DNA of 60,295 nucleotides, taken from the NCBI GenBank assembly GCA_964460975.1, contig CAYWTN010000004.1, forward strand, positions 1 to 60,295, in the 5' to 3' direction. Origin of the DNA: an uncultured Pseudomonadales bacterium. GTDB lineage: Bacteria > Patescibacteriota > Microgenomatia > UBA1400 > UBA1396. The translations under genes were made by a program, and so were the position numbers. Within the stretch, counting starts at the first letter, position 1. The number at the start of each line of letters is the position of its first letter. Below, in pieces: positions 1-60,295 of the stretch. Below the pieces are notes generated by a model. The model worked only from the letters and a program-made list of their open reading frames with translations, was not told the origin of the DNA and searched no databases.

Positions 1-99
1 AAAAGCCATTTTTCCCCTTCCTTTTCTTTGTTTTTCCCCCAAGAAAGGGGTTCACTACTCAAGGTACTTGAGGTCACTCCCGAGTGCAAGAGGGAATTT

Positions 100-795
100 T
101 TATTCTGCCTGGGCGTCAGCCTGAGAACCTGTCTGGGCAGCAGCGGCTTGGGCAAGCACTTGCTGAATCTGCACCAGATCCATCTTCTGACCATTCAGGT
201 AGAAAGTGGGGGTAGCCGCAACACCAAGCTCGGCTGCCAGTTGCTGATCACGATTCACCTTAAAGGCCACCTCTTCACTCTTGAAGTGCTCACGGAAAGT
301 TGCCTCATCCAAGCCAATTCCTGTGGCGAGCTCTACAAAAAACTCGGTTGGGTCACCCAAACCAGCCCACTCTTCTTGCGTGGCAAAAAGGCGGTCATGC
401 ATCTCCCAGAATTTGTCATCGCCGGCGGCTTCAGAAGCTTTGGCGGCTGCATAGGCATTTTTATGAATAGAATTGAGAGGAAAATGACGATAGACAAGTC
501 GAACACGATCGGCATGTTGGGCCAAGAGCGTGGTGAGCGGCGAATGCATGGCCTTACACGCTGGACACTGGAAATCCGAGAACTCCACAATCGTAAACTG
601 CGCACTCTCCGAGGCCCCAGAAGTCCCAGCCGTGCCACGAATATGAGCATCTACAGGAACCAACTTGCCTTCTTCAACTACCTGCTGAGCTTTTTCCATG
701 GCACTCTGTGTTTGCCAAGAAAAAAACCAACTGGCACCAAGCACCAACAAAAGGGTGCCACCAATAACGGCGAAAAGGAGTTTGAGGTTCTGCAT
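100..795 (-). CDS. DsbA-family thiol:disulfide oxidoreductase, membrane-anchored
   Basis: N-terminal hydrophobic helix. Thioredoxin-fold CxxC active site in FSDFQCPACKAMH. DsbA-like length and C-terminal ATPTFYLNG motif. Confidence 0.8.
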   Translation of the reverse strand: MQNLKLLFAVIGGTLLLVLGASWFFSWQTQSAMEKAQQVVEEGKLVPVDAHIRGTAGTSGASESAQFTIVEFSDFQCPACKAMHSPLTTLLAQHADRVRLVYRHFPLNSIHKNAYAAAKASEAAGDDKFWEMHDRLFATQEEWAGLGDPTEFFVELATGIGLDEATFREHFKSEEVAFKVNRDQQLAAELGVAATPTFYLNGQKMDLVQIQQVLAQAAAAQTGSQADAQAE

Positions 796-837
796 ACGTT
801 CTTTCTGTTTTTCCTTTTGATTCTCTACACGATTCTT

Positions 838-1119
838 CTAGACTTCTGGCCAGATTTGTTGGCCAGTCTGGATATCTTCAACAATAATTGCCATGGTAGG
901 GCAGCTCTGGGCCGCCAGCAGCTTAATATCATCAAGCTCGTCTTGCGAAATAACTTTGGCAATACTTTGATCGTCAAACTCAAAAACCTTGGGCGCAATA
1001 GCGATGCAACTCCCAGCCGCAATACACTTACTGCGAATCACTTTCACTCGGTACTTCCCAGGCATCGAGGTTTCTACTGTTTGAATATCATCGTTGGGTG
1101 TATCGGAAAATGTGTTCAT
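838..1119 (-). CDS. small ferredoxin (single Fe-S cluster type)
   Basis: 93 aa. Cys pattern KCIAAGSCIAIAPKVFEFDD ... SCPTMAI is typical of small 3Fe-4S/4Fe-4S ferredoxins. Sits directly next to an FNR-like gene. Confidence 0.75.
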   Translation of the reverse strand: MNTFSDTPNDDIQTVETSMPGKYRVKVIRSKCIAAGSCIAIAPKVFEFDDQSIAKVISQDELDDIKLLAAQSCPTMAIIVEDIQTGQQIWPEV

Positions 1120-1134
1120 GAGAGCGTCCCTTTC

Positions 1135-1857
1135 CTAGTTAAATCTTTCGTGATGAATAAAACTCGCAGCCACACCTTGCTTCTGCAGGAGCGCCGTTAC
1201 ATCGTTGATCATAGCACTACTCCCGCAGAGATAGTATCCCGCCTCTGGAAGCTGGTTGTGCACGAGTAGACAATCGGTCACACGTCCGCGGCACAAAGAC
1301 CACTCATCTGGAGCCTGAGACAAAACAGGATGAAAGCGAAAATTGTGATGCGTCTGCTGCATCTGCGCAAACTCCTCAAACCAAAACTGCTCATGGGCAT
1401 AGCGCATGCCCCAATAGAGCGTGATCGCGCGCTGGTCGCCACGGTGATACAAAAGCTCCTCGAGGAAACTTTTCATGGGTGCTATACCCGACCCTGTTGC
1501 CACCAAAGAAAGCGATTTTTCTTGCTGCTCCTGAGGGGAATTTTTTTCTGGCAAAACAAAACGCCCAAAAGGCGCCATAAACGTAATCTCTTCTCCAATG
1601 GCTAACTCCTTGAGGTATCGACTTCCCGGCCCATCAGGCGAACAATCGATAAGCAACTCGATAGCATGCGTCATTTGCGGCGAAGACGAAAGGGAGTAAC
1701 TTTTCTTCTTTGCCTCCCCTGGCACATTAAGCAAAACATACTGTCCCGCTAAGAACTCAATCCTATTTGGTGTGATCAGCTCAAAATGCAACTCAAAAAA
1801 CTTCTCATTAAAGTCGCGACGAGTGGTGAGCTTGGCAGAGTACGTGGCAAACGACAT
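1135..1857 (-). CDS. ferredoxin-NADP reductase-like FAD/NAD(P)-binding oxidoreductase
   Basis: FAD-binding FR-type pattern (GQYVLL ... KSYSLSS) and NAD(P)-binding LVATGSGIAPMKS. 240 aa two-domain FNR-family layout. Confidence 0.75.
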   Translation of the reverse strand: MSFATYSAKLTTRRDFNEKFFELHFELITPNRIEFLAGQYVLLNVPGEAKKKSYSLSSSPQMTHAIELLIDCSPDGPGSRYLKELAIGEEITFMAPFGRFVLPEKNSPQEQQEKSLSLVATGSGIAPMKSFLEELLYHRGDQRAITLYWGMRYAHEQFWFEEFAQMQQTHHNFRFHPVLSQAPDEWSLCRGRVTDCLLVHNQLPEAGYYLCGSSAMINDVTALLQKQGVAASFIHHERFN

Positions 1858-1925
1858 GCAAGAAGTATAACCCAGATCATCTGGTCACCAATACGCACTT
1901 GGGGGAAACCTGCAAGCTCCAGAAG

Positions 1926-2009
1926 GGAACGATTCCGGGCAGGCGCCGCCTCAAGAGGAATCGACCCGGGTCGATTCCTCTTGAGGTAATATGCCTCCGG
2001 AATCGTTCC
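1926..2009. repeat. nested perfect inverted repeat: 13-bp outer arms and a 38-bp inner palindrome
   Basis: Outer arms ggaacgattccgg (1926-1938) and ccggaatcgttcc (1997-2009). Inner palindrome cctcaagaggaatcgaccc/gggtcgattcctcttgagg (1949-1986). Abuts the HNH stop codon at 2009-2011. Confidence 0.9.
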
Positions 2010-2305
2010 TAAATCATGGAAACAAGCCGTGGCGCCCTCGAGAGCACTGTTTGCACATCCTCTTCTGGCGGCTGTTGGTAGGTATGATGGTGCCTCTTAT
2101 GGCAGGGGTGGCAAAGGATCCTTGTGTTTGCCAGAGAAGATAAAAGCGCATGTGGAAGCGTTTTTCCCACTACACTACCAATATAAATAATGTGATGAAC
2201 CTCCAAACGGTGGCGTGATTGACAGGCCTCACAACAAAAACCACTCCTCTCCAGGGCGGCGCTCCTTATATAGTCGCTAAACTCACCGCGCCTTTTTCTT
2301 GACAT
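2009..2305 (-). CDS. stand-alone HNH endonuclease
   Basis: 98 aa. CCEAC ... LEVHHIIY ... CHPCHKRHHH gives HNH-type Cys/His zinc and catalytic motifs. Confidence 0.75.
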   Translation of the reverse strand: MSRKRRGEFSDYIRSAALERSGFCCEACQSRHRLEVHHIIYIGSVVGKTLPHALLSSLANTRILCHPCHKRHHHTYQQPPEEDVQTVLSRAPRLVSMI

Positions 2306-2348
2306 CTTCCTCCTTTAATCCCTTTTGCCTTGCGCTTGCCAAATTGGC

Positions 2349-2373
2349 AAAAAAAAAACGGCTCATCGCCGTT
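2349..2373 (-). terminator. candidate intrinsic terminator read on the minus strand
   Basis: The minus strand reads AACGGC-GATGA-GCCGTT followed by a run of 8 or more T (the plus strand shows a 10-A run, then the hairpin). No annotated minus-strand gene lies upstream of it. Confidence 0.4.
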
Positions 2374-2485
2374 CTGATTCCTCAGTTTGTACTTTTTTGC
2401 CGAAAAAAAGGGCATCTAATTTGCCCCAACAGATCCCGTTCATCAAAATTACAGGTTACGCGGCTCTCCTGGGTTTGTCAATTGA

Positions 2486-2494
2486 TGCTACAAT
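2486..2494 (+). promoter_or_regulatory. extended -10 promoter element (TGcTACAAT) for lysS
   Basis: TGcTACAAT ends 10 nt before the lysS ATG at 2505, implying a leaderless or near-leaderless mRNA. No Shine-Dalgarno sequence lies between. Confidence 0.4.
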
Positions 2495-2504
2495 CAGAAC
2501 CCAT

Positions 2505-3950
2505 ATGGCAACACGCTTAGACGAGATGATGGCATCTCGACAAACCGTCCGTACCAACCGCCTGACTCGCGGTGAGTCAGTGTACCCACAGGATGGACAT
2601 AAGCGACACACCAATGCCCAAGCCCTGGCTCTGCCAGATGGAGAAACGGTAGAAGTTGCGGGACGGATTCGTGCCATGCGCGGCCACGGGAAAATTCGTT
2701 TTGTGGATATCGTGGATGATACGGGAAAAATCCAAGTGGTTTTGAAGTCAGACGTGGCCGCCGCCTTTGAACAGATCGATGACTTCCACACGGGCGATTT
2801 TCTGCGTGTTGAGGGAGAACGATTCCTAACCAGAGCCAACGAGCCGTCCGTTTTGGTGAAAAACTTTACGATGCTCGCCAAGGCACTGCGCCCCCTGCCA
2901 GACAATTGGTATGGTTTCTCGGATGAAGAAGAGCGCTATCGCCGCCGCTATGTAGATCTCAACATGAATGAAGATGTAAAAACCGTCTTCCGACAACGTA
3001 GTGCCATTATTTCTAGCATCAGAAAAACGCTTGATGAATCAGGATTTTTGGAAGTAGAAACACCCACGCTCCAGCCTCTCTATGGTGGCGCCAATGCTCG
3101 TCCGTTTATCACACACATCAATGCCTGGGATATTCCTCAGTACCTCAAAATTTCTGATGAACTCTATCTCAAGCGACTCATTGTGGGCGGATTTGATCGC
3201 GTCTACGAAATTGATCACAACTTCCGTAACGAGGGTGTAGATCGCACGCACAACCCAGAGTTTACGATGATGGAGTGTTACGGCGCCTATCTTGATTACA
3301 ACGATATGATGGATCTCACCGAAGAAATGTACCGCAATGCGGCGTTGGCGGTACACGGAACCGCTCAGGTGGAATTCCAAGGAGTGACCCTCGATTTTAG
3401 CAAACGATGGAGAAGACTGCCAATGAAAGAAGGGATTCGCGAGTATCTGGGAATCGATGTGGATTCGCTCTCGGACGATGAACTGCGCGCTGCTCTTTTC
3501 CAGCACAAACTCAAGTATGAGGGTGAGTGGATTCGCGGACTGGCCGTTGCCAAGCTCTTTGAGCCAGTGGAAGAAAAACTGATTCAGCCAACTTTTGTCA
3601 CCGACATGCCCCGAGAAACAACCTCACTTTGCAAGCCGCACCGCCAAGATGCCACGCTTATTGAACGTTTTGAGCCGTACATTAATGGCTGGGAAGTGGG
3701 TAATGCCTACACCGAGCTGAATGATCCAGTTTTGCAGCGTCAGTTTTGGGAAGAGGAGCGTGCGGATGATCCCGAGGCGCACCCTCTTGACGAAGATTTC
3801 TTGGAAGCGCTGGAATACGGCATGCCCCCCACGGGCGGCCTGGGCTTGGGAATTGATCGCATGGTTATGCTTCTCACCAACCAAACTAAGATCCGCGACG
3901 TTATTCTCTTCCCCACCATGCGTCCGCTACCCTCTGGCCAGAACTCATGA
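2505..3950 (+). CDS. lysS: lysine--tRNA ligase (class II)
   Basis: OB-fold N-domain and class II core with motifs FRNEG, GGLGLGIDRMVMLL and ILFP. Start set at the internal ATG (MATRLDEMM), because the upstream ORF extension looks non-coding. Confidence 0.93.
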   Translation: MATRLDEMMASRQTVRTNRLTRGESVYPQDGHKRHTNAQALALPDGETVEVAGRIRAMRGHGKIRFVDIVDDTGKIQVVLKSDVAAAFEQIDDFHTGDFLRVEGERFLTRANEPSVLVKNFTMLAKALRPLPDNWYGFSDEEERYRRRYVDLNMNEDVKTVFRQRSAIISSIRKTLDESGFLEVETPTLQPLYGGANARPFITHINAWDIPQYLKISDELYLKRLIVGGFDRVYEIDHNFRNEGVDRTHNPEFTMMECYGAYLDYNDMMDLTEEMYRNAALAVHGTAQVEFQGVTLDFSKRWRRLPMKEGIREYLGIDVDSLSDDELRAALFQHKLKYEGEWIRGLAVAKLFEPVEEKLIQPTFVTDMPRETTSLCKPHRQDATLIERFEPYINGWEVGNAYTELNDPVLQRQFWEEERADDPEAHPLDEDFLEALEYGMPPTGGLGLGIDRMVMLLTNQTKIRDVILFPTMRPLPSGQNS

Positions 3951-4471
3951 TTATTGCTGTTGGATCAACCAATCCGGTTAAGCTCGAAGCCATTCGTTTG
4001 GCGGTAGAAGAGGTGCATACCAAACTGGGGCTGATTGGTCCTGTCGAGTTCTTAACCTTTGCCGCAGAAAGCAGCGTTTCTGACCAACCTTTTTCTGATG
4101 AAGAGACGAGGCGTGGCGCGCGCCACGCACTCCAATCCCTTCCAGATGCGGATCTCGCTTTTGGTCTCGAAGGTGGCGTTATGGAGATAGAGAACACTTT
4201 GTACTCAACTATCTGGATTGCCCTTATTGATCGACAAGGAAAAAAAAGCATCGCCAACGGCGGTCGTTTTCCTCTGCCTTCCGTTCTGGTCGAGGCGCTC
4301 CGAGACGGACAAGAAATGGGACCAGCAATGGACGAAATCACGGGGAAGCACGATATCAAACACAGTGAAGGCATGATTGGCGTCGTTACTGGTGGGGTTA
4401 TTACCCGCGCACAAGAATATGGCCACATTGCCAAGTGCGCTTATTCGCTCTACCATGGCCCAAAACTCTAG
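3947..4471 (+). CDS. yjjX: inosine/xanthosine triphosphatase (YjjX/DUF84 NTPase family)
   Basis: Collinear similarity to E. coli YjjX (STNPVK ... SDQPFSDEETRRGARHA ... GVVTGG). ATGA overlap with the lysS stop. Confidence 0.85.
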   Translation: MIIAVGSTNPVKLEAIRLAVEEVHTKLGLIGPVEFLTFAAESSVSDQPFSDEETRRGARHALQSLPDADLAFGLEGGVMEIENTLYSTIWIALIDRQGKKSIANGGRFPLPSVLVEALRDGQEMGPAMDEITGKHDIKHSEGMIGVVTGGVITRAQEYGHIAKCAYSLYHGPKL

Positions 4472-4848
4472 GCGTTTTCACGAAAAAAACGTTGCAATGC
4501 ACGTAAAAAAAGCAATCCGCACTTCTCTCGAGTGAGAGACAATGCCACTCCGATCTGTTCTTCCACTTCTTTTTTCCCCCAGCCCAACACTTCTTCAACG
4601 GATTTTCCTGGCAAAAAATCAGACAGAATACTGGCGCTGGCCTGGCTGATAGCACAGCCATTTCCATCCCAACGAATCAGGGAAATGCGTCCACTGGTAT
4701 CTCTCTCGGCGCTCACCACTATATGATCGCCACAACCATGATTATGAAGCGTGCAAGTGGGCGCCTGCGCAGAAAACTGCTCGAACGGTTCTTTGTTGCG
4801 AGGGTGCGAAAAGTGATCCAGAATATGTTCCAAGTAGAGATCTTCCAT
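4468..4848 (-). CDS. sufU: SUF-system Fe-S cluster scaffold, SufU/NifU-like
   Basis: HFSHPRN ... CGDHI ... GCAISQASAS motifs. Lies directly downstream of sufS. Confidence 0.85.
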   Translation of the reverse strand: MEDLYLEHILDHFSHPRNKEPFEQFSAQAPTCTLHNHGCGDHIVVSAERDTSGRISLIRWDGNGCAISQASASILSDFLPGKSVEEVLGWGKKEVEEQIGVALSLTREKCGLLFLRALQRFFRENA

Positions 4849-4855
4849 AAAAAGC

Positions 4856-6112
4856 CTAAGCGGAAAAGGTTTTCTTGAGCTGTTGCAGTCCGTAAACGAA
4901 CGCGTCTACATCATCCTCAGTGCTATAAACCGCAAAACTGGCGCGAACCGTGGCAATCCATTTCTCTTGTGTGTGAAGCGGCATCGTACAGTGATGACCA
5001 GACCGAACCGCCACCCCATAGCGATCCAAAATCTGAGCCACATCATGAGCGTGAACACCCTCAACGAGAAAGGCCACAGAGCCGAGGCGTTGTATCGCGC
5101 CGCGCGCATCGCGCGGCGCGGGCCCCACAACCTCAATTCCAGGCAGGGATCGTAATTTCTCGTAGGCGTAGGCCACAAGATCGGCATCGTGATCACGAAC
5201 CTGTGGCATTCCCAACCCCGACAGCCAATCCAGCGCGCGCGCCAAACCAAAGAGACTAGCCACATCTGGTGTTCCCGCGGCAAAACGATCCTCAAGCTCT
5301 TCGGCTGCCGTGGATTCTTGGAAGGAAACACTGTGAATCATGCCGCCACCCCACAAAACAGGTTCCAAACGGGAAAGCTCCTCTTTCCTCATAATGAGTC
5401 CACCAATGCCCATGGGTCCGTAGAGTTTATGGCCAGAAAAAACGATGGCATCCACGCCAAGACGGCGAAAATCGAGCGGCAAGCGCCCGGCACTTTGCGC
5501 ACAATCCAGAGAAAATCGAACATTCTCACGCACTCCCCATTCCTTGAGCCAGTCAACCAGAATGGTTGGGTCGTTCACCGTGCCAAGAGTATTGGAAATA
5601 TGCGTCAGTGCTACCAAACGGATTTTTTGAGCGAGCGGCTGCAGCTCGTGCTTTGCCCGTTCCCAATGAATGCAACCGTTGTCCTCCAGAGGCAAAATGT
5701 AGAGATCGGCTCGGGCGGCGCGCGCAAGTCGTTGCCAAGGAACAAGGTGACTATGATGCTCCAAAGGTGAGATCACCACCACATCCCCCGCACGCGCCTG
5801 CTCCTTCCAAAGCTGCGCCAAGATATTCACTGCCTCAGTGGTGTTACGCATCGCAACAAATTCTTCAGCCTGCGCTCCAAAAAAGCTCGCAATTTTCTCA
5901 CGAGACTCATGATAGATCTTGGTACTTTCGTCACCAAGGGTATGAATACCTCGATGGACATTCGCATTGTGGTGACAGTAGTAATCAAGAAGCGCATCGA
6001 GAACCACTTGAGGCTTCTGTGTTGTGGCGGCATTATCCAGATACACCAACGGTTTCCCGTTCACTTGTCGAGACAAAAGAGGAAATTGCTGCCGGATATT
6101 CTCAAAACGCAT
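4856..6112 (-). CDS. sufS: cysteine desulfurase (class V aminotransferase, SufS type)
   Basis: Motifs YLDNAATTQKP, HANVHRG, SGHKLYGPMGIGGL (PLP lysine) and RSGHHC (active-site Cys). Confidence 0.9.
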   Translation of the reverse strand: MRFENIRQQFPLLSRQVNGKPLVYLDNAATTQKPQVVLDALLDYYCHHNANVHRGIHTLGDESTKIYHESREKIASFFGAQAEEFVAMRNTTEAVNILAQLWKEQARAGDVVVISPLEHHSHLVPWQRLARAARADLYILPLEDNGCIHWERAKHELQPLAQKIRLVALTHISNTLGTVNDPTILVDWLKEWGVRENVRFSLDCAQSAGRLPLDFRRLGVDAIVFSGHKLYGPMGIGGLIMRKEELSRLEPVLWGGGMIHSVSFQESTAAEELEDRFAAGTPDVASLFGLARALDWLSGLGMPQVRDHDADLVAYAYEKLRSLPGIEVVGPAPRDARGAIQRLGSVAFLVEGVHAHDVAQILDRYGVAVRSGHHCTMPLHTQEKWIATVRASFAVYSTEDDVDAFVYGLQQLKKTFSA

Positions 6113-6160
6113 AGCCCTATTATACGTTTCTTCCTAAATATGTGCGAAAATAGCCCAGCT

Positions 6161-7333
6161 ATGCGTATCGCAATGTATACCGACACTTTTTTTCCGTCTA
6201 CAAACGGTGTGGCTGTTTCTATCACGACGCTTGCCAACGCCCTGGCTCAGGCTGGCCACGAAGTTTTTATTCAGGCGCCCAAACCCTGGAAGCCGTTTGA
6301 CCCCACGCTCCTGCACCCCAACATCACCACCAATTTTGTGCGCTCCTTTGATGCGCGCATCTACCCAGATTTTCGTATTGCCACGGGATTACCTCTTTCT
6401 CTAGCAAAAATTCGCAAGTTTGAGCCCGACGTGATTCACGTCCACACACCATTTAGCCTAGGTATTGAAGGGCTCCTCATTGGAAAAAGACTTAATGTGC
6501 CCGTTGTTTTCACCTTTCACACCTACTACACCGATGCCGATGCAGTAAAAGTGATTGGCATTAAAAATGACCGCATCGCGCAAATTATTCAAAAAGGTGG
6601 TTGGCGCTTCAATAAACTGTTCTGCGCAATGTTCGACGGCATTATCGCCCCGAGCAACTATGTGGCCAGAGATCTTCAAAAGCACGGTATTCGCGGGCCA
6701 ATTGCTGTTTGCCCCAACATGCTCGATAACCATACGTTCGATAAACCCAAAAATGGTAAGACCAATATTGAACGCCTGCTCTATGTTGGACGTCTCAGCC
6801 CGGAGAAGCGTATTCATCTTGTGCTCCACACCCTTGCTCGACTCCAGAAAAGTCATCCGCAACTTTCGCTTGATATTGTTGGCGACGGTTTAGCCCGGAA
6901 TGACCTTTTTGACCTCAGTTTTGACCTTGGCATTAATGCAAAGATTCGCTGGCACGGACAAATTCCTCACCATGAGCTCATCCAAAAACGCTTCTACCAG
7001 AACGGAGACCTCTTTGTTTTCTTGAGCCGTTACGAAACTCAGGGGCTTGTCACTCTCGAGGCTATGGCCCATGGCCTCCCCGTTGTGGCAACAGCCTCCA
7101 AGGCAACCAAAGAGATTATTGGGACTGCTGGATTCGCGCTCTCAGATACCGCCGATGAGGAAAAAACTGTCCGCCAAGCAACCAAAGCCGTTGCGCAAGC
7201 GTGCAAAAATGATCTCTCTCAAATGCGCTTACAGTCTTTTTCTCAGGCAGAGAAGTATCGTATCGAGCCACTCTTACCACTCTTTTTGGAAACATATGAA
7301 GCTATCCACAAAAAATCCGCAAAGGAATCATGA
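6161..7333 (+). CDS. GT-B glycosyltransferase (family 4/GT1-like)
   Basis: MRIAMYTDTFFPSTNGV start and a C-terminal E-x7-E region (RYETQGLVTLEAMAHGLPVV). Start trimmed to an internal ATG, because the longer ORF overlaps sufS. Confidence 0.8.
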   Translation: MRIAMYTDTFFPSTNGVAVSITTLANALAQAGHEVFIQAPKPWKPFDPTLLHPNITTNFVRSFDARIYPDFRIATGLPLSLAKIRKFEPDVIHVHTPFSLGIEGLLIGKRLNVPVVFTFHTYYTDADAVKVIGIKNDRIAQIIQKGGWRFNKLFCAMFDGIIAPSNYVARDLQKHGIRGPIAVCPNMLDNHTFDKPKNGKTNIERLLYVGRLSPEKRIHLVLHTLARLQKSHPQLSLDIVGDGLARNDLFDLSFDLGINAKIRWHGQIPHHELIQKRFYQNGDLFVFLSRYETQGLVTLEAMAHGLPVVATASKATKEIIGTAGFALSDTADEEKTVRQATKAVAQACKNDLSQMRLQSFSQAEKYRIEPLLPLFLETYEAIHKKSAKES

Positions 7334-7911
7334 ATCCGTACCTTTTCCTCGGCCTAGGGAATCCTGGACAAAACTACGAACGAACCCGCCACAATGCTGG
7401 TTGGTTGGCGCTCGATGCTCTCATTAAGGAATGGGAAAATCCCTCCGTTCCCACCCGCTGGAAAACAGAAAAAAAATTACAGAGCGAAGTTGCCAAGCTC
7501 AATCATGACGGCAAAGACTGCTTTTTCCTCAAGCCAAACACCTTTATGAATGATTCTGGTCTGGCTGCGGCGGCTGCGGCACGTTGGTTCTTGCATCAAG
7601 ATCCACGCGAAGAAAATCTTGAGTATCGCAATATCGTGGTCCTACACGACGACCTTGATCTTCCTGTGGGGAAATACAAACTGCAGTACCAGTCTGGGCC
7701 AAAAGCCCATAATGGTGTGAATAGCGTTCGATCTCATCTTCATAGTGAAAAATTCTGGATTGCCCGTCTGGGTGTAGACGGGCGCGCTGGAGATCGGTCC
7801 CTTCCAGGCCAGGCCTACGTTCTGCAGAACTTCCCTCCACAAGAGTTGCAGGCGCTGCACGAGGCACTTCATACCCTAGCCGAAGAAATACGCTACACAG
7901 TTCTTGGCTAA
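7330..7911 (+). CDS. pth: peptidyl-tRNA hydrolase
   Basis: LGLGNPGQNYERTRHNAGW and HDDLDLPVGK signatures. ATGA overlap with the upstream gene. Confidence 0.92.
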   Translation: MNPYLFLGLGNPGQNYERTRHNAGWLALDALIKEWENPSVPTRWKTEKKLQSEVAKLNHDGKDCFFLKPNTFMNDSGLAAAAAARWFLHQDPREENLEYRNIVVLHDDLDLPVGKYKLQYQSGPKAHNGVNSVRSHLHSEKFWIARLGVDGRAGDRSLPGQAYVLQNFPPQELQALHEALHTLAEEIRYTVLG

Positions 7912-7914
7912 AGT

Positions 7915-9156
7915 ATGGCTTTGCGAGCATCCACAATCACCCTTTTGCGCTCCGATTTTCTCCCCCAAAAACTGCGCTGGTTCTGGGCAATGGGAAGTTT
8001 TTTCCGTTTTTCTGATGCTCTCCTTCTCATCGCTGGCCCAGTAGCTCTCTATGAATGGAGCGGTTTGCTCCCATTCTTTTCCTCGCTGCCGCTCAATGCA
8101 TTCCAAAGGGGAATGGTTACTGTTCTCACTTTTTATCTTTTTACTCGTCTGCTGTATGCTCTCCTTTTACAACCCTTCTCAAGAATAATTGCTAAAATTG
8201 GTCTGGCGCATACGCTTTTTGTGGGACTTTTCTTCCACATACTGTACTTTAGTCTTTTTTCCCTCGTTCCGGAGTGGCCTCAGCTTCTTTTTCTTCTTCC
8301 TTTCTTGAGAGCACCGGCACTTTTGTTCTTTTGGTTGGGATATCATCTTTTTTTCTCGAGCGAGGCCCATCTACAAAAGCTCGGCAAAGAACTGGGCACA
8401 CAAGAATTTGTAACACGAATATCTACGCTTGTGGCTCCGCTTCTTGGGGCACTTCTTGCAAGCGCAGCAGGATTTCCGGCTGTTTTCCTTGGCGCGGCCG
8501 TGGGTTGTATTTTGGCTGCCATTTGTACACTCGAACTGCCAAATCGGAAAACAAAACAATCGTGGAACTGGGAAGTCTTTCTCCAGTTTTTACGGCAGGA
8601 ACCAGAATCCAAGCGGCTTTCTCTTAGCGTGGCTGGTATCTCCTGGGAACGAGTGGGTATTGGCATTTTTTGGCCGCTCTTCTTGGCACTCGAACTTTCG
8701 AGCATGCACGCGGCAGCCTATATTTTGCTCGCAGCCAGCCTGATAGCACTTCTCCTCGCGTATGTTTCTGGACGAGCCTTCGACACCGGCCGCCAAAACA
8801 ATCTTATTGCTCGAATCAGTGGATTCTTTCTTTCTCTTCTCTGGCTTCCAAGACTCTTTTTTGCCAGCACACCTTTAGCACTTATTGTGGCTGAGTCGGC
8901 CGATCGGATTCTCGGCGGAGTATATGACACTTTTTTCCAGGCAAGTTATATTTGGAAAGCCAGAAAGAAATCCGTTTTCTTGGCGTTCTTTCACTATGAG
9001 GCGATTGTTATTTGCACACTTATTTTTGGCTATGGAATAGCCCTTCTTGCTCTTTTTAGTCCATTTTTCTGGGAAATACTCTTTTTCTCCTTTTTCCTTG
9101 CAGGCATCTTGAGTCTTCTCTTTCGATTTAGTAAAGTGCTTCCTCAAGAACTATGA
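7915..9156 (+). CDS. polytopic membrane protein, MFS-transporter-like
   Basis: 413 aa with about 10-12 hydrophobic helices. No specific motif recognised. Confidence 0.55.
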   Translation: MALRASTITLLRSDFLPQKLRWFWAMGSFFRFSDALLLIAGPVALYEWSGLLPFFSSLPLNAFQRGMVTVLTFYLFTRLLYALLLQPFSRIIAKIGLAHTLFVGLFFHILYFSLFSLVPEWPQLLFLLPFLRAPALLFFWLGYHLFFSSEAHLQKLGKELGTQEFVTRISTLVAPLLGALLASAAGFPAVFLGAAVGCILAAICTLELPNRKTKQSWNWEVFLQFLRQEPESKRLSLSVAGISWERVGIGIFWPLFLALELSSMHAAAYILLAASLIALLLAYVSGRAFDTGRQNNLIARISGFFLSLLWLPRLFFASTPLALIVAESADRILGGVYDTFFQASYIWKARKKSVFLAFFHYEAIVICTLIFGYGIALLALFSPFFWEILFFSFFLAGILSLLFRFSKVLPQEL

Positions 9157-9440
9157 GTGCACAATCATTGCAAGACCTGTTGCAAAAGTACCAGATCTCC
9201 CAGAGTGGAAAGTATATTTCCCAGGAGTTTCAGGATTATGCTTATAGACTTGCCATGGCTCTGAATGGCTCCAATGCTGAGGATCGTAAAACTATTAGTA
9301 TGTGTATGCGCCTGGTAAAGACCAAACCGCGAGGGCTACTCGAGAGAGCCGAGTCTTTTGTAAAAGATGCGAATGCCAAGAATAAAGTTGCTCTTTTCCT
9401 CTGGAAGCTCAAACAGCTCGAGGATGAAAAAAAAGCGTAG
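9153..9440 (+). CDS. hypothetical protein (95 aa, helical, basic C-terminus)
   Basis: ORF with a 4-nt overlap to the upstream gene. No recognisable domain. Confidence 0.5.
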   Translation: MSAQSLQDLLQKYQISQSGKYISQEFQDYAYRLAMALNGSNAEDRKTISMCMRLVKTKPRGLLERAESFVKDANAKNKVALFLWKLKQLEDEKKA

Positions 9441-9493
9441 TTTTGCGCTTTATTTGGGTTGTAGACAATGCAAAAAACCTCTAGGATAGAGCA

Positions 9494-10102
9494 ATGCGCA
9501 TTGTTGCTCAATTGTGGCGTTTTGTTTTTTCCTTCTTTGTTATTGTTGGACTTGGTTTCCTTGCTAGCAGCTCGGTTCGGGCGGCAAGCTATACCGTAAC
9601 GATCACTCAGACACAGTTTGTCCCGGGGACCCTTACCGTTGCCGTCGGTGATTCTATTACCTTCATCAACAATACAACCGCCACCCAAAGTGCCAAAACT
9701 TCCGTGGCTTCAGGCTTCAATACTGGTGATATTGGCCCTTCCATGAGCAAACAGGTCACTATCATGAACGAAGGAACATTCACCTACAGCTCTCTCTATA
9801 ACGCAGCACTCACTGGTGTTGTTACCGTGACAGGATCTGGAGCGACCCTCACGACGACCACAACAGAAACAACTACAACTGCCCAGACCGCGGTTGTGTC
9901 TCAGACCCAGGAAATGCCTGTTTCTGGGACAACAGAAAACCTCATTATGCTCTTGGCTGCCGGAGGTGTTTTTGTCTTGGCAGGTGGATATGCTCACTTG
10001 AAGCGTGGGACAGCAGCAAGTGTTGTTGTGAACATGCCTCTGGTATCATCAAATCATGATCAAAAACCTCTCTCCCCTGAAGCTGATCAGTCATCTTCAT
10101 AA
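9494..10102 (+). CDS. secreted cupredoxin-like surface protein with Thr-rich stalk and MPVSG-TM-basic C-terminal signal
   Basis: Signal peptide. Plastocyanin-like beta pattern (YTVTITQTQFVPGTLTVAVGDSITFINN) with no His/Cys copper ligands. T-rich linker, then QEMPVSG, a hydrophobic helix and KRG. Confidence 0.6.
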   Translation: MRIVAQLWRFVFSFFVIVGLGFLASSSVRAASYTVTITQTQFVPGTLTVAVGDSITFINNTTATQSAKTSVASGFNTGDIGPSMSKQVTIMNEGTFTYSSLYNAALTGVVTVTGSGATLTTTTTETTTTAQTAVVSQTQEMPVSGTTENLIMLLAAGGVFVLAGGYAHLKRGTAASVVVNMPLVSSNHDQKPLSPEADQSSS

Positions 10103-10688
10103 ATATCATCCGTTTGTTCGTTGGTCGGCGCTTCTTGCTTTGGTTATCGCTTTTGCTCGCTCTTTTACCCTAGACAAGCCGTTCGATTCACTCTTCGCCA
10201 TAGCAGCTTTCTTCTTGGGATGGGTCATCGCTCATCTTCTTTTTGTTCACGAACATTGGATTCTTGCCAGAATTGAGAAGCTTGTAGATCGTGGACTCGA
10301 AACGCTCCCTCCAGCTCATGGTGTTGATCATCCAACTGCTTTTGAGTCTAGCGGACAAAACGAACAAGAAACGCACAATCCCTCCGCAAAAGTGAAAAAA
10401 AGCGCCTTTAAACAAAGTATTCTCATCCCGCTTTTACCAATCTTGGCTTTCTTCCTCCTCACCTCTACTCGCTCGGCGGCAGGGCTTGGTCTCATTTGGG
10501 GAGTAATGAGTATTTATGCCTACGATATGATCATGTTTCTTCTCGATGGAGAAATTGAGGTCATAGACATCTATTTTGGCGCCTTCACCGACGAACACGC
10601 CACTCTTCGTGCTGCCAGCATAGGCTATCTTATTTTCCTGCTCCTTTTTGCCGTTCTCCTCATAGCCGCAAGAATGATTCAAATCTAA
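10056..10688 (+). CDS. hypothetical integral membrane protein
   Basis: Four or more hydrophobic helices. The ATG start overlaps the previous ORF by 47 nt, so the start is uncertain. Confidence 0.5.
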   Translation: MIKNLSPLKLISHLHKYHPFVRWSALLALVIAFARSFTLDKPFDSLFAIAAFFLGWVIAHLLFVHEHWILARIEKLVDRGLETLPPAHGVDHPTAFESSGQNEQETHNPSAKVKKSAFKQSILIPLLPILAFFLLTSTRSAAGLGLIWGVMSIYAYDMIMFLLDGEIEVIDIYFGAFTDEHATLRAASIGYLIFLLLFAVLLIAARMIQI

Positions 10689-10693
10689 TTTTC

Positions 10694-11515
10694 ATGGGAT
10701 TTTCTCTCTACGGTTTTCTCTTTGGACTGAGCTTTGTCCTTGGACTTTGGAATGTGGAACGCTGGCTTATGCAACAACCACAGCACTCAAAACAGAACCT
10801 CAAGAGAGAAAAACTTGAAGGAATCATTGGGGCGGGCGCCGTGATGATTTTTATTTTCGCCATCATCGGCGCCCGCCTCTACCACTTTGCCACAGACGCC
10901 AGAGGGTTTAACCTTCTTGAGTTCGTGGCAGTTTGGAACGGCGGTCTTGGGTTCTTTGGGGGACTGGTGGGCGGCGGCGTGGGATTACTCGCCTGGCACA
11001 GGCTCTGGCAGCCTCCGTGGAAGCTCCTCACCATCCTCGACCTCGCCGCCGCCGCCCTCCCTTGGTCTCAGGCGCTGGGAAGATTGGGAAATTTTTTTAA
11101 TCAGGAAATCTATGGCCCACCAACCACCCTCCCGTGGGGAATTCCGATTGATGCCCATCTCCGCCCGCTACAGTTTTCTAACCAAACGCATTTTCATCCC
11201 CTGTTTCTTTATGAAACGATTGGCTCCCTTCTTCTTGGAACCGTTCTTTTTTCACTCCTGAAACACGCTAACAAACAAAAACAACACAATACTTTCAAAC
11301 CGGGCAATGGGATCTTTTTGGCAACATACTTAATAGGTTATGGCACAATCCGATTTTTGCTCGAGTTTCTTCGAGTAGAAACAGCTCCAGGGCTACTCGG
11401 GTTGAGCATAGCGCAAATCGTCTCGCTCTTTGCTGTCATTCTTGGTTTGACGTCTCTTTTGTTTGTTTTTTGTTGGAATCGTTCGCTACAATGGTCACAT
11501 GACCGATCCTTTTGA
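10694..11515 (+). CDS. lgt: prolipoprotein diacylglyceryl transferase
   Basis: Lgt signatures GGLGFFGGLVGG, LGRLGNFFNQEIYG and LPWGI. Confidence 0.88.
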   Translation: MGFSLYGFLFGLSFVLGLWNVERWLMQQPQHSKQNLKREKLEGIIGAGAVMIFIFAIIGARLYHFATDARGFNLLEFVAVWNGGLGFFGGLVGGGVGLLAWHRLWQPPWKLLTILDLAAAALPWSQALGRLGNFFNQEIYGPPTTLPWGIPIDAHLRPLQFSNQTHFHPLFLYETIGSLLLGTVLFSLLKHANKQKQHNTFKPGNGIFLATYLIGYGTIRFLLEFLRVETAPGLLGLSIAQIVSLFAVILGLTSLLFVFCWNRSLQWSHDRSF

Positions 11516-12383
11516 TCTTTCTATCTCCCCTTCTGTGGTTGAGCTCACGCTTCAGCCAGGGAAGCTGGTCACACAAACCTATCTCGTGGAAAATGCGGGA
11601 ACAGAGGACCTTCTTGTTACCGCAACACTGCGAGACTTTGTTTCTGATGGCAAAACGGGCACTCCTGTTCTCCAGGAGAGCAGCACTTTCCCTTATGCCC
11701 AGCTGCAAAACGCCGATATTTCACTCGATACTCCATTTCTGCTCCCTGCCAACAGCAGTCAACAACTTATTTTTGCGGTAAAGCCAGAAGACTCTGCAGA
11801 AGAAAAAGATTGGTATCTCAGTCTTCTCTTGCAGACGCAACCCGCAACAGCGCAAACACCGTCGCAAAGTGGCAGCCGTATCACTGGTCAAATTGCCAGT
11901 AATATCCTTGTACGTATTACCAACGACGATCGAATTCCGCTTAGTTGGGAACTCAAACTCCAAGGAGTGCCACGATATATAGACAGTCTGCAATCGATTC
12001 TCATTACACCACAAGTAACCAACTTGAGCCGCACTGCCGCTTCACCAGAAATGACGATTCTCATCCTAGACTGGCGCGGCAATATCATCTGGGAACAAGA
12101 TGCCCTTCCTGAGAGAGTTCTTTCTCAAAGTTCACGAGAAATCTCGGCTGCTGAGCAGAGAAAAGATGATCCACGCTCCTACCAACCAGCTGAATTCCGA
12201 TTCGATCCGCTTTTTGCCATAGGGCCATACACAGTAAGAACTACGATTCGCAATAATGCCGAGGGACCAAAAGTCCTTGAGCAAAGCTTTATTGCCTTTC
12301 CTTTTTCCGTGTTGATGGCAATACTTTTCCTCTGCTTAAGCTATCTCGCTCTCGTTCAGTGGAGAAAGAAAAAGCAACAGTAA
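11499..12383 (+). CDS. hypothetical surface protein, Ig-like/beta-rich with C-terminal TM anchor
   Basis: Start set at an ATG (MTDPFDLSISP). Beta-rich ectodomain and a C-terminal hydrophobic helix followed by WRKKKQQ. Any resemblance to DUF916-type cell-surface proteins is only an impression. Confidence 0.55.
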   Translation: MTDPFDLSISPSVVELTLQPGKLVTQTYLVENAGTEDLLVTATLRDFVSDGKTGTPVLQESSTFPYAQLQNADISLDTPFLLPANSSQQLIFAVKPEDSAEEKDWYLSLLLQTQPATAQTPSQSGSRITGQIASNILVRITNDDRIPLSWELKLQGVPRYIDSLQSILITPQVTNLSRTAASPEMTILILDWRGNIIWEQDALPERVLSQSSREISAAEQRKDDPRSYQPAEFRFDPLFAIGPYTVRTTIRNNAEGPKVLEQSFIAFPFSVLMAILFLCLSYLALVQWRKKKQQ

Positions 12384-12393
12384 GCTCAATAAT

Positions 12394-13278
12394 TTAGGAC
12401 TGCTTAAAGCGCATAAAGAGCGCACCGCCAACAAGAGCTAAACCGGTAAGAGCAACAGCCATCGTCGCAGAGGCAGCACCACTCACAGGCATTGCCTGGG
12501 TTTGAGGAGTATCAACAACGTTTCCACCACCTACACCAGCCGATTCAGCAATGACATTCGTGGTCGTTGTACTTGTAGTGGTCCCTGTCGTCCCTGTGCT
12601 TGTCGTTGTTCCTGTACCAGAAGTACCCGTCGTACCGGTGCCTGTTGTACCCGTAGTAGTTGTCGTTCCACTACCACCATCATTACCACTATTGGGATTA
12701 GAGGCAGGCGTAGGAGAAGGTGATGGGGTAATCGTAGCGACGCTGCCACCAGAGGCCGAAACAACAGCATTCCCAAGAGTCCCGAGAATATCTGAAGCAT
12801 CTGATTTTTTGAGAATCTGGCTCTGAGACTGATCAAAAGAAAGGGCCTTATTGCTAAAAGCCGAAGCAGCTCTAAAAGTAATAGTAGCCAATTCAATGTC
12901 GCCACTTCCAGAATACCCTGTTGGAGAACTGGTAAGACCCATAAGATCAATATTCATTTTTCCACCAGAAATAGCCGCTGATTGAACCGGGAAAGACCAA
13001 CCCAGAGACGCATTTGGGGTAACACTCACCACTTCAAGATCTGGTGAAGTAGGAACGGTATAAGACAGTCGTGCAGCAACTCCAGAAATTGCTTGACCTC
13101 CTGTAGTGAACATAACCTTCATCGAAAAGTTCTGACCCGTTGTAGCGGTAGCTGTTGCTGGGTTGAGCTTAAGTGAAGCAGGACCTCCCTGAACATAGGC
13201 CGAAGATGACTTTACGGAGAAAAAGAAAGCACCGAGGAATAAAAAGGTTATTATGAGGCAGTTTTGTAACATTTTCAT
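12394..13278 (-). CDS. cohesin-like domain surface protein with Thr/Gly stalk and MPVSG-TM-basic C-terminal signal
   Basis: Signal peptide. Cohesin-like beta domain (LKLNPATATATTGQNFSMKVMF ... ISGVAARLSY). A 40-aa T/G low-complexity linker, then TQAMPVSG, a TM helix and RFKQS. Confidence 0.65.
   Translation of the reverse strand: MKMLQNCLIITFLFLGAFFFSVKSSSAYVQGGPASLKLNPATATATTGQNFSMKVMFTTGGQAISGVAARLSYTVPTSPDLEVVSVTPNASLGWSFPVQSAAISGGKMNIDLMGLTSSPTGYSGSGDIELATITFRAASAFSNKALSFDQSQSQILKKSDASDILGTLGNAVVSASGGSVATITPSPSPTPASNPNSGNDGGSGTTTTTGTTGTGTTGTSGTGTTTSTGTTGTTTSTTTTNVIAESAGVGGGNVVDTPQTQAMPVSGAASATMAVALTGLALVGGALFMRFKQS
12559..12678 (-). repeat. low-complexity Thr/Gly-coding tract (stalk/linker)
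   Basis: Encodes GGSGTTTTTGTTGTGTTGTSGTGTTTSTGTTGTTTSTTTT from imperfect ACN/GGN codon repeats. Confidence 0.85.
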
Positions 13279-13285
13279 AGTTTCC

Positions 13286-15076
13286 TTAATTTTGCGTATC
13301 TCCAGGCACTTGCAAAGCGGTGTAGTTCATGAGCAGGGCAGCCACATCGAGGAAGTTAATCTGACCGTCGCCATCCACATCAAAACGGGCATTTAATTCG
13401 GAAACTGGCGTGGTGAGCCCCTTAATCTGAGTCATCATTTGACCAAAATCGACAATGTCAATTCGATTATCACTATTAAAGTCACCTACTTTGAGCGTAT
13501 CAGCAGCAGCCTTACGGGTGTAGGCATTAAGACGCCCACGAACAATACTCTGATTGATAAACTTTCGACGCAAGTGAGAACCATCTTTGAGAGAGATAGT
13601 GTGACCAGCTCCAAGAGCGCCATCTGGGAGAGGATCAGTAATCACTTTGTAAGCATTATCTGTAGCACTCCAAGTTGCGTTTTGATCTTTGAGTTCAGCG
13701 ACACTCGTTGTGCCCTTGAAGACCGACACATCCACTTTACGAGGTCCGCGATCTGAAGCAATCTTTTCGTACAGATAAACAATACTCAAACGAGTCTCTA
13801 ACTTATAAGGCTTAGGAGCACTAAAGGTAGGCGTACCAGCCGCTTGCACCGTAATGTCTCCGTTGGCGGTGATAGGAACTCTAAAGACAATTTCTTCATT
13901 CGTCCAGGAGGTAAAGTTGGCGGCAGGAACCGCAACTGTTCCCATACGAACAACGTTTCTTGTTGGGCCAAAGTTGTATCCTCGAAGAGTTACAACCGTA
14001 TTTTCTGGCCCAGCTCCAGGAGTTACCGTCTCAATGAATGGGGTAAGGTCTAAGGTAAACTTACGAGAAACTGTGTCCGAAATATTTCCTGCTTGATCTC
14101 GGGTCCTCACAAAAAGCGTCTTTGGACCATGAGTGAGAACCATCTCCAATTCTGGACTATTTGACCAAGTATTGGCAGTAATAGCGGTTCCTGCCGCATT
14201 GGGAGCACCCATGGCGTTAGCAACCTGAGCTGCTGTATGTGTGTGATTGGGAGAGACATAGAAGCTGTACTGCAAGTATCCTTCTGGTCGAGCCAAGTCT
14301 GCTGGCCTCTCTGGCATATCTTGAGCAGTAAATGTAAATTTGATTCGACCACTGGCAGTGGAGGCACCTTCAGCTAATCCCTCAGTAATAGAAACAACGG
14401 GTTTTTGTGTGTCTGCAGCAATGCTAAAGGTAATGGGAGCAACTGTTTGCAACACATCTGTGCCAGTCGATAACTCAGTAGCGATTGCTTTTGTTGGATC
14501 ATGTTCTAGGGTAAATGTCCCTGCTCCCACAACATTCGCTCGCATCCAAATCGTAGCTAAAAGAACTTTCCCTGTAGCTGGAGTGGTATAACCAGCAGCG
14601 TTGGCACAGGCAGCACTAAAATCGATGTAAACTTTTCTGTTTCCAGCCATAGTAGGACGAGAAACAAGGTTCACTTGAGGAGTGTCTCCAAAACAAGGAT
14701 TCAATGATTGCAGATCGGATTCAATCTGAACGCCAGCGACAGCCGGATTGGAGTCTAAAACTTCAAAATCAGGATTGGCAGCGCTCCCAGAATCATAAGA
14801 TAAACCAAAAGCCACACCAGAAATGGTTTTTCCGGCAGTATCAAGGTAGACACGTACTGGGAAAGTATCCTTCACATAACGGGTAGTGGCGTCGGTCTCT
14901 AGAGTGAGCTTCACCGAACCACTGGCAGATGAGGCTCGAGAGCGACTTTCGGTGCTCTGCCCGCCGTCAACAAAATAACGAGTGTAAACCAAAAATGTTA
15001 CGCCACCGGTAAAGGCAAGGAACACGAGCGATCCAATGGCGAGCATGAGAGTTTTGGCACGAGAACGACGAAACAT
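13286..15076 (-). CDS. membrane-anchored cohesin-like + IPT/TIG + C-terminal dockerin protein
   Basis: N-terminal signal-anchor (start set at MFRRSRAKT). Cohesin-like domain (VKLTLETDATTRYVKDTFPVRVYLD ... ISGVAFGLSYD). IPT/TIG segment (TVTPGAGPENTVVTLRGYNFG). Two dockerin Ca-binding repeats (GDFNSDNRIDIVDF and DVDGDGQINFLDVAALL). Confidence 0.75.
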   Translation of the reverse strand: MFRRSRAKTLMLAIGSLVFLAFTGGVTFLVYTRYFVDGGQSTESRSRASSASGSVKLTLETDATTRYVKDTFPVRVYLDTAGKTISGVAFGLSYDSGSAANPDFEVLDSNPAVAGVQIESDLQSLNPCFGDTPQVNLVSRPTMAGNRKVYIDFSAACANAAGYTTPATGKVLLATIWMRANVVGAGTFTLEHDPTKAIATELSTGTDVLQTVAPITFSIAADTQKPVVSITEGLAEGASTASGRIKFTFTAQDMPERPADLARPEGYLQYSFYVSPNHTHTAAQVANAMGAPNAAGTAITANTWSNSPELEMVLTHGPKTLFVRTRDQAGNISDTVSRKFTLDLTPFIETVTPGAGPENTVVTLRGYNFGPTRNVVRMGTVAVPAANFTSWTNEEIVFRVPITANGDITVQAAGTPTFSAPKPYKLETRLSIVYLYEKIASDRGPRKVDVSVFKGTTSVAELKDQNATWSATDNAYKVITDPLPDGALGAGHTISLKDGSHLRRKFINQSIVRGRLNAYTRKAAADTLKVGDFNSDNRIDIVDFGQMMTQIKGLTTPVSELNARFDVDGDGQINFLDVAALLMNYTALQVPGDTQN

Positions 15077-15178
15077 ATATACCACCCATCGTATCGTACA
15101 AAAATCGTGTCTGTCAATGATGGTGTTTCCCTTAAAAATAGGCAAATACAACCCGAATCAAGGTGCTATAATTTGCGG

Positions 15179-15499
15179 ATGAAAGCACATCCCGAACATC
15201 GAGGAAACGGGCCCTCTGCCAGAGAACTTTTTCCAGAATCCCTCAGGAGAATTCTTTCTCAAAACTTAGAAACTGGCTTGCCCATCATTTGGTCGGAACA
15301 CCTTACTTTTGGTACTGTTGTTATTGATGAGCTTGTAGGAACCATCCTCGAGAAGTGGTTTGCCCATAACGACTGGAATATAACGGAGCCGATTTCTGAT
15401 GAGTTTCTTCATGCGTTTGAATATGATCTTCAGACATACCTTATTCGTCCTCAACTCGCCAGGTATATGGTTATCTGCAAAAGAATCCTCAAAGGATAA
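15179..15499 (+). CDS. hypothetical protein (106 aa), paralogous to the N-terminal part of the next gene
   Basis: Start set at ATG (MKAHPEH). Shares the pattern LP..W..HL.FG ... L.GT.LE..F...W with the N-terminal part of the ORF at 15506-16270. Confidence 0.5.
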   Translation: MKAHPEHRGNGPSARELFPESLRRILSQNLETGLPIIWSEHLTFGTVVIDELVGTILEKWFAHNDWNITEPISDEFLHAFEYDLQTYLIRPQLARYMVICKRILKG

Positions 15500-15505
15500 G
15501 AACAC

Positions 15506-16270
15506 ATGCAAAAAAGGAAAGAACAAGAACCGTATCTTCTCTCTCCACGAGAGGTGGCAGTGGGCGCGGCGGGCGAGATCCTCGCCCGCCGCGCCCATCA
15601 AGCACTCCTCATTGACCTCAAAAAATTCTTTATTTCTCTCCTCCCCAAATCTCTCCAGGGCGCCTTCGTAGAGCACGTCACTCTCCAACTACCTTACTAT
15701 CCTTGGTCGGTTCACCTCAGGTTTGGTTTTGCGGATGCCAATAATCTCATGGGCACACTCCTGGAAACCTCTTTCCAAAAAGGAGGTTGGATGGCGATAA
15801 CTCTTGAAGACTTCATTCGTTCCACAAAAAGTGACCCCGTTATTCTGGAAGACATTGTTCTTCCGCACCTCGTTGAACATGGTTATATTTTTTACACTCC
15901 TCATCGCGGCCTCATTGGACTCGCTCCCAAAGGAATTGAATCGATCTTGGAGCAGTTTCACCAAAACATTGCCCACGAAAAATCTGCTCTCCACAGAAAA
16001 ACAGATGATCAGATTGCCAAAGTTTCTCTCGATGTTTTGAAACTTTTTTCCCCAAAAATTCACTTCTATCTCCTTCAAGAAAACAGCCCAGACGGACTGA
16101 GAAACCTGCTCTATGAACTTCTTGATTCTTTGCAAGTAGATCATCTTCACGCCGAACATATTGCCCAACCACTTGCAACCTTCACCGATGAAGAGCGTGA
16201 ACGCGTTATAAACTGGATACTAGCGTATATAATCCAAGACTTCCGTCGAGAAATAGAAAAACGCGGCTAG
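15506..16270 (+). CDS. hypothetical protein (254 aa)
   Basis: Long ORF with plausible composition and no recognised domain. Contains a 37-nt perfect GC palindrome near its 5' end. Confidence 0.6.
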   Translation: MQKRKEQEPYLLSPREVAVGAAGEILARRAHQALLIDLKKFFISLLPKSLQGAFVEHVTLQLPYYPWSVHLRFGFADANNLMGTLLETSFQKGGWMAITLEDFIRSTKSDPVILEDIVLPHLVEHGYIFYTPHRGLIGLAPKGIESILEQFHQNIAHEKSALHRKTDDQIAKVSLDVLKLFSPKIHFYLLQENSPDGLRNLLYELLDSLQVDHLHAEHIAQPLATFTDEERERVINWILAYIIQDFRREIEKRG

Positions 16271-16289
16271 TTTTTTGCCTTGATAGAAA

Positions 16290-16325
16290 AAACGCCCCAT
16301 GAAACACGAGGCGTTTAGATTTTTT
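16290..16325. terminator. bidirectional intrinsic terminator between convergent genes
   Basis: AAACGCC (16290-16296) pairs with GGCGTTT (16310-16316). Flanked by an A-run upstream and a T-run downstream. Confidence 0.6.
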
Positions 16326-17001
16326 ACTTTTTTTCTTCTGGGCGGAGAGGATCGTTTTGGATCCCTAGACCGTTGATGCGGAGGATATACTGTCCTGCGT
16401 ATTCGTACTGTTCCCAGTCTGACTGGGAATCTTTGTACGAATATGTCTTCCCTTCATCGTCCTTAAAAAGGACGATGTACTCCTCTGATCTGCCGCGAAC
16501 CCGTTCGCAGCCGATCTCGGTTGCCTGGCAACGGAGGGAAAACTCTCCCCAATAAGGGGAAGGATCGGAGCGGTTCTTTGCGGAGGTTTTCACCTGGCGG
16601 GAGTCAACCCACCGATCGATGTCGTACTTATACCAATCTCTGTAGACTGGCTCGCTACGATAATAGGGATCCCGGACAGTCCGGGTTCTGGTTTCACCAC
16701 CAACTGTATAAGTTTCGGTGCGGGTGTTGTAACCCGCTAAGACCTGCTCATAGTGGTGCACTCGTCTCTCGGAGGAGACATTCCGAGAACCGCTTGGCAA
16801 AATCCAAGAGCCTTCTCGTACTGTACGATACTCTTGAATGTGGATCACGCGGACCCACTCAAGAGAATCTACCATAACTGGGACTTCCGTCTGCCTCAAA
16901 AAGAGGTAGAGGACAATGGAAAAAATCGCCGCTGCAAAAGTGAGCAGCGCAAACCAAATTGAAAGAGCTGGGTTGTTAGTGTAACCCCGTCGGCGCAACA
17001 T
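16324..17001 (-). CDS. hypothetical membrane-anchored protein (225 aa)
   Basis: One N-terminal TM helix, then a charged Arg/Tyr/Glu-rich ectodomain. No recognised domain. Confidence 0.6.
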   Translation of the reverse strand: MLRRRGYTNNPALSIWFALLTFAAAIFSIVLYLFLRQTEVPVMVDSLEWVRVIHIQEYRTVREGSWILPSGSRNVSSERRVHHYEQVLAGYNTRTETYTVGGETRTRTVRDPYYRSEPVYRDWYKYDIDRWVDSRQVKTSAKNRSDPSPYWGEFSLRCQATEIGCERVRGRSEEYIVLFKDDEGKTYSYKDSQSDWEQYEYAGQYILRINGLGIQNDPLRPEEKK

Positions 17002-17120
17002 TATTCACCCCTTTACTGACTATGAGAAAAGAAAAAAGTAAAATTCAGGCGCGATCTTCCTCGCGTTAAGCCAGGAGACCAACTCCCATATTGTAGCAAA
17101 AAACGTCTAAAAAGTAAATA

Positions 17121-17303
17121 CTATGAGTCGTTCAAAGAATCATTACCACGTCTCATCTCTCTGAATTTATAGATTGATACACCTGATACCTCTTCAAAAT
17201 CCTCTTCCATTTTATCCATGAGGTTTTCGTAATGTTTGATCTTTTGATGAAGTCCTCCTATATAAAGAAAAACTATAACAAGTACCGGTATTGCCAAAAA
17301 CAT
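17121..17303 (-). CDS. possible small single-TM protein (60 aa)
   Basis: N-terminal hydrophobic helix and a charged tail, in an AT-rich stretch. The ORF is short. Confidence 0.35.
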   Translation of the reverse strand: MFLAIPVLVIVFLYIGGLHQKIKHYENLMDKMEEDFEEVSGVSIYKFREMRRGNDSLNDS

Positions 17304-17406
17304 AAATCTCTCCTAAAAAAATTTTAACATTTTTCTGATTACTTAACGATAAAAAAAATATGTTCCTACCAGAATCCACCAAGTGTTTATGTTTATATAA
17401 AGCAAA

Positions 17407-17445
17407 GCTCCGCTTGCCGTCGCGAACCTACAGTTCGATCATGGT
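17407..17445. repeat. 39-nt repeat copy A1 (contains a hairpin core)
   Basis: gctccgcttgccgtcgcgaacctacagttcgatcatggt matches copy A2 at 35 of 39 positions. Confidence 0.85.
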
Positions 17446-17457
17446 AAATCATTTATT

Positions 17458-17543
17458 GAGAGAAAATATGATTGTGAGCGAATCATTCTGCAGCCTGGCC
17501 AACGGCCAAGCGAAGCCGTGAGCGAATAAGCATATTTTCTCTT
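17458..17543. repeat. about 85-nt element bounded by 10-13-bp terminal inverted repeats (MITE-like or long RNA hairpin)
   Basis: agaaaatatg (17461-17470) is the exact reverse complement of catattttct (17531-17540), and pairing extends 2-3 bp further out. The interior has the CCTGGCC-AAC-GGCCAAG hairpin and a gtgagcgaat direct repeat. Confidence 0.6.
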
Positions 17544-17561
17544 TGCAGGCCCACTAGGATT
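17543..17561 (-). repeat. partial duplicate of the tRNA-Trp 3' end (19 nt)
   Basis: ttgcaggcccactaggatt is identical to 17685-17703, which covers the T-arm 3' half, acceptor 3' strand, discriminator base and 3 flanking nt of the intact tRNA-Trp. Confidence 0.85.
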
Positions 17562-17580
17562 TACTCTGCACTCGGCTAAC

Positions 17581-17619
17581 GCTCCGCTCGCCGTCGCGAA
17601 CCTACGGTTCGACCCTGGT
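17581..17619. repeat. 39-nt repeat copy A2 (CGAACC-TAC-GGTTCG hairpin)
   Basis: gctccgctcgccgtcgcgaacctacggttcgaccctggt matches A1 at 35 of 39 positions. Confidence 0.85.
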
Positions 17620-17687
17620 GGGTTGTCTAGAAATTTCTCTAGGTGAATTTTGTAACGTCTTCTTGGTATGAACCAACTCTTTTATTG

Positions 17688-17759
17688 CAGGCCCACTAGG
17701 ATTCGAACCTAGACGAAAGGTTTTGGAGACCCTCATGCTACCGTTGACATCATAGGCCT
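17688..17759 (-). tRNA. tRNA-Trp (anticodon CCA)
   Basis: Hand-folded cloverleaf: AGGCCTA/TGGGCCT acceptor stem, anticodon arm AGGGT-CTCCAAA-ACCTT, T-arm CTAGG-TTCGAAT-CCTAG. 72 nt, CCA not encoded. Confidence 0.9.
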
Positions 17760-17839
17760 ATGACACAGCGTGGGTGTATTCTACCAGATTGGAAATTCAT
17801 CTGGTATACTACTCACTCTTCTGGTGGAGACGCCAAAGA

Positions 17840-17925
17840 GCCGGTTTACCCAAGTGGCCAACGGGGGCAGACTGTAAATCTGCTGGCAACAGCCTACGTA
17901 GGTTCGAATCCTACAGCCGGCACCA
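17840..17925 (+). tRNA. tRNA-Tyr (anticodon GTA), long variable arm, CCA encoded
   Basis: Hand-folded: GCCGGTT/AGCCGGC acceptor stem, anticodon arm GCAGA-CTGTAAA-TCTGC, 14-nt variable arm, T-arm GTAGG-TTCGAAT-CCTAC, then ACCA. 86 nt. Confidence 0.9.
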
Positions 17926-18002
17926 CTACATCTCATAGTATTTATATTTCTCTCATTGTGATATAATATAGGCCTTGTTCTTGAAAATAAGGAGTGTTAA
18001 AG

Positions 18003-18389
18003 ATGGCTCAGGTATCGGTCATTGACGGTCTCGTCTTTGCCCAAGAGGGCAAAATTCGCGATAATATTCAAGGGGTGGCCAAAGTAAACGGCTACCCGTT
18101 ACAGGATTTTACCGGGTTTCAAGCCCCGTTGTTGAAAAAGTTCTCCGCTGCGGCCATTGTGGCCTGCAGTGTGGGAATTACCTCAGGACAAATTGTCTTG
18201 ACCATTCATAAAGGATCGGAACTTACCGTTCTTTGGGACGGTTTTGTTGATGCTAACCTTCCAGAATTCTATTCTGGATATCATAAAGAACTGTTTTTGG
18301 CGGTTATCTTAGCTCGCGCCGGTTATATTGCAAGCGGCGATGAGTTTCTTCTGACGAGGGGAGTTTACTCTTCTCGCTCCTTAAAATAA
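18003..18389 (+). CDS. hypothetical protein (128 aa)
   Basis: AAGGAG Shine-Dalgarno sequence 9 nt upstream of the ATG at 18003. No recognised domain. Confidence 0.55.
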   Translation: MAQVSVIDGLVFAQEGKIRDNIQGVAKVNGYPLQDFTGFQAPLLKKFSAAAIVACSVGITSGQIVLTIHKGSELTVLWDGFVDANLPEFYSGYHKELFLAVILARAGYIASGDEFLLTRGVYSSRSLK

Positions 18390-18400
18390 GAATAAGGTCT

Positions 18401-18426
18401 GGGCTGGCTCTGCAAAGAGCCAGCCC
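18401..18426. terminator. 10-bp perfect GC-rich hairpin between convergent genes
   Basis: gggctggctc-tgcaaa-gagccagccc. No strong T-run, so the terminator role is inferred from position only. Confidence 0.5.
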
Positions 18427-19950
18427 CTAATCAATAAAATTCCTTGTGTCCCACTCAATCCAAGTCACATCTTTGGAAAGATCGGCGCGCTGCGTGGTGT
18501 CTTCAAAGCGCAGCGGAACGCTGCGCCCAAAAACGACGGGAGCAAAGTGCTCGCTGTTTATTGCTTGATCAATTTGTTTGGACGATCCCCAGTGAGCATT
18601 CGTAATGCGTTCTTCATTTACAAAATAGATTCCAAATGGTTCTGGCCAGTCTTTTTTTTCCTGAATGGCGTTGTAGACACGTTCAGAAATTCGCGATCGA
18701 GTCATAGAATAGTGCCGCTCATAAGCAAAGGCGACAGAAACCACATTGAACACAACATATATGCTCAGCGCGGCAAAAATGAGTCGCGGCGTAAGTTTTT
18801 CCAGCAAATTACCAAGAAACATTCCTAGCCCCAACAGTCCGAGCGTCTGCCCCAGCGGATACTTGTGCTCAGGCAAGAAAAGCACCGGCAAAAGAGCAAC
18901 CACAAGAAATCCTCCAGAGAAAAGCAATGATTCCCACCACGTTTTCTCTCTCCAGCGCTTAGCAAACTGCCAGAGTCCCAGCAGTGAAAATGCGCCAACA
19001 GTGAGCAGAAACAGAACAATTATGGGAACACTATATTGAGGAAAATCAGTCCAAAAATGTGGCAAAAGTCTGAATCCACTGCCAACATAATGGATGGTCA
19101 ACTCAGGCAACCCGAGCGACCAAACGAGATACCAAATCCCGGTGTGAATAATCGCAAACGGTGAAAAAACCCAACTGTAATGCTCGCCGCCCACGCGATC
19201 AACCCCATACACGCCAAAACGCAAGCAAAGATAGGCAAGCGTCATAAATACCGAAGCCAACCATTCTTTCCAGCGCCATTCTCGGCGGTACAGCATTTGG
19301 AGAGTGAGCAGCGGAGCAAAAACCACAGCTGTTTCTTTACTGAGCAAAGCAAGGAAAAAGAAGAGCGCCCAAGCTTTCCAGGAAAAAACCTTCCTCAAAC
19401 TTGCCCACAGAGCCAGAACCACAAAAAGCGCCATGACGATTTCTTGCACAGCCGAAAGATAGGAAATGCGATAAAAATGTGTCACCGAAAATGCAAAAAC
19501 TATCTGAGACACCATCCTTGCCCGCCAAGAAAGACCGAGAGCTTCCAAGTATTTCCAAACGGCTACAAAAAGAGAGCCTGTGAGGAAAAGAGAGACGCCG
19601 TACCAAAAAAATGAGCGCAATCCAAAAACTGAGTACATGATCCAAAAGAAAAACTGACTCGTGAGTGGCCGGTACATGGGAGTGGAAACTTCATTCACCA
19701 CGGGAGAGAAAAACTGAAGCACTTGCCAAGGAGAATCGATCCGAGCCAGGTGCAAAAAGTACCAGTCGTCCTGCCAAAAAAAGTTTTGCAGAAGAGGAAT
19801 GTAAAGCGCCAAAGCCAACAAAGACAGTGCCAATACCCAACGCCCATGAGAAAGGATCTTCTCTTTAAAAATTGCCGTGCACTGCCAAGCTCTGCGTAAT
19901 AACACCATAGGTGAGGATTCTTTCTCCCTGCTCAATAGATTGAGGATCAA
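18427..19950 (-). CDS. polytopic membrane glycosyltransferase, GT39/ArnT/PMT_2-like
   Basis: About 12 TM helices with an acidic first-loop motif (FWQDDWYFL) and a C-terminal soluble domain. Start uncertain (ATG at 19950 or 19908). Confidence 0.55.
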   Translation of the reverse strand: MILNLLSREKESSPMVLLRRAWQCTAIFKEKILSHGRWVLALSLLALALYIPLLQNFFWQDDWYFLHLARIDSPWQVLQFFSPVVNEVSTPMYRPLTSQFFFWIMYSVFGLRSFFWYGVSLFLTGSLFVAVWKYLEALGLSWRARMVSQIVFAFSVTHFYRISYLSAVQEIVMALFVVLALWASLRKVFSWKAWALFFFLALLSKETAVVFAPLLTLQMLYRREWRWKEWLASVFMTLAYLCLRFGVYGVDRVGGEHYSWVFSPFAIIHTGIWYLVWSLGLPELTIHYVGSGFRLLPHFWTDFPQYSVPIIVLFLLTVGAFSLLGLWQFAKRWREKTWWESLLFSGGFLVVALLPVLFLPEHKYPLGQTLGLLGLGMFLGNLLEKLTPRLIFAALSIYVVFNVVSVAFAYERHYSMTRSRISERVYNAIQEKKDWPEPFGIYFVNEERITNAHWGSSKQIDQAINSEHFAPVVFGRSVPLRFEDTTQRADLSKDVTWIEWDTRNFID

Positions 19951-20143
19951 ATGAAATTTCTTCTAATGAAGAAAAAATTTCATCCAAGTAACTCGGGTTA
20001 TCATGTTGCTTCAGATCTTGAATCCATCGCGCGCTTTCCTGCCAAAATCTTTCTGCAGAACGGGTCGATCCCGTTTGAATACAATGAGCAACTCTGTAAA
20101 GATCTTGAGACAAAGAACCTAATAAAACTTGTTTTTCGTTCAT
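19865..20143 (-). CDS. hypothetical helical protein (92 aa)
   Basis: ORF with a 4-nt overlap to the upstream DUF5674-like gene. Its 3' end overlaps the annotated start region of the GT39-like gene. Confidence 0.45.
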   Translation of the reverse strand: MNEKQVLLGSLSQDLYRVAHCIQTGSTRSAERFWQESARWIQDLKQHDNPSYLDEIFSSLEEISFDPQSIEQGERILTYGVITQSLAVHGNF

Positions 20144-20478
20144 AAGACTTCCTTAAAGAAATACTGAGAAAGTTGCTCATATTCTTTGCGGATTTGAGGG
20201 TCAAGAATTTCATTTTTCGGATTATTGTCTCTTGGTCGGATGTTGATAAAAGAATTAAAATCAATTTCTTTTGTTTCGAGGTTCACACCACCACCCCAAA
20301 CATCACTTTGCAGAGAGCCTTCTGCCAAAAGAATTTGCTCACCTTCAAAATGCCGATCCATTCCAGCACTGCATTTCTTATTTTTGAGGTCGATTACTGT
20401 TTTGATATAAATTTCAAAAACCTCACGTAATTGTTCAATCTCTTCTTGTGAAAAAGGTTCTGATTTTGTGATGATCAT
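20140..20478 (-). CDS. small conserved protein, DUF5674-like (112 aa)
   Basis: Start set at MIITKSEPFSQEEIEQLREVF. The longer ORF extension overlaps the divergent plus-strand gene and looks non-coding. Family assignment is from memory of CPR annotations. Confidence 0.55.
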   Translation of the reverse strand: MIITKSEPFSQEEIEQLREVFEIYIKTVIDLKNKKCSAGMDRHFEGEQILLAEGSLQSDVWGGGVNLETKEIDFNSFINIRPRDNNPKNEILDPQIRKEYEQLSQYFFKEVL

Positions 20479-20529
20479 AGAATCATTATAGACTATCCAC
20501 CACTCCCCAAAATACGCTACGATAGATAA

Positions 20530-21852
20530 ATGAAATCCCTGCCCTTCAACGAAACCAGCGCGCGCCTTTTGGAGGAAGATCGAGACCTGCTTGCCCAGAC
20601 TCGTTTCCCCATTTTTACCGTTTCGGCCAGCTTCCGCGACGAACTCGAAAAGCACCACGACCTGGAAGACGATCTCAACCATCCCGATGTGGTTTTCTCT
20701 CGCGCCCACTACTCCATGGCTCTGGGCGTAGCGACCGCCGCCTGGGGGGAAAAGCTGGATGAGAAAAAAGCCTGGCTCGTTGATCCTTCCAACTACGTCA
20801 CAAAAGAAGAATGGCGGCGTTTCTCGAGCAGTCAGCTCGTGGGGCGGCTTATGGCGCGCAATCCGATCCTCCAATGGGCCAAGGAAAATATTTTAGACCG
20901 CTACGGACGCAAAAAGAAACTCCCCATTACCGACGCCATTACGCCGCCCCTCTTCTACCTCAGCGAAAATATCGATCGACCCATCATCTCCATGCACATT
21001 GTGGTGGGAAACACGCTGGCGCAAACGGGTAAGAATATTGTTCAAGTGGTGACGGATCCACACGTCCGCCCCGATTACGTCATCAACGCGCATCTCAAAA
21101 ATATGCGCTTCTGCGTTTTTGACGAAGAAACCAAAGCCAGTTTCCTCGAAGTTGCCAAAGAAGAAGGAAAAAAGGTTGATCCAGAGAAAATTATCGTTAC
21201 TGGCCCCCCCATTGATCCACGCGTTCTGGCGGCCAAAGATCGCAAAACCGCGCAGTCTTGGCGGCGCCGCCCGATTCGTCTGCTGCTCACCACAGGCGGT
21301 CTGGGCACCAACAAGGCAGAACTGGAACAACTCCTGCTTGGCCTCATCCCCGGGCTGCGCCGCCGCAATCAACCCGTTCAGGTGGTGTACTACGCTGGCA
21401 CCAATCTCGACCACGCCAAAATGGTAGAACAGATTGCTAAAAAACATCGCATCGCACTCGGAAAAACCTCAGACAGGCTGGCAAAGCTGCGCATCCTCTC
21501 CGCCGATGACGTAGTTTCTGCCAACCAACTCCTTATTCGCTACGGGTTCCCTTGGGCGGATATCGTCTACACCAAACCCTCGGGCGACATGGCCTATGAT
21601 GCCGTTGGCGCTGGCTGTGCCCTCCTGCTTCTCAACCCCTGGGGCGAATGGGAACGCAATATCCAAAACATTTTTGAAAAACAAGGTTTGGCCGTTGTGG
21701 CCCAGACAGAAAATCCGCTGGCTCAGCTCGATACGCTTACCGAAGGAAGCTCTCCATGGCTCACGAGCGCGCTCGAGAAAACACGCCTCATGCCGCCAAA
21801 ATTCTCGCGCGGCGTGTTCAATATTCTCAACGCGGCCAAAAACTGGCGGTAG
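20530..21852 (+). CDS. GT-B glycosyltransferase, MGDG-synthase/GT28-like
   Basis: LLLTTGGLGTNK and C-terminal YTKPSGDMAYDAVGAGCALLLLNPWGEWERN resemble the MGDG-synthase/MurG-type C-terminal domain. Confidence 0.6.
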   Translation: MKSLPFNETSARLLEEDRDLLAQTRFPIFTVSASFRDELEKHHDLEDDLNHPDVVFSRAHYSMALGVATAAWGEKLDEKKAWLVDPSNYVTKEEWRRFSSSQLVGRLMARNPILQWAKENILDRYGRKKKLPITDAITPPLFYLSENIDRPIISMHIVVGNTLAQTGKNIVQVVTDPHVRPDYVINAHLKNMRFCVFDEETKASFLEVAKEEGKKVDPEKIIVTGPPIDPRVLAAKDRKTAQSWRRRPIRLLLTTGGLGTNKAELEQLLLGLIPGLRRRNQPVQVVYYAGTNLDHAKMVEQIAKKHRIALGKTSDRLAKLRILSADDVVSANQLLIRYGFPWADIVYTKPSGDMAYDAVGAGCALLLLNPWGEWERNIQNIFEKQGLAVVAQTENPLAQLDTLTEGSSPWLTSALEKTRLMPPKFSRGVFNILNAAKNWR

Positions 21853-21886
21853 ACAGATGATTTTCCTCTTGATACCTTAATCGTCA

Positions 21887-22405
21887 ATGTCTGAAAAAAA
21901 CACGAAGGTCAAAATGTACCAAAAGGATGATGATGTCCTCGTTCTTGAAAACAGTATCATTGAGCTAAGGCGTCGAGATAGTCGTATAAATGCTATTTAT
22001 GATGGCATTAAGACAAGAGTGCTCACTTTTATTGGTGCAGGTTTTGCTTTACTAACGTATCTATATAGTAGTAATACCACCAATAATAGTCTTTTCTTTC
22101 CTCAAGAGCTTTATGGTCAGGTGCTGTACACCATTGGTATCATACTCTATGTAACCGGCATTTCCTTTCTCTTTTTTGCGGCAAAACCCGCACAATGGAT
22201 TTTACCTGCAGATAAAAACACCCTCTCCCAGCCAAGCTTTTCCAACTATAAAGAATACCTTCTCTATATTAGTAACGAATATAAAGAAGCCATAACTTTT
22301 AACACGCATCAGTGCGAGAAAAAACAACAAATACTCAATGTTAGTTGGATTTTACTCATTCAAGGTGCTATTATTTTACTGATAACGAAATTATTCTCTT
22401 CATAA
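21887..22405 (+). CDS. hypothetical 3-TM membrane protein (172 aa), AT-rich
   Basis: Charged N-terminal helix, two central TM helices and one C-terminal TM helix. Lower G+C than its neighbours. Confidence 0.55.
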   Translation: MSEKNTKVKMYQKDDDVLVLENSIIELRRRDSRINAIYDGIKTRVLTFIGAGFALLTYLYSSNTTNNSLFFPQELYGQVLYTIGIILYVTGISFLFFAAKPAQWILPADKNTLSQPSFSNYKEYLLYISNEYKEAITFNTHQCEKKQQILNVSWILLIQGAIILLITKLFSS

Positions 22406-22592
22406 GAAGAAGAGAGGAAAGGATAGCATGTCTACCAAAATCCTCCGAGGAGAAATTATCACTAATGGTATCTAAACCATAGTAACGTTTCCTGTAACAA
22501 TTGTTGTTTTACCAGGCAAGAGATAATCTCATTTTTTTACATTCTCTAAACTTCTAGTCTGGCAGGATTATCCTTCCAGGCTAGAGCTGGGA

Positions 22593-25550
22593 CTACGGCG
22601 CAACTTCTCTCCACTGGTAGCGTGGAGCGCGCATCTGGGCTGGCGTGCGCAGAACCAGGTCGGGGCGGTAGATAAAGAGCTCGGTTGGATTGGTGTTGTT
22701 GAGGAGGCGGCGGTCAACACCATCGTCGTAGTCGCGCTCCATCACAATGCCAGACCAGCCTACAAAGGTGCCAGCACCCACAAAGCGCTTATCACCACCC
22801 TGCGCCACACCAACACCAGGCAGGCGAATCGAGCCATTGGCCACAAACATACCTTCCACGTTTGGCGTGTTATCGGCAATGTCATCGTTGCCCACAGAAG
22901 GATCAATGATGATGTTTCCCTTCACAATAAAGCTCAGGAAACCGCCCTGGGCCACCCGAATCGTATTGCGAATTTCCAGGTTACCGTTCACAAAAATAAC
23001 AATGCTCTCGCCATCATTCACTTGCCACGATTCGTTGATCACCAGATCGCCACCGTGATAGAAGGCCGGAACACCAGAATTGGCCGGTGTGCCCAACGGC
23101 TTTTGGGCGTTGAGCGCAGAATCATGGAAGTCGTCTTGCGGATTAGCGGGGAATTTGTAGAGACGCGTAAAGTACTCGTAGCGCTCTTGGGCCGCACGGT
23201 TCGTTATCACAGCCAGGCGGTTTTCGCCGTCTTCGTCCACGATGTCACTCTGCACACCACTCTCAAAACGCAGATCCACGTCACCACCACCAGTGAGAAC
23301 ATACCCAGAAGTGTTGGCGCCGCCAGAACGCGTAATCATGTAAGGTTTACAACCCTCTTCTTCGGTACAAATGGTAGGAATCGGGTTCTTGATGGCCGTA
23401 CCACTCGGCTGATGAGCCATCACTGCGCCACCCTGCACTTGGAACCAGGGATGCTGCGCGTCGGTGACATAGAAGTTGACGTCCGCCAGAGGGCTGTCCA
23501 GGCCACCATACACACAACCAGCCGGACACGAACAGATAAACTGACCATTATTGATTACCAAAGAAACCGTGTTGGTTCCCGTCACCGAGTATGGCAAGTG
23601 AACCGTGTACGCACCTGATTGATCCACGACTGCTTGTTCCGAGAAGTTCTGCCAGTCCCTGCCAAGAACCGTAAGCTGCCCCACATCACCACCAGAGAGC
23701 TCTTGCATCTCAAGTTCGCGAACCACCCAGAAAAGACCGGCTGCCAGCCCCTCATTGGCACGTACGCGCCAGTAACGGTGAGGACCACTCGAATCAATCA
23801 CATAGGTGTGAGGATTACCATCATTATTCACCGCCAAGGTTTCATGACGCTGCCAGGTTTCGGCATCATCCGACCACTCAACATGCAGGGAACGAACGTT
23901 ATAACGATTATCCGTATTTTGACGAAGAGTAATTTTGCGAATATGTTTGGCACTTTCACTCGCTTCACCAAAATCCTGACCAACCCAAGCATTCCCGTTT
24001 ACGTCTGGGCCGCGTTGGGAGCTGCCCCAGTACGTTCCCGTGTTGTTGTCAAAAGCCAAAGCACGGCGAGCAGTTGTTGTATTGATATCACCGCTACTTA
24101 TAGCTTGAATCATGCTCGTTACGTCACCTTCGCTGGTGTTCACTGCCGTGGTTGGACCGGTGCAGAGATTGCCGTTCATCGTGGCGGCGCTGTTGCTATC
24201 CAGGTAAACCATGCCTGTTACTGGCGAAGAAACATAGAAGCTGCGCACGCTGGACCAGTCGCCAATTTGGTTGGCACAAGTAATATTCTCCGCTCGAACA
24301 CGAATCGTGTACTCACGAGAGGAAGCCACCATATTATGTGCCGCACCATTGGAAGTGACAATCTGCGAGGGGGTAACCGGCCCATCGATCATCATTTCTA
24401 TGTCATAAAGAACCCACTGATTATTGCCAGAAAGAGGAGCGTTGGCCAAAAGGCGCCAAGCACGATGTGAACCAGAAGCAGGGAAAGAGAATTCCTGAGG
24501 GGTATTGGTTGCTTCGAGCGTCTGAGTAGCAACGTTTGTCCAGGATGTGAGGTCGTCGGAGTACTGAACCCGAACCGAGGCTACGCGCTGGTTAGCATTA
24601 GCACTTTGTCGCACAACAACCTTGGTAATTTGGCGATAGGCAGAAGGAGTGGCTCCAAAATCTTGACCAACCCAAGCAGCACCATTCACCGCGGCACCTG
24701 TTTCGTGACTAGCCCAGTAGCTGGAAAGACTGTTGTCGAACGCACGCTGGCGGCTATTCTGGGATGTTGTTCCCGCACTCGCAATAACATGCGAGCCAGC
24801 AGGGCTCGTAAGATCTACCCCTGTTGGATTGAGTGTAGGCCAAATCTCAATGCGATAACGATCGGCTAAAGACTGACCATTCCAGGAAAGAGAGACGCGG
24901 TTTTGCAGGTCTGCCACAGCGTCTACACCTGCCGCTGGAGCCGCTACGGTTGGAATCCCTGGAATACCAAAATCACTGCTGCCGCAAGTGCCACCGCAAC
25001 CATCACCCTGTCCGCACTGTGCCGAACAAGAAGGATAGCAGGGTGGCGGCGGGGGCGGCCCGCCCCCGCCGCCACCATTCCCCGTTCCACAATACGTTGG
25101 ATCCCAAAGACACTGGCCTGAAGGGTTCGTTACACACTGACCAGAATCGTGTCCACACGAGCTACAAGAGCCACACCCTTGCCAACCGCCAGGGAGGGGA
25201 GGTTGCTCGTTGCCACCACCACCGCCGCCTTCATCGGGGATATCCTGGACATAACAACCCGTTGTTGGACAAACCCAGTTGGCTCCTCCCTGATACGGAT
25301 TATTGGTTGTGCACCAACCATTAATCCATTCACACTGGGCGTTGTAGGTGGTACCAACACATTGGTTGTTACAAGTACAGCCAGAGTCAGAATAGACATC
25401 ACATCCAACAGGATTACAAACGAGAGATTGATGAGAACAGCAAGTCCGAGAGCCACGACAGACACGTGCAGCTTGAACATCTGGGGCACTTCCCCAAAAA
25501 ACACCGAGACAACAAAAGGTAAAAAGGAACAAGAGAAGAAGGCGGCGCAC
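22593..25550 (-). CDS. large secreted protein: Cys-rich N-terminal module, poly-Gly/poly-Pro, two F5/8 type C (discoidin) domains, beta-helix-like C-terminal region
   Basis: GTG start with an AAGGAG-like RBS and a signal peptide (MRRLLLLFLFTFCCLGVFWGSAPDVQA). Two repeats carry AFDN..YW ... AWVGQDFG ... hallmarks of discoidin/galactose-binding-like domains. Confidence 0.8.
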   Translation of the reverse strand: MRRLLLLFLFTFCCLGVFWGSAPDVQAARVCRGSRTCCSHQSLVCNPVGCDVYSDSGCTCNNQCVGTTYNAQCEWINGWCTTNNPYQGGANWVCPTTGCYVQDIPDEGGGGGGNEQPPLPGGWQGCGSCSSCGHDSGQCVTNPSGQCLWDPTYCGTGNGGGGGGPPPPPPCYPSCSAQCGQGDGCGGTCGSSDFGIPGIPTVAAPAAGVDAVADLQNRVSLSWNGQSLADRYRIEIWPTLNPTGVDLTSPAGSHVIASAGTTSQNSRQRAFDNSLSSYWASHETGAAVNGAAWVGQDFGATPSAYRQITKVVVRQSANANQRVASVRVQYSDDLTSWTNVATQTLEATNTPQEFSFPASGSHRAWRLLANAPLSGNNQWVLYDIEMMIDGPVTPSQIVTSNGAAHNMVASSREYTIRVRAENITCANQIGDWSSVRSFYVSSPVTGMVYLDSNSAATMNGNLCTGPTTAVNTSEGDVTSMIQAISSGDINTTTARRALAFDNNTGTYWGSSQRGPDVNGNAWVGQDFGEASESAKHIRKITLRQNTDNRYNVRSLHVEWSDDAETWQRHETLAVNNDGNPHTYVIDSSGPHRYWRVRANEGLAAGLFWVVRELEMQELSGGDVGQLTVLGRDWQNFSEQAVVDQSGAYTVHLPYSVTGTNTVSLVINNGQFICSCPAGCVYGGLDSPLADVNFYVTDAQHPWFQVQGGAVMAHQPSGTAIKNPIPTICTEEEGCKPYMITRSGGANTSGYVLTGGGDVDLRFESGVQSDIVDEDGENRLAVITNRAAQERYEYFTRLYKFPANPQDDFHDSALNAQKPLGTPANSGVPAFYHGGDLVINESWQVNDGESIVIFVNGNLEIRNTIRVAQGGFLSFIVKGNIIIDPSVGNDDIADNTPNVEGMFVANGSIRLPGVGVAQGGDKRFVGAGTFVGWSGIVMERDYDDGVDRRLLNNTNPTELFIYRPDLVLRTPAQMRAPRYQWREVAP

Positions 25551-26119
25551 TATTCTCTCCTTCCAAAATCAAGGAATCTGTTGCCTTGAGCCACATATTC
25601 TTTTAATGCCTCAGTAACCCTTGGAGCGGTTGTACCATCGGCTTGTTGAAAAGCTACAGAAAGATGCGACAAAAGCTGCAAATTCACAAAGGTCTCAATC
25701 TGCTCATCACTCCAATCGTACTGACGCAAAACATCGGCTCCTATTTGGAGAGTAAAAATGAGGTTATATTGGGAACCAACATTCTCTACTGTTTTTTCGT
25801 AAGAAAAGAACGTTATTTGAGATCCATCGTCTGCTTCCCAAGACATTGGGGCCAGCTGCTGTTCATTTACGATAAGTACCTTAAGATTTCTAAACTGAGG
25901 ATCAATATTCTCGCCCAAGACATGAAAAACCACTTCTTCTGCCCGACTGTTTAAGGAAACAGGAAGGCTTGTCCTGTTCGAAAGAGAGACACGTTGAGAT
26001 GACAATCCAAAGGGTTCCAGATATCGATTCTTGTCTTCTGCTCGAAGGAAAAGGAACCACACACCAAGTGCAATAACAACAAAAAGGAGCGCTGGCAAAA
26101 CAAACTTGAGTGCGGACAT
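25550..26119 (-). CDS. hypothetical membrane-anchored protein (189 aa)
   Basis: N-terminal TM helix. Its stop codon shares 1 nt with the GTG start of the downstream gene (TAGTG). Confidence 0.55.
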   Translation of the reverse strand: MSALKFVLPALLFVVIALGVWFLFLRAEDKNRYLEPFGLSSQRVSLSNRTSLPVSLNSRAEEVVFHVLGENIDPQFRNLKVLIVNEQQLAPMSWEADDGSQITFFSYEKTVENVGSQYNLIFTLQIGADVLRQYDWSDEQIETFVNLQLLSHLSVAFQQADGTTAPRVTEALKEYVAQGNRFLDFGRRE

Positions 26120-26160
26120 CCTTTACTAGGATAGATCAAGATGAATGCCTAAGGCAAGGG

Positions 26161-27162
26161 TTATTTCTCAGTCATCATGAGGATATTGTCCAGATGATCA
26201 GGATTTACAGCATCGGTCCATGAAAACTGATTATTTCCACCAAGTGTCCATATTTTTTTCAATAATGGTCCATACCCTCCATTGGAGTCTCTCCGCAGTA
26301 TATCTGCAGATGTTAGCCCTTCATCTAAACCTTGACCAACTCTTACTCCTATAGCAACACTAGACATCACCATAAAAGGTGAAACTTGTCCTACTCTATG
26401 ATTCTGAACGCTACTCAAAGCAACAGAAATCACCGCAGTTCCACTTTCCTCATAAACCTTTATTCCTGTTGACCAGCCACTTTGGACTGGATACTGGAAA
26501 GTATTATTGTATCCAGGAATCACCGATCCTGGGTTCATGTGTCTAGCTCCTGTTCGGAAAGAGACAATGATATTGTTAATCCCATGTTTTTTTAGAAATG
26601 GCGTTTCTTTTTCTAAGAGAGATCTTAACTCGCTAGCAAACTCCTCTGCAGTCATTCCATAATTTGTTACTAAATCTGGGCTCAGTAAAAGATTTTCTGC
26701 AAAAGAATCTTCACTAGAAACCTCAAACGAAAGCCTCCATTCAACCTTTCCATTATCATCCAATACTTCAAAAGCAGCAGTTTCACGGAAGTGCTGAGAA
26801 AACTCTTCATCTTCCAGAGCCCTGTCACCCATGTGAGGACGGTAACGTACTACTTCTCCAGATTCATTGACATGTTCCCAAGTCATGGCATCAGGATTGA
26901 AGGTCCAGTCTTCACTCTCACGAATGTACTCAGGCACTGAAAGACCGGCTTTGATTCGATCCTCTAAAATTTCTTCCTTCGGTTCCGCAAAGATACTTAC
27001 AAATTCAGGAACTCCTGGTCTCGTCTCAGTAGGGACATTCCCGTCTTCTTGCGCTTGAGTAATACTCCCTCTTGAAGCAATCAATCCAATCGCTGCAGCA
27101 ATGTGGGCAAAGTTGTCCAGTCTTTCAAAAGACACATTGAAACGTTCAGAACTTTTAGTCAT
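26161..27162 (-). CDS. secreted hypothetical protein, paralog B of a tandem pair
   Basis: AGAGGAG RBS and a weak signal peptide. A 98-aa block is identical to paralog A, and the C-terminal domains are related but diverged. Confidence 0.7.
   Translation of the reverse strand: MTKSSERFNVSFERLDNFAHIAAAIGLIASRGSITQAQEDGNVPTETRPGVPEFVSIFAEPKEEILEDRIKAGLSVPEYIRESEDWTFNPDAMTWEHVNESGEVVRYRPHMGDRALEDEEFSQHFRETAAFEVLDDNGKVEWRLSFEVSSEDSFAENLLLSPDLVTNYGMTAEEFASELRSLLEKETPFLKKHGINNIIVSFRTGARHMNPGSVIPGYNNTFQYPVQSGWSTGIKVYEESGTAVISVALSSVQNHRVGQVSPFMVMSSVAIGVRVGQGLDEGLTSADILRRDSNGGYGPLLKKIWTLGGNNQFSWTDAVNPDHLDNILMMTEK
26703..26997. repeat. 295-bp near-identical direct repeat, copy 1
   Basis: Base-by-base comparison with 27795-28089 shows a single mismatch (cactag versus caccag). 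Confidence 0.9.
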
Positions 27163-27264
27163 AAACTCCTCTTTAATGTAAAAAATTGAATTAACTTACC
27201 CAAGCAAGCATACACTAATACCCTTCTCTCAAATAAGACTTTCTCACGGAGAATAACATTAATC

Positions 27265-28695
27265 TTATTTAAGATTAACTGAAAGGATATTGCTTTTATG
27301 GTCCCGATACTCATAAAATTCCGATTTGTTGCCTACAGACCAAAGCTGTGAAAGGATTGGAATAAATTTTTCTGGACCATCTTTTTGAAGAATATCAGAT
27401 ACTGATAAGCCTTCATCAAGTCTTTGTCCAACATTAAGACCACTAACAAGGTTTGCCAAAACACTAATTGGACCATTCTCTCCTACCCTATGATTCTGAA
27501 CACTACTAAGCGCTCCCAAAATAATAACGGTACCACTTTCCTCAAAGACTTTAATTCCAGTAGAAAGATTTCCCTGAACTGGATACTGGAAAGTATTATT
27601 GTACCCAGAAATAATGGTTCCTGGATTATTATGACGAGTATCTGTTCTGAAAACAACAATGACATTATTAATTTCATGCTTTTTCAAAAAAGAGAAATGC
27701 TTCTCTAATAATGAACGAGTCTCGCTAGCAAACTCCTCTTCAGTCATTCCATAATTTGAGACCAAGTCTGGGCTTATAGAAAGACTATCAAGATAAGAAT
27801 CTTCACCAGAAACCTCAAACGAAAGCCTCCATTCAACCTTTCCATTATCATCCAATACTTCAAAAGCAGCAGTTTCACGGAAGTGCTGAGAAAACTCTTC
27901 ATCTTCCAGAGCCCTGTCACCCATGTGAGGACGGTAACGTACTACTTCTCCAGATTCATTGACATGTTCCCAAGTCATGGCATCAGGATTGAAGGTCCAG
28001 TCTTCACTCTCACGAATGTACTCAGGCACTGAAAGACCGGCTTTGATTCGATCCTCTAAAATTTCTTCCTTCGGTTCCGCAAAGATACTCTGCCATTCAC
28101 CCTCTTCTTCTATAACAGGAATAACCTCCACAGGGGCAATGGCTGGCCCGATGGGCTGCTCGAGAGGATTTTCGCTATTGGAACCTGGAGCAATACCGGT
28201 AGACACCGCAGCAGGAGCCTCGTTTGGCTCGGAGGCAGGAACTGGTTCTGGAGTGACAGGTACAAGATCTCGTAAAAAGATCGGCGTGCCACTGACACCC
28301 CTTATGGCAACAAACTGATCACCATCAACAGGTTCACCATTCTTTTCAACAATTTTTGCCCAGTAATAGCCATTGCTTTCCCCAGCTTGCGTGACAACAA
28401 GGGCATCGCCTCGTACCAACGTTCCCTTAATCGTTCCAGTGGTGGAACTTGTTGAACGGATATTCACCGACGTTCCAACAACCACCGTTTCATACTGGGT
28501 TGTGTCTATCTCAGGAACTAGAGGGGCCATTTCGTTGGAATGCGTAGCGGCAGCCGCAACGGCTGTGCCACCATCATGAGGAATATTGTCTTGCGCCTTC
28601 ACTTCACTCGCCCCAGCCACCATGGCGGCAGCGATCAAGGACATATTGCGAAGACTTTCGGATGAGATCCTTAAACGTTCTGAACGATTACTCAT
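27265..28695 (-). CDS. secreted SH3b-domain protein, paralog A of a tandem pair
   Basis: Start set at MSNRSERL, preceded by a GAAGGAG RBS. Bacterial SH3-like segment (VVVGTSVNIRSTSSTTGTIKGTLVRGDALVV ... YYWAKIV), a Pro/Glu-rich linker, then the region shared with paralog B. Confidence 0.7.
   Translation of the reverse strand: MSNRSERLRISSESLRNMSLIAAAMVAGASEVKAQDNIPHDGGTAVAAAATHSNEMAPLVPEIDTTQYETVVVGTSVNIRSTSSTTGTIKGTLVRGDALVVTQAGESNGYYWAKIVEKNGEPVDGDQFVAIRGVSGTPIFLRDLVPVTPEPVPASEPNEAPAAVSTGIAPGSNSENPLEQPIGPAIAPVEVIPVIEEEGEWQSIFAEPKEEILEDRIKAGLSVPEYIRESEDWTFNPDAMTWEHVNESGEVVRYRPHMGDRALEDEEFSQHFRETAAFEVLDDNGKVEWRLSFEVSGEDSYLDSLSISPDLVSNYGMTEEEFASETRSLLEKHFSFLKKHEINNVIVVFRTDTRHNNPGTIISGYNNTFQYPVQGNLSTGIKVFEESGTVIILGALSSVQNHRVGENGPISVLANLVSGLNVGQRLDEGLSVSDILQKDGPEKFIPILSQLWSVGNKSEFYEYRDHKSNILSVNLK
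27795..28089. repeat. 295-bp near-identical direct repeat, copy 2
   Basis: See copy 1. The offset between copies is 1092 bp. Confidence 0.9.
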
Positions 28696-28786
28696 AGACT
28701 CTCCTTCTGGGAATAGAAAAAACCGAGTCCAACCTGAACTCGCTGGCAAGGGGTCACTAAACCGCAATGCTGCATCTTAAAAAGAT

Positions 28787-28815
28787 ATTTTAGCGTACTA
28801 TGGGATGCGTGTCAA
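28787..28815 (-). promoter_or_regulatory. near-consensus sigma70-type promoter (TTGACA-17-TAAAAT)
   Basis: The minus strand reads TTGACAcgcatcccatagtacgcTAAAAT, about 90 nt upstream of the ATG at 28695. Confidence 0.55.
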
Positions 28816-28909
28816 CGATTTGGTTGGATCGGTAAAGAGAAAATTCTCCTCAGGGTACTTGTTCTTTTGTGAAAATGTTCGAATGTTGTCAAGCTAGGCG
28901 CGCCAAAAA

Positions 28910-30067
28910 CTACTGAACATTTACCAACTCATAGCAGAATTGGTTGAACAGGGGAAAAGCGGTGCAGCTTGCACTCTGTCCGTCTTGCTCACAGAGGTAG
29001 GCACTGCCATTTTGGCAAACGGCGTAGTCGGCTATGGCCTCACCAACGGGCTGCTCGTAGGGAGCAGGATTACCCTCAGCCTGGAAGCTTAATGTGAGAT
29101 TGCCCTTGAGCAACTCTGGCGCAAAATACTGATAGTATGTGTCTTCCAGCTCGCCAGGATTGGCAAAAAAGCGGGCCAAAATCTCAGGATGAACGTGGGA
29201 AGACAAGACAAACGCCAAAGCCTGGGCCTCTGGAGTCCAGCTTTTTTGCCGCAGCGCTCTCCCTAGCTCCGTACCGTCTAGGCTTCCTGGGTTCTGCAAA
29301 GCGGCCGCAAACTCGCTGGCAAGCGTATCTGGAGAAAATCTCTGCAGGGTCTCGATGGGCGGCCAGCCATGTTCTTCGCCAGCTAAATAAAGACGATCAT
29401 AAACGGAAAAAAGGAAGGCTGGGTTGATACCATGCTTGAGGCCAGCATCATAGATGGCCTTCGTGATTTCTGGGTGCACTTCGCGCATCACCAGCCCACC
29501 CTTGGCATAATCCAGGATTGAGCTCGAAACAGTGAGCATGCGGCCAAAAAGGAAGAAAAGATCCTGTGTTTCCTGCTTTTTGGGCAGTGCATAGGAAAAA
29601 ATCGTGATGGCATTAGCCGCGCCACTTCCACGATGAATGGCAAACTGACACGTCTTCTCTCCACTCACAAAACACGGCGTTGAGTTTTCACGGAGCGGAT
29701 TTTCCCAAGATTCGAGCTCGTTGAGTGATTGTTTGGTATTTTCCAGATAAAACGGCGTGTAGACCTCACGCAGTTCTATGCCTTGGGCAGCGAGCTCCTC
29801 GGCGGTGCGGTACTGAGAAAGTTGTCCGTCTTCACTTTGAGGCGCTTCCTGAGAGAGTTGGGTGTTGGGCGCGGGTGCTTGCACCCGCGCGCGCCCCTGC
29901 TGCCAACGAGCAAACAAGACCGTGCTTACAACGACCAAGACAACCGCCAAAAAACCGCCACCAGCCAACAGCCAGATCGGAGTCGGCGCGGCATGGGTCT
30001 TTGCCTGGAAGGTCAAACCTTCTTGGGGAGGCGTGGCATTCTCGACGGGCAGATATCCTTCATTCAC
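28910..30067 (-). CDS. hypothetical signal-anchored protein (385 aa)
   Basis: One TM helix near the N-terminus (IWLLAGGGFLAVVLVVVSTVLF) and a large ectodomain with paired Cys residues. No recognised domain. Confidence 0.6.
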   Translation of the reverse strand: MNEGYLPVENATPPQEGLTFQAKTHAAPTPIWLLAGGGFLAVVLVVVSTVLFARWQQGRARVQAPAPNTQLSQEAPQSEDGQLSQYRTAEELAAQGIELREVYTPFYLENTKQSLNELESWENPLRENSTPCFVSGEKTCQFAIHRGSGAANAITIFSYALPKKQETQDLFFLFGRMLTVSSSILDYAKGGLVMREVHPEITKAIYDAGLKHGINPAFLFSVYDRLYLAGEEHGWPPIETLQRFSPDTLASEFAAALQNPGSLDGTELGRALRQKSWTPEAQALAFVLSSHVHPEILARFFANPGELEDTYYQYFAPELLKGNLTLSFQAEGNPAPYEQPVGEAIADYAVCQNGSAYLCEQDGQSASCTAFPLFNQFCYELVNVQ

Positions 30068-30124
30068 CCGTCCATTGTACGGGAAAAAAAGCTAAATCTT
30101 AAGAGGCGAAGATAAAAGGCGCTC

Positions 30125-30153
30125 TTGACCAAACAAGAAGATTGCGCTATTGT
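30125..30153 (+). promoter_or_regulatory. candidate promoter TTGACC-17-TATTGT
   Basis: Hexamers with 17-nt spacing, located 93 nt upstream of the NYN gene. Confidence 0.4.
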
Positions 30154-30177
30154 AGGGAACATTCTCCTGCTAATCCC

Positions 30178-30230
30178 CCCCTGGCTCTTAACGACCCAGG
30201 GGTTTTTGTTTGTTTTCTGTTGTTTTTTTG
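30178..30230 (+). terminator. intrinsic-terminator-like hairpin plus long T-rich tract
   Basis: CCCCTGG-ctcttaacgac-CCAGGGG followed by tttttgtttgttttctgttgttttttt. Lies between the candidate promoter and the NYN start codon. Confidence 0.5.
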
Positions 30231-30245
30231 GACTAAGCTTGATGA

Positions 30246-30779
30246 ATGTCTCGAGTCCTTGTCCAATTTGATGGTGGAAATTTCTATAAAAAGGTGAAAT
30301 TTCTCTGTCCCGATTGCCACTTAACCAATTTTGGCTACGATCTTCTTGTTAGTTTTCTCACACGATCTCAAAAGAACCATTCAATTTACTACGTTGGTGA
30401 AATTAAAAAACATGCTGACTCCGACTTCAAAACGCAATCTCTCTACAAAAATCAGCAATCCCTTTTCCAAAATCTTCGTCAAAAAGGAATCAATATTAAA
30501 CTTGGATACCTTCTTCAGAATAATGGTGTATATCGAGAAAAAGGTGTTGATGTACAAATAGCCTTGGATCTGGCTCTTGGGGCTGTTCAAAATATGTATG
30601 ATGAGTTCTTTCTTCTCAGTTCAGACACAGATCTCTTGCCTGCAATAAAAATTGCTCGAAATGCTCAGAAAAAAGTCATCTATGTTGGTTTTGAAAATGG
30701 AGTAAGCTATATGATAAAAAGGGCTTGTTCCTCTTCAATTATCCTCAAAACGGAGAATCTCAAAGTCTTTTGTAAGTAA
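30246..30779 (+). CDS. NYN-domain (LabA-like) predicted ribonuclease
   Basis: GVDVQIALDL ... LLSSDTDLLPAIKIAR ... KVIYVGF matches the NYN/LabA acidic-residue pattern. The gene is AT-rich. Confidence 0.75.
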   Translation: MSRVLVQFDGGNFYKKVKFLCPDCHLTNFGYDLLVSFLTRSQKNHSIYYVGEIKKHADSDFKTQSLYKNQQSLFQNLRQKGINIKLGYLLQNNGVYREKGVDVQIALDLALGAVQNMYDEFFLLSSDTDLLPAIKIARNAQKKVIYVGFENGVSYMIKRACSSSIILKTENLKVFCK

Positions 30780-30789
30780 CTTTTGCCTA

Positions 30790-31512
30790 CTACCTTGCCC
30801 GCAAGACGGGACTCGGAGGAGTTGGACCAACGGCAGCGCCGGTAGGATCGAGACAAGCGCCGCAGGGGTACTGACTGGTGGTGGTGAGGGCACTGCCCTG
30901 TGGACATTTTTTGACGGTCACAACGCACTGCGTTTCTTCTGGCTCGGGTGTTTTCTGGTCGGGATTGAAAAGCTCGACTTCGATGCCAGGATTGTCGGCC
31001 AAAATGCCGCGAATGCTGGGATTGCTGAGTGTCCAAAGGCTGCTGCGCGACTCTTCTATGGGAGCTTGCGGCGTGAGGCGCATGAGGACGACTTCACCTT
31101 TTGGCGCTTCCAAAAACTCCCCGGAGAACGTCAATGTTCCTGGCTGCGGACGAGACACTTCTGCCTGGAAGGTTAGACCCGACACCGAAAGATCCCCAGC
31201 CTCTTGTGGGTATGAAAGCTCGGCACTCACGCGGCGCACCGACGCCTGCGGCGAGTGCGCCGCCAACACCACTTCCCAGGAGTCGCCATCAGATACCAGT
31301 TGCAAACGGAATGATTGGTCAACACTGGCTTGAGAACGACTTTCTGTTGTTTGGAGTCGAGAGATTCCCCACCAAATACTGGCGGCTACCAACGCAAAAA
31401 AGGCCACCACTGCCAGAAGAACATTGCGGCGGAAGGCCTGAGCTTTTCGTCTTGTTCCCACGGCACCCGCGGAGGCAAGAGACGTGTTTTTGGAGCGGGC
31501 AGCTTTCTTCAT
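30790..31512 (-). CDS. hypothetical signal-anchored protein with Cys-rich C-terminus (240 aa)
   Basis: Start set at MKKAARSK, because the longer ORF overlaps gap. One TM helix, a beta-rich domain and a C-terminal CxxxxxC ... CGAC pattern. Confidence 0.55.
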   Translation of the reverse strand: MKKAARSKNTSLASAGAVGTRRKAQAFRRNVLLAVVAFFALVAASIWWGISRLQTTESRSQASVDQSFRLQLVSDGDSWEVVLAAHSPQASVRRVSAELSYPQEAGDLSVSGLTFQAEVSRPQPGTLTFSGEFLEAPKGEVVLMRLTPQAPIEESRSSLWTLSNPSIRGILADNPGIEVELFNPDQKTPEPEETQCVVTVKKCPQGSALTTTSQYPCGACLDPTGAAVGPTPPSPVLRAR

Positions 31513-31540
31513 ACTTCCTTTGCGCAATTTTCCGGATGAT

Positions 31541-32587
31541 CTACTCCATGGCCATCTCGACCAAACGATTGCAGTAACCCCATTCGTTGTCGTACCAACC
31601 CACCACTTTGACCAAATTACCACCCACGACTTGGGTGAGACCGAGATCCACAATCACCGACTCGCGCCGACCAACAATATCCTGAGAAACCAAAGCCTCT
31701 TTGCTCACCGCCAAAATTCCCTGCCAACGAGATTCCTGCGAGGCATCGATGAAGGCTTGGTTCACTTCTTCAACCGTAACGTCGCGGGAAGTTACAAAGG
31801 TGAGATCGGAAAGCGAGCCCACAGCCACGGGAACGCGCAAAGCGAGGCCATCAAAAATGCCCTTGAGTTCGGGAATAACCAGGTTCGAGGCCTTTGCCGC
31901 TCCAGTAGAAGTTGGGACGATGTTTTGCGCCGCGCCGCGGGCGCGGCGCAAATCCGAATGCGAATTATCTTGCAAATTTTGATCGTCTGTATAGGCATGA
32001 ATTGTGGTCAGCATGGCCTTTTCTACGCCAAAAGTGCGCTGCATAATGGCCGCAATGGGCGTAATACAGTTGGTCGTACACGAAGCATTCGAGATGATTC
32101 CTGTCTGGGGCATCCCACTCTCGGATACTCCCTTGACGAGCGTTTCCACGCCGCCCTCACCCTTGGCAGGTGCAGAAATGACGACACGCGCGGCACCAGC
32201 TTGGATGTGGAGATTGGCTTTTTCGGCGGTAACAAAAACACCTGTCGACTCAATAACTGTATGTACCGCGTATTTTCCCCAAGGCAACTTGGCTGGATCG
32301 CGCTGAGCGGTAACCACAATACGCTCATCACCCACGAGAAGATAGCCAATTTCTGGCGTTTCGTCGGTTACTTCTTTGGCGCCACGCAGCTCTTCAAAAG
32401 AAACTTCCTCATCCCAGACACCATAATTGGAGTCGTATTTGAGAAGATGGGCCCAGGTAGCAATGTCGGCGGAACCAGAGGTATTGATCGCCACTATGGG
32501 CGCCGTCTGGCGGTGAAACTTCCACCACACCCGAAAGGCCGTCCGACCAATTCTTCCAAATCCATTGATAGCAACGTTTTGTGTCAT
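31541..32587 (-). CDS. gap: type I glyceraldehyde-3-phosphate dehydrogenase
   Basis: Motifs INGFGRIGR, SNASCTTNC and RRARGAAQNIVP. Confidence 0.93.
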   Translation of the reverse strand: MTQNVAINGFGRIGRTAFRVWWKFHRQTAPIVAINTSGSADIATWAHLLKYDSNYGVWDEEVSFEELRGAKEVTDETPEIGYLLVGDERIVVTAQRDPAKLPWGKYAVHTVIESTGVFVTAEKANLHIQAGAARVVISAPAKGEGGVETLVKGVSESGMPQTGIISNASCTTNCITPIAAIMQRTFGVEKAMLTTIHAYTDDQNLQDNSHSDLRRARGAAQNIVPTSTGAAKASNLVIPELKGIFDGLALRVPVAVGSLSDLTFVTSRDVTVEEVNQAFIDASQESRWQGILAVSKEALVSQDIVGRRESVIVDLGLTQVVGGNLVKVVGWYDNEWGYCNRLVEMAME

Positions 32588-32636
32588 GCGTCCAGGATAC
32601 GAGTCTCACGAGACGCGGTCAAGGCCGAAGGAAGCA

Positions 32637-33206
32637 TCACAGCTCTACCAAATAGCGCTTTCCGTCTAGTGAATCGAGCTTTATGAGTTCTTTGCCCGTA
32701 ACCTTTTCGATCACTTTCTTGGAAGCTTCCCAAACCTGCACTTCATACTGGGTATATCCGCGTTTTTTGAGCACTTCATGTGTTTTCCGAACAAGCTCGG
32801 TAGCAACACCCTTGCGAAGAAAAGGATACTCAACACCCATAAATGAGGAAATAACTTCACCATTTCCGGCAATACCAATAATTCTCAAACCTACCGTTTC
32901 ATGATTATGTGTAGAAAAGACCACAAAACTTTTTTGAAGATCTCCTTGCCCGAAAATACCAGAAACAACTAAACTTCCATTTGCCGAAAGTGAAAACCCA
33001 TGACCGTACATTTCATCTGATGTCATAACTTCGCTAGACATCTTCCCACCAGACTGAACAAATTCATCCTTCTTTTTGAAGAAATTTTCTTTTGCTCTTT
33101 TCGTGAACGCCTTAATCCTCATTCTTGTTTCGTCATCCAAACCCTCTACGACCTCATAGTGGAAAACTTTTTTTTCTCGTTCTGGTGATTCCTGTCGCAC
33201 ACTCAT
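32637..33206 (-). CDS. possible GNAT-family acetyltransferase (189 aa)
   Basis: The C-terminal segment (FLRKGVATELVRKTHEVLKKRGY) resembles a GNAT acetyl-CoA binding motif. Weak call. Confidence 0.45.
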   Translation of the reverse strand: MSVRQESPEREKKVFHYEVVEGLDDETRMRIKAFTKRAKENFFKKKDEFVQSGGKMSSEVMTSDEMYGHGFSLSANGSLVVSGIFGQGDLQKSFVVFSTHNHETVGLRIIGIAGNGEVISSFMGVEYPFLRKGVATELVRKTHEVLKKRGYTQYEVQVWEASKKVIEKVTGKELIKLDSLDGKRYLVEL

Positions 33207-33395
33207 AGAGACTCATTATAGTGCTCTTGCGCTTGTTCTGTGAGGCTGGGCGATATGGCTGCAACTTGCGTCCAGAGATGATCAAAATACCGCTGCTCTT
33301 CTTGCCAAAAGTCCCGCGAAAAACACATGGATGCGCGGTTTTATCATACGAACGAATCCCTCTTTTGCGGTGAGTGAGAGCGAGAAATGTACGGC

Positions 33396-34412
33396 TTACG
33401 CCACAAACTCAAGAACGTTTTCCCAAGAAAAGAGCTTTTGGCCCTCTTCGATGGCATCGTATCCTGGCAGTGTTCCGTGCACGAGAAGCTCCATCATGGC
33501 GCCGCCGCCTGTAGAAACGTGCGAGAAATCCTCGCGCTTCATTCCAAGAACGGTAAGAGCTGCTTCGGTGTCGCCACCGCCCACAACAGAAAAGACTTTG
33601 GTTTTGGAGAGCGAGTTGGCAATATATTTGGTGCCTTCCATACCAGCCTCGTCTTCGTACTTGCCCACTGGTCCATTCCAAATAACCGTTTCTGAGGCCT
33701 TAATGAAGCGATCAAATTGTTCCATGGAATCGACGGTGATATCCAGGCCACCATCTTTGAGGTCGGCCACAATGACTTTGCGATTGGTTTGTTCGAGATC
33801 TTTCTGACCATCGGCCAACTTTCCACCAATGAGGAAGACGTTCACATGCTCAAAAAGACGATCCAGGTACTCCAGCTTTTCGGCCTTGGCACCGCCCAAA
33901 ATGAGAGTGAGTGGACGATTGGGAGCATGAGCCAGACGGCGCAGAACCTTCATTTCCTTCTCAAACTGACGCCCCATAACGGTGGGAAGCAACTTGGGAA
34001 GCTGCACAATGGAAGCATGCTCGCGGTGTGCCGTGGCAAACGCGTCGTTGACGTAAAAATCAAAACCCTTGGCCAATTTTTTGGCAAAAGCGAGCGAGTT
34101 TTCTTCTTCACCGGCTTCGAATCGGAGGTTTTCACTAAACGTAATCCGTTCGTGAAACTTTTCTGGCACCATCTGCAACAACAGTTTGGTGATCGGCTCC
34201 AAAGAGAGTTTTTTCACGGTCTTGCCATCTGGTCGGCCACGATGTCCAATCACATGAACAGAAGCCGCACCACGCTTAAGAATTTGGTTGAGCGTAAGCG
34301 CGCCCATCTCAATACGAGTGGTGTCGAAACCTGTTTCATTTTCTGGCAAATCGAGATCGAGGCGAAGAAGGACTTTTTTCTCCTTGAGCGTAAGGGCTTT
34401 CAGGTAATACAT
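33396..34412 (-). CDS. pgk: phosphoglycerate kinase (compact, 338 aa)
   Basis: N-terminal KKVLLRLDLDLP, then HRGRP, FYVNDAFATAHR, GGAK, NGPVG and GGGDT motifs. Confidence 0.9.
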   Translation of the reverse strand: MYYLKALTLKEKKVLLRLDLDLPENETGFDTTRIEMGALTLNQILKRGAASVHVIGHRGRPDGKTVKKLSLEPITKLLLQMVPEKFHERITFSENLRFEAGEEENSLAFAKKLAKGFDFYVNDAFATAHREHASIVQLPKLLPTVMGRQFEKEMKVLRRLAHAPNRPLTLILGGAKAEKLEYLDRLFEHVNVFLIGGKLADGQKDLEQTNRKVIVADLKDGGLDITVDSMEQFDRFIKASETVIWNGPVGKYEDEAGMEGTKYIANSLSKTKVFSVVGGGDTEAALTVLGMKREDFSHVSTGGGAMMELLVHGTLPGYDAIEEGQKLFSWENVLEFVA

Positions 34413-34544
34413 AGCCCCCTATTGTAACAAATGCTCAGGAGTTTGCAGGATCAAAAGTTGGGGAAGAAAATGAAAATCTTCTCTCCAAGATACGTGTGTC
34501 AATCATTTATGCTATACTTTTCCAGTAGTGGTGGAAAACTTCAT

Positions 34545-34760
34545 ATGACATTTGCCTCTAAAAATATTCGTTCATTTTTCAAAAATTGGTCTTCAGATAA
34601 GAAAGATCTTGAGAAAACGGTGATGTACTCTGTTGAAAAGTACGGAAAAACCTACGAACTTTTGGAGAACTATGAAGCAACACCTCACCGCTCTGCCAAA
34701 ATGGTATCTCAGTATAAAAAAATGCGAGACTATCTACAAAAAGTTCAGCAGAGCTATTAG
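34545..34760 (+). CDS. possible small partner protein (antitoxin candidate) upstream of doc
   Basis: 71-aa ORF from an ATG, ending inside the annotated doc 5' region in another frame. No recognised fold. Confidence 0.3.
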   Translation: MTFASKNIRSFFKNWSSDKKDLEKTVMYSVEKYGKTYELLENYEATPHRSAKMVSQYKKMRDYLQKVQQSY

Positions 34761-35124
34761 CTTTCATCAGCCTCTTCCACCATTTGAGCACAGATATCCA
34801 CACAGATTGGAAAGCATATTAAGTAGTGTTGAACAATCCTTTGATGGGCACCAATTTTATCCTACCGTTGGCGACGCTGCTTCTGCCTATTACTTTAAGC
34901 TCTGCTGTAAACATCCGTTCATGAATGGAAACAAACGACTTGGTATTTTATTTACTCACGTTTTTCTTTTACAAAATGGAGTTGATTTTTCTCTTGGTTG
35001 GGAAGATCTCTATTCTCTCACCGAGAATATAGCCAAAATGTCTGAAGAAGGCTATTCAGAAAAGGATGTAGAGCGGCTTTGCAAAAAAGCGATTGAAGAC
35101 TTTACCATACCGCACAACTTTTAG
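34672..35124 (+). CDS. doc: Doc-family (death-on-curing) Fido-domain toxin
   Basis: Doc-type Fic motif HPFMNGNKR (HxFx[DN][AG]NKR). About 150 aa, AT-rich. Start uncertain. Confidence 0.7.
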   Translation: MKQHLTALPKWYLSIKKCETIYKKFSRAISFHQPLPPFEHRYPHRLESILSSVEQSFDGHQFYPTVGDAASAYYFKLCCKHPFMNGNKRLGILFTHVFLLQNGVDFSLGWEDLYSLTENIAKMSEEGYSEKDVERLCKKAIEDFTIPHNF

Positions 35125-36053
35125 ATCCCAAAATCGGAAGCGCGCAGGAGCCCTGTCTTGGCGCCCATGTTTTGCACTACGGAGGCGGCATTTTTTTTGC
35201 CCCACTCAATGGCTTCGGACGTGAGGCGATCATGCAGATAAGCAATCACCACACCCGTGAGAAAGGCATCGCCTGCTCCCGTTTCTTGCACCGCTTTGCT
35301 GGGTCGCGGTTGGTAGCTCGTCCAGCGTTTTTTTTCGTAGTAACGGCCACCGCTTCGACCATCGGTTTCGATAATAATCTCGCCCGCATTTTCCAGATCA
35401 TAACCAGCCGCAACAATGCGTTGCGCTTCTTCCTTGTTGAGACAGAAAAGCGTAGGGAAAATCTCATGGAGATGCAGTTCGCCTTTTTCGATACTGGTGA
35501 GTTCCGCGCCGCCAGGATTCCAAGAAAAACGGATCCTGTTTTGGTGGCAGTGCTTGGCCACAGCGGTGAGCACCTCGTTGTTGCCGAGCGAAGAAATATG
35601 CACCCAATTGGCCTTTATCTTGGCAAAAGGAATGTCTTTGAGCGTGAGCATGGTGGCCGCACCACGAGCCGTTATGGCGCTGCGACCTCCCTCACTACTC
35701 ACTAAAAGAGCTGATACACCCGTATGTTCATCTTCCTCTTGAACCATGAGTGAAGTATCGACGCCTTCTTTTTTAAGCTCGGCGATAATGGAGTCGGCAG
35801 CCAGATCTTTACCCATCTCGGCAATGACGGCGGCGCGTAGACCCGCGCGGGCAAAGCCCACCGCGGTATTCGTCGCGCCGCCCCCCGACTGCATAGCGCT
35901 CTCTGTTACATCAATTTTGGCACCATACGGAAGACTGAGCTGCGGCACTTCGGTGTCTTTGCGAACCAGAAACTGATCTGATTTGAGAAAGAGATCGAGC
36001 GTTGCTGAGCCAAGAGAGATGGTGTCGTAGAGCATGTGTGTTAATGTATCCAA
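35121..36053 (-). CDS. PfkB-family carbohydrate kinase (ribokinase-like)
   Basis: GGGATNTAVGFAR and the C-terminal ETGAGDAF motif. Confidence 0.85.
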   Translation of the reverse strand: MDTLTHMLYDTISLGSATLDLFLKSDQFLVRKDTEVPQLSLPYGAKIDVTESAMQSGGGATNTAVGFARAGLRAAVIAEMGKDLAADSIIAELKKEGVDTSLMVQEEDEHTGVSALLVSSEGGRSAITARGAATMLTLKDIPFAKIKANWVHISSLGNNEVLTAVAKHCHQNRIRFSWNPGGAELTSIEKGELHLHEIFPTLFCLNKEEAQRIVAAGYDLENAGEIIIETDGRSGGRYYEKKRWTSYQPRPSKAVQETGAGDAFLTGVVIAYLHDRLTSEAIEWGKKNAASVVQNMGAKTGLLRASDFGI

Positions 36054-36647
36054 TTATTCAAAAGTTGGTTTTCGCATGTGAGCCAGTTCGGAGTCCAAGC
36101 GTACGAGTTCGGTCCACATTTCCTCGGTGGAGTTGACCACAGAAAAAACCTTGTGCTCCATTTCGCCAATGAAAAAGTGCTTCTTCATGACCTCCAAAAC
36201 TTCATGCCAAAAATCACCGTAGAGAATAAAAGGCTTGTGATGTCCGTAATAAATGTGAGACAAGAGCCAGACCATTGCCCACTCGCTGAGCGTACCCGTG
36301 CCGCCCTGAAAAATAACAAAAGCATCGGAGGCGTCAATGAGGCCGCGAACGCGATCAATATAGTCGGGGGTTTTGGTTTCTTCATCGGCCATGTTTGTTT
36401 TGAGTCTTCCTTCAAAAAAAGGTGCATTTATTGGCTCAAAAGTGACGGCCAACGTCTTGGCGCCTACAGATTTTCCGCCATCGGTAGCGGCTTTCATCAC
36501 GCCTGGACCACCGCCATTCACAATCTGCAAACCATGCTCGCCCAAAAGTTGTGCAGCGCGGAACGCCTCGCGATAGACAGGGTGTCCGTCATTGATATCG
36601 GCCGAGCCAAAAATGGCCACACTTTTGATCGTTTTCAGTTCACTCAT
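36054..36647 (-). CDS. LOG-family/TIGR00730 Rossmann-fold nucleotide-binding protein
   Basis: GGGPGVMKA and FQGGTGTLSE (PGGxGTxxE-type) motifs. Confidence 0.85.
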   Translation of the reverse strand: MSELKTIKSVAIFGSADINDGHPVYREAFRAAQLLGEHGLQIVNGGGPGVMKAATDGGKSVGAKTLAVTFEPINAPFFEGRLKTNMADEETKTPDYIDRVRGLIDASDAFVIFQGGTGTLSEWAMVWLLSHIYYGHHKPFILYGDFWHEVLEVMKKHFFIGEMEHKVFSVVNSTEEMWTELVRLDSELAHMRKPTFE

Positions 36648-36653
36648 ACCTGT

Positions 36654-37304
36654 TTATCCTTGCTTTTGTAGAGCTTCCCAGTGTGACTGAGCTTCATCAC
36701 CTTGTAAATAGCTGCCAGCCACAAGCGCATCAGCCCCTGCTGTCCAGAGTTTTTTGGCCGTTTCATTATTGACTCCAATATCAACAAAAATAGCAAACTT
36801 CAAATCGAGTGATTGGCGTAAATTCTTGAGCTGGGCAATCTTATCGTAAACATGATCGTTAAGAGCTTGCCCCTGTTTTCCCGCTTCCCCAGCCATGAGC
36901 TGAATCACACTCACGCCCTCCAGCGATTCGGACTCAAGCGTTTCTACGGGCGTAAAAATATCGAGCGAGAGACCAGAATACCAACCACCTTCACGCACAT
37001 CGGCCAAAAAATCGGCCACCGAGGACATGCGCTCAATCTGCCCGATCACGGTTCGCACTTGGCGATTTCCCCATATTTCTTCAAGTTGTTGGGCTGGTTC
37101 AACGGTCATAAGATGCAGATCCACAGGCAACCCATGCGTTTCCAACTCGCGAACAAGGCCAGCCTCTACGGTGATTTCGTCGGCAAACTGGCCATCAATA
37201 ATGTCGATTTGAACGGCCTGAGGTCGTGGCTGCAAACGAGCAAATCTTTCCATTTCTTGCTGCACAAAATCTGGCGAGTCGCTCAAAATGGCTGGGTATA
37301 TCAT
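36654..37304 (-). CDS. rpe: ribulose-phosphate 3-epimerase
   Basis: IYPAILS ... VQIDIIDGQF ... DLHLM ... VDIGVN pattern of the Rpe TIM barrel. Confidence 0.85.
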   Translation of the reverse strand: MIYPAILSDSPDFVQQEMERFARLQPRPQAVQIDIIDGQFADEITVEAGLVRELETHGLPVDLHLMTVEPAQQLEEIWGNRQVRTVIGQIERMSSVADFLADVREGGWYSGLSLDIFTPVETLESESLEGVSVIQLMAGEAGKQGQALNDHVYDKIAQLKNLRQSLDLKFAIFVDIGVNNETAKKLWTAGADALVAGSYLQGDEAQSHWEALQKQG

Positions 37305-37305
37305 T

Positions 37306-37779
37306 TTATTCCTTTCGATATTCTATGGCTCGGACTCGTGGTGTATGGCGTCCACCAGCAAAAGCGGTAGAGCAAAACGCACGGATCATTTCTTCCGTTT
37401 GCACGGGAGTAACTCGATCCCCTTCCAAAACCAAAATGTTGGCATTGTTGTGCTCTCGCGCATGCAAAACATCGGCGCGGTTCCGGCAAACAACGGCACG
37501 AACGCCATCATAGCGATTGGCGGCGATACACATCCCTCCGCCCGAACGGCACACGAGAATGCCAAAATGGCTTTGTTCACTTTCTGGTTCACCAGAATCT
37601 TGGGCAATTCTCTTTGCCACGGCCTGGGCAAAAGGCACGTAGCTATCTTGAGGATCGTGCGTCAGAGCGCCATAATCCACAACTTCATACGACTGCGACG
37701 CAAGCCACTGCGAAATATATTCCTTGAGAGCAAAACCGCCATGATCGGCGCCGAGAAAGATCTTCATGTGTTTTTCCAT
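37306..37779 (-). CDS. rpiB: ribose-5-phosphate isomerase B
   Basis: MKIFLGADHGGFALKE and CRSGGGMCIAANR motifs. Start is the ATG at 37779 or at 37767. Confidence 0.9.
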   Translation of the reverse strand: MEKHMKIFLGADHGGFALKEYISQWLASQSYEVVDYGALTHDPQDSYVPFAQAVAKRIAQDSGEPESEQSHFGILVCRSGGGMCIAANRYDGVRAVVCRNRADVLHAREHNNANILVLEGDRVTPVQTEEMIRAFCSTAFAGGRHTPRVRAIEYRKE

Positions 37780-37800
37780 TCTACCGCACCCAGGATTATC

Positions 37801-38094
37801 CTAAAAATCCAGCTCTGCCCGTGCGACTGGGGACATTTCCTCGATGCTCCAGGGTGGGTCGAACGACAGTGTTACCTTGACCTCATTCGGAGTGAGGCCA
37901 TCGAGAGCACCGCGGATGAGTGAAGGAAAAACACTCGCTAGCGGACAGGCTGGTGTGGTGAGCGTGTAAACCACTTCGAGAGTATTGCCCAGAATGATCA
38001 CATCGCGAATGAGCCCCATTTCCACCACACTGATGCGCAGTTCAGGATCGAGAACCGTCCCGAGGCGCTCGTAGACTTCATTTTTAGCAATCAT
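37801..38094 (-). CDS. DUF59/SufT-like metal-sulfur cluster assembly factor
   Basis: VYERLGTVLDPELRISVVEMGLI ... TTPACPL pattern of the MIP18/DUF59 family. Confidence 0.8.
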   Translation of the reverse strand: MIAKNEVYERLGTVLDPELRISVVEMGLIRDVIILGNTLEVVYTLTTPACPLASVFPSLIRGALDGLTPNEVKVTLSFDPPWSIEEMSPVARAELDF

Positions 38095-39899
38095 TCATCA
38101 CCTTTGCTCACTTGGATGGAATCCATTTCTTTGCGCGTGGTAATTTCTCTGGTCGATTTATCGTTGCGGAATCGTACTAAACGAGGAAAACGCAGCGCCA
38201 CTCCAGCCGAATGCAACGGTGAGCGAGTTATTTCGTCCGCGGCCACTTCGACCACGATCATCGGTGGCAAAAGAACGTCGGGCATCAATCCTTCCGGGAT
38301 ATCAACACTCCAACGCTCAGTGCTTCCCGCTTCCTTCACTTCTTGCGCGCGCTGTGCCAGCTCTTTCCACTGTTCATCGCTGAGACCCGTTCCAATTTTG
38401 GCGAGAGTGACAAGCGAATCCCTTGTTTCGTCGTAGATACCAATGAGAAAGGCACCCACCCCAAAGGCCGTGCGCTTGCCTTTGCCGTAGTAGTAACCCA
38501 GAACGACGGCATCGATGGTGTCTGTGAGTTTTGATCCCGTGCCTTGCAGTTCCTTGAGCTTGACCCAATTAAAAGCCTTGCGACCAGATTGGTACTTTCC
38601 ATCCACCTTTTTTACAACAATACCCTCAAGCCCAAGCTGAAGAAACTCGCGGTGTTTTTGTTCGATAAGAGCTGGATCGTTTGTTCGGATGGTGGGAGCT
38701 AAGAGGAAATCTTGCTCACTAAGGTTGGCCCAGAGGGATTCGAGGTGGTGGCGGCGCCGCTCTAGCGGCGCCGCCACCACCGACTCTCCATCCACAAACA
38801 AAAGATCGAACACAAAGAATCGCAGCGGAATTTCGGCACTCATTGCTTCGATCCCGTGCTTCCGTTTGCGCTTGATTGTTTGCTGAAACGTCACCAACTC
38901 CAAAGACTCCGGGTTATACCCCACTGCCTCAGCATCCAAAATGATGGACTGAACCGGCAGCGCCTTCAACAAATGACGAAGCTCCGGAAACATTGCACTA
39001 TTTTCCTCCAAATTACGGGTAAAACTGCGCAGCTCCCCTGTTGCCGCATTCCAATGAATCTGCAAACGCGTCCCGTCATACTTGGGATCCACATAAACTT
39101 CCCCCATTTTTTCGACCATTTCTTGCGTTGTTTTGAGCCGATCACACAACGCTGGCACGATGGGAACACCAAGTGACGCATCGAGCTTTTGCGCTTCTGC
39201 CACGCCGCCGCGCAGCACTGCCGCACCAATGGCACCAATATCAGGGTGTCGCTGATACACATCGTCCAACTCCGCGCGCGCCGACTTATCACCGTGTAGG
39301 TACCAAGACAGCGCATCAAGAAGCGTTTTGTCCGAAAATCCCAGGCGCAGCTGCATCATAATCATGCGTACCACATACTTGGCCGAAAGGGGATCGAGCG
39401 TAGAGAGCAATCGAGCTACAAAATGGATCTTTTCTTCCTGGCTGCCCTCGCCCTCAATGTGCGTAAGCGCCACGAGTTTTTCAAAGAGTTCCGCTACTTC
39501 AATGTCCGCCACTTTCTGACGCTCTCCATCTTGATCAAGGCGCAACGACCGAACTTCTTGCGCCAGAGCACCCAGATCGCCCAGCTGCTTATAGCGTTTC
39601 TTGAGCATTTGCTTGGCGGTTTCGGCGGGGGCAATACTCTCGCCAAAAAGCCCCTGCACTTGCCCACCCGCCAAAGGGGAAAGCTCAGCCAAAGAGTACA
39701 GCATGAGCTCCACGCCAAAATAGTACTGTCGATTGGCAAAAATTGGCCCCGTTTGACCAAGCAAAAGGTACAAAAAAGCTGGCGCTTCTTCTGGCTGCAA
39801 CTTCCCAAAAAGCCGAGCCAAAATCTCTGTTTGCTCTAACTTTTTGCTCGTATTCTCGAGCGGCTGCAAGGATTCTTGGGCAAAATCGTGAAACTTCAT
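38091..39899 (-). CDS. lig: ATP-dependent DNA ligase (archaeal/eukaryotic Lig1-like, three-domain)
   Basis: Adenylation motif I VDPKYDGTRLQIH, with EGIVVK and WVKLK motifs. N-terminal DNA-binding-domain-like region and a C-terminal OB region. Confidence 0.88.
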   Translation of the reverse strand: MKFHDFAQESLQPLENTSKKLEQTEILARLFGKLQPEEAPAFLYLLLGQTGPIFANRQYYFGVELMLYSLAELSPLAGGQVQGLFGESIAPAETAKQMLKKRYKQLGDLGALAQEVRSLRLDQDGERQKVADIEVAELFEKLVALTHIEGEGSQEEKIHFVARLLSTLDPLSAKYVVRMIMMQLRLGFSDKTLLDALSWYLHGDKSARAELDDVYQRHPDIGAIGAAVLRGGVAEAQKLDASLGVPIVPALCDRLKTTQEMVEKMGEVYVDPKYDGTRLQIHWNAATGELRSFTRNLEENSAMFPELRHLLKALPVQSIILDAEAVGYNPESLELVTFQQTIKRKRKHGIEAMSAEIPLRFFVFDLLFVDGESVVAAPLERRRHHLESLWANLSEQDFLLAPTIRTNDPALIEQKHREFLQLGLEGIVVKKVDGKYQSGRKAFNWVKLKELQGTGSKLTDTIDAVVLGYYYGKGKRTAFGVGAFLIGIYDETRDSLVTLAKIGTGLSDEQWKELAQRAQEVKEAGSTERWSVDIPEGLMPDVLLPPMIVVEVAADEITRSPLHSAGVALRFPRLVRFRNDKSTREITTRKEMDSIQVSKGDE

Positions 39900-39917
39900 G
39901 TGAGTCTAGTATACGCA

Positions 39918-41009
39918 CTATACCAGCGTGTAATGCACGCCCTTTGTAACTCCATGCTTGCGGATCAGGCCTTTATCCATAAGGTCTTTGAGATCGCGCA
40001 GGACGGTATCGGTAGAAATCATGGGGAGAATGCGATTGAGCTCGGCACTCGTCACACGCCCCTGCTCCTGCAAGTACTCCATCACAATAAGCTGACGTTC
40101 GGTGAGCGCCACTTGTTGCCCCAGTTTTCGCTGCAGACGAAAATCCTGTGAGAGTTTGAGGACATGCTGCTTAATGCGATCCAACTCAATTGCCAAACCA
40201 TACGTGAAGTACTCCAGCCAGTAGGTCATATCGGCATCGGGACTATCCTGCACCGATTTAATAGCCAAATAGTAGTTTTCGATATCGTTATCGAAGTACT
40301 GTTCGAGCGAGAAAAAGCGCTTCACATCATACCCTTCGGCATACATAAGCGAAAGCGCCATGGCTCGGGAAGTTCGCCCGTTTCCCTCAATGAAGGGGTG
40401 AATGTTTACCAACTGATGATGCGTAATGGCGGCACGAAAAACGGTGTGCAGCAGATGTGATTGAGGATCATTGAGCCACGCAAAAAAATCCTTCACCAAA
40501 TGTGGCACTTCTTCTGGCGAAGGCGGACGATAGGCCACCTTACCAGACTCCACACTGCGCACTTCTACTCGCTGGGTGCGGTAGGCACCACACTGATCTG
40601 GAGGGATAATCCTGTGTGTAGAAAGCGAATGGAGCGTGCGAAACATTTCTTCGGTATAAACGGGACGAGTATTCCCCAAGTTATTGCCCCAGCCATTAAT
40701 CCAGTCCAAAACACTGCGGTAGTTGATTACCTCTTGGATATCGCGCGCCTTTCCCACAATTCCGGCTCGTGTAGCCACTTCTTCTGGCGTTGTTCCTTCG
40801 GTTACAAAAACACGCTCCGACTGCTCCTGAGAAAGATCGTTTCCTTCCAGGCGGGTGCCGTGATAAACCGTGCGAATCTTGGCCTCTTCCTGAAACTTCG
40901 CCTCCCAGGCTGGAACGATGGGGGCATTTTTAATCATTTCTCGAGAAGCCTCGATACTGGCAATGTACTGCAAAAGATTGTTGGAAATGCGAAAGTTTGG
41001 CGTGTACAT
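39918..41009 (-). CDS. Fic-family protein with C-terminal winged-helix domain
   Basis: Canonical Fic motif HPFIEGNGRTSR. C-terminal wHTH-like LTERQLIVMEYLQEQGRVTSAEL. Start set at MYTPNFRIS. Confidence 0.85.
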   Translation of the reverse strand: MYTPNFRISNNLLQYIASIEASREMIKNAPIVPAWEAKFQEEAKIRTVYHGTRLEGNDLSQEQSERVFVTEGTTPEEVATRAGIVGKARDIQEVINYRSVLDWINGWGNNLGNTRPVYTEEMFRTLHSLSTHRIIPPDQCGAYRTQRVEVRSVESGKVAYRPPSPEEVPHLVKDFFAWLNDPQSHLLHTVFRAAITHHQLVNIHPFIEGNGRTSRAMALSLMYAEGYDVKRFFSLEQYFDNDIENYYLAIKSVQDSPDADMTYWLEYFTYGLAIELDRIKQHVLKLSQDFRLQRKLGQQVALTERQLIVMEYLQEQGRVTSAELNRILPMISTDTVLRDLKDLMDKGLIRKHGVTKGVHYTLV

Positions 41010-41080
41010 ACTCTGATCTAGTTTATACACGTTTGCTGGGAAAATGCAAGAATTGTGCGTGAATGAAGAAGGGCCTGTCT

Positions 41081-42055
41081 TTACTGAGCAAGCTTTCCCC
41101 AAGTTGTGGGAAGGCGGTCCACCAAATCTGAAGTGTTATACATCATTCCCCTCTCCAGCCATAACTCGTGAGCCGCTTGTTTGTTGAGGAAACTTGCTGT
41201 TGCGGCCGATGCTAATGCCGGTGAGCCAGTCCAAAAGGCAGCAATCATTCCAGCCAGGGCATCGCCCGTTCCTCCTTTGGTCATGCCGGCATTCCCACCA
41301 GTTATGCCAAACACTTGAGAGCTATCCCAGAGAAGATCGGTTGATCCTTTCAGCAAAATGGTTGCGCCGCCGAGTTTTTGTGAGAATTTTGTAAGTTTTT
41401 GTTGGTATTCTTCTGGCAAAGATGACAAAAGCTCTTCCACGTGCGCCGATGAGGAATCCTCAGTGTTTTGAGAAAGAGTGATTGAAGAAAGGAACGTATG
41501 CCAAGTATCAAGTGATTCACCAGCTTTTTGCAGCAGATTCTCAAACTCTTTCCTATGAGGAGTAAGGATTGTGTTCTTGGGCAAGATAGACAGATCAAGC
41601 GTTTGCAGCGAACCAGCATCGAGCAACCAGCGTTTTTCTGGAAAGGTTCGCAAAAGGACACTCGTTAGCGCTCGAGTATCGTTTTCCCAATCAGACTCAC
41701 TCAAATCACTCACAGATAATGAAAGAAGTTCTTGATCGGAAAATCGCGAAGACACATCTCTCCTCATGCCAGGACCGAGAAGAATGGTATCCGCCTCTTG
41801 GATATAGGCTGGAATATCTTGGCGAGGAATCACAACGCCATCTTGTACGACACTCTTGGAAGCGCGTAAGATTTCGTTGTTCTCTTTTACTGAGCTATAG
41901 AAAACCATATCTACCCAACGCGAGGCGGCGAGAAAACTCCACTGCGCCGCGGCGTGAAAAAGATCGCTGCCACCGATAATAAGAACCTTGCCGTTCTGTC
42001 CTTTATGAGAGCTGTTTTGCGCTTGGGCTATTTGGTCAAGAAAGTGGTGAATCAC
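41081..42055 (-). CDS. nnrD: ADP-dependent NAD(P)H-hydrate dehydratase (YjeF C-terminal family)
   Basis: KGQNGKVLIIGGS and GGTGDALAGMIAAF motifs. GTG start proposed at 42055. The longer ORF runs into recF. Confidence 0.78.
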   Translation of the reverse strand: MIHHFLDQIAQAQNSSHKGQNGKVLIIGGSDLFHAAAQWSFLAASRWVDMVFYSSVKENNEILRASKSVVQDGVVIPRQDIPAYIQEADTILLGPGMRRDVSSRFSDQELLSLSVSDLSESDWENDTRALTSVLLRTFPEKRWLLDAGSLQTLDLSILPKNTILTPHRKEFENLLQKAGESLDTWHTFLSSITLSQNTEDSSSAHVEELLSSLPEEYQQKLTKFSQKLGGATILLKGSTDLLWDSSQVFGITGGNAGMTKGGTGDALAGMIAAFWTGSPALASAATASFLNKQAAHELWLERGMMYNTSDLVDRLPTTWGKLAQ

Positions 42056-43106
42056 CCTGAGAGTATAGCAACAATTGGTGATCTTTGAGCTCGGGGAGCA
42101 ACTCAATCGTAGTAAGAATTGTCTGGGCTTTTTGCGCTTTATCCAAAAGAAGCTCTTGATTTTTACGATCAAGCTCAGAAAAAACGTCGTCTAAAAGCAG
42201 CACGGGAACCTCTTGGCGATTCTCTTGAATATACACGAGTTCATGAAGTTTCCACCAAACGAGAGACAAGCGTTGTTCACCACGAGAACCATACGTTCCA
42301 ATCGGACGCCACTCTCCACCACGAAAAACCTGCACCGCTACATCATCTTTGTGTGGGCCAATAAGAGTGTAGCCAGCGCCCATCTCTGCCTCGGCGTATT
42401 GGCGAATCCGCTCTTCGCTCATAATGGAATGCTCGTAGGAAACTTGGTACGTCTCGCGCATTCCTTCTTGCTCGCCCAGCCACAACAAAAACTTTTGGCG
42501 CTCAGAAAAAATCGTTTCTCCATGCTCAATGAGAAGCTGATCATAGTAGAAAAAATCGTAGCGAGTAACTCGCCCTTCTCGCAGTTGCTGAATGAGTTTG
42601 TTGCGGCGGCGCAATGCTTGCTCATACTGGTGAAGAGCATAACGGTACTCACGAGAAACTTGGGTGAGAACACCATCAAGGAGGCGCCGCCGCTCACTCG
42701 GACCATTCTGGAAAACCACCATGTCTTCTGGTGCAAAAAGAACGCTCAAGAGCTGACCAACGGCTTCTTGCTGACGACGTCCTACATTATTTACCTTATA
42801 CAAGCGCTTATTTGTTCGTTTTCCTTGCAACGTTCCATTGGTAAGCATCTGCTCCAACCGGATTGGCTCACCATCTTGCAGCTCTACTTTGGCCTGCAAA
42901 CGGGAGAACTCGCTTCCCCAACGAATGAACTCTTCGGTATTGCGCGCGCGCCAGGAAGCACCAGTGGAAAGCAGTGAAAGCGCCTCAACAAGATTGGATT
43001 TGCCACGGCCGTTTTCGGCTTGGATCACGTTCAATCCAGGGCGAAACCGCCACTGTTCATCGGCAAAAGAACGAAAATCCTGAAGCCAAAGGCCAGAAAC
43101 GATCAT
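42036..43106 (-). CDS. recF: DNA replication and repair protein RecF
   Basis: Walker A GLNVIQAENGRGKSNLVEAL, the signature GSRGEQRLSL and Walker B LLLDDVFSELD. Confidence 0.9.
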   Translation of the reverse strand: MIVSGLWLQDFRSFADEQWRFRPGLNVIQAENGRGKSNLVEALSLLSTGASWRARNTEEFIRWGSEFSRLQAKVELQDGEPIRLEQMLTNGTLQGKRTNKRLYKVNNVGRRQQEAVGQLLSVLFAPEDMVVFQNGPSERRRLLDGVLTQVSREYRYALHQYEQALRRRNKLIQQLREGRVTRYDFFYYDQLLIEHGETIFSERQKFLLWLGEQEGMRETYQVSYEHSIMSEERIRQYAEAEMGAGYTLIGPHKDDVAVQVFRGGEWRPIGTYGSRGEQRLSLVWWKLHELVYIQENRQEVPVLLLDDVFSELDRKNQELLLDKAQKAQTILTTIELLPELKDHQLLLYSQGDSPLS

Positions 43107-43136
43107 AGTGAAAAGCAGTATACCTGCTCCATGAGG

Positions 43137-44921
43137 TTAGCGCTCCAGAACAGCGAGGAAAGCCTCTTGAGGAAGCTGGACATTCCCAATTTCCTTCATG
43201 CGGCGCTTACCCTTTTTCTGTTTTTCCAAAAGCTTCATACGACGAGTGGCATCACCACCATACAACTTGGCCGTCACATCTTTACGATAAGCCTGAACCG
43301 TTTCGCGGGCAATAATTTTTCCACCAATAGTTGCTTGAATAGGAACTTCAAACTGCTGACGAGGAATCACCTCTTTGAGCTTCTTGGCGATTGCGCGACC
43401 AGCCTGTTCGGCTTGATCTCGCACCACAATTTGCGAGAGCGCTTCGATCTCTTCATGCTGCACGAGAATGGAAACCTTCACCGCATTCACCAACCGATAC
43501 TCGCTGAGTTCATACTCCAAAGAGGCAAAACCAGAAGACACCGATTTGAGCTGATCATGAAAATGAATAATAATCTCGGAAAGCGGCAGTTCGTAACGCA
43601 TGCGCACTCGCGTTCCCACGTCGGTCATTTCGAGAAGCTTGCCACGGTGCTCATCACAGAGTTTCATCACGCTGCCAAGATAGCTCTTGGGAGTAAAAAG
43701 TGTACTCACCGTCATGGGCTCAAAAATTTCTTTGTACATTGAGGGATCCGGCAACTCGCCAGCATGGTGCACGTCTTCTATTGTTCCGTCGAGTTTGCGA
43801 ATCTGGTACGGCACCGAAGGCGAGGTGGCCACCAAATCGAGTCGGAACTCTCGCTCCAAACGCTCTTGAACGATTTCGGCATGCAAAATTCCCAAAAATC
43901 CCACCCGCATACCATTTCCCAAAGCGCGCGAGTGCGTGCCTTGGAACTGCAGCGCCGCGTCATGTAAACGCAACTTATTGAGCGCTTCCTGCAGAAGGAA
44001 AAAATCATCGCCGTCCACAGGATAAAGCTCCAAATACACCATGGGCTGCGGCGGATTATAGCCAGCGAGCGGTTCAATGCTTCCCATCTGAGAAAACTGC
44101 GTAATCGTGTCTCCAACCGAAACTTGAGCCACATCCTTGAGACCCGTAGCGATATAGCCCACTTGTCCCGCCTCTAACTGCGCCACCACTTTGCGTTGAG
44201 GAATGAACACACCAATTTCGGTGGGCGTGAGTCGCTGTTTGTTGGAAAACATCACCAGAGATTCTGGCCGCAGAATGCCAGAAACGACACGCACATACGC
44301 AATCACGCCTTGATGGGCATCATAAAGCGAAGTGAAAACCAGAGAGCGCAAAGGATCTTCATTTTTTCCTTGAGGGGCTGGAACGCGATCAACAATGGCA
44401 TCAAGCAGTTCTGGAATACCCTGCCCCGTCTTGGCCGAAACGAGGAAAATATCTTCTTCCGAAAAACCAAACGTCTCGATGAGCTCAAGCATCACCGTAT
44501 CTGGATCTGAAGCCGGCAAATCAATCTTATTGATGACCGGAATAATCACCAGATTTTGCGCTACCGCTTTCTCATAGTTGGCCAGAGTTTGAGCCTGCAC
44601 TCCTTGGGTTGCGTCCACAATGAGGAGGACGCCCTCGCAGGCCGCCAAAGAGCGTGAAACTTCATAGCTAAAATCCACGTGTCCAGGAGTATCAATGAGA
44701 TTGAGCTGAACAGGCTGCTTGGTTTGAGGATCCAGCCACGTCATTTGCACCGGCGCCAACTTAATAGTGATACCGCGTTCCTTCTCGATGGGATTGGAGT
44801 CCATCATTCGCTCGGTAAAGTCGCGACTCGCAATAGTCTGAGTAGCCTGCAAAAGACGATCGGTAAGTGTTGTCTTGCCGTGGTCAATGTGCGCGATGAT
44901 CGAAAAGTTGCGAATCTGCAT
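43137..44921 (-). CDS. lepA: translation elongation factor 4
   Basis: IRNFSIIAHIDHGKTTL, DTPGHVDF and NKID GTPase motifs, plus the LepA-specific C-terminal domain. Confidence 0.95.
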   Translation of the reverse strand: MQIRNFSIIAHIDHGKTTLTDRLLQATQTIASRDFTERMMDSNPIEKERGITIKLAPVQMTWLDPQTKQPVQLNLIDTPGHVDFSYEVSRSLAACEGVLLIVDATQGVQAQTLANYEKAVAQNLVIIPVINKIDLPASDPDTVMLELIETFGFSEEDIFLVSAKTGQGIPELLDAIVDRVPAPQGKNEDPLRSLVFTSLYDAHQGVIAYVRVVSGILRPESLVMFSNKQRLTPTEIGVFIPQRKVVAQLEAGQVGYIATGLKDVAQVSVGDTITQFSQMGSIEPLAGYNPPQPMVYLELYPVDGDDFFLLQEALNKLRLHDAALQFQGTHSRALGNGMRVGFLGILHAEIVQERLEREFRLDLVATSPSVPYQIRKLDGTIEDVHHAGELPDPSMYKEIFEPMTVSTLFTPKSYLGSVMKLCDEHRGKLLEMTDVGTRVRMRYELPLSEIIIHFHDQLKSVSSGFASLEYELSEYRLVNAVKVSILVQHEEIEALSQIVVRDQAEQAGRAIAKKLKEVIPRQQFEVPIQATIGGKIIARETVQAYRKDVTAKLYGGDATRRMKLLEKQKKGKRRMKEIGNVQLPQEAFLAVLER

Positions 44922-44982
44922 CGAGTGATTGTACCAAAGAACCAGCGTTTTCTCCTTGATGAAATGCTACAATACGCCTAAC

Positions 44983-45411
44983 ATGAAACGCCGATTGCTA
45001 ACATTCATCCTGGGGATGGCATTTTCCCTCTCTTCCTTTTTGCTCCTCGTTCAGCCCGTGCAGGCGCAAGCTATAACCAAAGAGTGGTCGAGCGAATGTT
45101 ACACGGGTATTCAGTACCGAGGAGTGCGTTTAGAAGCAGCAACCATCCAGGGATTTGAGTGCTTGGTGGCAAATATTTTGGCAACCGCTACGAGCTTTAT
45201 TGGAATGGCCGCCTTCATCATGATCATTTTTGGCGCATTCCTCTATCTCACTTCTGGCGGAAACAGCAGTGGTATAGAAACAGCAAAAAAATCCATGACC
45301 TACGGCATTATTGGCATAATTGTGGCACTCATGGCGTACTTTGTGATTGTTCTGCTCGCAGACTTTACGGGAGTGGAAAGCCTCAAAATGTTCAATCTCA
45401 CAATTGATTGA
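44983..45411 (+). CDS. TrbC/VirB2-like pilin (T4SS-type)
   Basis: Signal peptide (cleavage near VQA-QA), then two long hydrophobic helices separated by a short polar loop (LTSGGNSSGIETAKKS). About 140 aa, typical VirB2/TrbC architecture. Confidence 0.62.
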   Translation: MKRRLLTFILGMAFSLSSFLLLVQPVQAQAITKEWSSECYTGIQYRGVRLEAATIQGFECLVANILATATSFIGMAAFIMIIFGAFLYLTSGGNSSGIETAKKSMTYGIIGIIVALMAYFVIVLLADFTGVESLKMFNLTID

Positions 45412-45456
45412 TCTACCGACAAAGAAAAGATACAATACGAGAGAACTTCGCTTCAT

Positions 45457-47334
45457 ATGAAAAAGATTCTTGCTAGCCTCGTTTTTGCTTTGCTCTTCTC
45501 TTTTTCTCTGGTGCGTCCAGCTTTTGCGCAGGAGAGCTCTGTTGCCCAAGCTGCTCCAGAATCTGAAGTAATCGCCCCAACGCAAACAACTCCTTGTCCG
45601 GCTGGGAGCACTTCTCCAGAATGTCAGCAGACCGTTGGTGGTGTCACCCTCAGTCCTGGTGCGATCATTGAAGCTATCAATGCCCCCACCCCAAACTTAG
45701 CTAACACTACCGCCTACGTTTTCTACACTATTTCCGTACTCATCAACGGAACATTCGATCCAAGCGAAGAAAAGGTTCACATTACCGAGGGTCAAGCTTC
45801 TCGTCCTCCCAATGTACAACAAGCTCTCAATGAGAGCGGCGCTATTGGCGGCGTTGGATTCCTTATTTCTGAGCTCATTACCAACAAACCCGTCTCCGCT
45901 GGCACCTACGTGGCCGATGTCATGAACAACTCCCGCTTTGGTGTTACGCCAGCCTATGCCCAAGGTATTGGTTTTGCCGCACTGACGCCTGTTTTGGGAA
46001 CTTGGAAGGCATTTCGTGATATGGCTTATTACCTCCTCACCGTCATGTTTATGGTAACGGGTATTCTTATTCTCATTCGACACAAAATCAGCAGTAACAT
46101 GGCTGTAACCGTCCAAAATGCTCTTCCCCGCTTGGTTATCACCCTCATTCTTATTACATTCTCGTACGCCATTGCTGGAATGATTGTGGATCTTATGTTC
46201 CTTGTTTTGAGTTTCATTGTGAACGTTTTCCAGTCGCAAATTTTTGCGGAAGGTCCCATTAACAATACCGTGGGCGATGTGCGGAATCTTGCCTTTAACA
46301 CGCATCTTTTCTCGTTCACCATGGATTACGTTTTTGGAAGCCCGGGCAACCACAACTCCAACGCTTGGGAGGCATCCCGTGCAGTGGGACAAATAGTGTA
46401 CAGTGCCATCGAAAACGCCGCTGGTCTGTCTGGAGCTTTCTCGAATGACGGCTTCTTTGGTAATCTCTTTACCGGAATCCTCCAGCTTATTTTTGCGATT
46501 ATTTTTGGTATTGCTCTGCTCATTGCCATGTTCCGCGTCTTCTTTGCCCTCATCATGTCTTATGCCGGTTTTGTGATGAATGTAGTGCTGAGTCCGCTCA
46601 TTTTGCTCCAAGGTGCGGTTCCTGGAAAGGATCCGTTCCAAGATTGGGTAAAGAATCTTATTGGCGGCTTGGCTCCTTTTGTAGTCGTTGTCTTTATGAT
46701 TCTTATGTCTTTAGCTCTCACGGGTTCACACACTCGAGCTGGTATTGGTTATGACCAAGCCGCCCCAGCCGACTCTGGTCTCCGTCTCCCCCTCATTTTG
46801 GCTGGCGAAATCCCTGCGGAATCCTTCCTCGGTATCCTTGGTATGGGCTTTATGCTCCTCCTCCCCAACGCCGTTGAGATCTCCAAGAAGATCGTTGGCG
46901 CCAAGGGTGGCATCATGGACGAGTTCAAGGACAAGGCCGTGGGGAACTTTAAGAAAGGTATTACTGGTGACACAATGGTTCCTGGACTTGGATTCACTAA
47001 AATGCCTGGAGCTGAACGACTTTTGGTTGGCTCTGCCGCATCTCGAGCTGAAGAGCGCAAGAAAAAACCAGGTGAAAAGACCATTCCATCTCGTCTCTAC
47101 AATCAGGGTCCAGTTGGCGCTGGTTTTGATATAACAAAAACCTTTTTGGAAACACGCTATGCTGATTATCAATCAAGAAAACAAGGTTATCAGCCATCAA
47201 ATGATCCCACGAGTAAAACAGGTAGCACTACTATTGCCACACCAAACGTTAATCTCATTACCTCGAATCTTAGTGGAAATCAACAAACTACTCCACAAAC
47301 AAGACCGCCTGTGGGCAACAGCAGCACTCCATAA
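45457..47334 (+). CDS. VirB6/TrbL-like polytopic membrane protein
   Basis: Signal peptide, a periplasmic segment, 6 or more TM helices and a long polar/disordered C-terminal tail. Sits immediately downstream of the pilin-like gene. Confidence 0.55.
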   Translation: MKKILASLVFALLFSFSLVRPAFAQESSVAQAAPESEVIAPTQTTPCPAGSTSPECQQTVGGVTLSPGAIIEAINAPTPNLANTTAYVFYTISVLINGTFDPSEEKVHITEGQASRPPNVQQALNESGAIGGVGFLISELITNKPVSAGTYVADVMNNSRFGVTPAYAQGIGFAALTPVLGTWKAFRDMAYYLLTVMFMVTGILILIRHKISSNMAVTVQNALPRLVITLILITFSYAIAGMIVDLMFLVLSFIVNVFQSQIFAEGPINNTVGDVRNLAFNTHLFSFTMDYVFGSPGNHNSNAWEASRAVGQIVYSAIENAAGLSGAFSNDGFFGNLFTGILQLIFAIIFGIALLIAMFRVFFALIMSYAGFVMNVVLSPLILLQGAVPGKDPFQDWVKNLIGGLAPFVVVVFMILMSLALTGSHTRAGIGYDQAAPADSGLRLPLILAGEIPAESFLGILGMGFMLLLPNAVEISKKIVGAKGGIMDEFKDKAVGNFKKGITGDTMVPGLGFTKMPGAERLLVGSAASRAEERKKKPGEKTIPSRLYNQGPVGAGFDITKTFLETRYADYQSRKQGYQPSNDPTSKTGSTTIATPNVNLITSNLSGNQQTTPQTRPPVGNSSTP

Positions 47335-47370
47335 GATGAGGTTTCAAACAAGTCTTGAATTTAAGACAAT

Positions 47371-50300
47371 TTACTTTTTCTGATTAGAAAGAGGGTTGAT
47401 ACCAAAGGTATCTAATAACCCTGCACCACGACGAGTCTTTCTGATACGTTCGAGAGTTTCCATGGTCTTTGAAAAACGATCAATTTGACCAGTGACGGCA
47501 GCAGCCATCCAGTCTAACGCTACACCTGCTGCTTTAGATCCACTACTAATGCCATTTTGGGCATAAAAGAGAAGTAAAGTAGAACGAATTTCACTCATCG
47601 AGAAACCCCAAGTATCAGGATCCATTGGATCTTTTTTCATTTCCGATAAGGGATGTTCAAGAAAAGATTCAAATGATTGTGGCGTAATACCAGCTGAACG
47701 CTCAATAACCGCGATACTTTCATAGGTCACGCGAGCTAACTGAAGTGCATAAGCAGTGAATAAAGAAACTTCTGTCGCAATGTCTTCTGGCATATGAACG
47801 ATAACGTCTTTCGTTATCGTCTGGCGAAGCATTGAATCCTTATTCATATCTACAATAGTCTCTGCATCACCATCAGCAATCATATCTTCAGGACCATTAC
47901 GCGGGTACATAAACTGAGAAATATATTGACTCATAATGGTATAAAACATTTGATCAATCTCAAGAACAAATCTTGCTTTTTCTGCACGAGCCTTCATGGC
48001 TGATTTCACCTTGGGATCTGATGAAGCCATAAATTTTGCTTCAGACTCTTCTAAGACAGAGCGGGCAATAAAGGCACGATTGGACGCATAAAAAGGCGTT
48101 TGATTCCAATCAACAAAAATATTGGCAAATGCCCTTTCATTGATTCTCGGATAAATAAAATCCATACTTCTTCTTTTATCGTAGGTGAAGCCTAAAAAGT
48201 TATTATTACTATCATAATTTGGCTGAGGAAGTTTTATAGACTCCCCACCGGCAGCTGAACCTGAATAGTAAGTAAAGAGATTATCATTTAATTCTTTGAG
48301 TTTAGTAATGTTTGTAATTTTCTCGCCCAGTTCCGTTTCTTGAACCTGCACCATTGCCCGAGCAGCGTCAAAAATAAGTGTGGAAGGATTGCCACCCTTA
48401 AGATCAGACGAGAGTCTTGATTTAAGCAATTTCAATGTGGTCTCAGCTGCCGAAGGGCTCAGACCACTCATATTTTGCATAAAAGAAACCAAGCTTCTCA
48501 TAATGCTCAGTTGTGGAGCTGCTTTAACAGACCATTCAACTTTATCGGAGATTGGGTTGAATTCAGGGAATATCTTATCAGTCATTATTGTCTGCATAAA
48601 ATATTTATGCTCAAAACTTAGATACTTTGCATAGTTTTCTTTGATTGAGTCAGGCTGAATTGTTTCCCCCCAGCCATAAAGAGAGGCACCAGATTCCTCA
48701 TCAAACTGAGGAAGACGTGCTCTATGAAGAGCATCATAAAGAGAAATTTGGAGGGGGAGAAACTCTTTTCTCATTACTCCCGTACTACGTCTTTGAGAAA
48801 CAGAGGCAATCGATTCATTTATTTGAGGTGTTCTTCGAACAAGAATTTTATCTCCACCAGACTGGAAAGGAGTCTTTTCCTTTTTCACTTCGATTACAAT
48901 AAAATACTTTGCAATCTCATCAAAATCTATTTGGTTCTGATCATTTCTGTAAATCTTGTAGGGAACCTGTCCAAGAGCATCAAGAAACTCTTTACTCTTA
49001 TTTCTGTTTTCCCTGCTACCGTAGCGACCAACAAGGTAATTCTCAAAATAATCTTGAAGATCGGCGCTTGTTTGACCAATATGAACATCATCGTAATTCA
49101 CCATGGCATTCAAATGGATATACTCCATTGGGGAAAAATAGTATGTTCTTCTATCTGTTACACGAGGTGTTTTCCCTTTTGAAGTTTCACCTAAATGATA
49201 GGCTGTCTTTGCTGGAATACCGTTTTCATCACGAGAGTGATAAGTACTTGCATTTGTCCCTTCAGAAAAACTACTTTTGTAAGCCTTTTTATCGTAAACA
49301 AGTCCCTGAAAATAGGCCCAAGATATATCATACGCAGCCTGAAAAGCCCACTTCATCTGTGATTCTATGTAGTCAGAAGACATTGCTGCTATTTCTGGGT
49401 CAACATTTTTCTTATCTTCAATTCGTTCTCTAAGAATTCCAATAACTGATTGGTACATGTCATTTGGATCGACGTTGGTGTTCGGAAAACCAATAGGAAC
49501 AACTATTTTTTTGCCACGAGAAGAAACACTCAACCCACGATAGGATTTATCTAAAATATAAAGTATTTCATTAAGAAGCTCTGAGAACAAAGCATTATGA
49601 ACATCTTTTCTCTTACCATTTTCAATAGTTGATCCAGAAACAAGATGGAAAATCTTTTCTGGATCCATGGAATATCCATCTTTCGCAACAAGTTTAATAA
49701 TATCTTCTTCACTGGCTTTTGTATTTGATGCCGGAATTATTTCGAGAACATCTTTTGCTTGGTTAGAAACAGTAGCAAAGTCTTCAACAATTTTTCTTGC
49801 CTCACCAAAAAATGATCTGATTCCTTCTGGAAGCTCGTTCTGCCAATCGTCTAAAGACAAAGGGTCCTTTTGTGAAACACGCTGGGGGTTATCAATAAAT
49901 TTATCAGAACCTGGATGCCATTTACCAGCTGTTCGGAGTCGTTTGTTTTTTGCTACAAAATTATCTTTGGCGATATCATCCATGATGACATCCATCCAGG
50001 CCATCAGATATTGATGAAAATCCCGAATAATCTTCATCCGTTCTTGAGAAGAATAACTTTTTTCATCTCTTGTAAGGATGCCCTCGATATTAAGAAAATC
50101 CTCACCAACCAAGGAACGTCCTTTTCGTACAAAAAAAGCAAAGTTTCCATTACCCTCTGCAATGTCTTGAGAGTTTTCTTGTACTGCTATGGTTGGTGAT
50201 TCTGGAACAATAGGCTTATCAAAATCACCAATAATTTCATTGAGTAATCGTATAAAATCCTCAACAATGGCGTGAAGCTCTTCGGGATAGTGTAAGAAAA

Positions 50301-50517
50301 GTGAGAAGGCAAGAGAATCAGTTTTTTCCCTTGCCATGACATCATTACCGTCAAGGACCGATTTTGCAATTTCCGTAATTGCCGTAGTGATCATTGAATC
50401 ACTGAGTTTAAAACGCTCGATCTTTGCAAGATCTTCTGATGAAACTTTTCCACGCAACTGATCCGCAAGACTATGCAGATTAAACTTTTTGGCTGCTTCT
50501 GACCGAGGACTGGACAT
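47371..50517 (-). CDS. large orphan protein (1048 aa), soluble, no recognised domain
   Basis: Uninterrupted 3.1-kb ORF with a GAGG RBS. No signal peptide or TM helix. AT-rich relative to the flanks. Confidence 0.75.
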   Translation of the reverse strand: MSSPRSEAAKKFNLHSLADQLRGKVSSEDLAKIERFKLSDSMITTAITEIAKSVLDGNDVMAREKTDSLAFSLFLHYPEELHAIVEDFIRLLNEIIGDFDKPIVPESPTIAVQENSQDIAEGNGNFAFFVRKGRSLVGEDFLNIEGILTRDEKSYSSQERMKIIRDFHQYLMAWMDVIMDDIAKDNFVAKNKRLRTAGKWHPGSDKFIDNPQRVSQKDPLSLDDWQNELPEGIRSFFGEARKIVEDFATVSNQAKDVLEIIPASNTKASEEDIIKLVAKDGYSMDPEKIFHLVSGSTIENGKRKDVHNALFSELLNEILYILDKSYRGLSVSSRGKKIVVPIGFPNTNVDPNDMYQSVIGILRERIEDKKNVDPEIAAMSSDYIESQMKWAFQAAYDISWAYFQGLVYDKKAYKSSFSEGTNASTYHSRDENGIPAKTAYHLGETSKGKTPRVTDRRTYYFSPMEYIHLNAMVNYDDVHIGQTSADLQDYFENYLVGRYGSRENRNKSKEFLDALGQVPYKIYRNDQNQIDFDEIAKYFIVIEVKKEKTPFQSGGDKILVRRTPQINESIASVSQRRSTGVMRKEFLPLQISLYDALHRARLPQFDEESGASLYGWGETIQPDSIKENYAKYLSFEHKYFMQTIMTDKIFPEFNPISDKVEWSVKAAPQLSIMRSLVSFMQNMSGLSPSAAETTLKLLKSRLSSDLKGGNPSTLIFDAARAMVQVQETELGEKITNITKLKELNDNLFTYYSGSAAGGESIKLPQPNYDSNNNFLGFTYDKRRSMDFIYPRINERAFANIFVDWNQTPFYASNRAFIARSVLEESEAKFMASSDPKVKSAMKARAEKARFVLEIDQMFYTIMSQYISQFMYPRNGPEDMIADGDAETIVDMNKDSMLRQTITKDVIVHMPEDIATEVSLFTAYALQLARVTYESIAVIERSAGITPQSFESFLEHPLSEMKKDPMDPDTWGFSMSEIRSTLLLFYAQNGISSGSKAAGVALDWMAAAVTGQIDRFSKTMETLERIRKTRRGAGLLDTFGINPLSNQKK

Positions 50518-50543
50518 ACCTTACCTCAATTATACTACGAAGG

Positions 50544-51815
50544 CTAGAGAATCTCTGCTAGCAATCTATGAATTGTTGCTGAATTTATAAGATCTTTTTG
50601 ATCTTCGCTCAATGATATTTTTTCCACAGGCGGCACAACTCCATGCATTTCCCCCTTCATCCATTTCACTAGAGTATTCTGAGAAGTACTAAACGCCTTG
50701 CCTTGGAAAATCTTCGTAAGGATAAATTTCCCATGTGTTCCCGAAAAAAACTTAAGAGCATTTTCTCGTTCTTCGGCATCATCAAGATTTAAGTGCTTTT
50801 CAACTTCTTGACGATCTTCTTCAGAGAGTACGTCAGGGACATGTTTAAGCACTTCACTCATTAAACTACTAATGAGTCCATACTTAGCATCAGCATTCCC
50901 AGAAATCGATCTCTTAATGCTGTCAAATATGGAGCGCTGATCTTGATCCATCTCAGGAACATTCCAACTATCATAACCGCGAGAGTATTGTCCATCTTTC
51001 TGTAAAAAGAAAGCATCGGTAAAATCAGAAAAACTATTGTTTGGGTTCGCAACAACATACAGCATCATCCGCTTAACAAAGTCATCTTTTTTCTTTTGTT
51101 CATCATTAGGAATATCTTCATTATCTACACCCTTTTCATCTTGAGATTCTGATGTAACTTGGTTTTCAGCTTCCTCTTCCATCAAGCTCTCCAGAATCTC
51201 GTCCAGGGTTACGGTATCTTGCAAGAGCTGTCTTTTGTCGGCATCTTTGAGTGCTTTAAATTCGTCTTCAGTAACGGGAATGCCTCTATCTTCCAATAGG
51301 CTTATGGTTATTTCCTGACCACGAATAAGGTTCTTTTCTGTAAAATCAATCAGTTCTGCATCCATATTCTTGAGGAAAGCATCAACTTCATCAGGCTTCA
51401 AGGCATCACCCGCGAGGCCAGCCTTTTCATGGATCATCGGAACAATGGCATTAGCCCTTTGCGCTTCTCTTGCATTAAACTCTTCAAGTTTTCTTAATAC
51501 TTCTTCTGCATAAACGGGGCCAGTTTTGTCTTCTTTTCCCGCATAAACGAGATCGCGTCCACGACCAACAATTCGCTCTTTCCATTCTTGAGGAGTGACT
51601 TCTTCTCCTAAGTCGGCGACATGATCTTCAATAACTGCTTTTTTATTGTCCTCAGGAATTTCTTCGAACTTTCCTTCAACAATGTCTTCGGGAACTATCT
51701 TTTTAGATTCGTCTAAACCTTTTTGTTGTTCCTCAGTAAGACCCACTTCAACAATAGGTTCTTTAGAAACTGGCTCGCGATAAATTTCCATGGAAGAAGT
51801 TTGACCATCTGGCAT
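50544..51815 (-). CDS. acidic orphan protein (423 aa), no recognised domain
   Basis: Uninterrupted ORF 26 nt upstream of the 1048-aa gene. Very Glu/Asp/Lys-rich and AT-rich. Confidence 0.7.
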   Translation of the reverse strand: MPDGQTSSMEIYREPVSKEPIVEVGLTEEQQKGLDESKKIVPEDIVEGKFEEIPEDNKKAVIEDHVADLGEEVTPQEWKERIVGRGRDLVYAGKEDKTGPVYAEEVLRKLEEFNAREAQRANAIVPMIHEKAGLAGDALKPDEVDAFLKNMDAELIDFTEKNLIRGQEITISLLEDRGIPVTEDEFKALKDADKRQLLQDTVTLDEILESLMEEEAENQVTSESQDEKGVDNEDIPNDEQKKKDDFVKRMMLYVVANPNNSFSDFTDAFFLQKDGQYSRGYDSWNVPEMDQDQRSIFDSIKRSISGNADAKYGLISSLMSEVLKHVPDVLSEEDRQEVEKHLNLDDAEERENALKFFSGTHGKFILTKIFQGKAFSTSQNTLVKWMKGEMHGVVPPVEKISLSEDQKDLINSATIHRLLAEIL

Positions 51816-51859
51816 ATGTACTCAAGATACCAGGTTATGAGTCATTCGCCAAATACCAC

Positions 51860-51897
51860 TTGCCACTCTCCCACAATTGTGGGTATAGTGTGGATAA
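51860..51897 (+). promoter_or_regulatory. candidate dnaA promoter (TTGCCA-18-TATAGT) overlapped by a perfect DnaA box
   Basis: TTGCCA at 51860-51865 and TATAGT at 51884-51889. tgtggataa at 51889-51897 is the reverse complement of TTATCCACA. Confidence 0.45.
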
Positions 51898-51939
51898 CTC
51901 TTTTTCTGCCCCAGGAAATATCTTGAGTGAGTTATCAAT

Positions 51940-53526
51940 ATGTCACAACTAGAACCCAAGATGGTTTGGGCGGAGGTTCTCAAAGAGCTTTCTCAGACCA
52001 TGTCATCATCATCTTTTTCCACGTGGGTAAAGCCTCTGGATCTGCGCGCCATCGATTTGGTTGGCGAAGCACACGCCATTGTGCACATCACCGCCATGAG
52101 TCCGTACGTTGCCCAACAAGCCGAACTGCGCTGCTATGCCCAGATTAAAAATATCATCGACCGAGTAACGGGTCGAGCTTGCGACCTCTCTTTTGGCGAA
52201 CCAGCAGGACAATCCCCCACATTACAGCCAATCCACTCCAATCCTTTGCCCAGCGCACCAGAACCGATCGTTCACCAAACACCTTTTGCGCCGCAGCCGG
52301 AGTTGGCGGCTGCTACGCCAGATACAGCAGCCACATCGCCCCTTTTCTCTCCAGGCAGTGGGAGTCATGGCAATCAACCCGCCAGCAATCTTCGCTCGCA
52401 AATGACAGGAAGCAAACAAGCCAGCGAACCACTTTCCCTTTTTGCACCAGCCGCTATTCGCATGCCAACAGTGGATCGCTACAAGCTGGCCGCCCAAAAA
52501 GCCCATCTGCGCGAGGACTTTACCTTCGATTCCTTCGCCGTGAGCGGATCCAACGAAATGGCCTATGCCGCCGCCAGTGCCGTGGCTCAGACGCCGGGCG
52601 CTGTCTACAACCCGCTCTTTTTATGGGGCGGCGTGGGCGTGGGAAAGACGCACCTCATGCAGTCAATCGGAAATGTTATTTTGCGCCAGAACCCAGAAAC
52701 GAGGATTAATTACTGCATGGGCGAAGAGTTTCTCAATGAGATTATTGGCGCCATTCGCAACAAAAAAACGCTGGAATTTAAGGAACGCTACCGCCAACTC
52801 AACGTGCTACTTATCGACGACATCCAGTTCATTGCCGGCAAAGATACCGCGCAGGAAGAATTTTTCCATACGTTTAATGCGATTACTCGGGCGGGCGGAC
52901 AGATTATTATGACCTCAGACCGCCCGCCCCACGAGATCCATCCATTAGAAGACCGCCTCCGCTCTCGTTTTGAAGGAGGACTCACTATCGATATCCAGCA
53001 GCCCACCTTTGAGCTTCGCACCGCCATCCTGCTCATTAAGGCACAAAAACTGGCTTTGGAACTGCCCATGAACCTGGCGCAGATTATTGCCAGTGAAGTG
53101 GAAAGCACCAGAAAGCTGGAAGGCGTGGTTTTTAAGCTGCACAGCGCCCACCGATTCCAGAATAAGCCGCTCGACGAGAACTTAGTGAGAATGGTTCTGG
53201 GACAAGAGTCCAAACCGGTCATTACTCGTCAAAATGTCAAACCATCAAGTATTGTGCGGGCGGTGACGTCGCACTTCCACGTCAGTGCCAACACGCTGCG
53301 CGGTGAGTCTCGCAAACGCGAGTACGTTACCGCCCGCCACATTGCCATGTACCTTATGAAGTCGGAACTCGATGTCCCTTACGCTGAGATCGGACACACG
53401 TTTGGCGGACGAGACCATTCATCAGTCATGCACGCTGTTGCCAAAATTGAAAAAGACATGAAGGAAAACTCCACGCTCAATCAGCACATTTCGGCTATTC
53501 GAGTTTCCCTTTCCGCCCTCTCCTAA
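51940..53526 (+). CDS. dnaA: chromosomal replication initiator protein DnaA
   Basis: AAA+ motifs (NPLFLWGGVGVGKTHL, LLIDDIQF) and a C-terminal DNA-binding domain (ARHIAMYL ... GGRDHSSV). Long Pro/Ala/Ser-rich domain II linker. Confidence 0.95.
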   Translation: MSQLEPKMVWAEVLKELSQTMSSSSFSTWVKPLDLRAIDLVGEAHAIVHITAMSPYVAQQAELRCYAQIKNIIDRVTGRACDLSFGEPAGQSPTLQPIHSNPLPSAPEPIVHQTPFAPQPELAAATPDTAATSPLFSPGSGSHGNQPASNLRSQMTGSKQASEPLSLFAPAAIRMPTVDRYKLAAQKAHLREDFTFDSFAVSGSNEMAYAAASAVAQTPGAVYNPLFLWGGVGVGKTHLMQSIGNVILRQNPETRINYCMGEEFLNEIIGAIRNKKTLEFKERYRQLNVLLIDDIQFIAGKDTAQEEFFHTFNAITRAGGQIIMTSDRPPHEIHPLEDRLRSRFEGGLTIDIQQPTFELRTAILLIKAQKLALELPMNLAQIIASEVESTRKLEGVVFKLHSAHRFQNKPLDENLVRMVLGQESKPVITRQNVKPSSIVRAVTSHFHVSANTLRGESRKREYVTARHIAMYLMKSELDVPYAEIGHTFGGRDHSSVMHAVAKIEKDMKENSTLNQHISAIRVSLSALS

Positions 53527-53831
53527 TGTGCCTTTTCCCCAAGATATCCTCATATGTGGATAAACTCTGTGGATAACATTCCGTTTTCTGTTCAAAACCC
53601 AAGGATAACTTTCCCCCAAATCCACACACGGCAACGACGCAAACACACCTTTCCCCCAAATCGCGCCAACTCTCCCCAAACTCTTCACATTGTTTTCCGC
53701 CGTGCTTTCGTTATACTGATCACACCAATGAAGCCCAAAACTTCTTGAGGCGGTCGCGTGAGTTATGCACTTGTCCACACGCCTACTACTTCTACTACTA
53801 ATTTAAATATACATATAAGAAAATACGGACT
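53527..53831. other. oriC-like dnaA-dnaN intergenic region (DnaA boxes plus an AT-rich unwinding tract)
   Basis: Perfect boxes tgtggataa at 53555-53563 and 53568-53576. One-mismatch box TTGTCCACA at 53771-53779. AT-rich aatttaaatatacatataagaaaata at about 53801-53826. Confidence 0.7.
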
Positions 53832-54941
53832 ATGGAACTCACTCTCGAACAACTCCCCTTCACCCAAACATGTAGCACGGCACTGAGATTTACGGGAAAT
53901 AAAGCACTCACTCCTCTTTTGGCCGGACTCTATCTCAAAGCCGAGAATAATCTTCTCGAAATCCGAGCTAGTTCTGGAACCCTCACGTACCGCTCTACCC
54001 TCCCCGCTCAGGTTCAGACTCCAGGTGAAGTTGTCATTCAGGCCCAGTTGGCGGTTTCGGTGCTCAAGAGTTTACAGGCTGGCGACATTTCGCTCACGCT
54101 CGAAAATGACGTTCTGGTTGTCCATCAAGGCAAGTCCCGTTTTGAGATTGCTACGCTTTCCTTTGAGGCTTTCCCCGATATTTCGGCCTTCCCCGACGCA
54201 AAAAAATTCCTTTTGCCCAAAGAGTCTTTCCTCAAATCCGTCCGACAAGTCCTTATTGCCACCAGCACCGACGAAACAAAACCGGTTCTTACCTCCGTTC
54301 TTTTTGAGTTAGCTCAGCCCAATGTCCTGGTTGCCACGGATGGATTCCGCTTGGTTCGCCAACAAACCGATCTTTCGCTCGATGAAAAAGGTTCTCTCCT
54401 CGTTCCTGGAAAAGCGCTGCGAGAACTGCTTCCCCTTATTGAGAAGGCCCATCTCGAGACGATCGAAGCCCAGATCTCTCCAACTGGCACCGAAGCGCTC
54501 TTCCAACTTGGTGAGGAGTTTTTGCAAGTCGGGTTGGTGGCTGGTGATTTCCCTCCGTACCAAAGCATTATTCCCTCCGCTTGTGCTTTTTCCTTTGTGG
54601 TTGGCCGAGAAGATCTCCTGCAAGCCATGAAACAGGCCATGATTTTTGCCAAGGAACTTTCGAGTATTGTGGTGTTTGCCGTAGAAAATGATGAACTCGT
54701 CGTGGCCTCGCAAAAAAGCGCTCATGGCAAGTCCAATGCACGGCTTCTGCTGCGCTCTCTCGAAGGCGAACCAGTGCGTTTTGCCTGTAATGGTAAGTAC
54801 GTTCAGGACTTTTTGGCCTCGCTCGAAGACGATGAAGTCACCATTCAAGGCAATGAGTCGCTCAAGCCAGTGCTCTTCTCTTCTCCAGTGCGAACCGATT
54901 TACTCTATCTCGTCATGCCTTTCAAGTTGCCTGAAGACTAA
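53832..54941 (+). CDS. dnaN: DNA polymerase III beta sliding clamp
   Basis: 369 aa with three-domain clamp-like periodicity, in the conserved position after dnaA. C-terminal motifs (LKP ... MP) are typical of DnaN. Confidence 0.9.
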
Positions 54942-54964
54942 AACAGTGGTATAATTGCCCCCTT

Positions 54965-55099
54965 ATGATTCGAACTTGGCAACCAAAAAAACTCAAGCGC
55001 CTGCGCAAGCACGGTTTTCTTAAGCGTATGGCAAGCTCTGGTGGGCAAAAAGTCATCAAGCGCCGTCGCGCCATTGGTCGCAAGCGTCTTGCCATCTAA
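54965..55099 (+). CDS. rpmH: 50S ribosomal protein L34
   Basis: Translated by hand as [44 protein letters not shown]. Below the ORF-track size cutoff. Confidence 0.9.
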
Positions 55100-55117
55100 T
55101 TTAGTACACTTGTACTC

Positions 55118-55471
55118 ATGCTTCCCTCTTTTTTGCGACTTCCTCTGCGTACAGATCCAGAGTTTTTTTCGCGCTCGAGTGTACATCGCGGACGATCCCT
55201 TCGCTTCTACTTTCAAAAAAACGACTTAGCTCATCATCGCTTTGCAGTTGTAGTGAAAAAAGCTCACGGTAAAGCCACTCAAAGGGCGCTTACTCGTCGC
55301 CGAATCCTCTCCTCTGTGCAACCACTCCTTTTGCCGGATTCTCTTCCAAATAACGGATTTTGGGATGTTGTAGCCGTAGTGCAGGGTTCGCCCAAGGAAG
55401 TTTCCGCCTACCAACAAGATCTTGCCACCTTTTTTGCCAAAACTTCCTCAGAGCCGTTCACCCGAACGTGA
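55118..55471 (+). CDS. rnpA: ribonuclease P protein component
   Basis: Basic 117-aa protein directly after rpmH. Contains an RNR-like motif region (KATQRALTRRRI). Confidence 0.85.
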   Translation: MLPSFLRLPLRTDPEFFSRSSVHRGRSLRFYFQKNDLAHHRFAVVVKKAHGKATQRALTRRRILSSVQPLLLPDSLPNNGFWDVVAVVQGSPKEVSAYQQDLATFFAKTSSEPFTRT

Positions 55472-55486
55472 TACAATTCTCGGGTT

Positions 55487-56260
55487 ATGTTTTCCTTTGT
55501 GACCGATCCACTTTTTCAACTTCTCGTTTACCTCAATACCCTTACGGGGAATTTTGGTCTTTCCATCGTGTTTATCACCATTCTCAGTAAAGTTGTTTTT
55601 TTGCCTCTCACCTACCCCGCACTCAAAGTGCAGTTTGTGAACAAAAAGAAAATGAATGATCTCAAGCCAGAACTTGCGGCTCTCAAGAAAAAGTACAAAG
55701 GCGATAATCTTAAATTTGCTCAGGCTCAGAGTGAGCTTTTCAAGAAGCACGATATTAAGCTCACGGCTGGCCTTCTCCCTAATCTTATTCAAATTGCTTT
55801 TCTCATCGCCTTTTTTCATGTTTTGCGTGAGTTTCTTCACCCTGATGTAGAAGTAGCGGCCGATGCCCTCACGTTCTTGGGCTTCAACATGATCGCTCCA
55901 GATACCACCTACGTCCTCCCCTTCCTTACCGGCTTCACGCAGTTTGTGTTTTCTCTCATGCTTATGCCCGGTCTTGAGTCTCATGATCTTGTACCGAATG
56001 ATTCCAAGAGCAAAAAGATCCAGAAACTCAACGAAAAAGAGACTGACCAGCAAGAAATGGCCCAACAGATCCAGCAGCAGATGCTCTTTATGATGCCGGT
56101 GATTACTGGTTTTATTGCTATTCAGTTTCCGGCTGGACTCTCTGTTTATTGGATTGTATCTACCATTATTAGCATTGCTCAACAGTATACGGTGTCTGGC
56201 TGGGGTGGAATTGAGAAATATTCTCATCAGATCCGTCAAAAATTAGTATCGAAAAAGTAG
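55487..56260 (+). CDS. yidC: membrane protein insertase YidC (short form)
   Basis: Five TM helices, a KKMNDLKPELAALKKKY amphipathic hairpin and the conserved rnpA-yidC-jag order. Confidence 0.88.
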   Translation: MFSFVTDPLFQLLVYLNTLTGNFGLSIVFITILSKVVFLPLTYPALKVQFVNKKKMNDLKPELAALKKKYKGDNLKFAQAQSELFKKHDIKLTAGLLPNLIQIAFLIAFFHVLREFLHPDVEVAADALTFLGFNMIAPDTTYVLPFLTGFTQFVFSLMLMPGLESHDLVPNDSKSKKIQKLNEKETDQQEMAQQIQQQMLFMMPVITGFIAIQFPAGLSVYWIVSTIISIAQQYTVSGWGGIEKYSHQIRQKLVSKK

Positions 56261-56270
56261 GAAAGGAACT

Positions 56271-56840
56271 ATGACTATTCAGGAGTATTTGGAACAGTTG
56301 TTGCAGCAGATGGGCGTTGGTGACACGCATCTTGAGATCGAAGAGAACGATGAATACCTCTTCATTGATGTGAGTGTGCCAGAAGAAGATGCCGGGAAGA
56401 TGATTGGGAATAGGGGAGAGACGATTCAAGCCTTCCGCCAGATTGTTTTCCTTACATTTATGGAAGAAATTGGTGACAAAAAAGTGGTCGTGAACGTGAA
56501 CGATTACAAAGAAAAGAAGGAAGAGCAGGCTATTGATATGGCGATTGCTGCTGCCGAGCGTGCCCGAGATGAAGGTCGTCCTCAGCACTTACCTAAGTAT
56601 CTTTTGGCTCACCAGCGCCGTGCTATTCACCAAGAACTTCAAGATTTTCCTGGGGTCGAGACGCATTCCGAAGGGGAGGGGAGAGATCGCCATCTCGTGA
56701 TCTACCCAAGCCAAGATGATGGTGGCTATGAGCAATCCGGTAAGGATGAAGCTCCGTCACAGGAATCCGTGGCTCCAGAAAATGCTGGTTCCAACGAGGT
56801 TTATCAGGGGACTGAGACTTTTGAAACCTATCAAGAGTAA
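56271..56840 (+). CDS. jag: Jag/KhpB RNA-binding protein (KH + R3H domains)
   Basis: KH motif MIGNRGETIQAFRQIV and an R3H region (HQRRAIHQEL ... ETHSEGEG). Position follows yidC. Confidence 0.85.
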   Translation: MTIQEYLEQLLQQMGVGDTHLEIEENDEYLFIDVSVPEEDAGKMIGNRGETIQAFRQIVFLTFMEEIGDKKVVVNVNDYKEKKEEQAIDMAIAAAERARDEGRPQHLPKYLLAHQRRAIHQELQDFPGVETHSEGEGRDRHLVIYPSQDDGGYEQSGKDEAPSQESVAPENAGSNEVYQGTETFETYQE

Positions 56841-56855
56841 GCGTACACTGAGCGT

Positions 56856-57278
56856 ATGAACGTATTTGTGCATACCGACGGCGGAAGTAGGGGCAACCCT
56901 GGACCATCTGCCTGTGGAGTGGTCATTCTTGATGCCCAGTCTCAAGAAGTCCTGTTTGAAGACCATAAGTTTCTTGGTGTGGGGACGAATAACGAAGCTG
57001 AATACCAAGGTTTGCTCTTTGCCACAGAACTCTTGCAGGATTTTGGGAAGAAAAATGGGGTAGAGAAGGTTGTTTTCCGCCTAGATTCCAATCTCGTGGT
57101 TCAGCAGATGTTAGGAAATTGGAAGATTAAAGATGCTCGGATGCGGGAGTATGTTACGCAAATCCGCGAGGTTCTTGCAATGGCTCCCTATTCCTGGTCT
57201 ATAGAATACGTTCCTCGCGCCCAGAATGCGTTTGCCGATATGCAGGTGAACCTGGCGCTCGATGCTGCTTTAGCCTGA
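56856..57278 (+). CDS. rnhA: ribonuclease HI-type RNase H
   Basis: Catalytic acidic-residue pattern TDGGSRGNPGPSA ... NNEAEYQGL ... LDSNLVV ... NAFADMQ. Confidence 0.85.
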   Translation: MNVFVHTDGGSRGNPGPSACGVVILDAQSQEVLFEDHKFLGVGTNNEAEYQGLLFATELLQDFGKKNGVEKVVFRLDSNLVVQQMLGNWKIKDARMREYVTQIREVLAMAPYSWSIEYVPRAQNAFADMQVNLALDAALA

Positions 57279-57381
57279 GAAGCTCTTTGCTCCAAAGATT
57301 GATTCGCTCACCACTGGTGATATCACATGAACAAAGATCGTGTCTTTTGTATGGGGCGGAACTTTTGTACACTAGAGCGTA

Positions 57382-59721
57382 ATGTCCCGTCGTCGATACG
57401 TTGTCCAGATTGTTTCTGATGATGCTCCTTTGCAAAATGGGGGAGTGGGGGCGCGCGCGGCAGGCGTTCCGCCTGCCAGCGCGCCCATAACTCAACCCCA
57501 GCCTGATCCCTCAAAAGTTATTCAAGAGGTTCCTCAACAGCCAAAGCCCCAGATAACGAGCCAGATTTTACGACCACGCCAAGAGCCTCAATCGGAAGTT
57601 CAAGATGCGTTTTCGGTGCAGGAAGAGCGAATGAAGAGGCTTTTTCAAGAGAGTTCTTTGCAAGAAGCCAGAGAAGTGCCGAGTATTCAGCGTCCGCGCT
57701 CCCCGAAGAGAGTCCAAGAACAACCCACCTCGCCCGAAGAAGTTTTGCGCCAAAATATCCAGAAGGAAGAGCGATCGCAAAAGATCGAAGATTTTTACCA
57801 GGCTAAGGTCAAACCTCACAAGGTTTCTCCTCGAGAAGGTTTAACCCCACCCAAGAAAAGAACACCTCTTCCTCCTTTGTGGCGAAAGATTGCCTTAACT
57901 CTCGTAGTCATTTTGCTCATTGGTGGTGGAGTAGCATTTTCTGGTGTGATGTATGTTCGTGCAGAAGTTGCCAAGAGTGAAGAGTCGGTGAAGTTGCTCG
58001 TAAAGGATGTTCAAACGGGGAAATGGCAGAGTGCCAGAGAGAGGCTCGACATTTTGCAGCAAAAACGGGCTACAGCCTGGAATGGCTATAGATTCACTCG
58101 TCCAATTATTCGACCATTCCTTGGTAAAGAAAAAACCACCTCAGTTGATCAGCTTTTTGAGGTGTCGCAAGCGGGGCTTAATGTGGTCCATCTTGGACTA
58201 GATGCTCAACAAACATTCGAAAAAGGTTTCCGGCAGTTTATGGGAGAAGAAGAGGGTTCAAGCCTCGAGACACTGGTTCACGTGACTGGCCAAAGCGAGT
58301 CGCTTTTTACCGAGCTTTCGCAGTTGCAGGCCAAGATGGATCGTTTGGAGAATCCACTTCAACTCGAAGCCGTTGATGTGCTCAAAACAGAACTCAATGA
58401 GAACGTGCCTCGAATGCGTCGCTACTTTGCCTCGATGCAGAAATTGGGTGGTGCTTTGCCCGAGCTACTCGGCGAAGAAGGCAAAAAACAGTATCTCGTT
58501 TTGCTGCAAAATAACATGGAGCTGCGCCCAACAGGCGGTTTTATTGGCTCATTTGGCATTCTCACGGTGCAGCATGGCCAGTTTCTCGATTTCCGAGTGG
58601 AAGACGTGTATGAGGCCGATGGTCAGCTCAATGGTTTTGTGACTCCGCCGCCCGAAATCGTCCAGTATCTCGGCGAAGCGCGCTGGTTTCTTCGTGATGT
58701 GAACTGGAATCCGGATTTTCCCACCACCGCCCAACAAGCACTTTGGTTTTTGGATAAAACCATTAACGTAAAAGCCGATGGCGTGATTGCGGTCAATCTT
58801 GATGTCGCCAAAAAACTGCTCGAGGTTACCGGTCCGATTGAGCTTATCGATTATAAGGAAGTTATTACCAAGGATAATTTGTATGAGCGCGCTCAGACGC
58901 ACTCCGAAATGAATTTTTTCCCTGGATCAACCCAAAAACGCGACTTCCTGAGCGCACTCGCCAACCAGCTTTTCCTCAAACTTATGAACGGCGATGCCCC
59001 AAAACTCGGGCTTGGCCAGGCTTTCCTGAGTGCCGCCGACGAATCGCAAGTGCTTATTGCGCTCAATTCTCCTGTTGCGTCTCAAGTGTTTGCCAATCTG
59101 GGCTGGGATGGTTCGGTTCGCACGCCATCTTGCCCGCCACCGTTTCATACGCAGCGCTGTTTTGTAGACACGGTGATGCAAGTCGAAGCCAATGTGGGCG
59201 TAAACAAAGCCAATCAGTATGTAAAACGCCAGATTTCCCATGAGGTGGAAGTAACGGGACGAGAAGCCAAGCACGTTCGTGAAATGGCTATTCAGAACAC
59301 GGCCAAATCCAATGCCTGGCCAGAAGGTGTGTATCGCAGTTATCTCCGGCTCTATGTGCCCAAAGAGGCACGTCTTCAATCCGTGTCACTGGACGGGGCA
59401 GTGGTGGATCTGCAAAGCGTGAAGAATGTTGAAGAAGGGGGTAAGCGCGTTTTTGGCTTGTATCTGGAAGTGCCGATTCAGAAGACGAGTCGCCTGGCTG
59501 TTTCTTACTCAGTCGATCTTCCCGAAGGATCTCCGCTCGTTTACTCCCTTTTTGAACAAAAACAGTCTGGGGTGAGCGGTGATCAAGTGACTCATCAGCT
59601 CAAGAGCACGGATAGGCAGATTCTTACCGTGGCCCCAGAACCCAAAATGCTCGATAGCCACGAGGCCACTTTCTCGTCTGAGCGTCTTACTCACGACTTC
59701 ATGGCCGTAGAGCTTCAGTGA
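57382..59721 (+). CDS. DUF4012 domain-containing membrane-anchored protein
   Basis: Disordered N-terminus, one TM helix and the hallmark LLQNNMELRPTGGFIGSFG motif of DUF4012. Confidence 0.8.
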   Translation: MSRRRYVVQIVSDDAPLQNGGVGARAAGVPPASAPITQPQPDPSKVIQEVPQQPKPQITSQILRPRQEPQSEVQDAFSVQEERMKRLFQESSLQEAREVPSIQRPRSPKRVQEQPTSPEEVLRQNIQKEERSQKIEDFYQAKVKPHKVSPREGLTPPKKRTPLPPLWRKIALTLVVILLIGGGVAFSGVMYVRAEVAKSEESVKLLVKDVQTGKWQSARERLDILQQKRATAWNGYRFTRPIIRPFLGKEKTTSVDQLFEVSQAGLNVVHLGLDAQQTFEKGFRQFMGEEEGSSLETLVHVTGQSESLFTELSQLQAKMDRLENPLQLEAVDVLKTELNENVPRMRRYFASMQKLGGALPELLGEEGKKQYLVLLQNNMELRPTGGFIGSFGILTVQHGQFLDFRVEDVYEADGQLNGFVTPPPEIVQYLGEARWFLRDVNWNPDFPTTAQQALWFLDKTINVKADGVIAVNLDVAKKLLEVTGPIELIDYKEVITKDNLYERAQTHSEMNFFPGSTQKRDFLSALANQLFLKLMNGDAPKLGLGQAFLSAADESQVLIALNSPVASQVFANLGWDGSVRTPSCPPPFHTQRCFVDTVMQVEANVGVNKANQYVKRQISHEVEVTGREAKHVREMAIQNTAKSNAWPEGVYRSYLRLYVPKEARLQSVSLDGAVVDLQSVKNVEEGGKRVFGLYLEVPIQKTSRLAVSYSVDLPEGSPLVYSLFEQKQSGVSGDQVTHQLKSTDRQILTVAPEPKMLDSHEATFSSERLTHDFMAVELQ

Positions 59722-60295
59722 TTCTCTGGCCAAGACTGGGCAGTGAGCAAACCTTCCTGAGACCACAATTCCTGCCAAACGGCTTCGGTGATAAACGGCA
59801 TGAACGGATGGAGCAGAACGAGGCTTGTTTTAAGAACGTGTTTGACGACTCGGATATACGTCATTTCGCTGCTGCGCTGCTTGTTGTTTTCCAGGTAGTC
59901 GTTGGCAAAGCGGTTCCAGATGAATTCGTAGAGTCCCAAGGCGGCATCGCTGAAATGGTATTTTTCAAGGTTCTGCGTAGTGCTTGTTATCACTTCATTG
60001 AGGTCACGGAGAATAGCTTTGTCGGCTTCTGTAAGCTCCGATTCGACGAGTTTATCTGCGTCGTGACTCGTACTGGATGGCAACCCCAATTCTTGCTCTT
60101 TGAGCCAAATAAAGCGCCCAATGTTCCAAATCTTGTTGGCAAAATTGCGGTAGCCTTTCACTTTTGGTTCGCTCAAGGCAATGGGGTTTCCAGGGGCGGA
60201 TCCAGCGACCAAGGAAATGCGGAGGGCATCGGCACCAAACTTCTCGATAATCTCTAGTGGGTTAATAACGTTTCCTTTGGATTTACTCATTTTGG
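59715..60295 (-). CDS. valS: valine--tRNA ligase, C-terminal part (gene continues beyond the window)
   Basis: KMSKS loop (MSKSKGNVINP), then GADALR ... NFANKIWN ... RF, as in ValRS anticodon-binding domains. Truncated by the window edge. Its stop overlaps the convergent DUF4012 stop by 7 nt. Confidence 0.78.
   Translation of the reverse strand, partial: KMSKSKGNVINPLEIIEKFGADALRISLVAGSAPGNPIALSEPKVKGYRNFANKIWNIGRFIWLKEQELGLPSSTSHDADKLVESELTEADKAILRDLNEVITSTTQNLEKYHFSDAALGLYEFIWNRFANDYLENNKQRSSEMTYIRVVKHVLKTSLVLLHPFMPFITEAVWQELWSQEGLLTAQSWPENH

Follow-up and report, generated by a model that had tools for sequence, protein, structure and literature searches.

This locus raises the question of how a long, perfect and GC-rich palindrome comes to be translated as part of a protein, and of what process made it. 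The palindrome lies at 15561..15597 of the window, by which is meant the whole stretch of 60,295 nucleotides that was analysed, and reads tgggcgcggcgggcgag-atc-ctcgcccgccgcgccca, with perfect 17-bp arms, a 3-nt spacer and 88% GC. Its host is a 254-aa ORF (15506-16270, +), in which codons 19-31, VGAAGEILARRAH, encode (V)GAAGEILARRA(H), and the two arms pair codon to codon (G/A, A/R, A/R, G/A and E/L). The 60-nt window at the site has an RNA minimum free energy (MFE) of -50.1 kcal/mol. The first-pass annotation of this DNA had reported the perfect 17-bp arms, the position at codons 19-31 and the peptide GAAGEILARRA, all of which were reproduced. The ORF is probably coding, as judged by its length and codon-usage score, and it has no homologues among 5.8e9 proteins; its AlphaFold model (pLDDT 49) is unusable.

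Coding palindromes in the window

The palindrome at 15561 does not stand alone. Gene calls made with a codon-usage caller and checked with Pfam and NCBIfam place seven perfect GC-rich palindromes inside coding sequences of the 60-kb window; their arms are 9-18 bp long and their spacers 0-3 nt. The longest arms, of 18 bp with a 2-nt spacer, are found at 38744..38781 in the gene for an ATP-dependent DNA ligase, followed by the flagged site and by 25042..25076 (17-bp arms, 1-nt spacer, 94% GC). The latter encodes GGGGGGPPPPPP in a G6P6 linker of a 985-aa Cys-rich secreted protein with F5/8 type C domains (22593-25550, -). The GAPDH gene contains one with 13-bp arms and a 3-nt spacer at 31924..31952, and SufS one with 11-bp arms at 100% GC and a 3-nt spacer at 5096..5120. 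The two shortest are at 29869..29890 (10-bp arms, 2-nt spacer), which encodes RARVQAPA just past the membrane helix of a hypothetical 385-aa protein (28910-30067, -) in a region where the alignment to a relative is unreliable, and at 4111..4128 (9-bp arms, no spacer), which encodes RRGARHA in a DUF84 NTPase (3947-4471, +). The first pass had listed these six sites as well; all were present and perfect with the arms and spacers given here, except that at 38744..38781 it had made the arms one pair too short.

Four further GC hairpins inside coding sequences have longer loops or imperfect stems. In the Lgt gene (10694-11515, +), the perfect arms at 10831..10877 are 11 bp long, or about 16 bp if a one-base bulge is allowed (MFE -36.1 kcal/mol). 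The hairpin of a PfkB-family kinase at 35829..35882 is imperfect and multi-stem, and the inverted repeat in DnaA at 52889..52929 has 10-bp arms around a 21-nt loop. The quasi-palindrome at 57445..57486, in the N-terminal low-complexity region of a DUF4012 protein (57382-59721, +), consists of two 8-bp GC stems with an asymmetric 2-nt/1-nt bulge (MFE -41.9 kcal/mol), and correction of that bulge is impossible without a frameshift. Across the coding hairpins, which occur about once per 5-6 kb, stem stability is -30 to -50 kcal/mol. The window, which contains both dnaA and dnaN (bacterial chromosome), also holds 175 GC-rich islands, and an Rfam search of it returned two tRNAs only.

Chance and artefact

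The simplest account would be that such palindromes arise by chance in GC-rich runs of Ala, Arg, Gly and Pro codons, as GCN/NGC, CGN/NCG and GGN/NCC codons complement each other and GC-rich islands are common here. When the codons of each gene were shuffled synonymously 300 times, protein and codon usage being preserved, coding palindromes with arms of at least 13 bp were expected 0.03 times and observed four times, and those with arms of at least 17 bp were expected 0 times and observed three times. Shuffles confined to 15-codon blocks raised the expectations to 0.85 and 0.33, respectively. The first pass had offered a codon-preserving shuffle with similar counts as grounds for dropping the matter, and such counts were not obtained. 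Likewise, 34 of the 60-nt windows reached an MFE of -28 kcal/mol or lower, as against 8.1 in shuffled sequence. The excess of perfect Watson-Crick inverted repeats is limited to spacers of 0-8 nt, and in the window neither direct repeats nor long-loop inverted repeats were in excess. A search for decayed palindromes, in which peptide antisense symmetry would outlast DNA pairing, found that the extra peptide-symmetric sites show chance-level DNA complementarity.

A natural control was provided by 92.5 kb of syntenic relatives, which have 64-79% amino-acid identity and match the window in codon usage, with a GC content of 45-48.5%. These 92.5 kb are free of perfect GC-rich palindromes whose arms reach 10 bp, and windows at or below -28 kcal/mol numbered 7 of 9215 in the relatives vs 34 of 6024 here. 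Since relatives of the same amino-acid and codon usage have no such palindromes, codon complementarity as the sole cause is ruled out.

An assembly or sequencing artefact might be suspected from the low coverage of the organism in public runs (about 4-5x, searched as Logan contigs). However, one per-run contig (X1) spans 15503-15680 with 0 differences, and the 25042 palindrome was reproduced exactly in the X1 and X2 contigs of two samples, which span 24950-25138 or more, again with 0 differences. As would be expected, contigs built with k=31 break in the middle of the 38-nt palindrome at 38744. Moreover, an artefact would leave neither reading frames nor invariant residues intact. Chance or artefact is thus a very improbable origin for the set.

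Recoding in place

The host proteins allow a choice between inserted and altered DNA at five sites that could be aligned. In the ligase (CDS 38091-39899, -) the palindrome encodes S-VVAAPLERRRHH-L, where six relatives have S-(F/Y/L)L(H/Q)x-(P/A)L-xx-RR-x(K/I)-L of equal length. The invariant S373 and R382 are retained, together with the conserved P378, L379, R383 and L386, and 8 of the 12 residues are altered exactly under the palindrome, while the flanks are conserved. Both arms differ from all relatives, with four of six residues changed per arm, and the rare codons CTA and CGG are used. SufS (CDS 4856-6112, -) presents a similar picture in a surface loop, with PAPRDARGA in place of the PTPKDADGK of relative L166, a segment of equal length in which four of nine residues are changed; here, too, both arms are unlike the relatives.

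In GAPDH (CDS 31541-32587, -) the palindrome covers the conserved motif D-LRRARGAAQ-N. LRRA is retained, S/A has become G and R/K has become Q under the palindrome, and no indel separates the site from relatives L161 and L164. Among 160 homologues, the position of the Gly is occupied by A in 128, by S in 16 and by G in 1. The Gly codon (GGC) stands opposite an Ala codon (GCC), so that GCC/GGC pairing requires the Gly. The PfkB-family hairpin (CDS 35121-36053, -) covers the motif GGGATNTAVGFARAGLRAA, in which the M and the S of the relatives are both replaced by A; each change gains stem pairs, and the S to A change stands opposite the conserved GGGA. In DnaA (51940-53526, +), which aligns without gaps to the B. 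subtilis and T. maritima DnaA structures, the arm coding the conserved SDRPP is complemented by an arm coding the variable TRAGG. At the amino-acid level, the conserved arm is unchanged in GAPDH, PfkB and DnaA. Rare codons appear where pairing demands them, CTA being 3% of Leu, CGG 8% of Arg and GCG 19% of Ala codons.

These alignments bear directly on the idea that mobile or selfish palindromic elements were inserted in frame, in the manner of Rickettsia palindromic elements (RPEs), or that REP-type copies came to rest inside genes. The palindromes are indeed in frame within unbroken ORFs, and the orphan ORF at 15561 and the G6P6 linker at 25042 had no orthologue for comparison. Yet none of the five sites that could be aligned (ligase, GAPDH, PfkB, SufS and DnaA) differs in length from its orthologues, and the palindromes cover native, partly invariant residues. 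A comparison of the arms for a consensus, also proposed in the first pass, found none: the longest word common to any two palindromes is 10 nt and made of G and C only, no palindrome has additional copies in the window, and neither a conserved head nor flanking duplications accompany them. The RPE-like option of the first pass was accordingly rejected, and the ortholog alignment it had suggested returned a recoded native segment at the five sites. Insertion is hardly credible as the source of the set.

RPEs are repeats of about 100-150 bp that belong to one family and add extra residues to proteins. They resemble the palindromes described here in being tolerated in frame inside protein genes, but the latter have neither a family consensus nor an insertion. 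REP/BIME sequences and intrinsic terminators are GC-rich stem-loops of similar size but extragenic, the former being multi-copy and marked by a conserved GTAG/CGTC head and the latter consisting of a GC stem followed by a T-tract. REP/BIME identity was rejected, as all the palindromes are inside coding sequences, each sequence is unique and the GTAG/CGTC head is missing. An intrinsic terminator or attenuator identity was likewise rejected, as no T-tails stand behind the coding palindromes. The flagged palindrome at 15561-15597 has none and is not terminator-like, and a terminator scan of 15100-16600 gave 16290-16316 as its sole match. Elsewhere, only 18401-18426 resembles an ordinary terminator hairpin.

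The palindromes are real, non-random and lineage-specific, and they were recoded in place at the cost of rare codons and amino-acid changes.

Gain and loss among relatives

At the orthologous sites in the loci of seven relatives the palindromes are absent. L169, the only relative with a strong coding hairpin, carries a coding quasi-palindrome of its own at a different site of the ligase gene (L169:11516-11548). Its peptide is MRQRA-E-RVLAH, as against LRQRC-D-ELQSR in the sister L170; L169 and L170 have the left arm in common, and over five codons the right arm of L169 is the reverse complement of that left arm. To judge by these two sequences, one arm appears ancestral and the other overwritten, a clean one-arm polarity. 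Sites of coding palindromes are thus gained and lost between related lineages. The nearest relative has 79% amino-acid identity and synonymous sites are saturated; with no relative closer than this, the events in the window are not polarisable at the nucleotide level. The relatives at 64-79% were found via ligase and SufS protein searches only, and scans with GAPDH of genome and metagenome contigs reached nothing above 58% identity, at loci without comparable palindromes. It is proposed that the process is sporadic in relatives and unusually frequent, or easily fixed, in this CPR lineage.

Template switching as the proposed mechanism

The palindromes are best explained by repeated switches of template within one molecule (quasi-palindrome correction or expansion), with selection at the protein level as a filter; this account is somewhat more probable than not. 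In this model, a nascent strand at a cluster of GC-rich Ala, Gly, Arg and Pro codons would fold back on a short complementary nucleus, extend on itself by a few to about 18 nt and then rejoin the template in register, the outcome being a multi-nucleotide replacement that leaves length unchanged. Purifying selection on the protein would spare only those events that copied the conserved arm and overwrote an arm at tolerant positions. Recurrent switching, or repair of mismatches in the hairpin, could keep the arms perfect and lengthen them until invariant residues are reached. AT-rich coding palindromes would be largely lost, as their complements give stops or radical changes and their weak stems fail to nucleate. 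This account of the GC enrichment of both arms and of the missing long AT-rich cases is, it should be said, only post hoc.

Several features of the sites agree with copying. Pairing in the seven coding palindromes is strictly Watson-Crick, and complementarity often reaches a centre that is unable to pair in a hairpin (spacers of 0, 1, 2 and 2 nt). Such short spacers and complementarity into the centre are signs of copying rather than of hairpin optimisation. Substitution clusters coincide with the inverted repeats at ligase, SufS, GAPDH and PfkB. Among the three options that the first pass had put forward, quasi-palindrome correction is thus the best supported, with recoding in place and a variable arm that is the reverse complement of the conserved arm; insertion fell as described above, and selection for hairpins obtained no positive support.

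That last option nevertheless deserves to be set out, as some of the same observations speak for it. The hairpins would be selected structures, formed by point mutations that raise pairing and were fixed within the limits set by the protein. As mRNA they might act as decay barriers, RNase sites or translational pauses, and as DNA they might be cruciform or single-stranded hairpin sites for proteins, or pause sites of replication or transcription; the organism is present in no RNA run. The stems are very stable, they cost rare codons and, in GAPDH, an uncommon residue at a conserved position, and a density of one per 5-6 kb could be understood in a lineage with little intergenic space for such elements. 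A variable arm that complements a conserved one is likewise predicted by selection under protein constraint, and the change of both arms in ligase and SufS is expected if pairing was the target. Against this, no hairpin is conserved in relatives at 64-79% and a strong one occurs in a relative at a different site. The hairpins have neither sequence nor loop type nor place within the gene in common, their hosts are as diverse as an orphan ORF, GAPDH and DnaA, and T-tails are absent. Spacers of 0-3 nt with complementarity in a sterically unpaired centre are not favoured by hairpin stability. In bacteria, inverted repeats are typically intergenic, with a 4-nt spacer (PMC13155455), and that functional bacterial hairpins mostly have 4-nt loops outside genes was counted against selection at these sites. 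Selected hairpins are, on this evidence, rather unlikely.

The two-armed changes also weigh on template switching itself. With both arms altered in ligase and SufS, a single switch from a relative-like ancestor is insufficient; the account then needs a succession of switches or else selection for pairing. A broader reading, possible though doubtful, is that a lineage-specific active process makes perfect GC-rich palindromes in genes and keeps them perfect, either through a lost or altered replication or repair function (3' ssDNA exonucleases, hairpin processing) or because the hairpins have a function of their own. For the template-switch reading, we infer both the copying mechanism and the non-adaptive nature of the hairpins.

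Precedents in other systems

The elements of this mechanism have been described elsewhere. In E. coli, quasi-palindromes are perfected by template switching (PMC7202029), and an excess of perfect inverted repeats in that species was attributed to the same process (PMC5941160). The quasi-palindrome mutations of the Ripley model, with the thyA hotspot of E. coli as an example (PMC7202029), turn imperfect short-spacer inverted repeats perfect, as proposed for the sites in the window, and they are also length-neutral, multi-nucleotide, strictly Watson-Crick and inside genes. In contrast to the E. coli cases, those in the window are known from their fixed products alone; the arms reach 18 bp at about one site per 5-6 kb of coding DNA, and several codons of conserved enzymes were overwritten.

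In yeast genes, template switching replaces up to five neighbouring amino acids (PMC8604942), and perfect stems can be created in one template-switch step (PMC8794818). In both of these cases a single event homogenises the arms and can mimic positive selection, and the L169 ligase site looks exactly like such a one-step perfect stem. Those studies polarise events on dense phylogenies, whereas the comparison for the window rests on distant relatives, and the ligase and SufS of the window differ from them in having both arms unlike the relatives.

A further parallel is found in the mitochondria of Nematomorpha, where template switching was proposed for coding palindromes (PMC6649704). There, too, functional protein genes contain perfect inverted repeats whose two arms are translated without loss of conserved residues, related lineages differ by the gain and loss of sites, and arm conversion or template switching has been proposed. 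The hairworm palindromes are mitochondrial, have arms of up to 284 bp and are nearly all perfect, unlike those of the window, which are on a bacterial chromosome, have strongly GC-rich arms of 9-18 bp in a 48% GC genome and occur alongside four imperfect examples. The palindromes of the window are a new bacterial example of these known "coding palindromes".

Implications

If the mechanism is right, replication error in a bacterium has replaced, in situ, as many as eight neighbouring residues of an essential enzyme, a change that would otherwise pass for positive selection or recombination. A lineage-specific process of this kind would, if true, be the bacterial counterpart of the coding palindromes of hairworm mitochondria, rewriting conserved enzyme motifs several residues at once. 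The sharp differences in intensity between close CPR lineages with reduced genomes point to differences in replication or repair fidelity, or in population size. On the practical side, such palindromes can mislead codon-based selection tests and RNA-structure scans, and they break short-k assemblies, as was seen at 38744.

Coding palindromes in the window

An exhaustive scan of the whole window for perfect arms of at least 9 nt with spacers of at most 8 nt returned 13 palindromes, seven of them GC-rich and inside CDSs; these are a bacterial example of coding palindromes. The 37-nt palindrome singled out by the first-pass annotation (15561-15597; 17-bp arms, spacer ATC) is indeed perfect and occupies codons 19-31 of an orphan 254-aa ORF (15506-16270, +), where it encodes (V)GAAGEILARRA(H). 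The other long ones that it claimed were also found to be perfect, at 25042-25076 in a 985-aa secreted protein (arm/spacer 17/1, encoding GGGGGGPPPPPP), 31924-31952 in GAPDH (13/3) and 38744-38781 in an ATP-dependent DNA ligase (18/2), and the shorter ones are present at 4111-4128 in a DUF84 NTPase (9/0), 5096-5120 in SufS (11/3) and 29869-29890 in a hypothetical membrane protein (10/2). Host proteins were identified using Pfam and NCBIfam. An energy scan also picked up GC hairpins whose loops are longer or whose stems are imperfect, in Lgt (10831-10877), a PfkB kinase (35829-35882), DnaA (52889-52929) and a DUF4012 protein (57445-57486). The 985-aa protein (22593-25550) is Cys-rich and combines two F5/8 type C (discoidin) domains with Gly/Pro linkers; no palindrome is formed by its second G6...PPLP stretch, near 25190-25230.

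It is extremely unlikely that the palindromes are artefacts. The organism is present at about 4-5x in two public metagenome runs, X1 and X2, and contigs built separately for each run span the 15561 palindrome (X1) and the 25042 palindrome (X1 and X2, thus two samples) with 0 differences. At 38744-38781 the k=31 per-run contigs end exactly at the centre, as expected because the 38-nt palindrome is perfect, which illustrates how such sites break up short-k assemblies.

Chance is just as improbable a source. Genes were called with a codon-usage model and checked against family matches, and synonymous codons were then shuffled within each gene, so that the proteins and the codon usage of each gene stayed unchanged. 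Four coding palindromes with arms of at least 13 were observed against a mean of 0.03 in 300 shuffles, and three with arms of at least 17 against none; local shuffling gave 0.85 (15-codon blocks) and 0.30 (30-codon blocks) for arms of at least 13, with such blocks by construction preserving much of the signal. The mean folding energy equals that of the shuffles and the tail is heavy, with 34 windows at or below −28 kcal/mol against 8.1. Inverted repeats are in excess only at spacers of 0-8 nt (13 against 4.5); within the window no excess was seen for loops of 31-300 nt, nor one of comparable kind for direct repeats. The first-pass annotation had allowed that codon-preserving shuffles might give similar numbers, and they do not.

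Recoding of native segments

The first-pass annotation had also raised in-frame insertion of a palindromic element, as in the Rickettsia palindromic elements (RPEs), and had suggested aligning orthologs. Ligase and SufS queries in protein searches recovered relatives at 64-79% identity on contigs syntenic with the window. In six relatives the ligase reads S-(F/Y/L)L(H/Q)x-(P/A)L-xx-RR-x(K/I)-L and in the window S-VVAA-PL-ER-RR-HH-L, at identical length, so that 8 of 12 residues are changed precisely beneath the palindrome and the invariant S373 and R382 are retained together with the conserved P378, L379, R383 and L386. The arms pair codon to codon (P/R, A/R, A/R, V/H, V/H). The GAPDH palindrome overlies the conserved motif D-LRRAR-x-AA-x-N, in which the sole unusual residue is a Gly (Ala in 128 and Gly in 1 of 160 homologues) whose GGC codon pairs with a GCC Ala codon in the opposite arm. 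In PfkB, Ala replaces both an M and an S, and each change adds stem pairs opposite a conserved GGGA; in SufS, a relative's PTPKDADGK has become PAPRDARGA without change of length; and in DnaA, which aligns gaplessly to solved DnaA structures, a conserved SDRPP arm is complemented by a TRAGG arm within a variable stretch. Rare codons appear where pairing requires them (CTA, 3% of Leu; CGG, 8% of Arg; GCG, 19% of Ala).

A native segment was thus recoded at all five sites, with no indel relative to relatives or structures, and the arms, compared for the suggested consensus, have in common only GC words of at most 10 nt. RPE-like insertion is therefore rejected at these five sites, and as an explanation it is highly improbable. 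The RPE, REP element and terminator categories do not apply to the coding palindromes. The orphan ORF has 0 homologues among 5.8 × 10^9 clustered proteins and 0 family matches, and the verdict on insertion covers the five other sites; AlphaFold modelled this ORF with low confidence (pLDDT 49).

Lineage specificity

Seven relatives' loci, totalling 92.5 kb at 45-48.5% GC and with codon usage as in the window, contain 0 perfect GC-rich palindromes with arms of at least 10, and 7 of 9215 folding windows at or below −28 kcal/mol against 34 of 6024 here. Complementarity among Ala, Arg, Gly and Pro codons, considered in the first-pass annotation, is excluded as the sole cause because relatives with equal codon usage lack palindromes of this kind. 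The phenomenon is not confined to the window. L169, a 66% relative, carries its own ligase quasi-palindrome (L169:11516-11548, ATGCGCCAGCGCGCG-GAA-CGCGTGCTGGCGCAT, encoding MRQRA-E-RVLAH) with 15-bp arms and one G.T mismatch. At the corresponding position its sister L170 reads LRQRC-D-ELQSR; the two thus have the left arm in common, and across five codons the right arm has been replaced by the reverse complement of the left. This site differs from the one in the window's ligase, so such sites arose independently in related lineages, at far higher density in that of the window. The sharp contrast among lineages and the rewriting of conserved enzyme motifs make these palindromes notable. Among the relatives' loci, the L169 GAPDH has a 9-bp GC palindrome (19114-19134) and recF of L164 a long-loop GC hairpin (281-340).

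Proposed origins: template switching or selected hairpins

Intramolecular template switching is the best-supported of the origins proposed in the first-pass annotation and on balance a probable one, the relatives being too distant to polarise nucleotide changes. It is an established mutational mechanism that perfects inverted repeats at constant length (PMC7202029, PMC5941160), is able to build a perfect stem in a single step (PMC8794818), can exchange as many as five adjacent amino acids in yeast genes (PMC8604942) and has been put forward to account for hairworm mitochondrial coding palindromes, which are otherwise unexplained (PMC6649704). The window palindromes work like known template-switch products, and resemble those of Nematomorpha mitochondria except in scale, composition and host genome. 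Quasi-palindromes would be corrected and expanded stepwise, and protein-level selection would account both for the conserved arm always appearing as the template and for the lack of long AT-rich coding palindromes, whose complements yield stop codons or drastic substitutions.

The surviving rival, selection of functional hairpins in RNA or DNA, would predict the conserved-arm/variable-arm pattern equally well. In the ligase and SufS neither arm matches any relative, which requires either several switching events in succession or selection that acted on pairing. Selected hairpins are nevertheless the doubtful reading, as the stems are perfectly Watson-Crick, the repeat excess is limited to short spacers and the one-arm polarity in L169 favours copying. 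The only flaw of the 57445 quasi-palindrome, a 2/1-nt bulge, is removable solely by a frameshift, which also fits copying better. Bacterial hairpins typically lie between genes and have 4-nt loops (PMC13155455), whereas spacers here are 0-3 nt and complementarity continues into the unpairable centre; the hairpins share neither sequence, loop type nor position within genes, and 0 are conserved among relatives. As for why this lineage has so many palindromes, our guess is that functions which process hairpins or 3' ends have been lost, an idea that comes from E. coli genetics and not from the window itself.

Genomic context and other features

The window comes from a bacterium of the CPR/Patescibacteria, and its best GAPDH matches (at most 58% identity) are in MAGs of Paceibacterota, Woesebacteria and Microgenomates. 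Both dnaA (51940-53526) and dnaN (53832-54941) fall within it, as does the minimum of the cumulative GC skew (about 54-56 kb), which places it at the replication origin. GC is 48%, GC3 47% and codon usage moderate. Two low-GC islands (26000-28000 and 48000-52000; 38-40% GC) encode large proteins without a family match, such as the 1048-aa product of 47371-50517; their genes may have been acquired, or may be surface genes that evolve fast.

Between a divergent FNR-like oxidoreductase gene (1135-1857, −) and LysRS lies an 84-nt nested intergenic hairpin (1926-2009), not GC-rich, whose outer 13-bp arms GGAACGATTCCGG / CCGGAATCGTTCC enclose a perfect 19+19 zero-spacer palindrome (1949-1986). With a DNA fold of −37.8 kcal/mol (z = −9.4) and four copies of the half-site GGAATCG/CGATTCC in dyad arrangement, it looks like an operator. 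The following 500 nt or so (2010-2504), which precede the LysRS start codon (ATG near 2505), contain A-runs and no convincing gene, and no T-box or lysine riboswitch was detected there (0 Rfam family matches). Two further palindromes that are not GC-rich (16391-16477) lie near the 3' end of a hypothetical gene (16324-17001, −), namely ttcccagtc-T-gactgggaa, nested within a 12-bp outer stem, and catcgtcctt-AAA-aaggacgatg; a canonical terminator hairpin (16290-16316) follows the stop of that gene. Divergent tRNA-Trp(CCA) and tRNA-Tyr(GTA) genes occupy 17687-17925, where per-run contigs are 15-60 times as deep as the flanking DNA, since other community members carry this sequence too.

Follow-up and report, generated by a model that had tools for sequence, protein, structure and literature searches.

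The block from about 47,050 to 51,870 of the window, i.e., the whole stretch of 60,295 nucleotides that was analysed, is a hypervariable cassette composed of the C-terminal tail of a VirB6-like protein, a large soluble protein, and a small acidic protein. Cassette sequences are swapped wholesale, even between close relatives, and the position, orientation, and size class of the cassette are constant across the clade. The reading preferred here, with a probability of roughly 0.4, is that the cassette encodes a specificity module coupled to a type IV secretion system (T4SS), in which an exported substrate and its acidic chaperone would dock on the VirB6-like tail. Judged from its genes, the window is an origin-proximal T4SS locus of a Woesebacteria-like Patescibacterium (Microgenomatia). 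The two-gene pair adjoins the replication origin (oriC) of this uncultured, ultra-small bacterium.

The chromosomal T4SS of Patescibacteria has been described as MPF-FATA-like (Quinonero-Coronel et al. 2025, PMC12102498; Wang et al. 2023, PMC10633639). In the excerpts of these accounts used here, the system is sited next to dnaA, is essential for epibiotic growth of S. epibionticum, and lacks a relaxase in most clusters; its substrate is not named in these excerpts, and VirB6 homologues are reported to be scarce in Microgenomatia (PMC12102498, PMC10633639). The excerpted supplement assigns C-terminal ARM-repeat domains to the S. epibionticum VirB6 SEML1_0013 (1088 aa) and to SEML1_0011 (PMC10633639). 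The present locus resembles the system in these excerpts in being origin-proximal, chromosomal, and lineage-wide, in encoding VirB2-like pilin(s) and a VirB6-like polytopic protein, and in lacking a relaxase; PrgI/VirB3 and an M23 peptidase are also shared, here in Pacebacteria-type relatives. It differs in that the same excerpts make no mention of the convergent large soluble ORF or its acidic partner, and in that neither VirB4, the T4SS hallmark, nor TrsD was detected within the window or the flanks fetched for relatives.

A VirB2-like T4SS pilin gene (44929..45411, plus strand) matched PF18895 (T4SS_pilin) in a Pfam search with 29.9 bits, which exceeds the gathering cut-off of 26.6 (E 5.8e-07). 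It is located upstream of a plus-strand ORF of 625 aa (45457..47334), the product of which has a signal-like N-terminus and about 9 transmembrane (TM) segments. This polytopic protein had no Pfam or PDB sequence match and a weak match only in NCBIfam (MMCAP2_0566 conjugal transfer protein, E 0.067), and it is termed VirB6-like from its topology and neighbours, without a family match. A convergent spacer of 36 nt (47335..47370) separates its stop codon from that of the large ORF (1048 aa; 47371..50517, minus strand), ahead of which lie a 26-nt spacer (50518..50543) and the gene for the small acidic protein (50544..51815, minus strand; 423 aa from the first ATG, or 415 aa from Met9 in the database gene call). 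Because the 26-nt gap carries a GAGG ribosome-binding site, placed 8 nt ahead of the ATG of the large ORF, the arrangement suggests that both ORFs form one operon. The divergent control region of 124 nt between the small gene and dnaA (51816..51939) contains promoter-like sites on either strand and a perfect DnaA box at 51889-51897, and two further perfect DnaA boxes are found in the dnaA-dnaN spacer. The preliminary description, in which two closely spaced minus-strand ORFs converge on the VirB2-like and VirB6-like genes and are transcribed away from dnaA and the DnaA-box region, holds in each of these respects.

A hydropathy scan of both proteins revealed no TM segment and no signal-like N-terminus, and no match was returned from Pfam, PHROGs, NCBIfam, PADLOC, or the PDB sequences, in agreement with the earlier impression of soluble proteins lacking a catalytic or binding motif. 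PADLOC also gave no match for two homologues of the large protein or for the L001 neighbours, and no ATPase, nuclease, or other enzymatic domain was detected in the proteins of the window or in 36 representative alleles. The window pair, described earlier as orphans, are better called near-orphans: a search of 1.84 billion representatives yielded only 12 clusters. The large protein (pI 5.58) is predicted to be mostly alpha-helical with small beta elements in an AF2 model based on a 10-sequence alignment (pLDDT 72.1, pTM 0.69). Foldseek searches with this model yielded no fold match (best E 0.13 in PDB and 0.018 in BFVD, TM <= 0.11); the top, non-significant matches were alpha-solenoids (huntingtin, importins, Nup188).

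In the same alignment F141, D409, Y426, Y750, and P910 of the large protein are invariant, and the most conserved stretch as judged from invariant columns, aa 409-465 (49123..49293, minus strand), reads 'YDKKAxKSxFxEGxNASTYHxRDxxGIPAKT...TSKxKTPRVTD..YYFSP'. It falls within 49069-49297, the sole DNA island in the variable block that is still similar to L004, and part of it is modelled as a low-confidence loop (pLDDT <50 at residues 422-458), which may be a candidate binding or active-site loop. The C-terminal tail (aa 1025-1048, ending ...NQKK; 47374..47445, minus strand) also has a pLDDT <50, and the last 30 residues carry a net charge of +4, in the top 4% of windows of that protein. Lysine is present within the final 3 residues of 20/24 slot proteins versus 28% of 297 background ORFs, an enrichment that is weak, involves phylogenetically non-independent sequences, and drops in a wider set to about half of 49 by hand count; the tail is a possible export signal.

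The small protein (pI 4.55) begins with a disordered acidic region, contains a conserved 'F(L/I)xx(I/F)FA..G' segment, and ends in an amphipathic helix; it had no Pfam or PDB match. Its homologous family was found in 15 genomes, including genomes with another large-protein cluster, and the upstream acidic partners (pI 4.35-5.1) constitute one family that spans large-protein clusters A and B. In Woesebacteria-like genomes the acidic gene upstream of the large gene encodes 270-495 aa, and the family is limited to such loci.

The slot between the VirB6-like gene and dnaA is occupied by a convergent gene of about 1000 aa in some 25 related genomes, and the same arrangement was seen in 16 GTDB loci. 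Where metagenome loci continue for at least 4 kb past the VirB6-like gene, a convergent soluble ORF of 575-1534 aa followed that gene in 40/40 cases, with at most 1 TM segment, a median gap of 16 nt, and a GC3 below that of the VirB6-like gene in 36/40 (p = 1.8e-8). All homologues of the window pair lie beside pilin and VirB6-like genes and none at an unrelated locus. The proposed co-occurrence with secretion genes or with oriC was upheld for the VirB6-like gene and not for oriC: in Pacebacteria-type loci dnaA is not nearby, yet a convergent soluble ORF of ~1000 aa follows the VirB6-like gene, in a cluster with pilins, PrgI/VirB3, and M23 peptidase, and the tie is therefore to the VirB6-like gene. 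These Pacebacteria-type ORFs have no detectable homology to the large protein of the window and are positional analogues only.

The 76 slot proteins fall into 31 sequence clusters, with no Pfam, PDB, or Foldseek match for the large proteins. LepA is 66-79% identical among relatives and the VirB6-like protein 47-74% (15 genomes), versus 23-39% or no possible alignment for the large protein; the latter is unalignable even between L016 and L017 (LepA 92% identical) and between L002 and L022 (LepA 87% identical). DNA similarity to relatives stops at 46,949-47,054 and restarts at about 51,872, marking the edges of the cassette. Profile-profile comparison with hhalign revealed remote homology for the cluster pairs D-E, D-I, and D-J (96-99%), and joined cluster A, which includes the large protein of the window, to none of the others. 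The C-terminal tail of the VirB6-like protein (aa ~506-625; 46970..47334, plus strand), delimited by the drop in similarity, belongs to the variable block, with identities of 56-80% for the core but 14-33% for the tail (76% and 20%, respectively, for L002 versus L022). Two tail types track the cassette type and not the species tree; the window carries 'type 1', i.e., GFTKxPGA... followed by a P/T/S/N-rich region.

The preferred reading of an exported substrate with a chaperone is favoured by the conserved context, with all family members between the VirB6-like gene and dnaA; by the T4SS setting (the PF18895 pilin, and the PrgI/VirB3 and M23 peptidase of Pacebacteria clusters); by wholesale hypervariability between close relatives; by the co-variation of tail and cassette types; and by the lack of a signal peptide or TM segment, the low-confidence Lys-rich C-terminus, the adjacent acidic partner, and the lower GC3. 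A large protein without Sec signal beside T4SS genes recalls VirE1-VirE2 of A. tumefaciens and CagF-CagA of H. pylori; as in virE1-virE2, the gene for a smaller acidic protein is adjacent, upstream, and co-directional, like CagA the candidate substrate evolves fast, and a positively charged, unstructured C-terminal signal as in chaperoned T4SS substrates is plausible. The present pair differs from these systems in having no sequence or fold similarity to them, in a partner far larger than VirE1, and in the replacement of the whole protein between relatives with the tail of the channel protein changing along. Against a substrate stand the 40/40 presence at a fixed site, which suits a machine subunit better than cargo, the restriction of the acidic family to Woesebacteria-like loci, the lack of an effector-type enzymatic domain in any of the 36 alleles, the absence of VirB4 from the window and fetched flanks together with a VirB6-like call made without a family match, and the weakness of the C-terminal Lys enrichment in the wider set.

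This fixed presence, as expected for a core part, is also the starting point of the main rival, a less probable one, in which the large protein would be a non-exported cytoplasmic scaffold subunit that forms a docking platform on the VirB6-like tail and perhaps stands in for the coupling protein, with the acidic protein as assembly factor. It would represent a separately encoded counterpart of the ARM-repeat-like hydrophilic helical domains in the 'extended' VirB6 of Saccharibacteria; the short VirB6-like proteins of Microgenomatia (about 500-650 aa) next to the ARM-repeat-bearing VirB6 of S. epibionticum, the helical model with its solenoid matches, the co-varying tail, and the linked clusters D-E, D-I, and D-J, which fit one old, fast-drifting family, are consistent with this. 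A large hydrophilic, mainly helical module with a VirB6 channel is likewise found in TraG of the F plasmid, where the hydrophilic domain sets the specificity of mating-pair stabilisation and entry exclusion. However, the module is here a separate opposite-strand gene and not a fusion, the ARM/HEAT fold matches were not significant, cluster A remained unlinked, and an internal structural subunit would not usually undergo wholesale exchange of alleles among close relatives or diverge faster than the rest of its locus.

An AT-rich, hypervariable block between conserved core genes, with alleles swapped among relatives and a small acidic protein encoded upstream of a large one, could also be variable cargo unrelated to secretion, such as an undescribed anti-phage/conflict system or toxin-antidote pair in a recombination hotspot, its adjacency to the VirB6-like gene being fortuitous. 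This is improbable: the number of genes in defence hotspots is variable and frequently zero, whereas a single convergent large ORF of similar size occupies this slot in every case, at a tiny gap. The slot also stays with the VirB6-like gene where dnaA and lepA are not neighbours and co-varies with the tail of that gene's product, and no match came from PADLOC (window pair, two large-protein homologues, L001 neighbours) or from the search for enzymatic domains (window proteins, 36 alleles). Hypervariable, AT-rich, recombining slots with many unrelated alleles across close relatives also occur beside conserved secretion genes in T6SS VgrG-effector islands, T7SS LXG toxins, and CDI/Rhs loci; these retain a conserved N-terminal delivery domain, swap only the C-terminal toxin, and are followed by an immunity gene, whereas the present alleles diverge over their full length and contain no recognisable toxin domain, and what follows them is the convergent VirB6-like gene.

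A large soluble protein with a small upstream gene near mating-pore genes mirrors the relaxase/accessory pairs of conjugation loci, such as trwA-trwC and virD1-virD2, and the locus adjoins oriC. The excerpted survey allows that very different relaxases may await discovery (PMC12102498). It is nevertheless very improbable that the large protein is a highly divergent DNA-processing protein with the small one as accessory factor, given the lack of a conserved HUH/3-His motif or N-terminal catalytic Tyr in the 10-sequence alignment, of Pfam or PDB sequence matches, and of Foldseek matches to any solved PDB structure, and given acidic pI values of 5-6, which argue against bulk DNA binding; if true, it would mean that the Patescibacteria T4SS still moves DNA.

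The large and small ORFs have a G+C content of 0.384 and 0.399 and a GC3 of 0.298 and 0.321, respectively, against a window mean GC3 of 0.49 and G+C/GC3 values of 0.501/0.531 for lepA and 0.529/0.580 for dnaA. By GC3 the large ORF is the lowest of the 48 window ORFs (z = -1.98) and the small ORF the fourth lowest (z = -1.74); with several other ORFs at 0.31-0.35, the pair is a genuine outlier within the window, though not an extreme one. Of the claim that the block looks compositionally foreign, the atypical composition stood and a recent foreign insertion did not: the low G+C and GC3 and the sharp boundaries, where windowed G+C drops near 47.0 kb and rises again near 51.9 kb, would fit a recently acquired genomic island, but that reading is largely refuted by a slot filled in every relative examined, a lower GC3 that alleles across lineages usually share, the lack of an integrase, flanking repeats, or adjacent tRNA at the block and of relatives in phage, plasmid, or viral collections, and the confinement of the family to this clade. 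Alleles appear to be exchanged between related lineages, and 'laterally replaced within the clade' is a fair description.

In the preferred reading of a T4SS-coupled specificity module, the large protein, which has no Sec signal, would be synthesised in the cytoplasm and held or targeted by the acidic partner as chaperone or adaptor. It would then dock on the cognate cytoplasmic tail of the VirB6-like protein and leave through the T4SS/pilus to serve at the interface with the host cell, either as an effector or as a component of host contact. Antagonistic co-evolution with hosts would maintain both the diversity of the cassette and its AT-richness at synonymous sites, and homologous recombination in the conserved flanks would exchange alleles and help to maintain this diversity. 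Being fast-changing, swappable, and always beside the channel gene, the two genes are good candidates for export by, or docking on, the T4SS of these bacteria.

The two minus-strand ORFs beside dnaA are present exactly as noted in the preliminary description, i.e., a gene encoding a 423-aa acidic protein at 50544-51815 (415 aa in the public gene call, which starts at Met9) and a gene encoding a 1048-aa protein at 47371-50517, separated by 26 nt and with a GAGG sequence 8 nt ahead of the ATG of the large ORF. A hydropathy scan detected no hydrophobic segment or signal-like N-terminus in either protein, in agreement with the initial impression that both lack a signal peptide and TM helix, and their pI values are 4.55 (small) and 5.58 (large). 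The pair is convergent with a gene encoding a polytopic 625-aa VirB6-like protein (45457-47334, plus strand), upstream of which lies a T4SS pilin gene (PF18895), and it is divergent from dnaA. The only perfect DnaA boxes are located in the spacer upstream of dnaA (51889-51897) and in the dnaA-dnaN spacer (53555 and 53568), the latter spacer being the likely oriC. These orientations and box positions agree with the arrangement initially proposed, in which the pair converges on the pilin and VirB6-like genes and faces away from dnaA and the DnaA boxes. The dnaA-dnaN spacer (53527-53831) also contains a one-mismatch DnaA box at 53771 beside the tandem perfect boxes (53555-53563 and 53568-53576), and the sign of the GC skew flips approximately 2.3 kb to the right of it, at ~56.0 kb near yidC and jag. 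DnaA itself (51940-53526) contains a long Pro/Ala/Ser-rich low-complexity linker (approximately residues 85-185) between its N-terminal and AAA+ domains.

The AT-rich character of the module was borne out by calculation, with a G+C content of 0.399 for the small and 0.384 for the large ORF and GC3 values of 0.321 and 0.298, respectively, versus a mean GC3 of 0.487 for the 48 ORFs of the window and values of 0.53 for lepA and 0.58 for dnaA. No other ORF of the window has a GC3 as low as that of the large ORF (z = -1.98), and that of the small ORF is the fourth lowest; the pair is an outlier, yet not a unique one, because several other window ORFs have a GC3 of 0.31-0.35. The G+C content falls at ~47.0 kb and returns at ~51.9 kb. 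A second low-GC3 block at 26161-28767 consists of two co-directional acidic ORFs of 333 aa (GC3 0.314) and 500 aa (GC3 0.349), for which no family match was found besides a weak SH3_3 match in the latter, and this block may represent another fast-evolving surface or host-interaction locus.

The neighboring genes in the window include lepA, recF, a Carb_kinase-family (NAD(P)H-hydrate dehydratase) gene, genes encoding a Fic protein and an ATP-dependent ligase, dnaA, dnaN, yidC, jag, and a DUF4012 gene, which together with the related MAGs places the organism among the Patescibacteria (Microgenomatia) of the 'Candidatus Woesebacteria' type. In several related loci (e.g., L006, L009, and L011), the genes for the ATP-dependent DNA ligase (38091-39899) and for the Fic/DOC protein, which ends in a winged-helix domain (39918-41102), are likewise syntenic with the block of lepA and recF. 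Elsewhere in the window, a 621-aa dockerin and TIG protein (13286-15151) and a 985-aa F5/8 type C protein (22593-25550) are encoded, and domain types like these are reported as essential envelope proteins of S. epibionticum (PMC10633639). Furthermore, the phosphoglycerate kinase ORF (33396-34412) is short, encoding 338 aa that match the 379-position Pfam PGK model in two stretches, for which a frameshift, a truncation of the gene, or an error in sequencing may be responsible. Rfam matches in the window are limited to two divergent tRNA genes (17688-17922).

The T4SS of Patescibacteria is often encoded beside dnaA and dnaN, is related to monoderm conjugation systems, and in most clusters lacks a relaxase (PMC12102498, PMC10633639). 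The VirB6-like protein has about nine TM segments and T4SS neighbors. Membership of the VirB6/TrbL family calls for a match to TrbL/VirB6 or PrgH models in addition to a polytopic membrane protein in a T4SS cluster; here Pfam yielded no match for any of nine members and the PDB none, the only match was to NCBIfam MMCAP2_0566 (E 0.067), and the assignment is by topology and neighbors only. A VirB4 gene was found neither in the window nor in any retrieved flank of its relatives.

In every member of the family the gene order is dnaA, a variable stretch, the acidic gene (405-495 aa), the large gene (978-1129 aa), the VirB6-like gene, the pilin gene, and lepA, and all homologues of the large protein are thus encoded between the dnaA side and the VirB6-like and pilin genes. 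The variable stretch beside dnaA often holds a gene of no known family that encodes a protein of 600-670 aa. Nine relatives (e.g., L001 6632-8491, L006 6699-8591, L009 6568-8433, and L016 17184-19163) have the gene for this soluble protein, which has no Pfam match, at a position flanked by dnaA and the small acidic gene; it is missing from the window, L020, and L021, and diverges fast (23-71% identity).

When GTDB genomes were searched with an alignment of the VirB6-like protein, 16 loci were identified, and all those extending past the VirB6-like gene have, directly after it, a convergent ORF of 900-1215 aa without TM segment, which in Woesebacteria-like loci is preceded by an acidic ORF. An adjacent, co-oriented small acidic gene (pI 4.35-5.1) was present in 15/15 Woesebacteria-type loci, and its family was absent from more distant ones. 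In Pacebacteria-type loci the positionally equivalent ORF lies among genes encoding pilins, a signal-peptide protein of ~975 aa, an M23 peptidase of ~1280 aa, and PrgI/VirB3. Because no dnaA or lepA is close by in these loci, the association is with the VirB6-like gene and not with the origin; of the two linkages initially considered, that to T4SS-like genes therefore holds and that to oriC does not. Three of the Pacebacteria-type loci (L024 4201-5801, L026 4366-5870, and L031 4086-5881) contain tandem, enlarged pilin-like genes encoding 210-300 aa upstream of the ~975-aa acidic signal-peptide protein, which fits the pilin arrays reported for Microgenomatia.

In metagenomes, 342 VirB6-like relatives were found, 80 of which were retrieved, and counts were taken over the 40 loci in which at least 4 kb follow the VirB6-like gene. 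In 40/40 of these, that gene is followed by a convergent ORF, which encodes 575-1534 aa (median 985) with at most one TM segment and is separated from it by a median gap of 16 nt. Moreover, the GC3 of the ORF in this slot was below that of the VirB6-like gene in 36 loci (Wilcoxon p = 1.8e-8). Grouping of 76 slot proteins by phmmer gave 31 clusters, and no Pfam match was obtained for any of 36 representatives. Profile-profile comparison linked cluster D to E, I, and J at 96-99% probability and B to F at 56%, and no link was found from cluster A, to which the large protein of the window belongs, to clusters B, C, or ten more. This clade-wide pattern of a large convergent ORF following the VirB6-like gene is not described in the literature searched.

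The occupant of the slot is replaced between close relatives. In the genome pairs L016/L017 (LepA 92% and VirB6-like protein 62% identical) and L002/L022 (87% and 76%), the large proteins fall in different clusters and are unalignable, and the divergence of the large protein does not track the species tree. In both pairs the flanks are 70-77% similar at the DNA level; the similarity is lost inside the VirB6-like gene, at its 3' end, and reappears in the gene next to dnaA. In the window, similarity to relatives stops at 46,949-47,054 and restarts at ~51,872, with a single similarity island kept at 49,069-49,297 that holds the conserved motif, and the low-G+C block has matching borders. Genomes with large proteins of cluster A and of cluster B share a single family of small acidic proteins, and the small proteins are not related to one another in the pattern seen for the large ones; e.g., L005 is nearest to L022 in the small protein and to L002 in the large one, which suggests mosaic exchange.

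The replacement includes the end of the channel gene. The VirB6-like core is on average 56-80% identical, versus 14-33% for the last ~120 residues, and L002 and L022 share 76% identity in the core and 20% in this tail. Two types of tail exist. The window and L002, L004, L005, L006, L007, L009, and L011, all with a large protein of cluster A, share a tail in which the motif 'GFTKxPGA...SR' precedes a P/T/S/N-rich stretch (type 1); the tail of L016 to L022 (type 2), whose large proteins belong to cluster B or are the L020 singleton or the distant A-branch protein P0013, has 'NKYVPGAK' and then a Gly/Ala-rich stretch. This co-switching of tail and cassette is the strongest available hint that the proteins may interact physically. 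The VirB6-like tail, the large soluble protein, and the acidic protein constitute a hypervariable, recombining unit at a conserved position in the T4SS locus.

Both proteins of the window are largely orphans, as initially supposed, with no match in Pfam, PHROGs, NCBIfam, PADLOC, or any PDB sequence, nor in profile searches of the PDB with four alignments (A3, A6, A7, and A8). For the large protein, a word-indexed search of 5.8 billion proteins returned two homologues and a full HMM scan of 1.84 billion representatives returned 12 clusters, all singletons named at most 'hypothetical protein', and a scan of genome contigs with its alignment gave no match. AlphaFold2 gave a usable model with a 10-sequence alignment (pLDDT 72.1, pTM 0.69), versus an unusable one with three sequences only (pLDDT 39.7). 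The model is for the most part alpha-helical with few small sheets, and has a low-confidence loop over part of the best-conserved stretch. Foldseek found nothing significant for it in the PDB (best E 0.13, TM 0.11) or BFVD (best E 0.018).

We propose, with a probability of roughly 0.4, that the T4SS exports the large protein, independently of Sec, as an effector or host-contact component; the acidic protein would act as its chaperone or adaptor and the VirB6-like tail as matching receptor, and host-driven diversifying selection and allele exchange would then give rise to the diversity and the low GC3. Consistent with a substrate, the gene always adjoins the VirB6-like and pilin genes, its Pacebacteria equivalent lies inside a PrgI/M23/pilin cluster, and neither a Sec/Tat signal nor a TM segment was seen in the hydropathy and N-termini of all slot proteins, as in cytoplasmic synthesis. 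Weaker support comes from the C-terminus, where a translocation signal would be expected to be unstructured and positively charged: the C-terminal tail of the large protein (1025-1048) has low pLDDT and a charge of +4 (top 4% of windows), and Lys occurs within the last three residues of 83% of a close set of slot proteins versus 28% of background ORFs, although these sequences are not independent and the frequency in the wider slot set is about half (hand count). The earlier suggestion of an undescribed T4SS accessory or substrate pair is thereby supported by comparative evidence and extended to a clade-wide pattern, with a role that we infer.

As the main rival explanation, the large protein could instead be a cytoplasmic scaffold, the counterpart of the ARM-repeat domains that in Saccharibacteria are fused to VirB6 proteins of the extended kind (SEML1_0013 and SEML1_0011). 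The universal presence at the slot would suit such a part, but wholesale replacement between close relatives would not, and we regard this explanation as less likely. Cargo of a conflict system that is unrelated to secretion is improbable. No known anti-phage defence system was recognized, with zero PADLOC matches for the window pair and four related-locus proteins (two large-protein homologues and two L001 neighbors). Polymorphic toxins of the LXG, Rhs, or CDI type combine a conserved N-terminal delivery domain, a variable C-terminal toxin, and a downstream immunity gene, whereas the cassette diverges over the full length of the large protein, has no toxin domain in 36 alleles, and has the convergent VirB6-like gene downstream.

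The interpretation of the block as compositionally foreign is not supported when taken literally, and a recent foreign island is very improbable. Such islands combine atypical composition with patchy presence and mobility genes, att repeats, or a tRNA, of which only the composition is found here: the slot is filled in all relatives, no repeats, integrase, or other mobility genes, or adjacent tRNA were detected at the block, and it has no relatives in viral, phage, or plasmid collections. Exchange of the cassette by homologous recombination within the clade is, because of these findings, the likeliest route, and the low G+C content is here the mark of a locus that diversifies and recombines, not of a foreign insertion.

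A hidden relaxase is equally far from probable, since relaxases (MOB) are recognized by an HUH/3-His metal site with catalytic Tyr, a Rep_trans or a PD-(D/E)xK domain, and a relaxase-model match, and neither a conserved His cluster among the invariant columns nor a Pfam/NCBIfam, PDB sequence, or Foldseek match was found. A divergent VirB4/TraC-type ATPase, expected to have Walker A (GxxxxGK[ST]) and Walker B motifs and a VirB4/DUF87/AAA_10 match, was likewise rejected: the large protein of the window contains GETSKGKT at 442-449, but its Gly (G448) is not conserved in the family, which therefore is not a P-loop family, no recurrent Walker A occurs among 52 slot proteins, and there was no match in Pfam, in PDB sequence or profile searches, or by Foldseek among solved PDB structures. 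The large protein is not a VirD4-type coupling protein either, as these have an N-terminal TM anchor and a P-loop NTPase domain and it has neither the anchor, a conserved P-loop, nor a Pfam or PDB match.

Published work leaves the substrate of the Patescibacteria T4SS open and reports that the system is essential for epibiotic growth in S. epibionticum, the one species tested (PMC10633639, PMC12102498). Across a large uncultured clade, the VirB6-like channel gene is always accompanied by a gene with a large, Sec-independent product of a fold without significant match; this gene evolves faster and is replaced more often than any other element of the locus, and it changes with the channel tail. 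The cassette thereby provides concrete candidates for a T4SS substrate or docking platform, and the host specificity of ultra-small symbiotic bacteria may have a genetic basis in it. As a tentative and, on comparative sequence data, somewhat doubtful generalization, Microgenomatia T4SS loci (Woesebacteria and Pacebacteria) might all carry a recombining 'specificity cassette', including the acidic chaperone in Woesebacteria-like loci, that matches a large exported new-fold protein to the cytoplasmic channel tail and decides which host cell the epibiont can exploit. If true, the essential Patescibacteria T4SS would have its first candidate substrates in these proteins, and the receptor tail of its channel protein would exemplify co-switching with the cargo.
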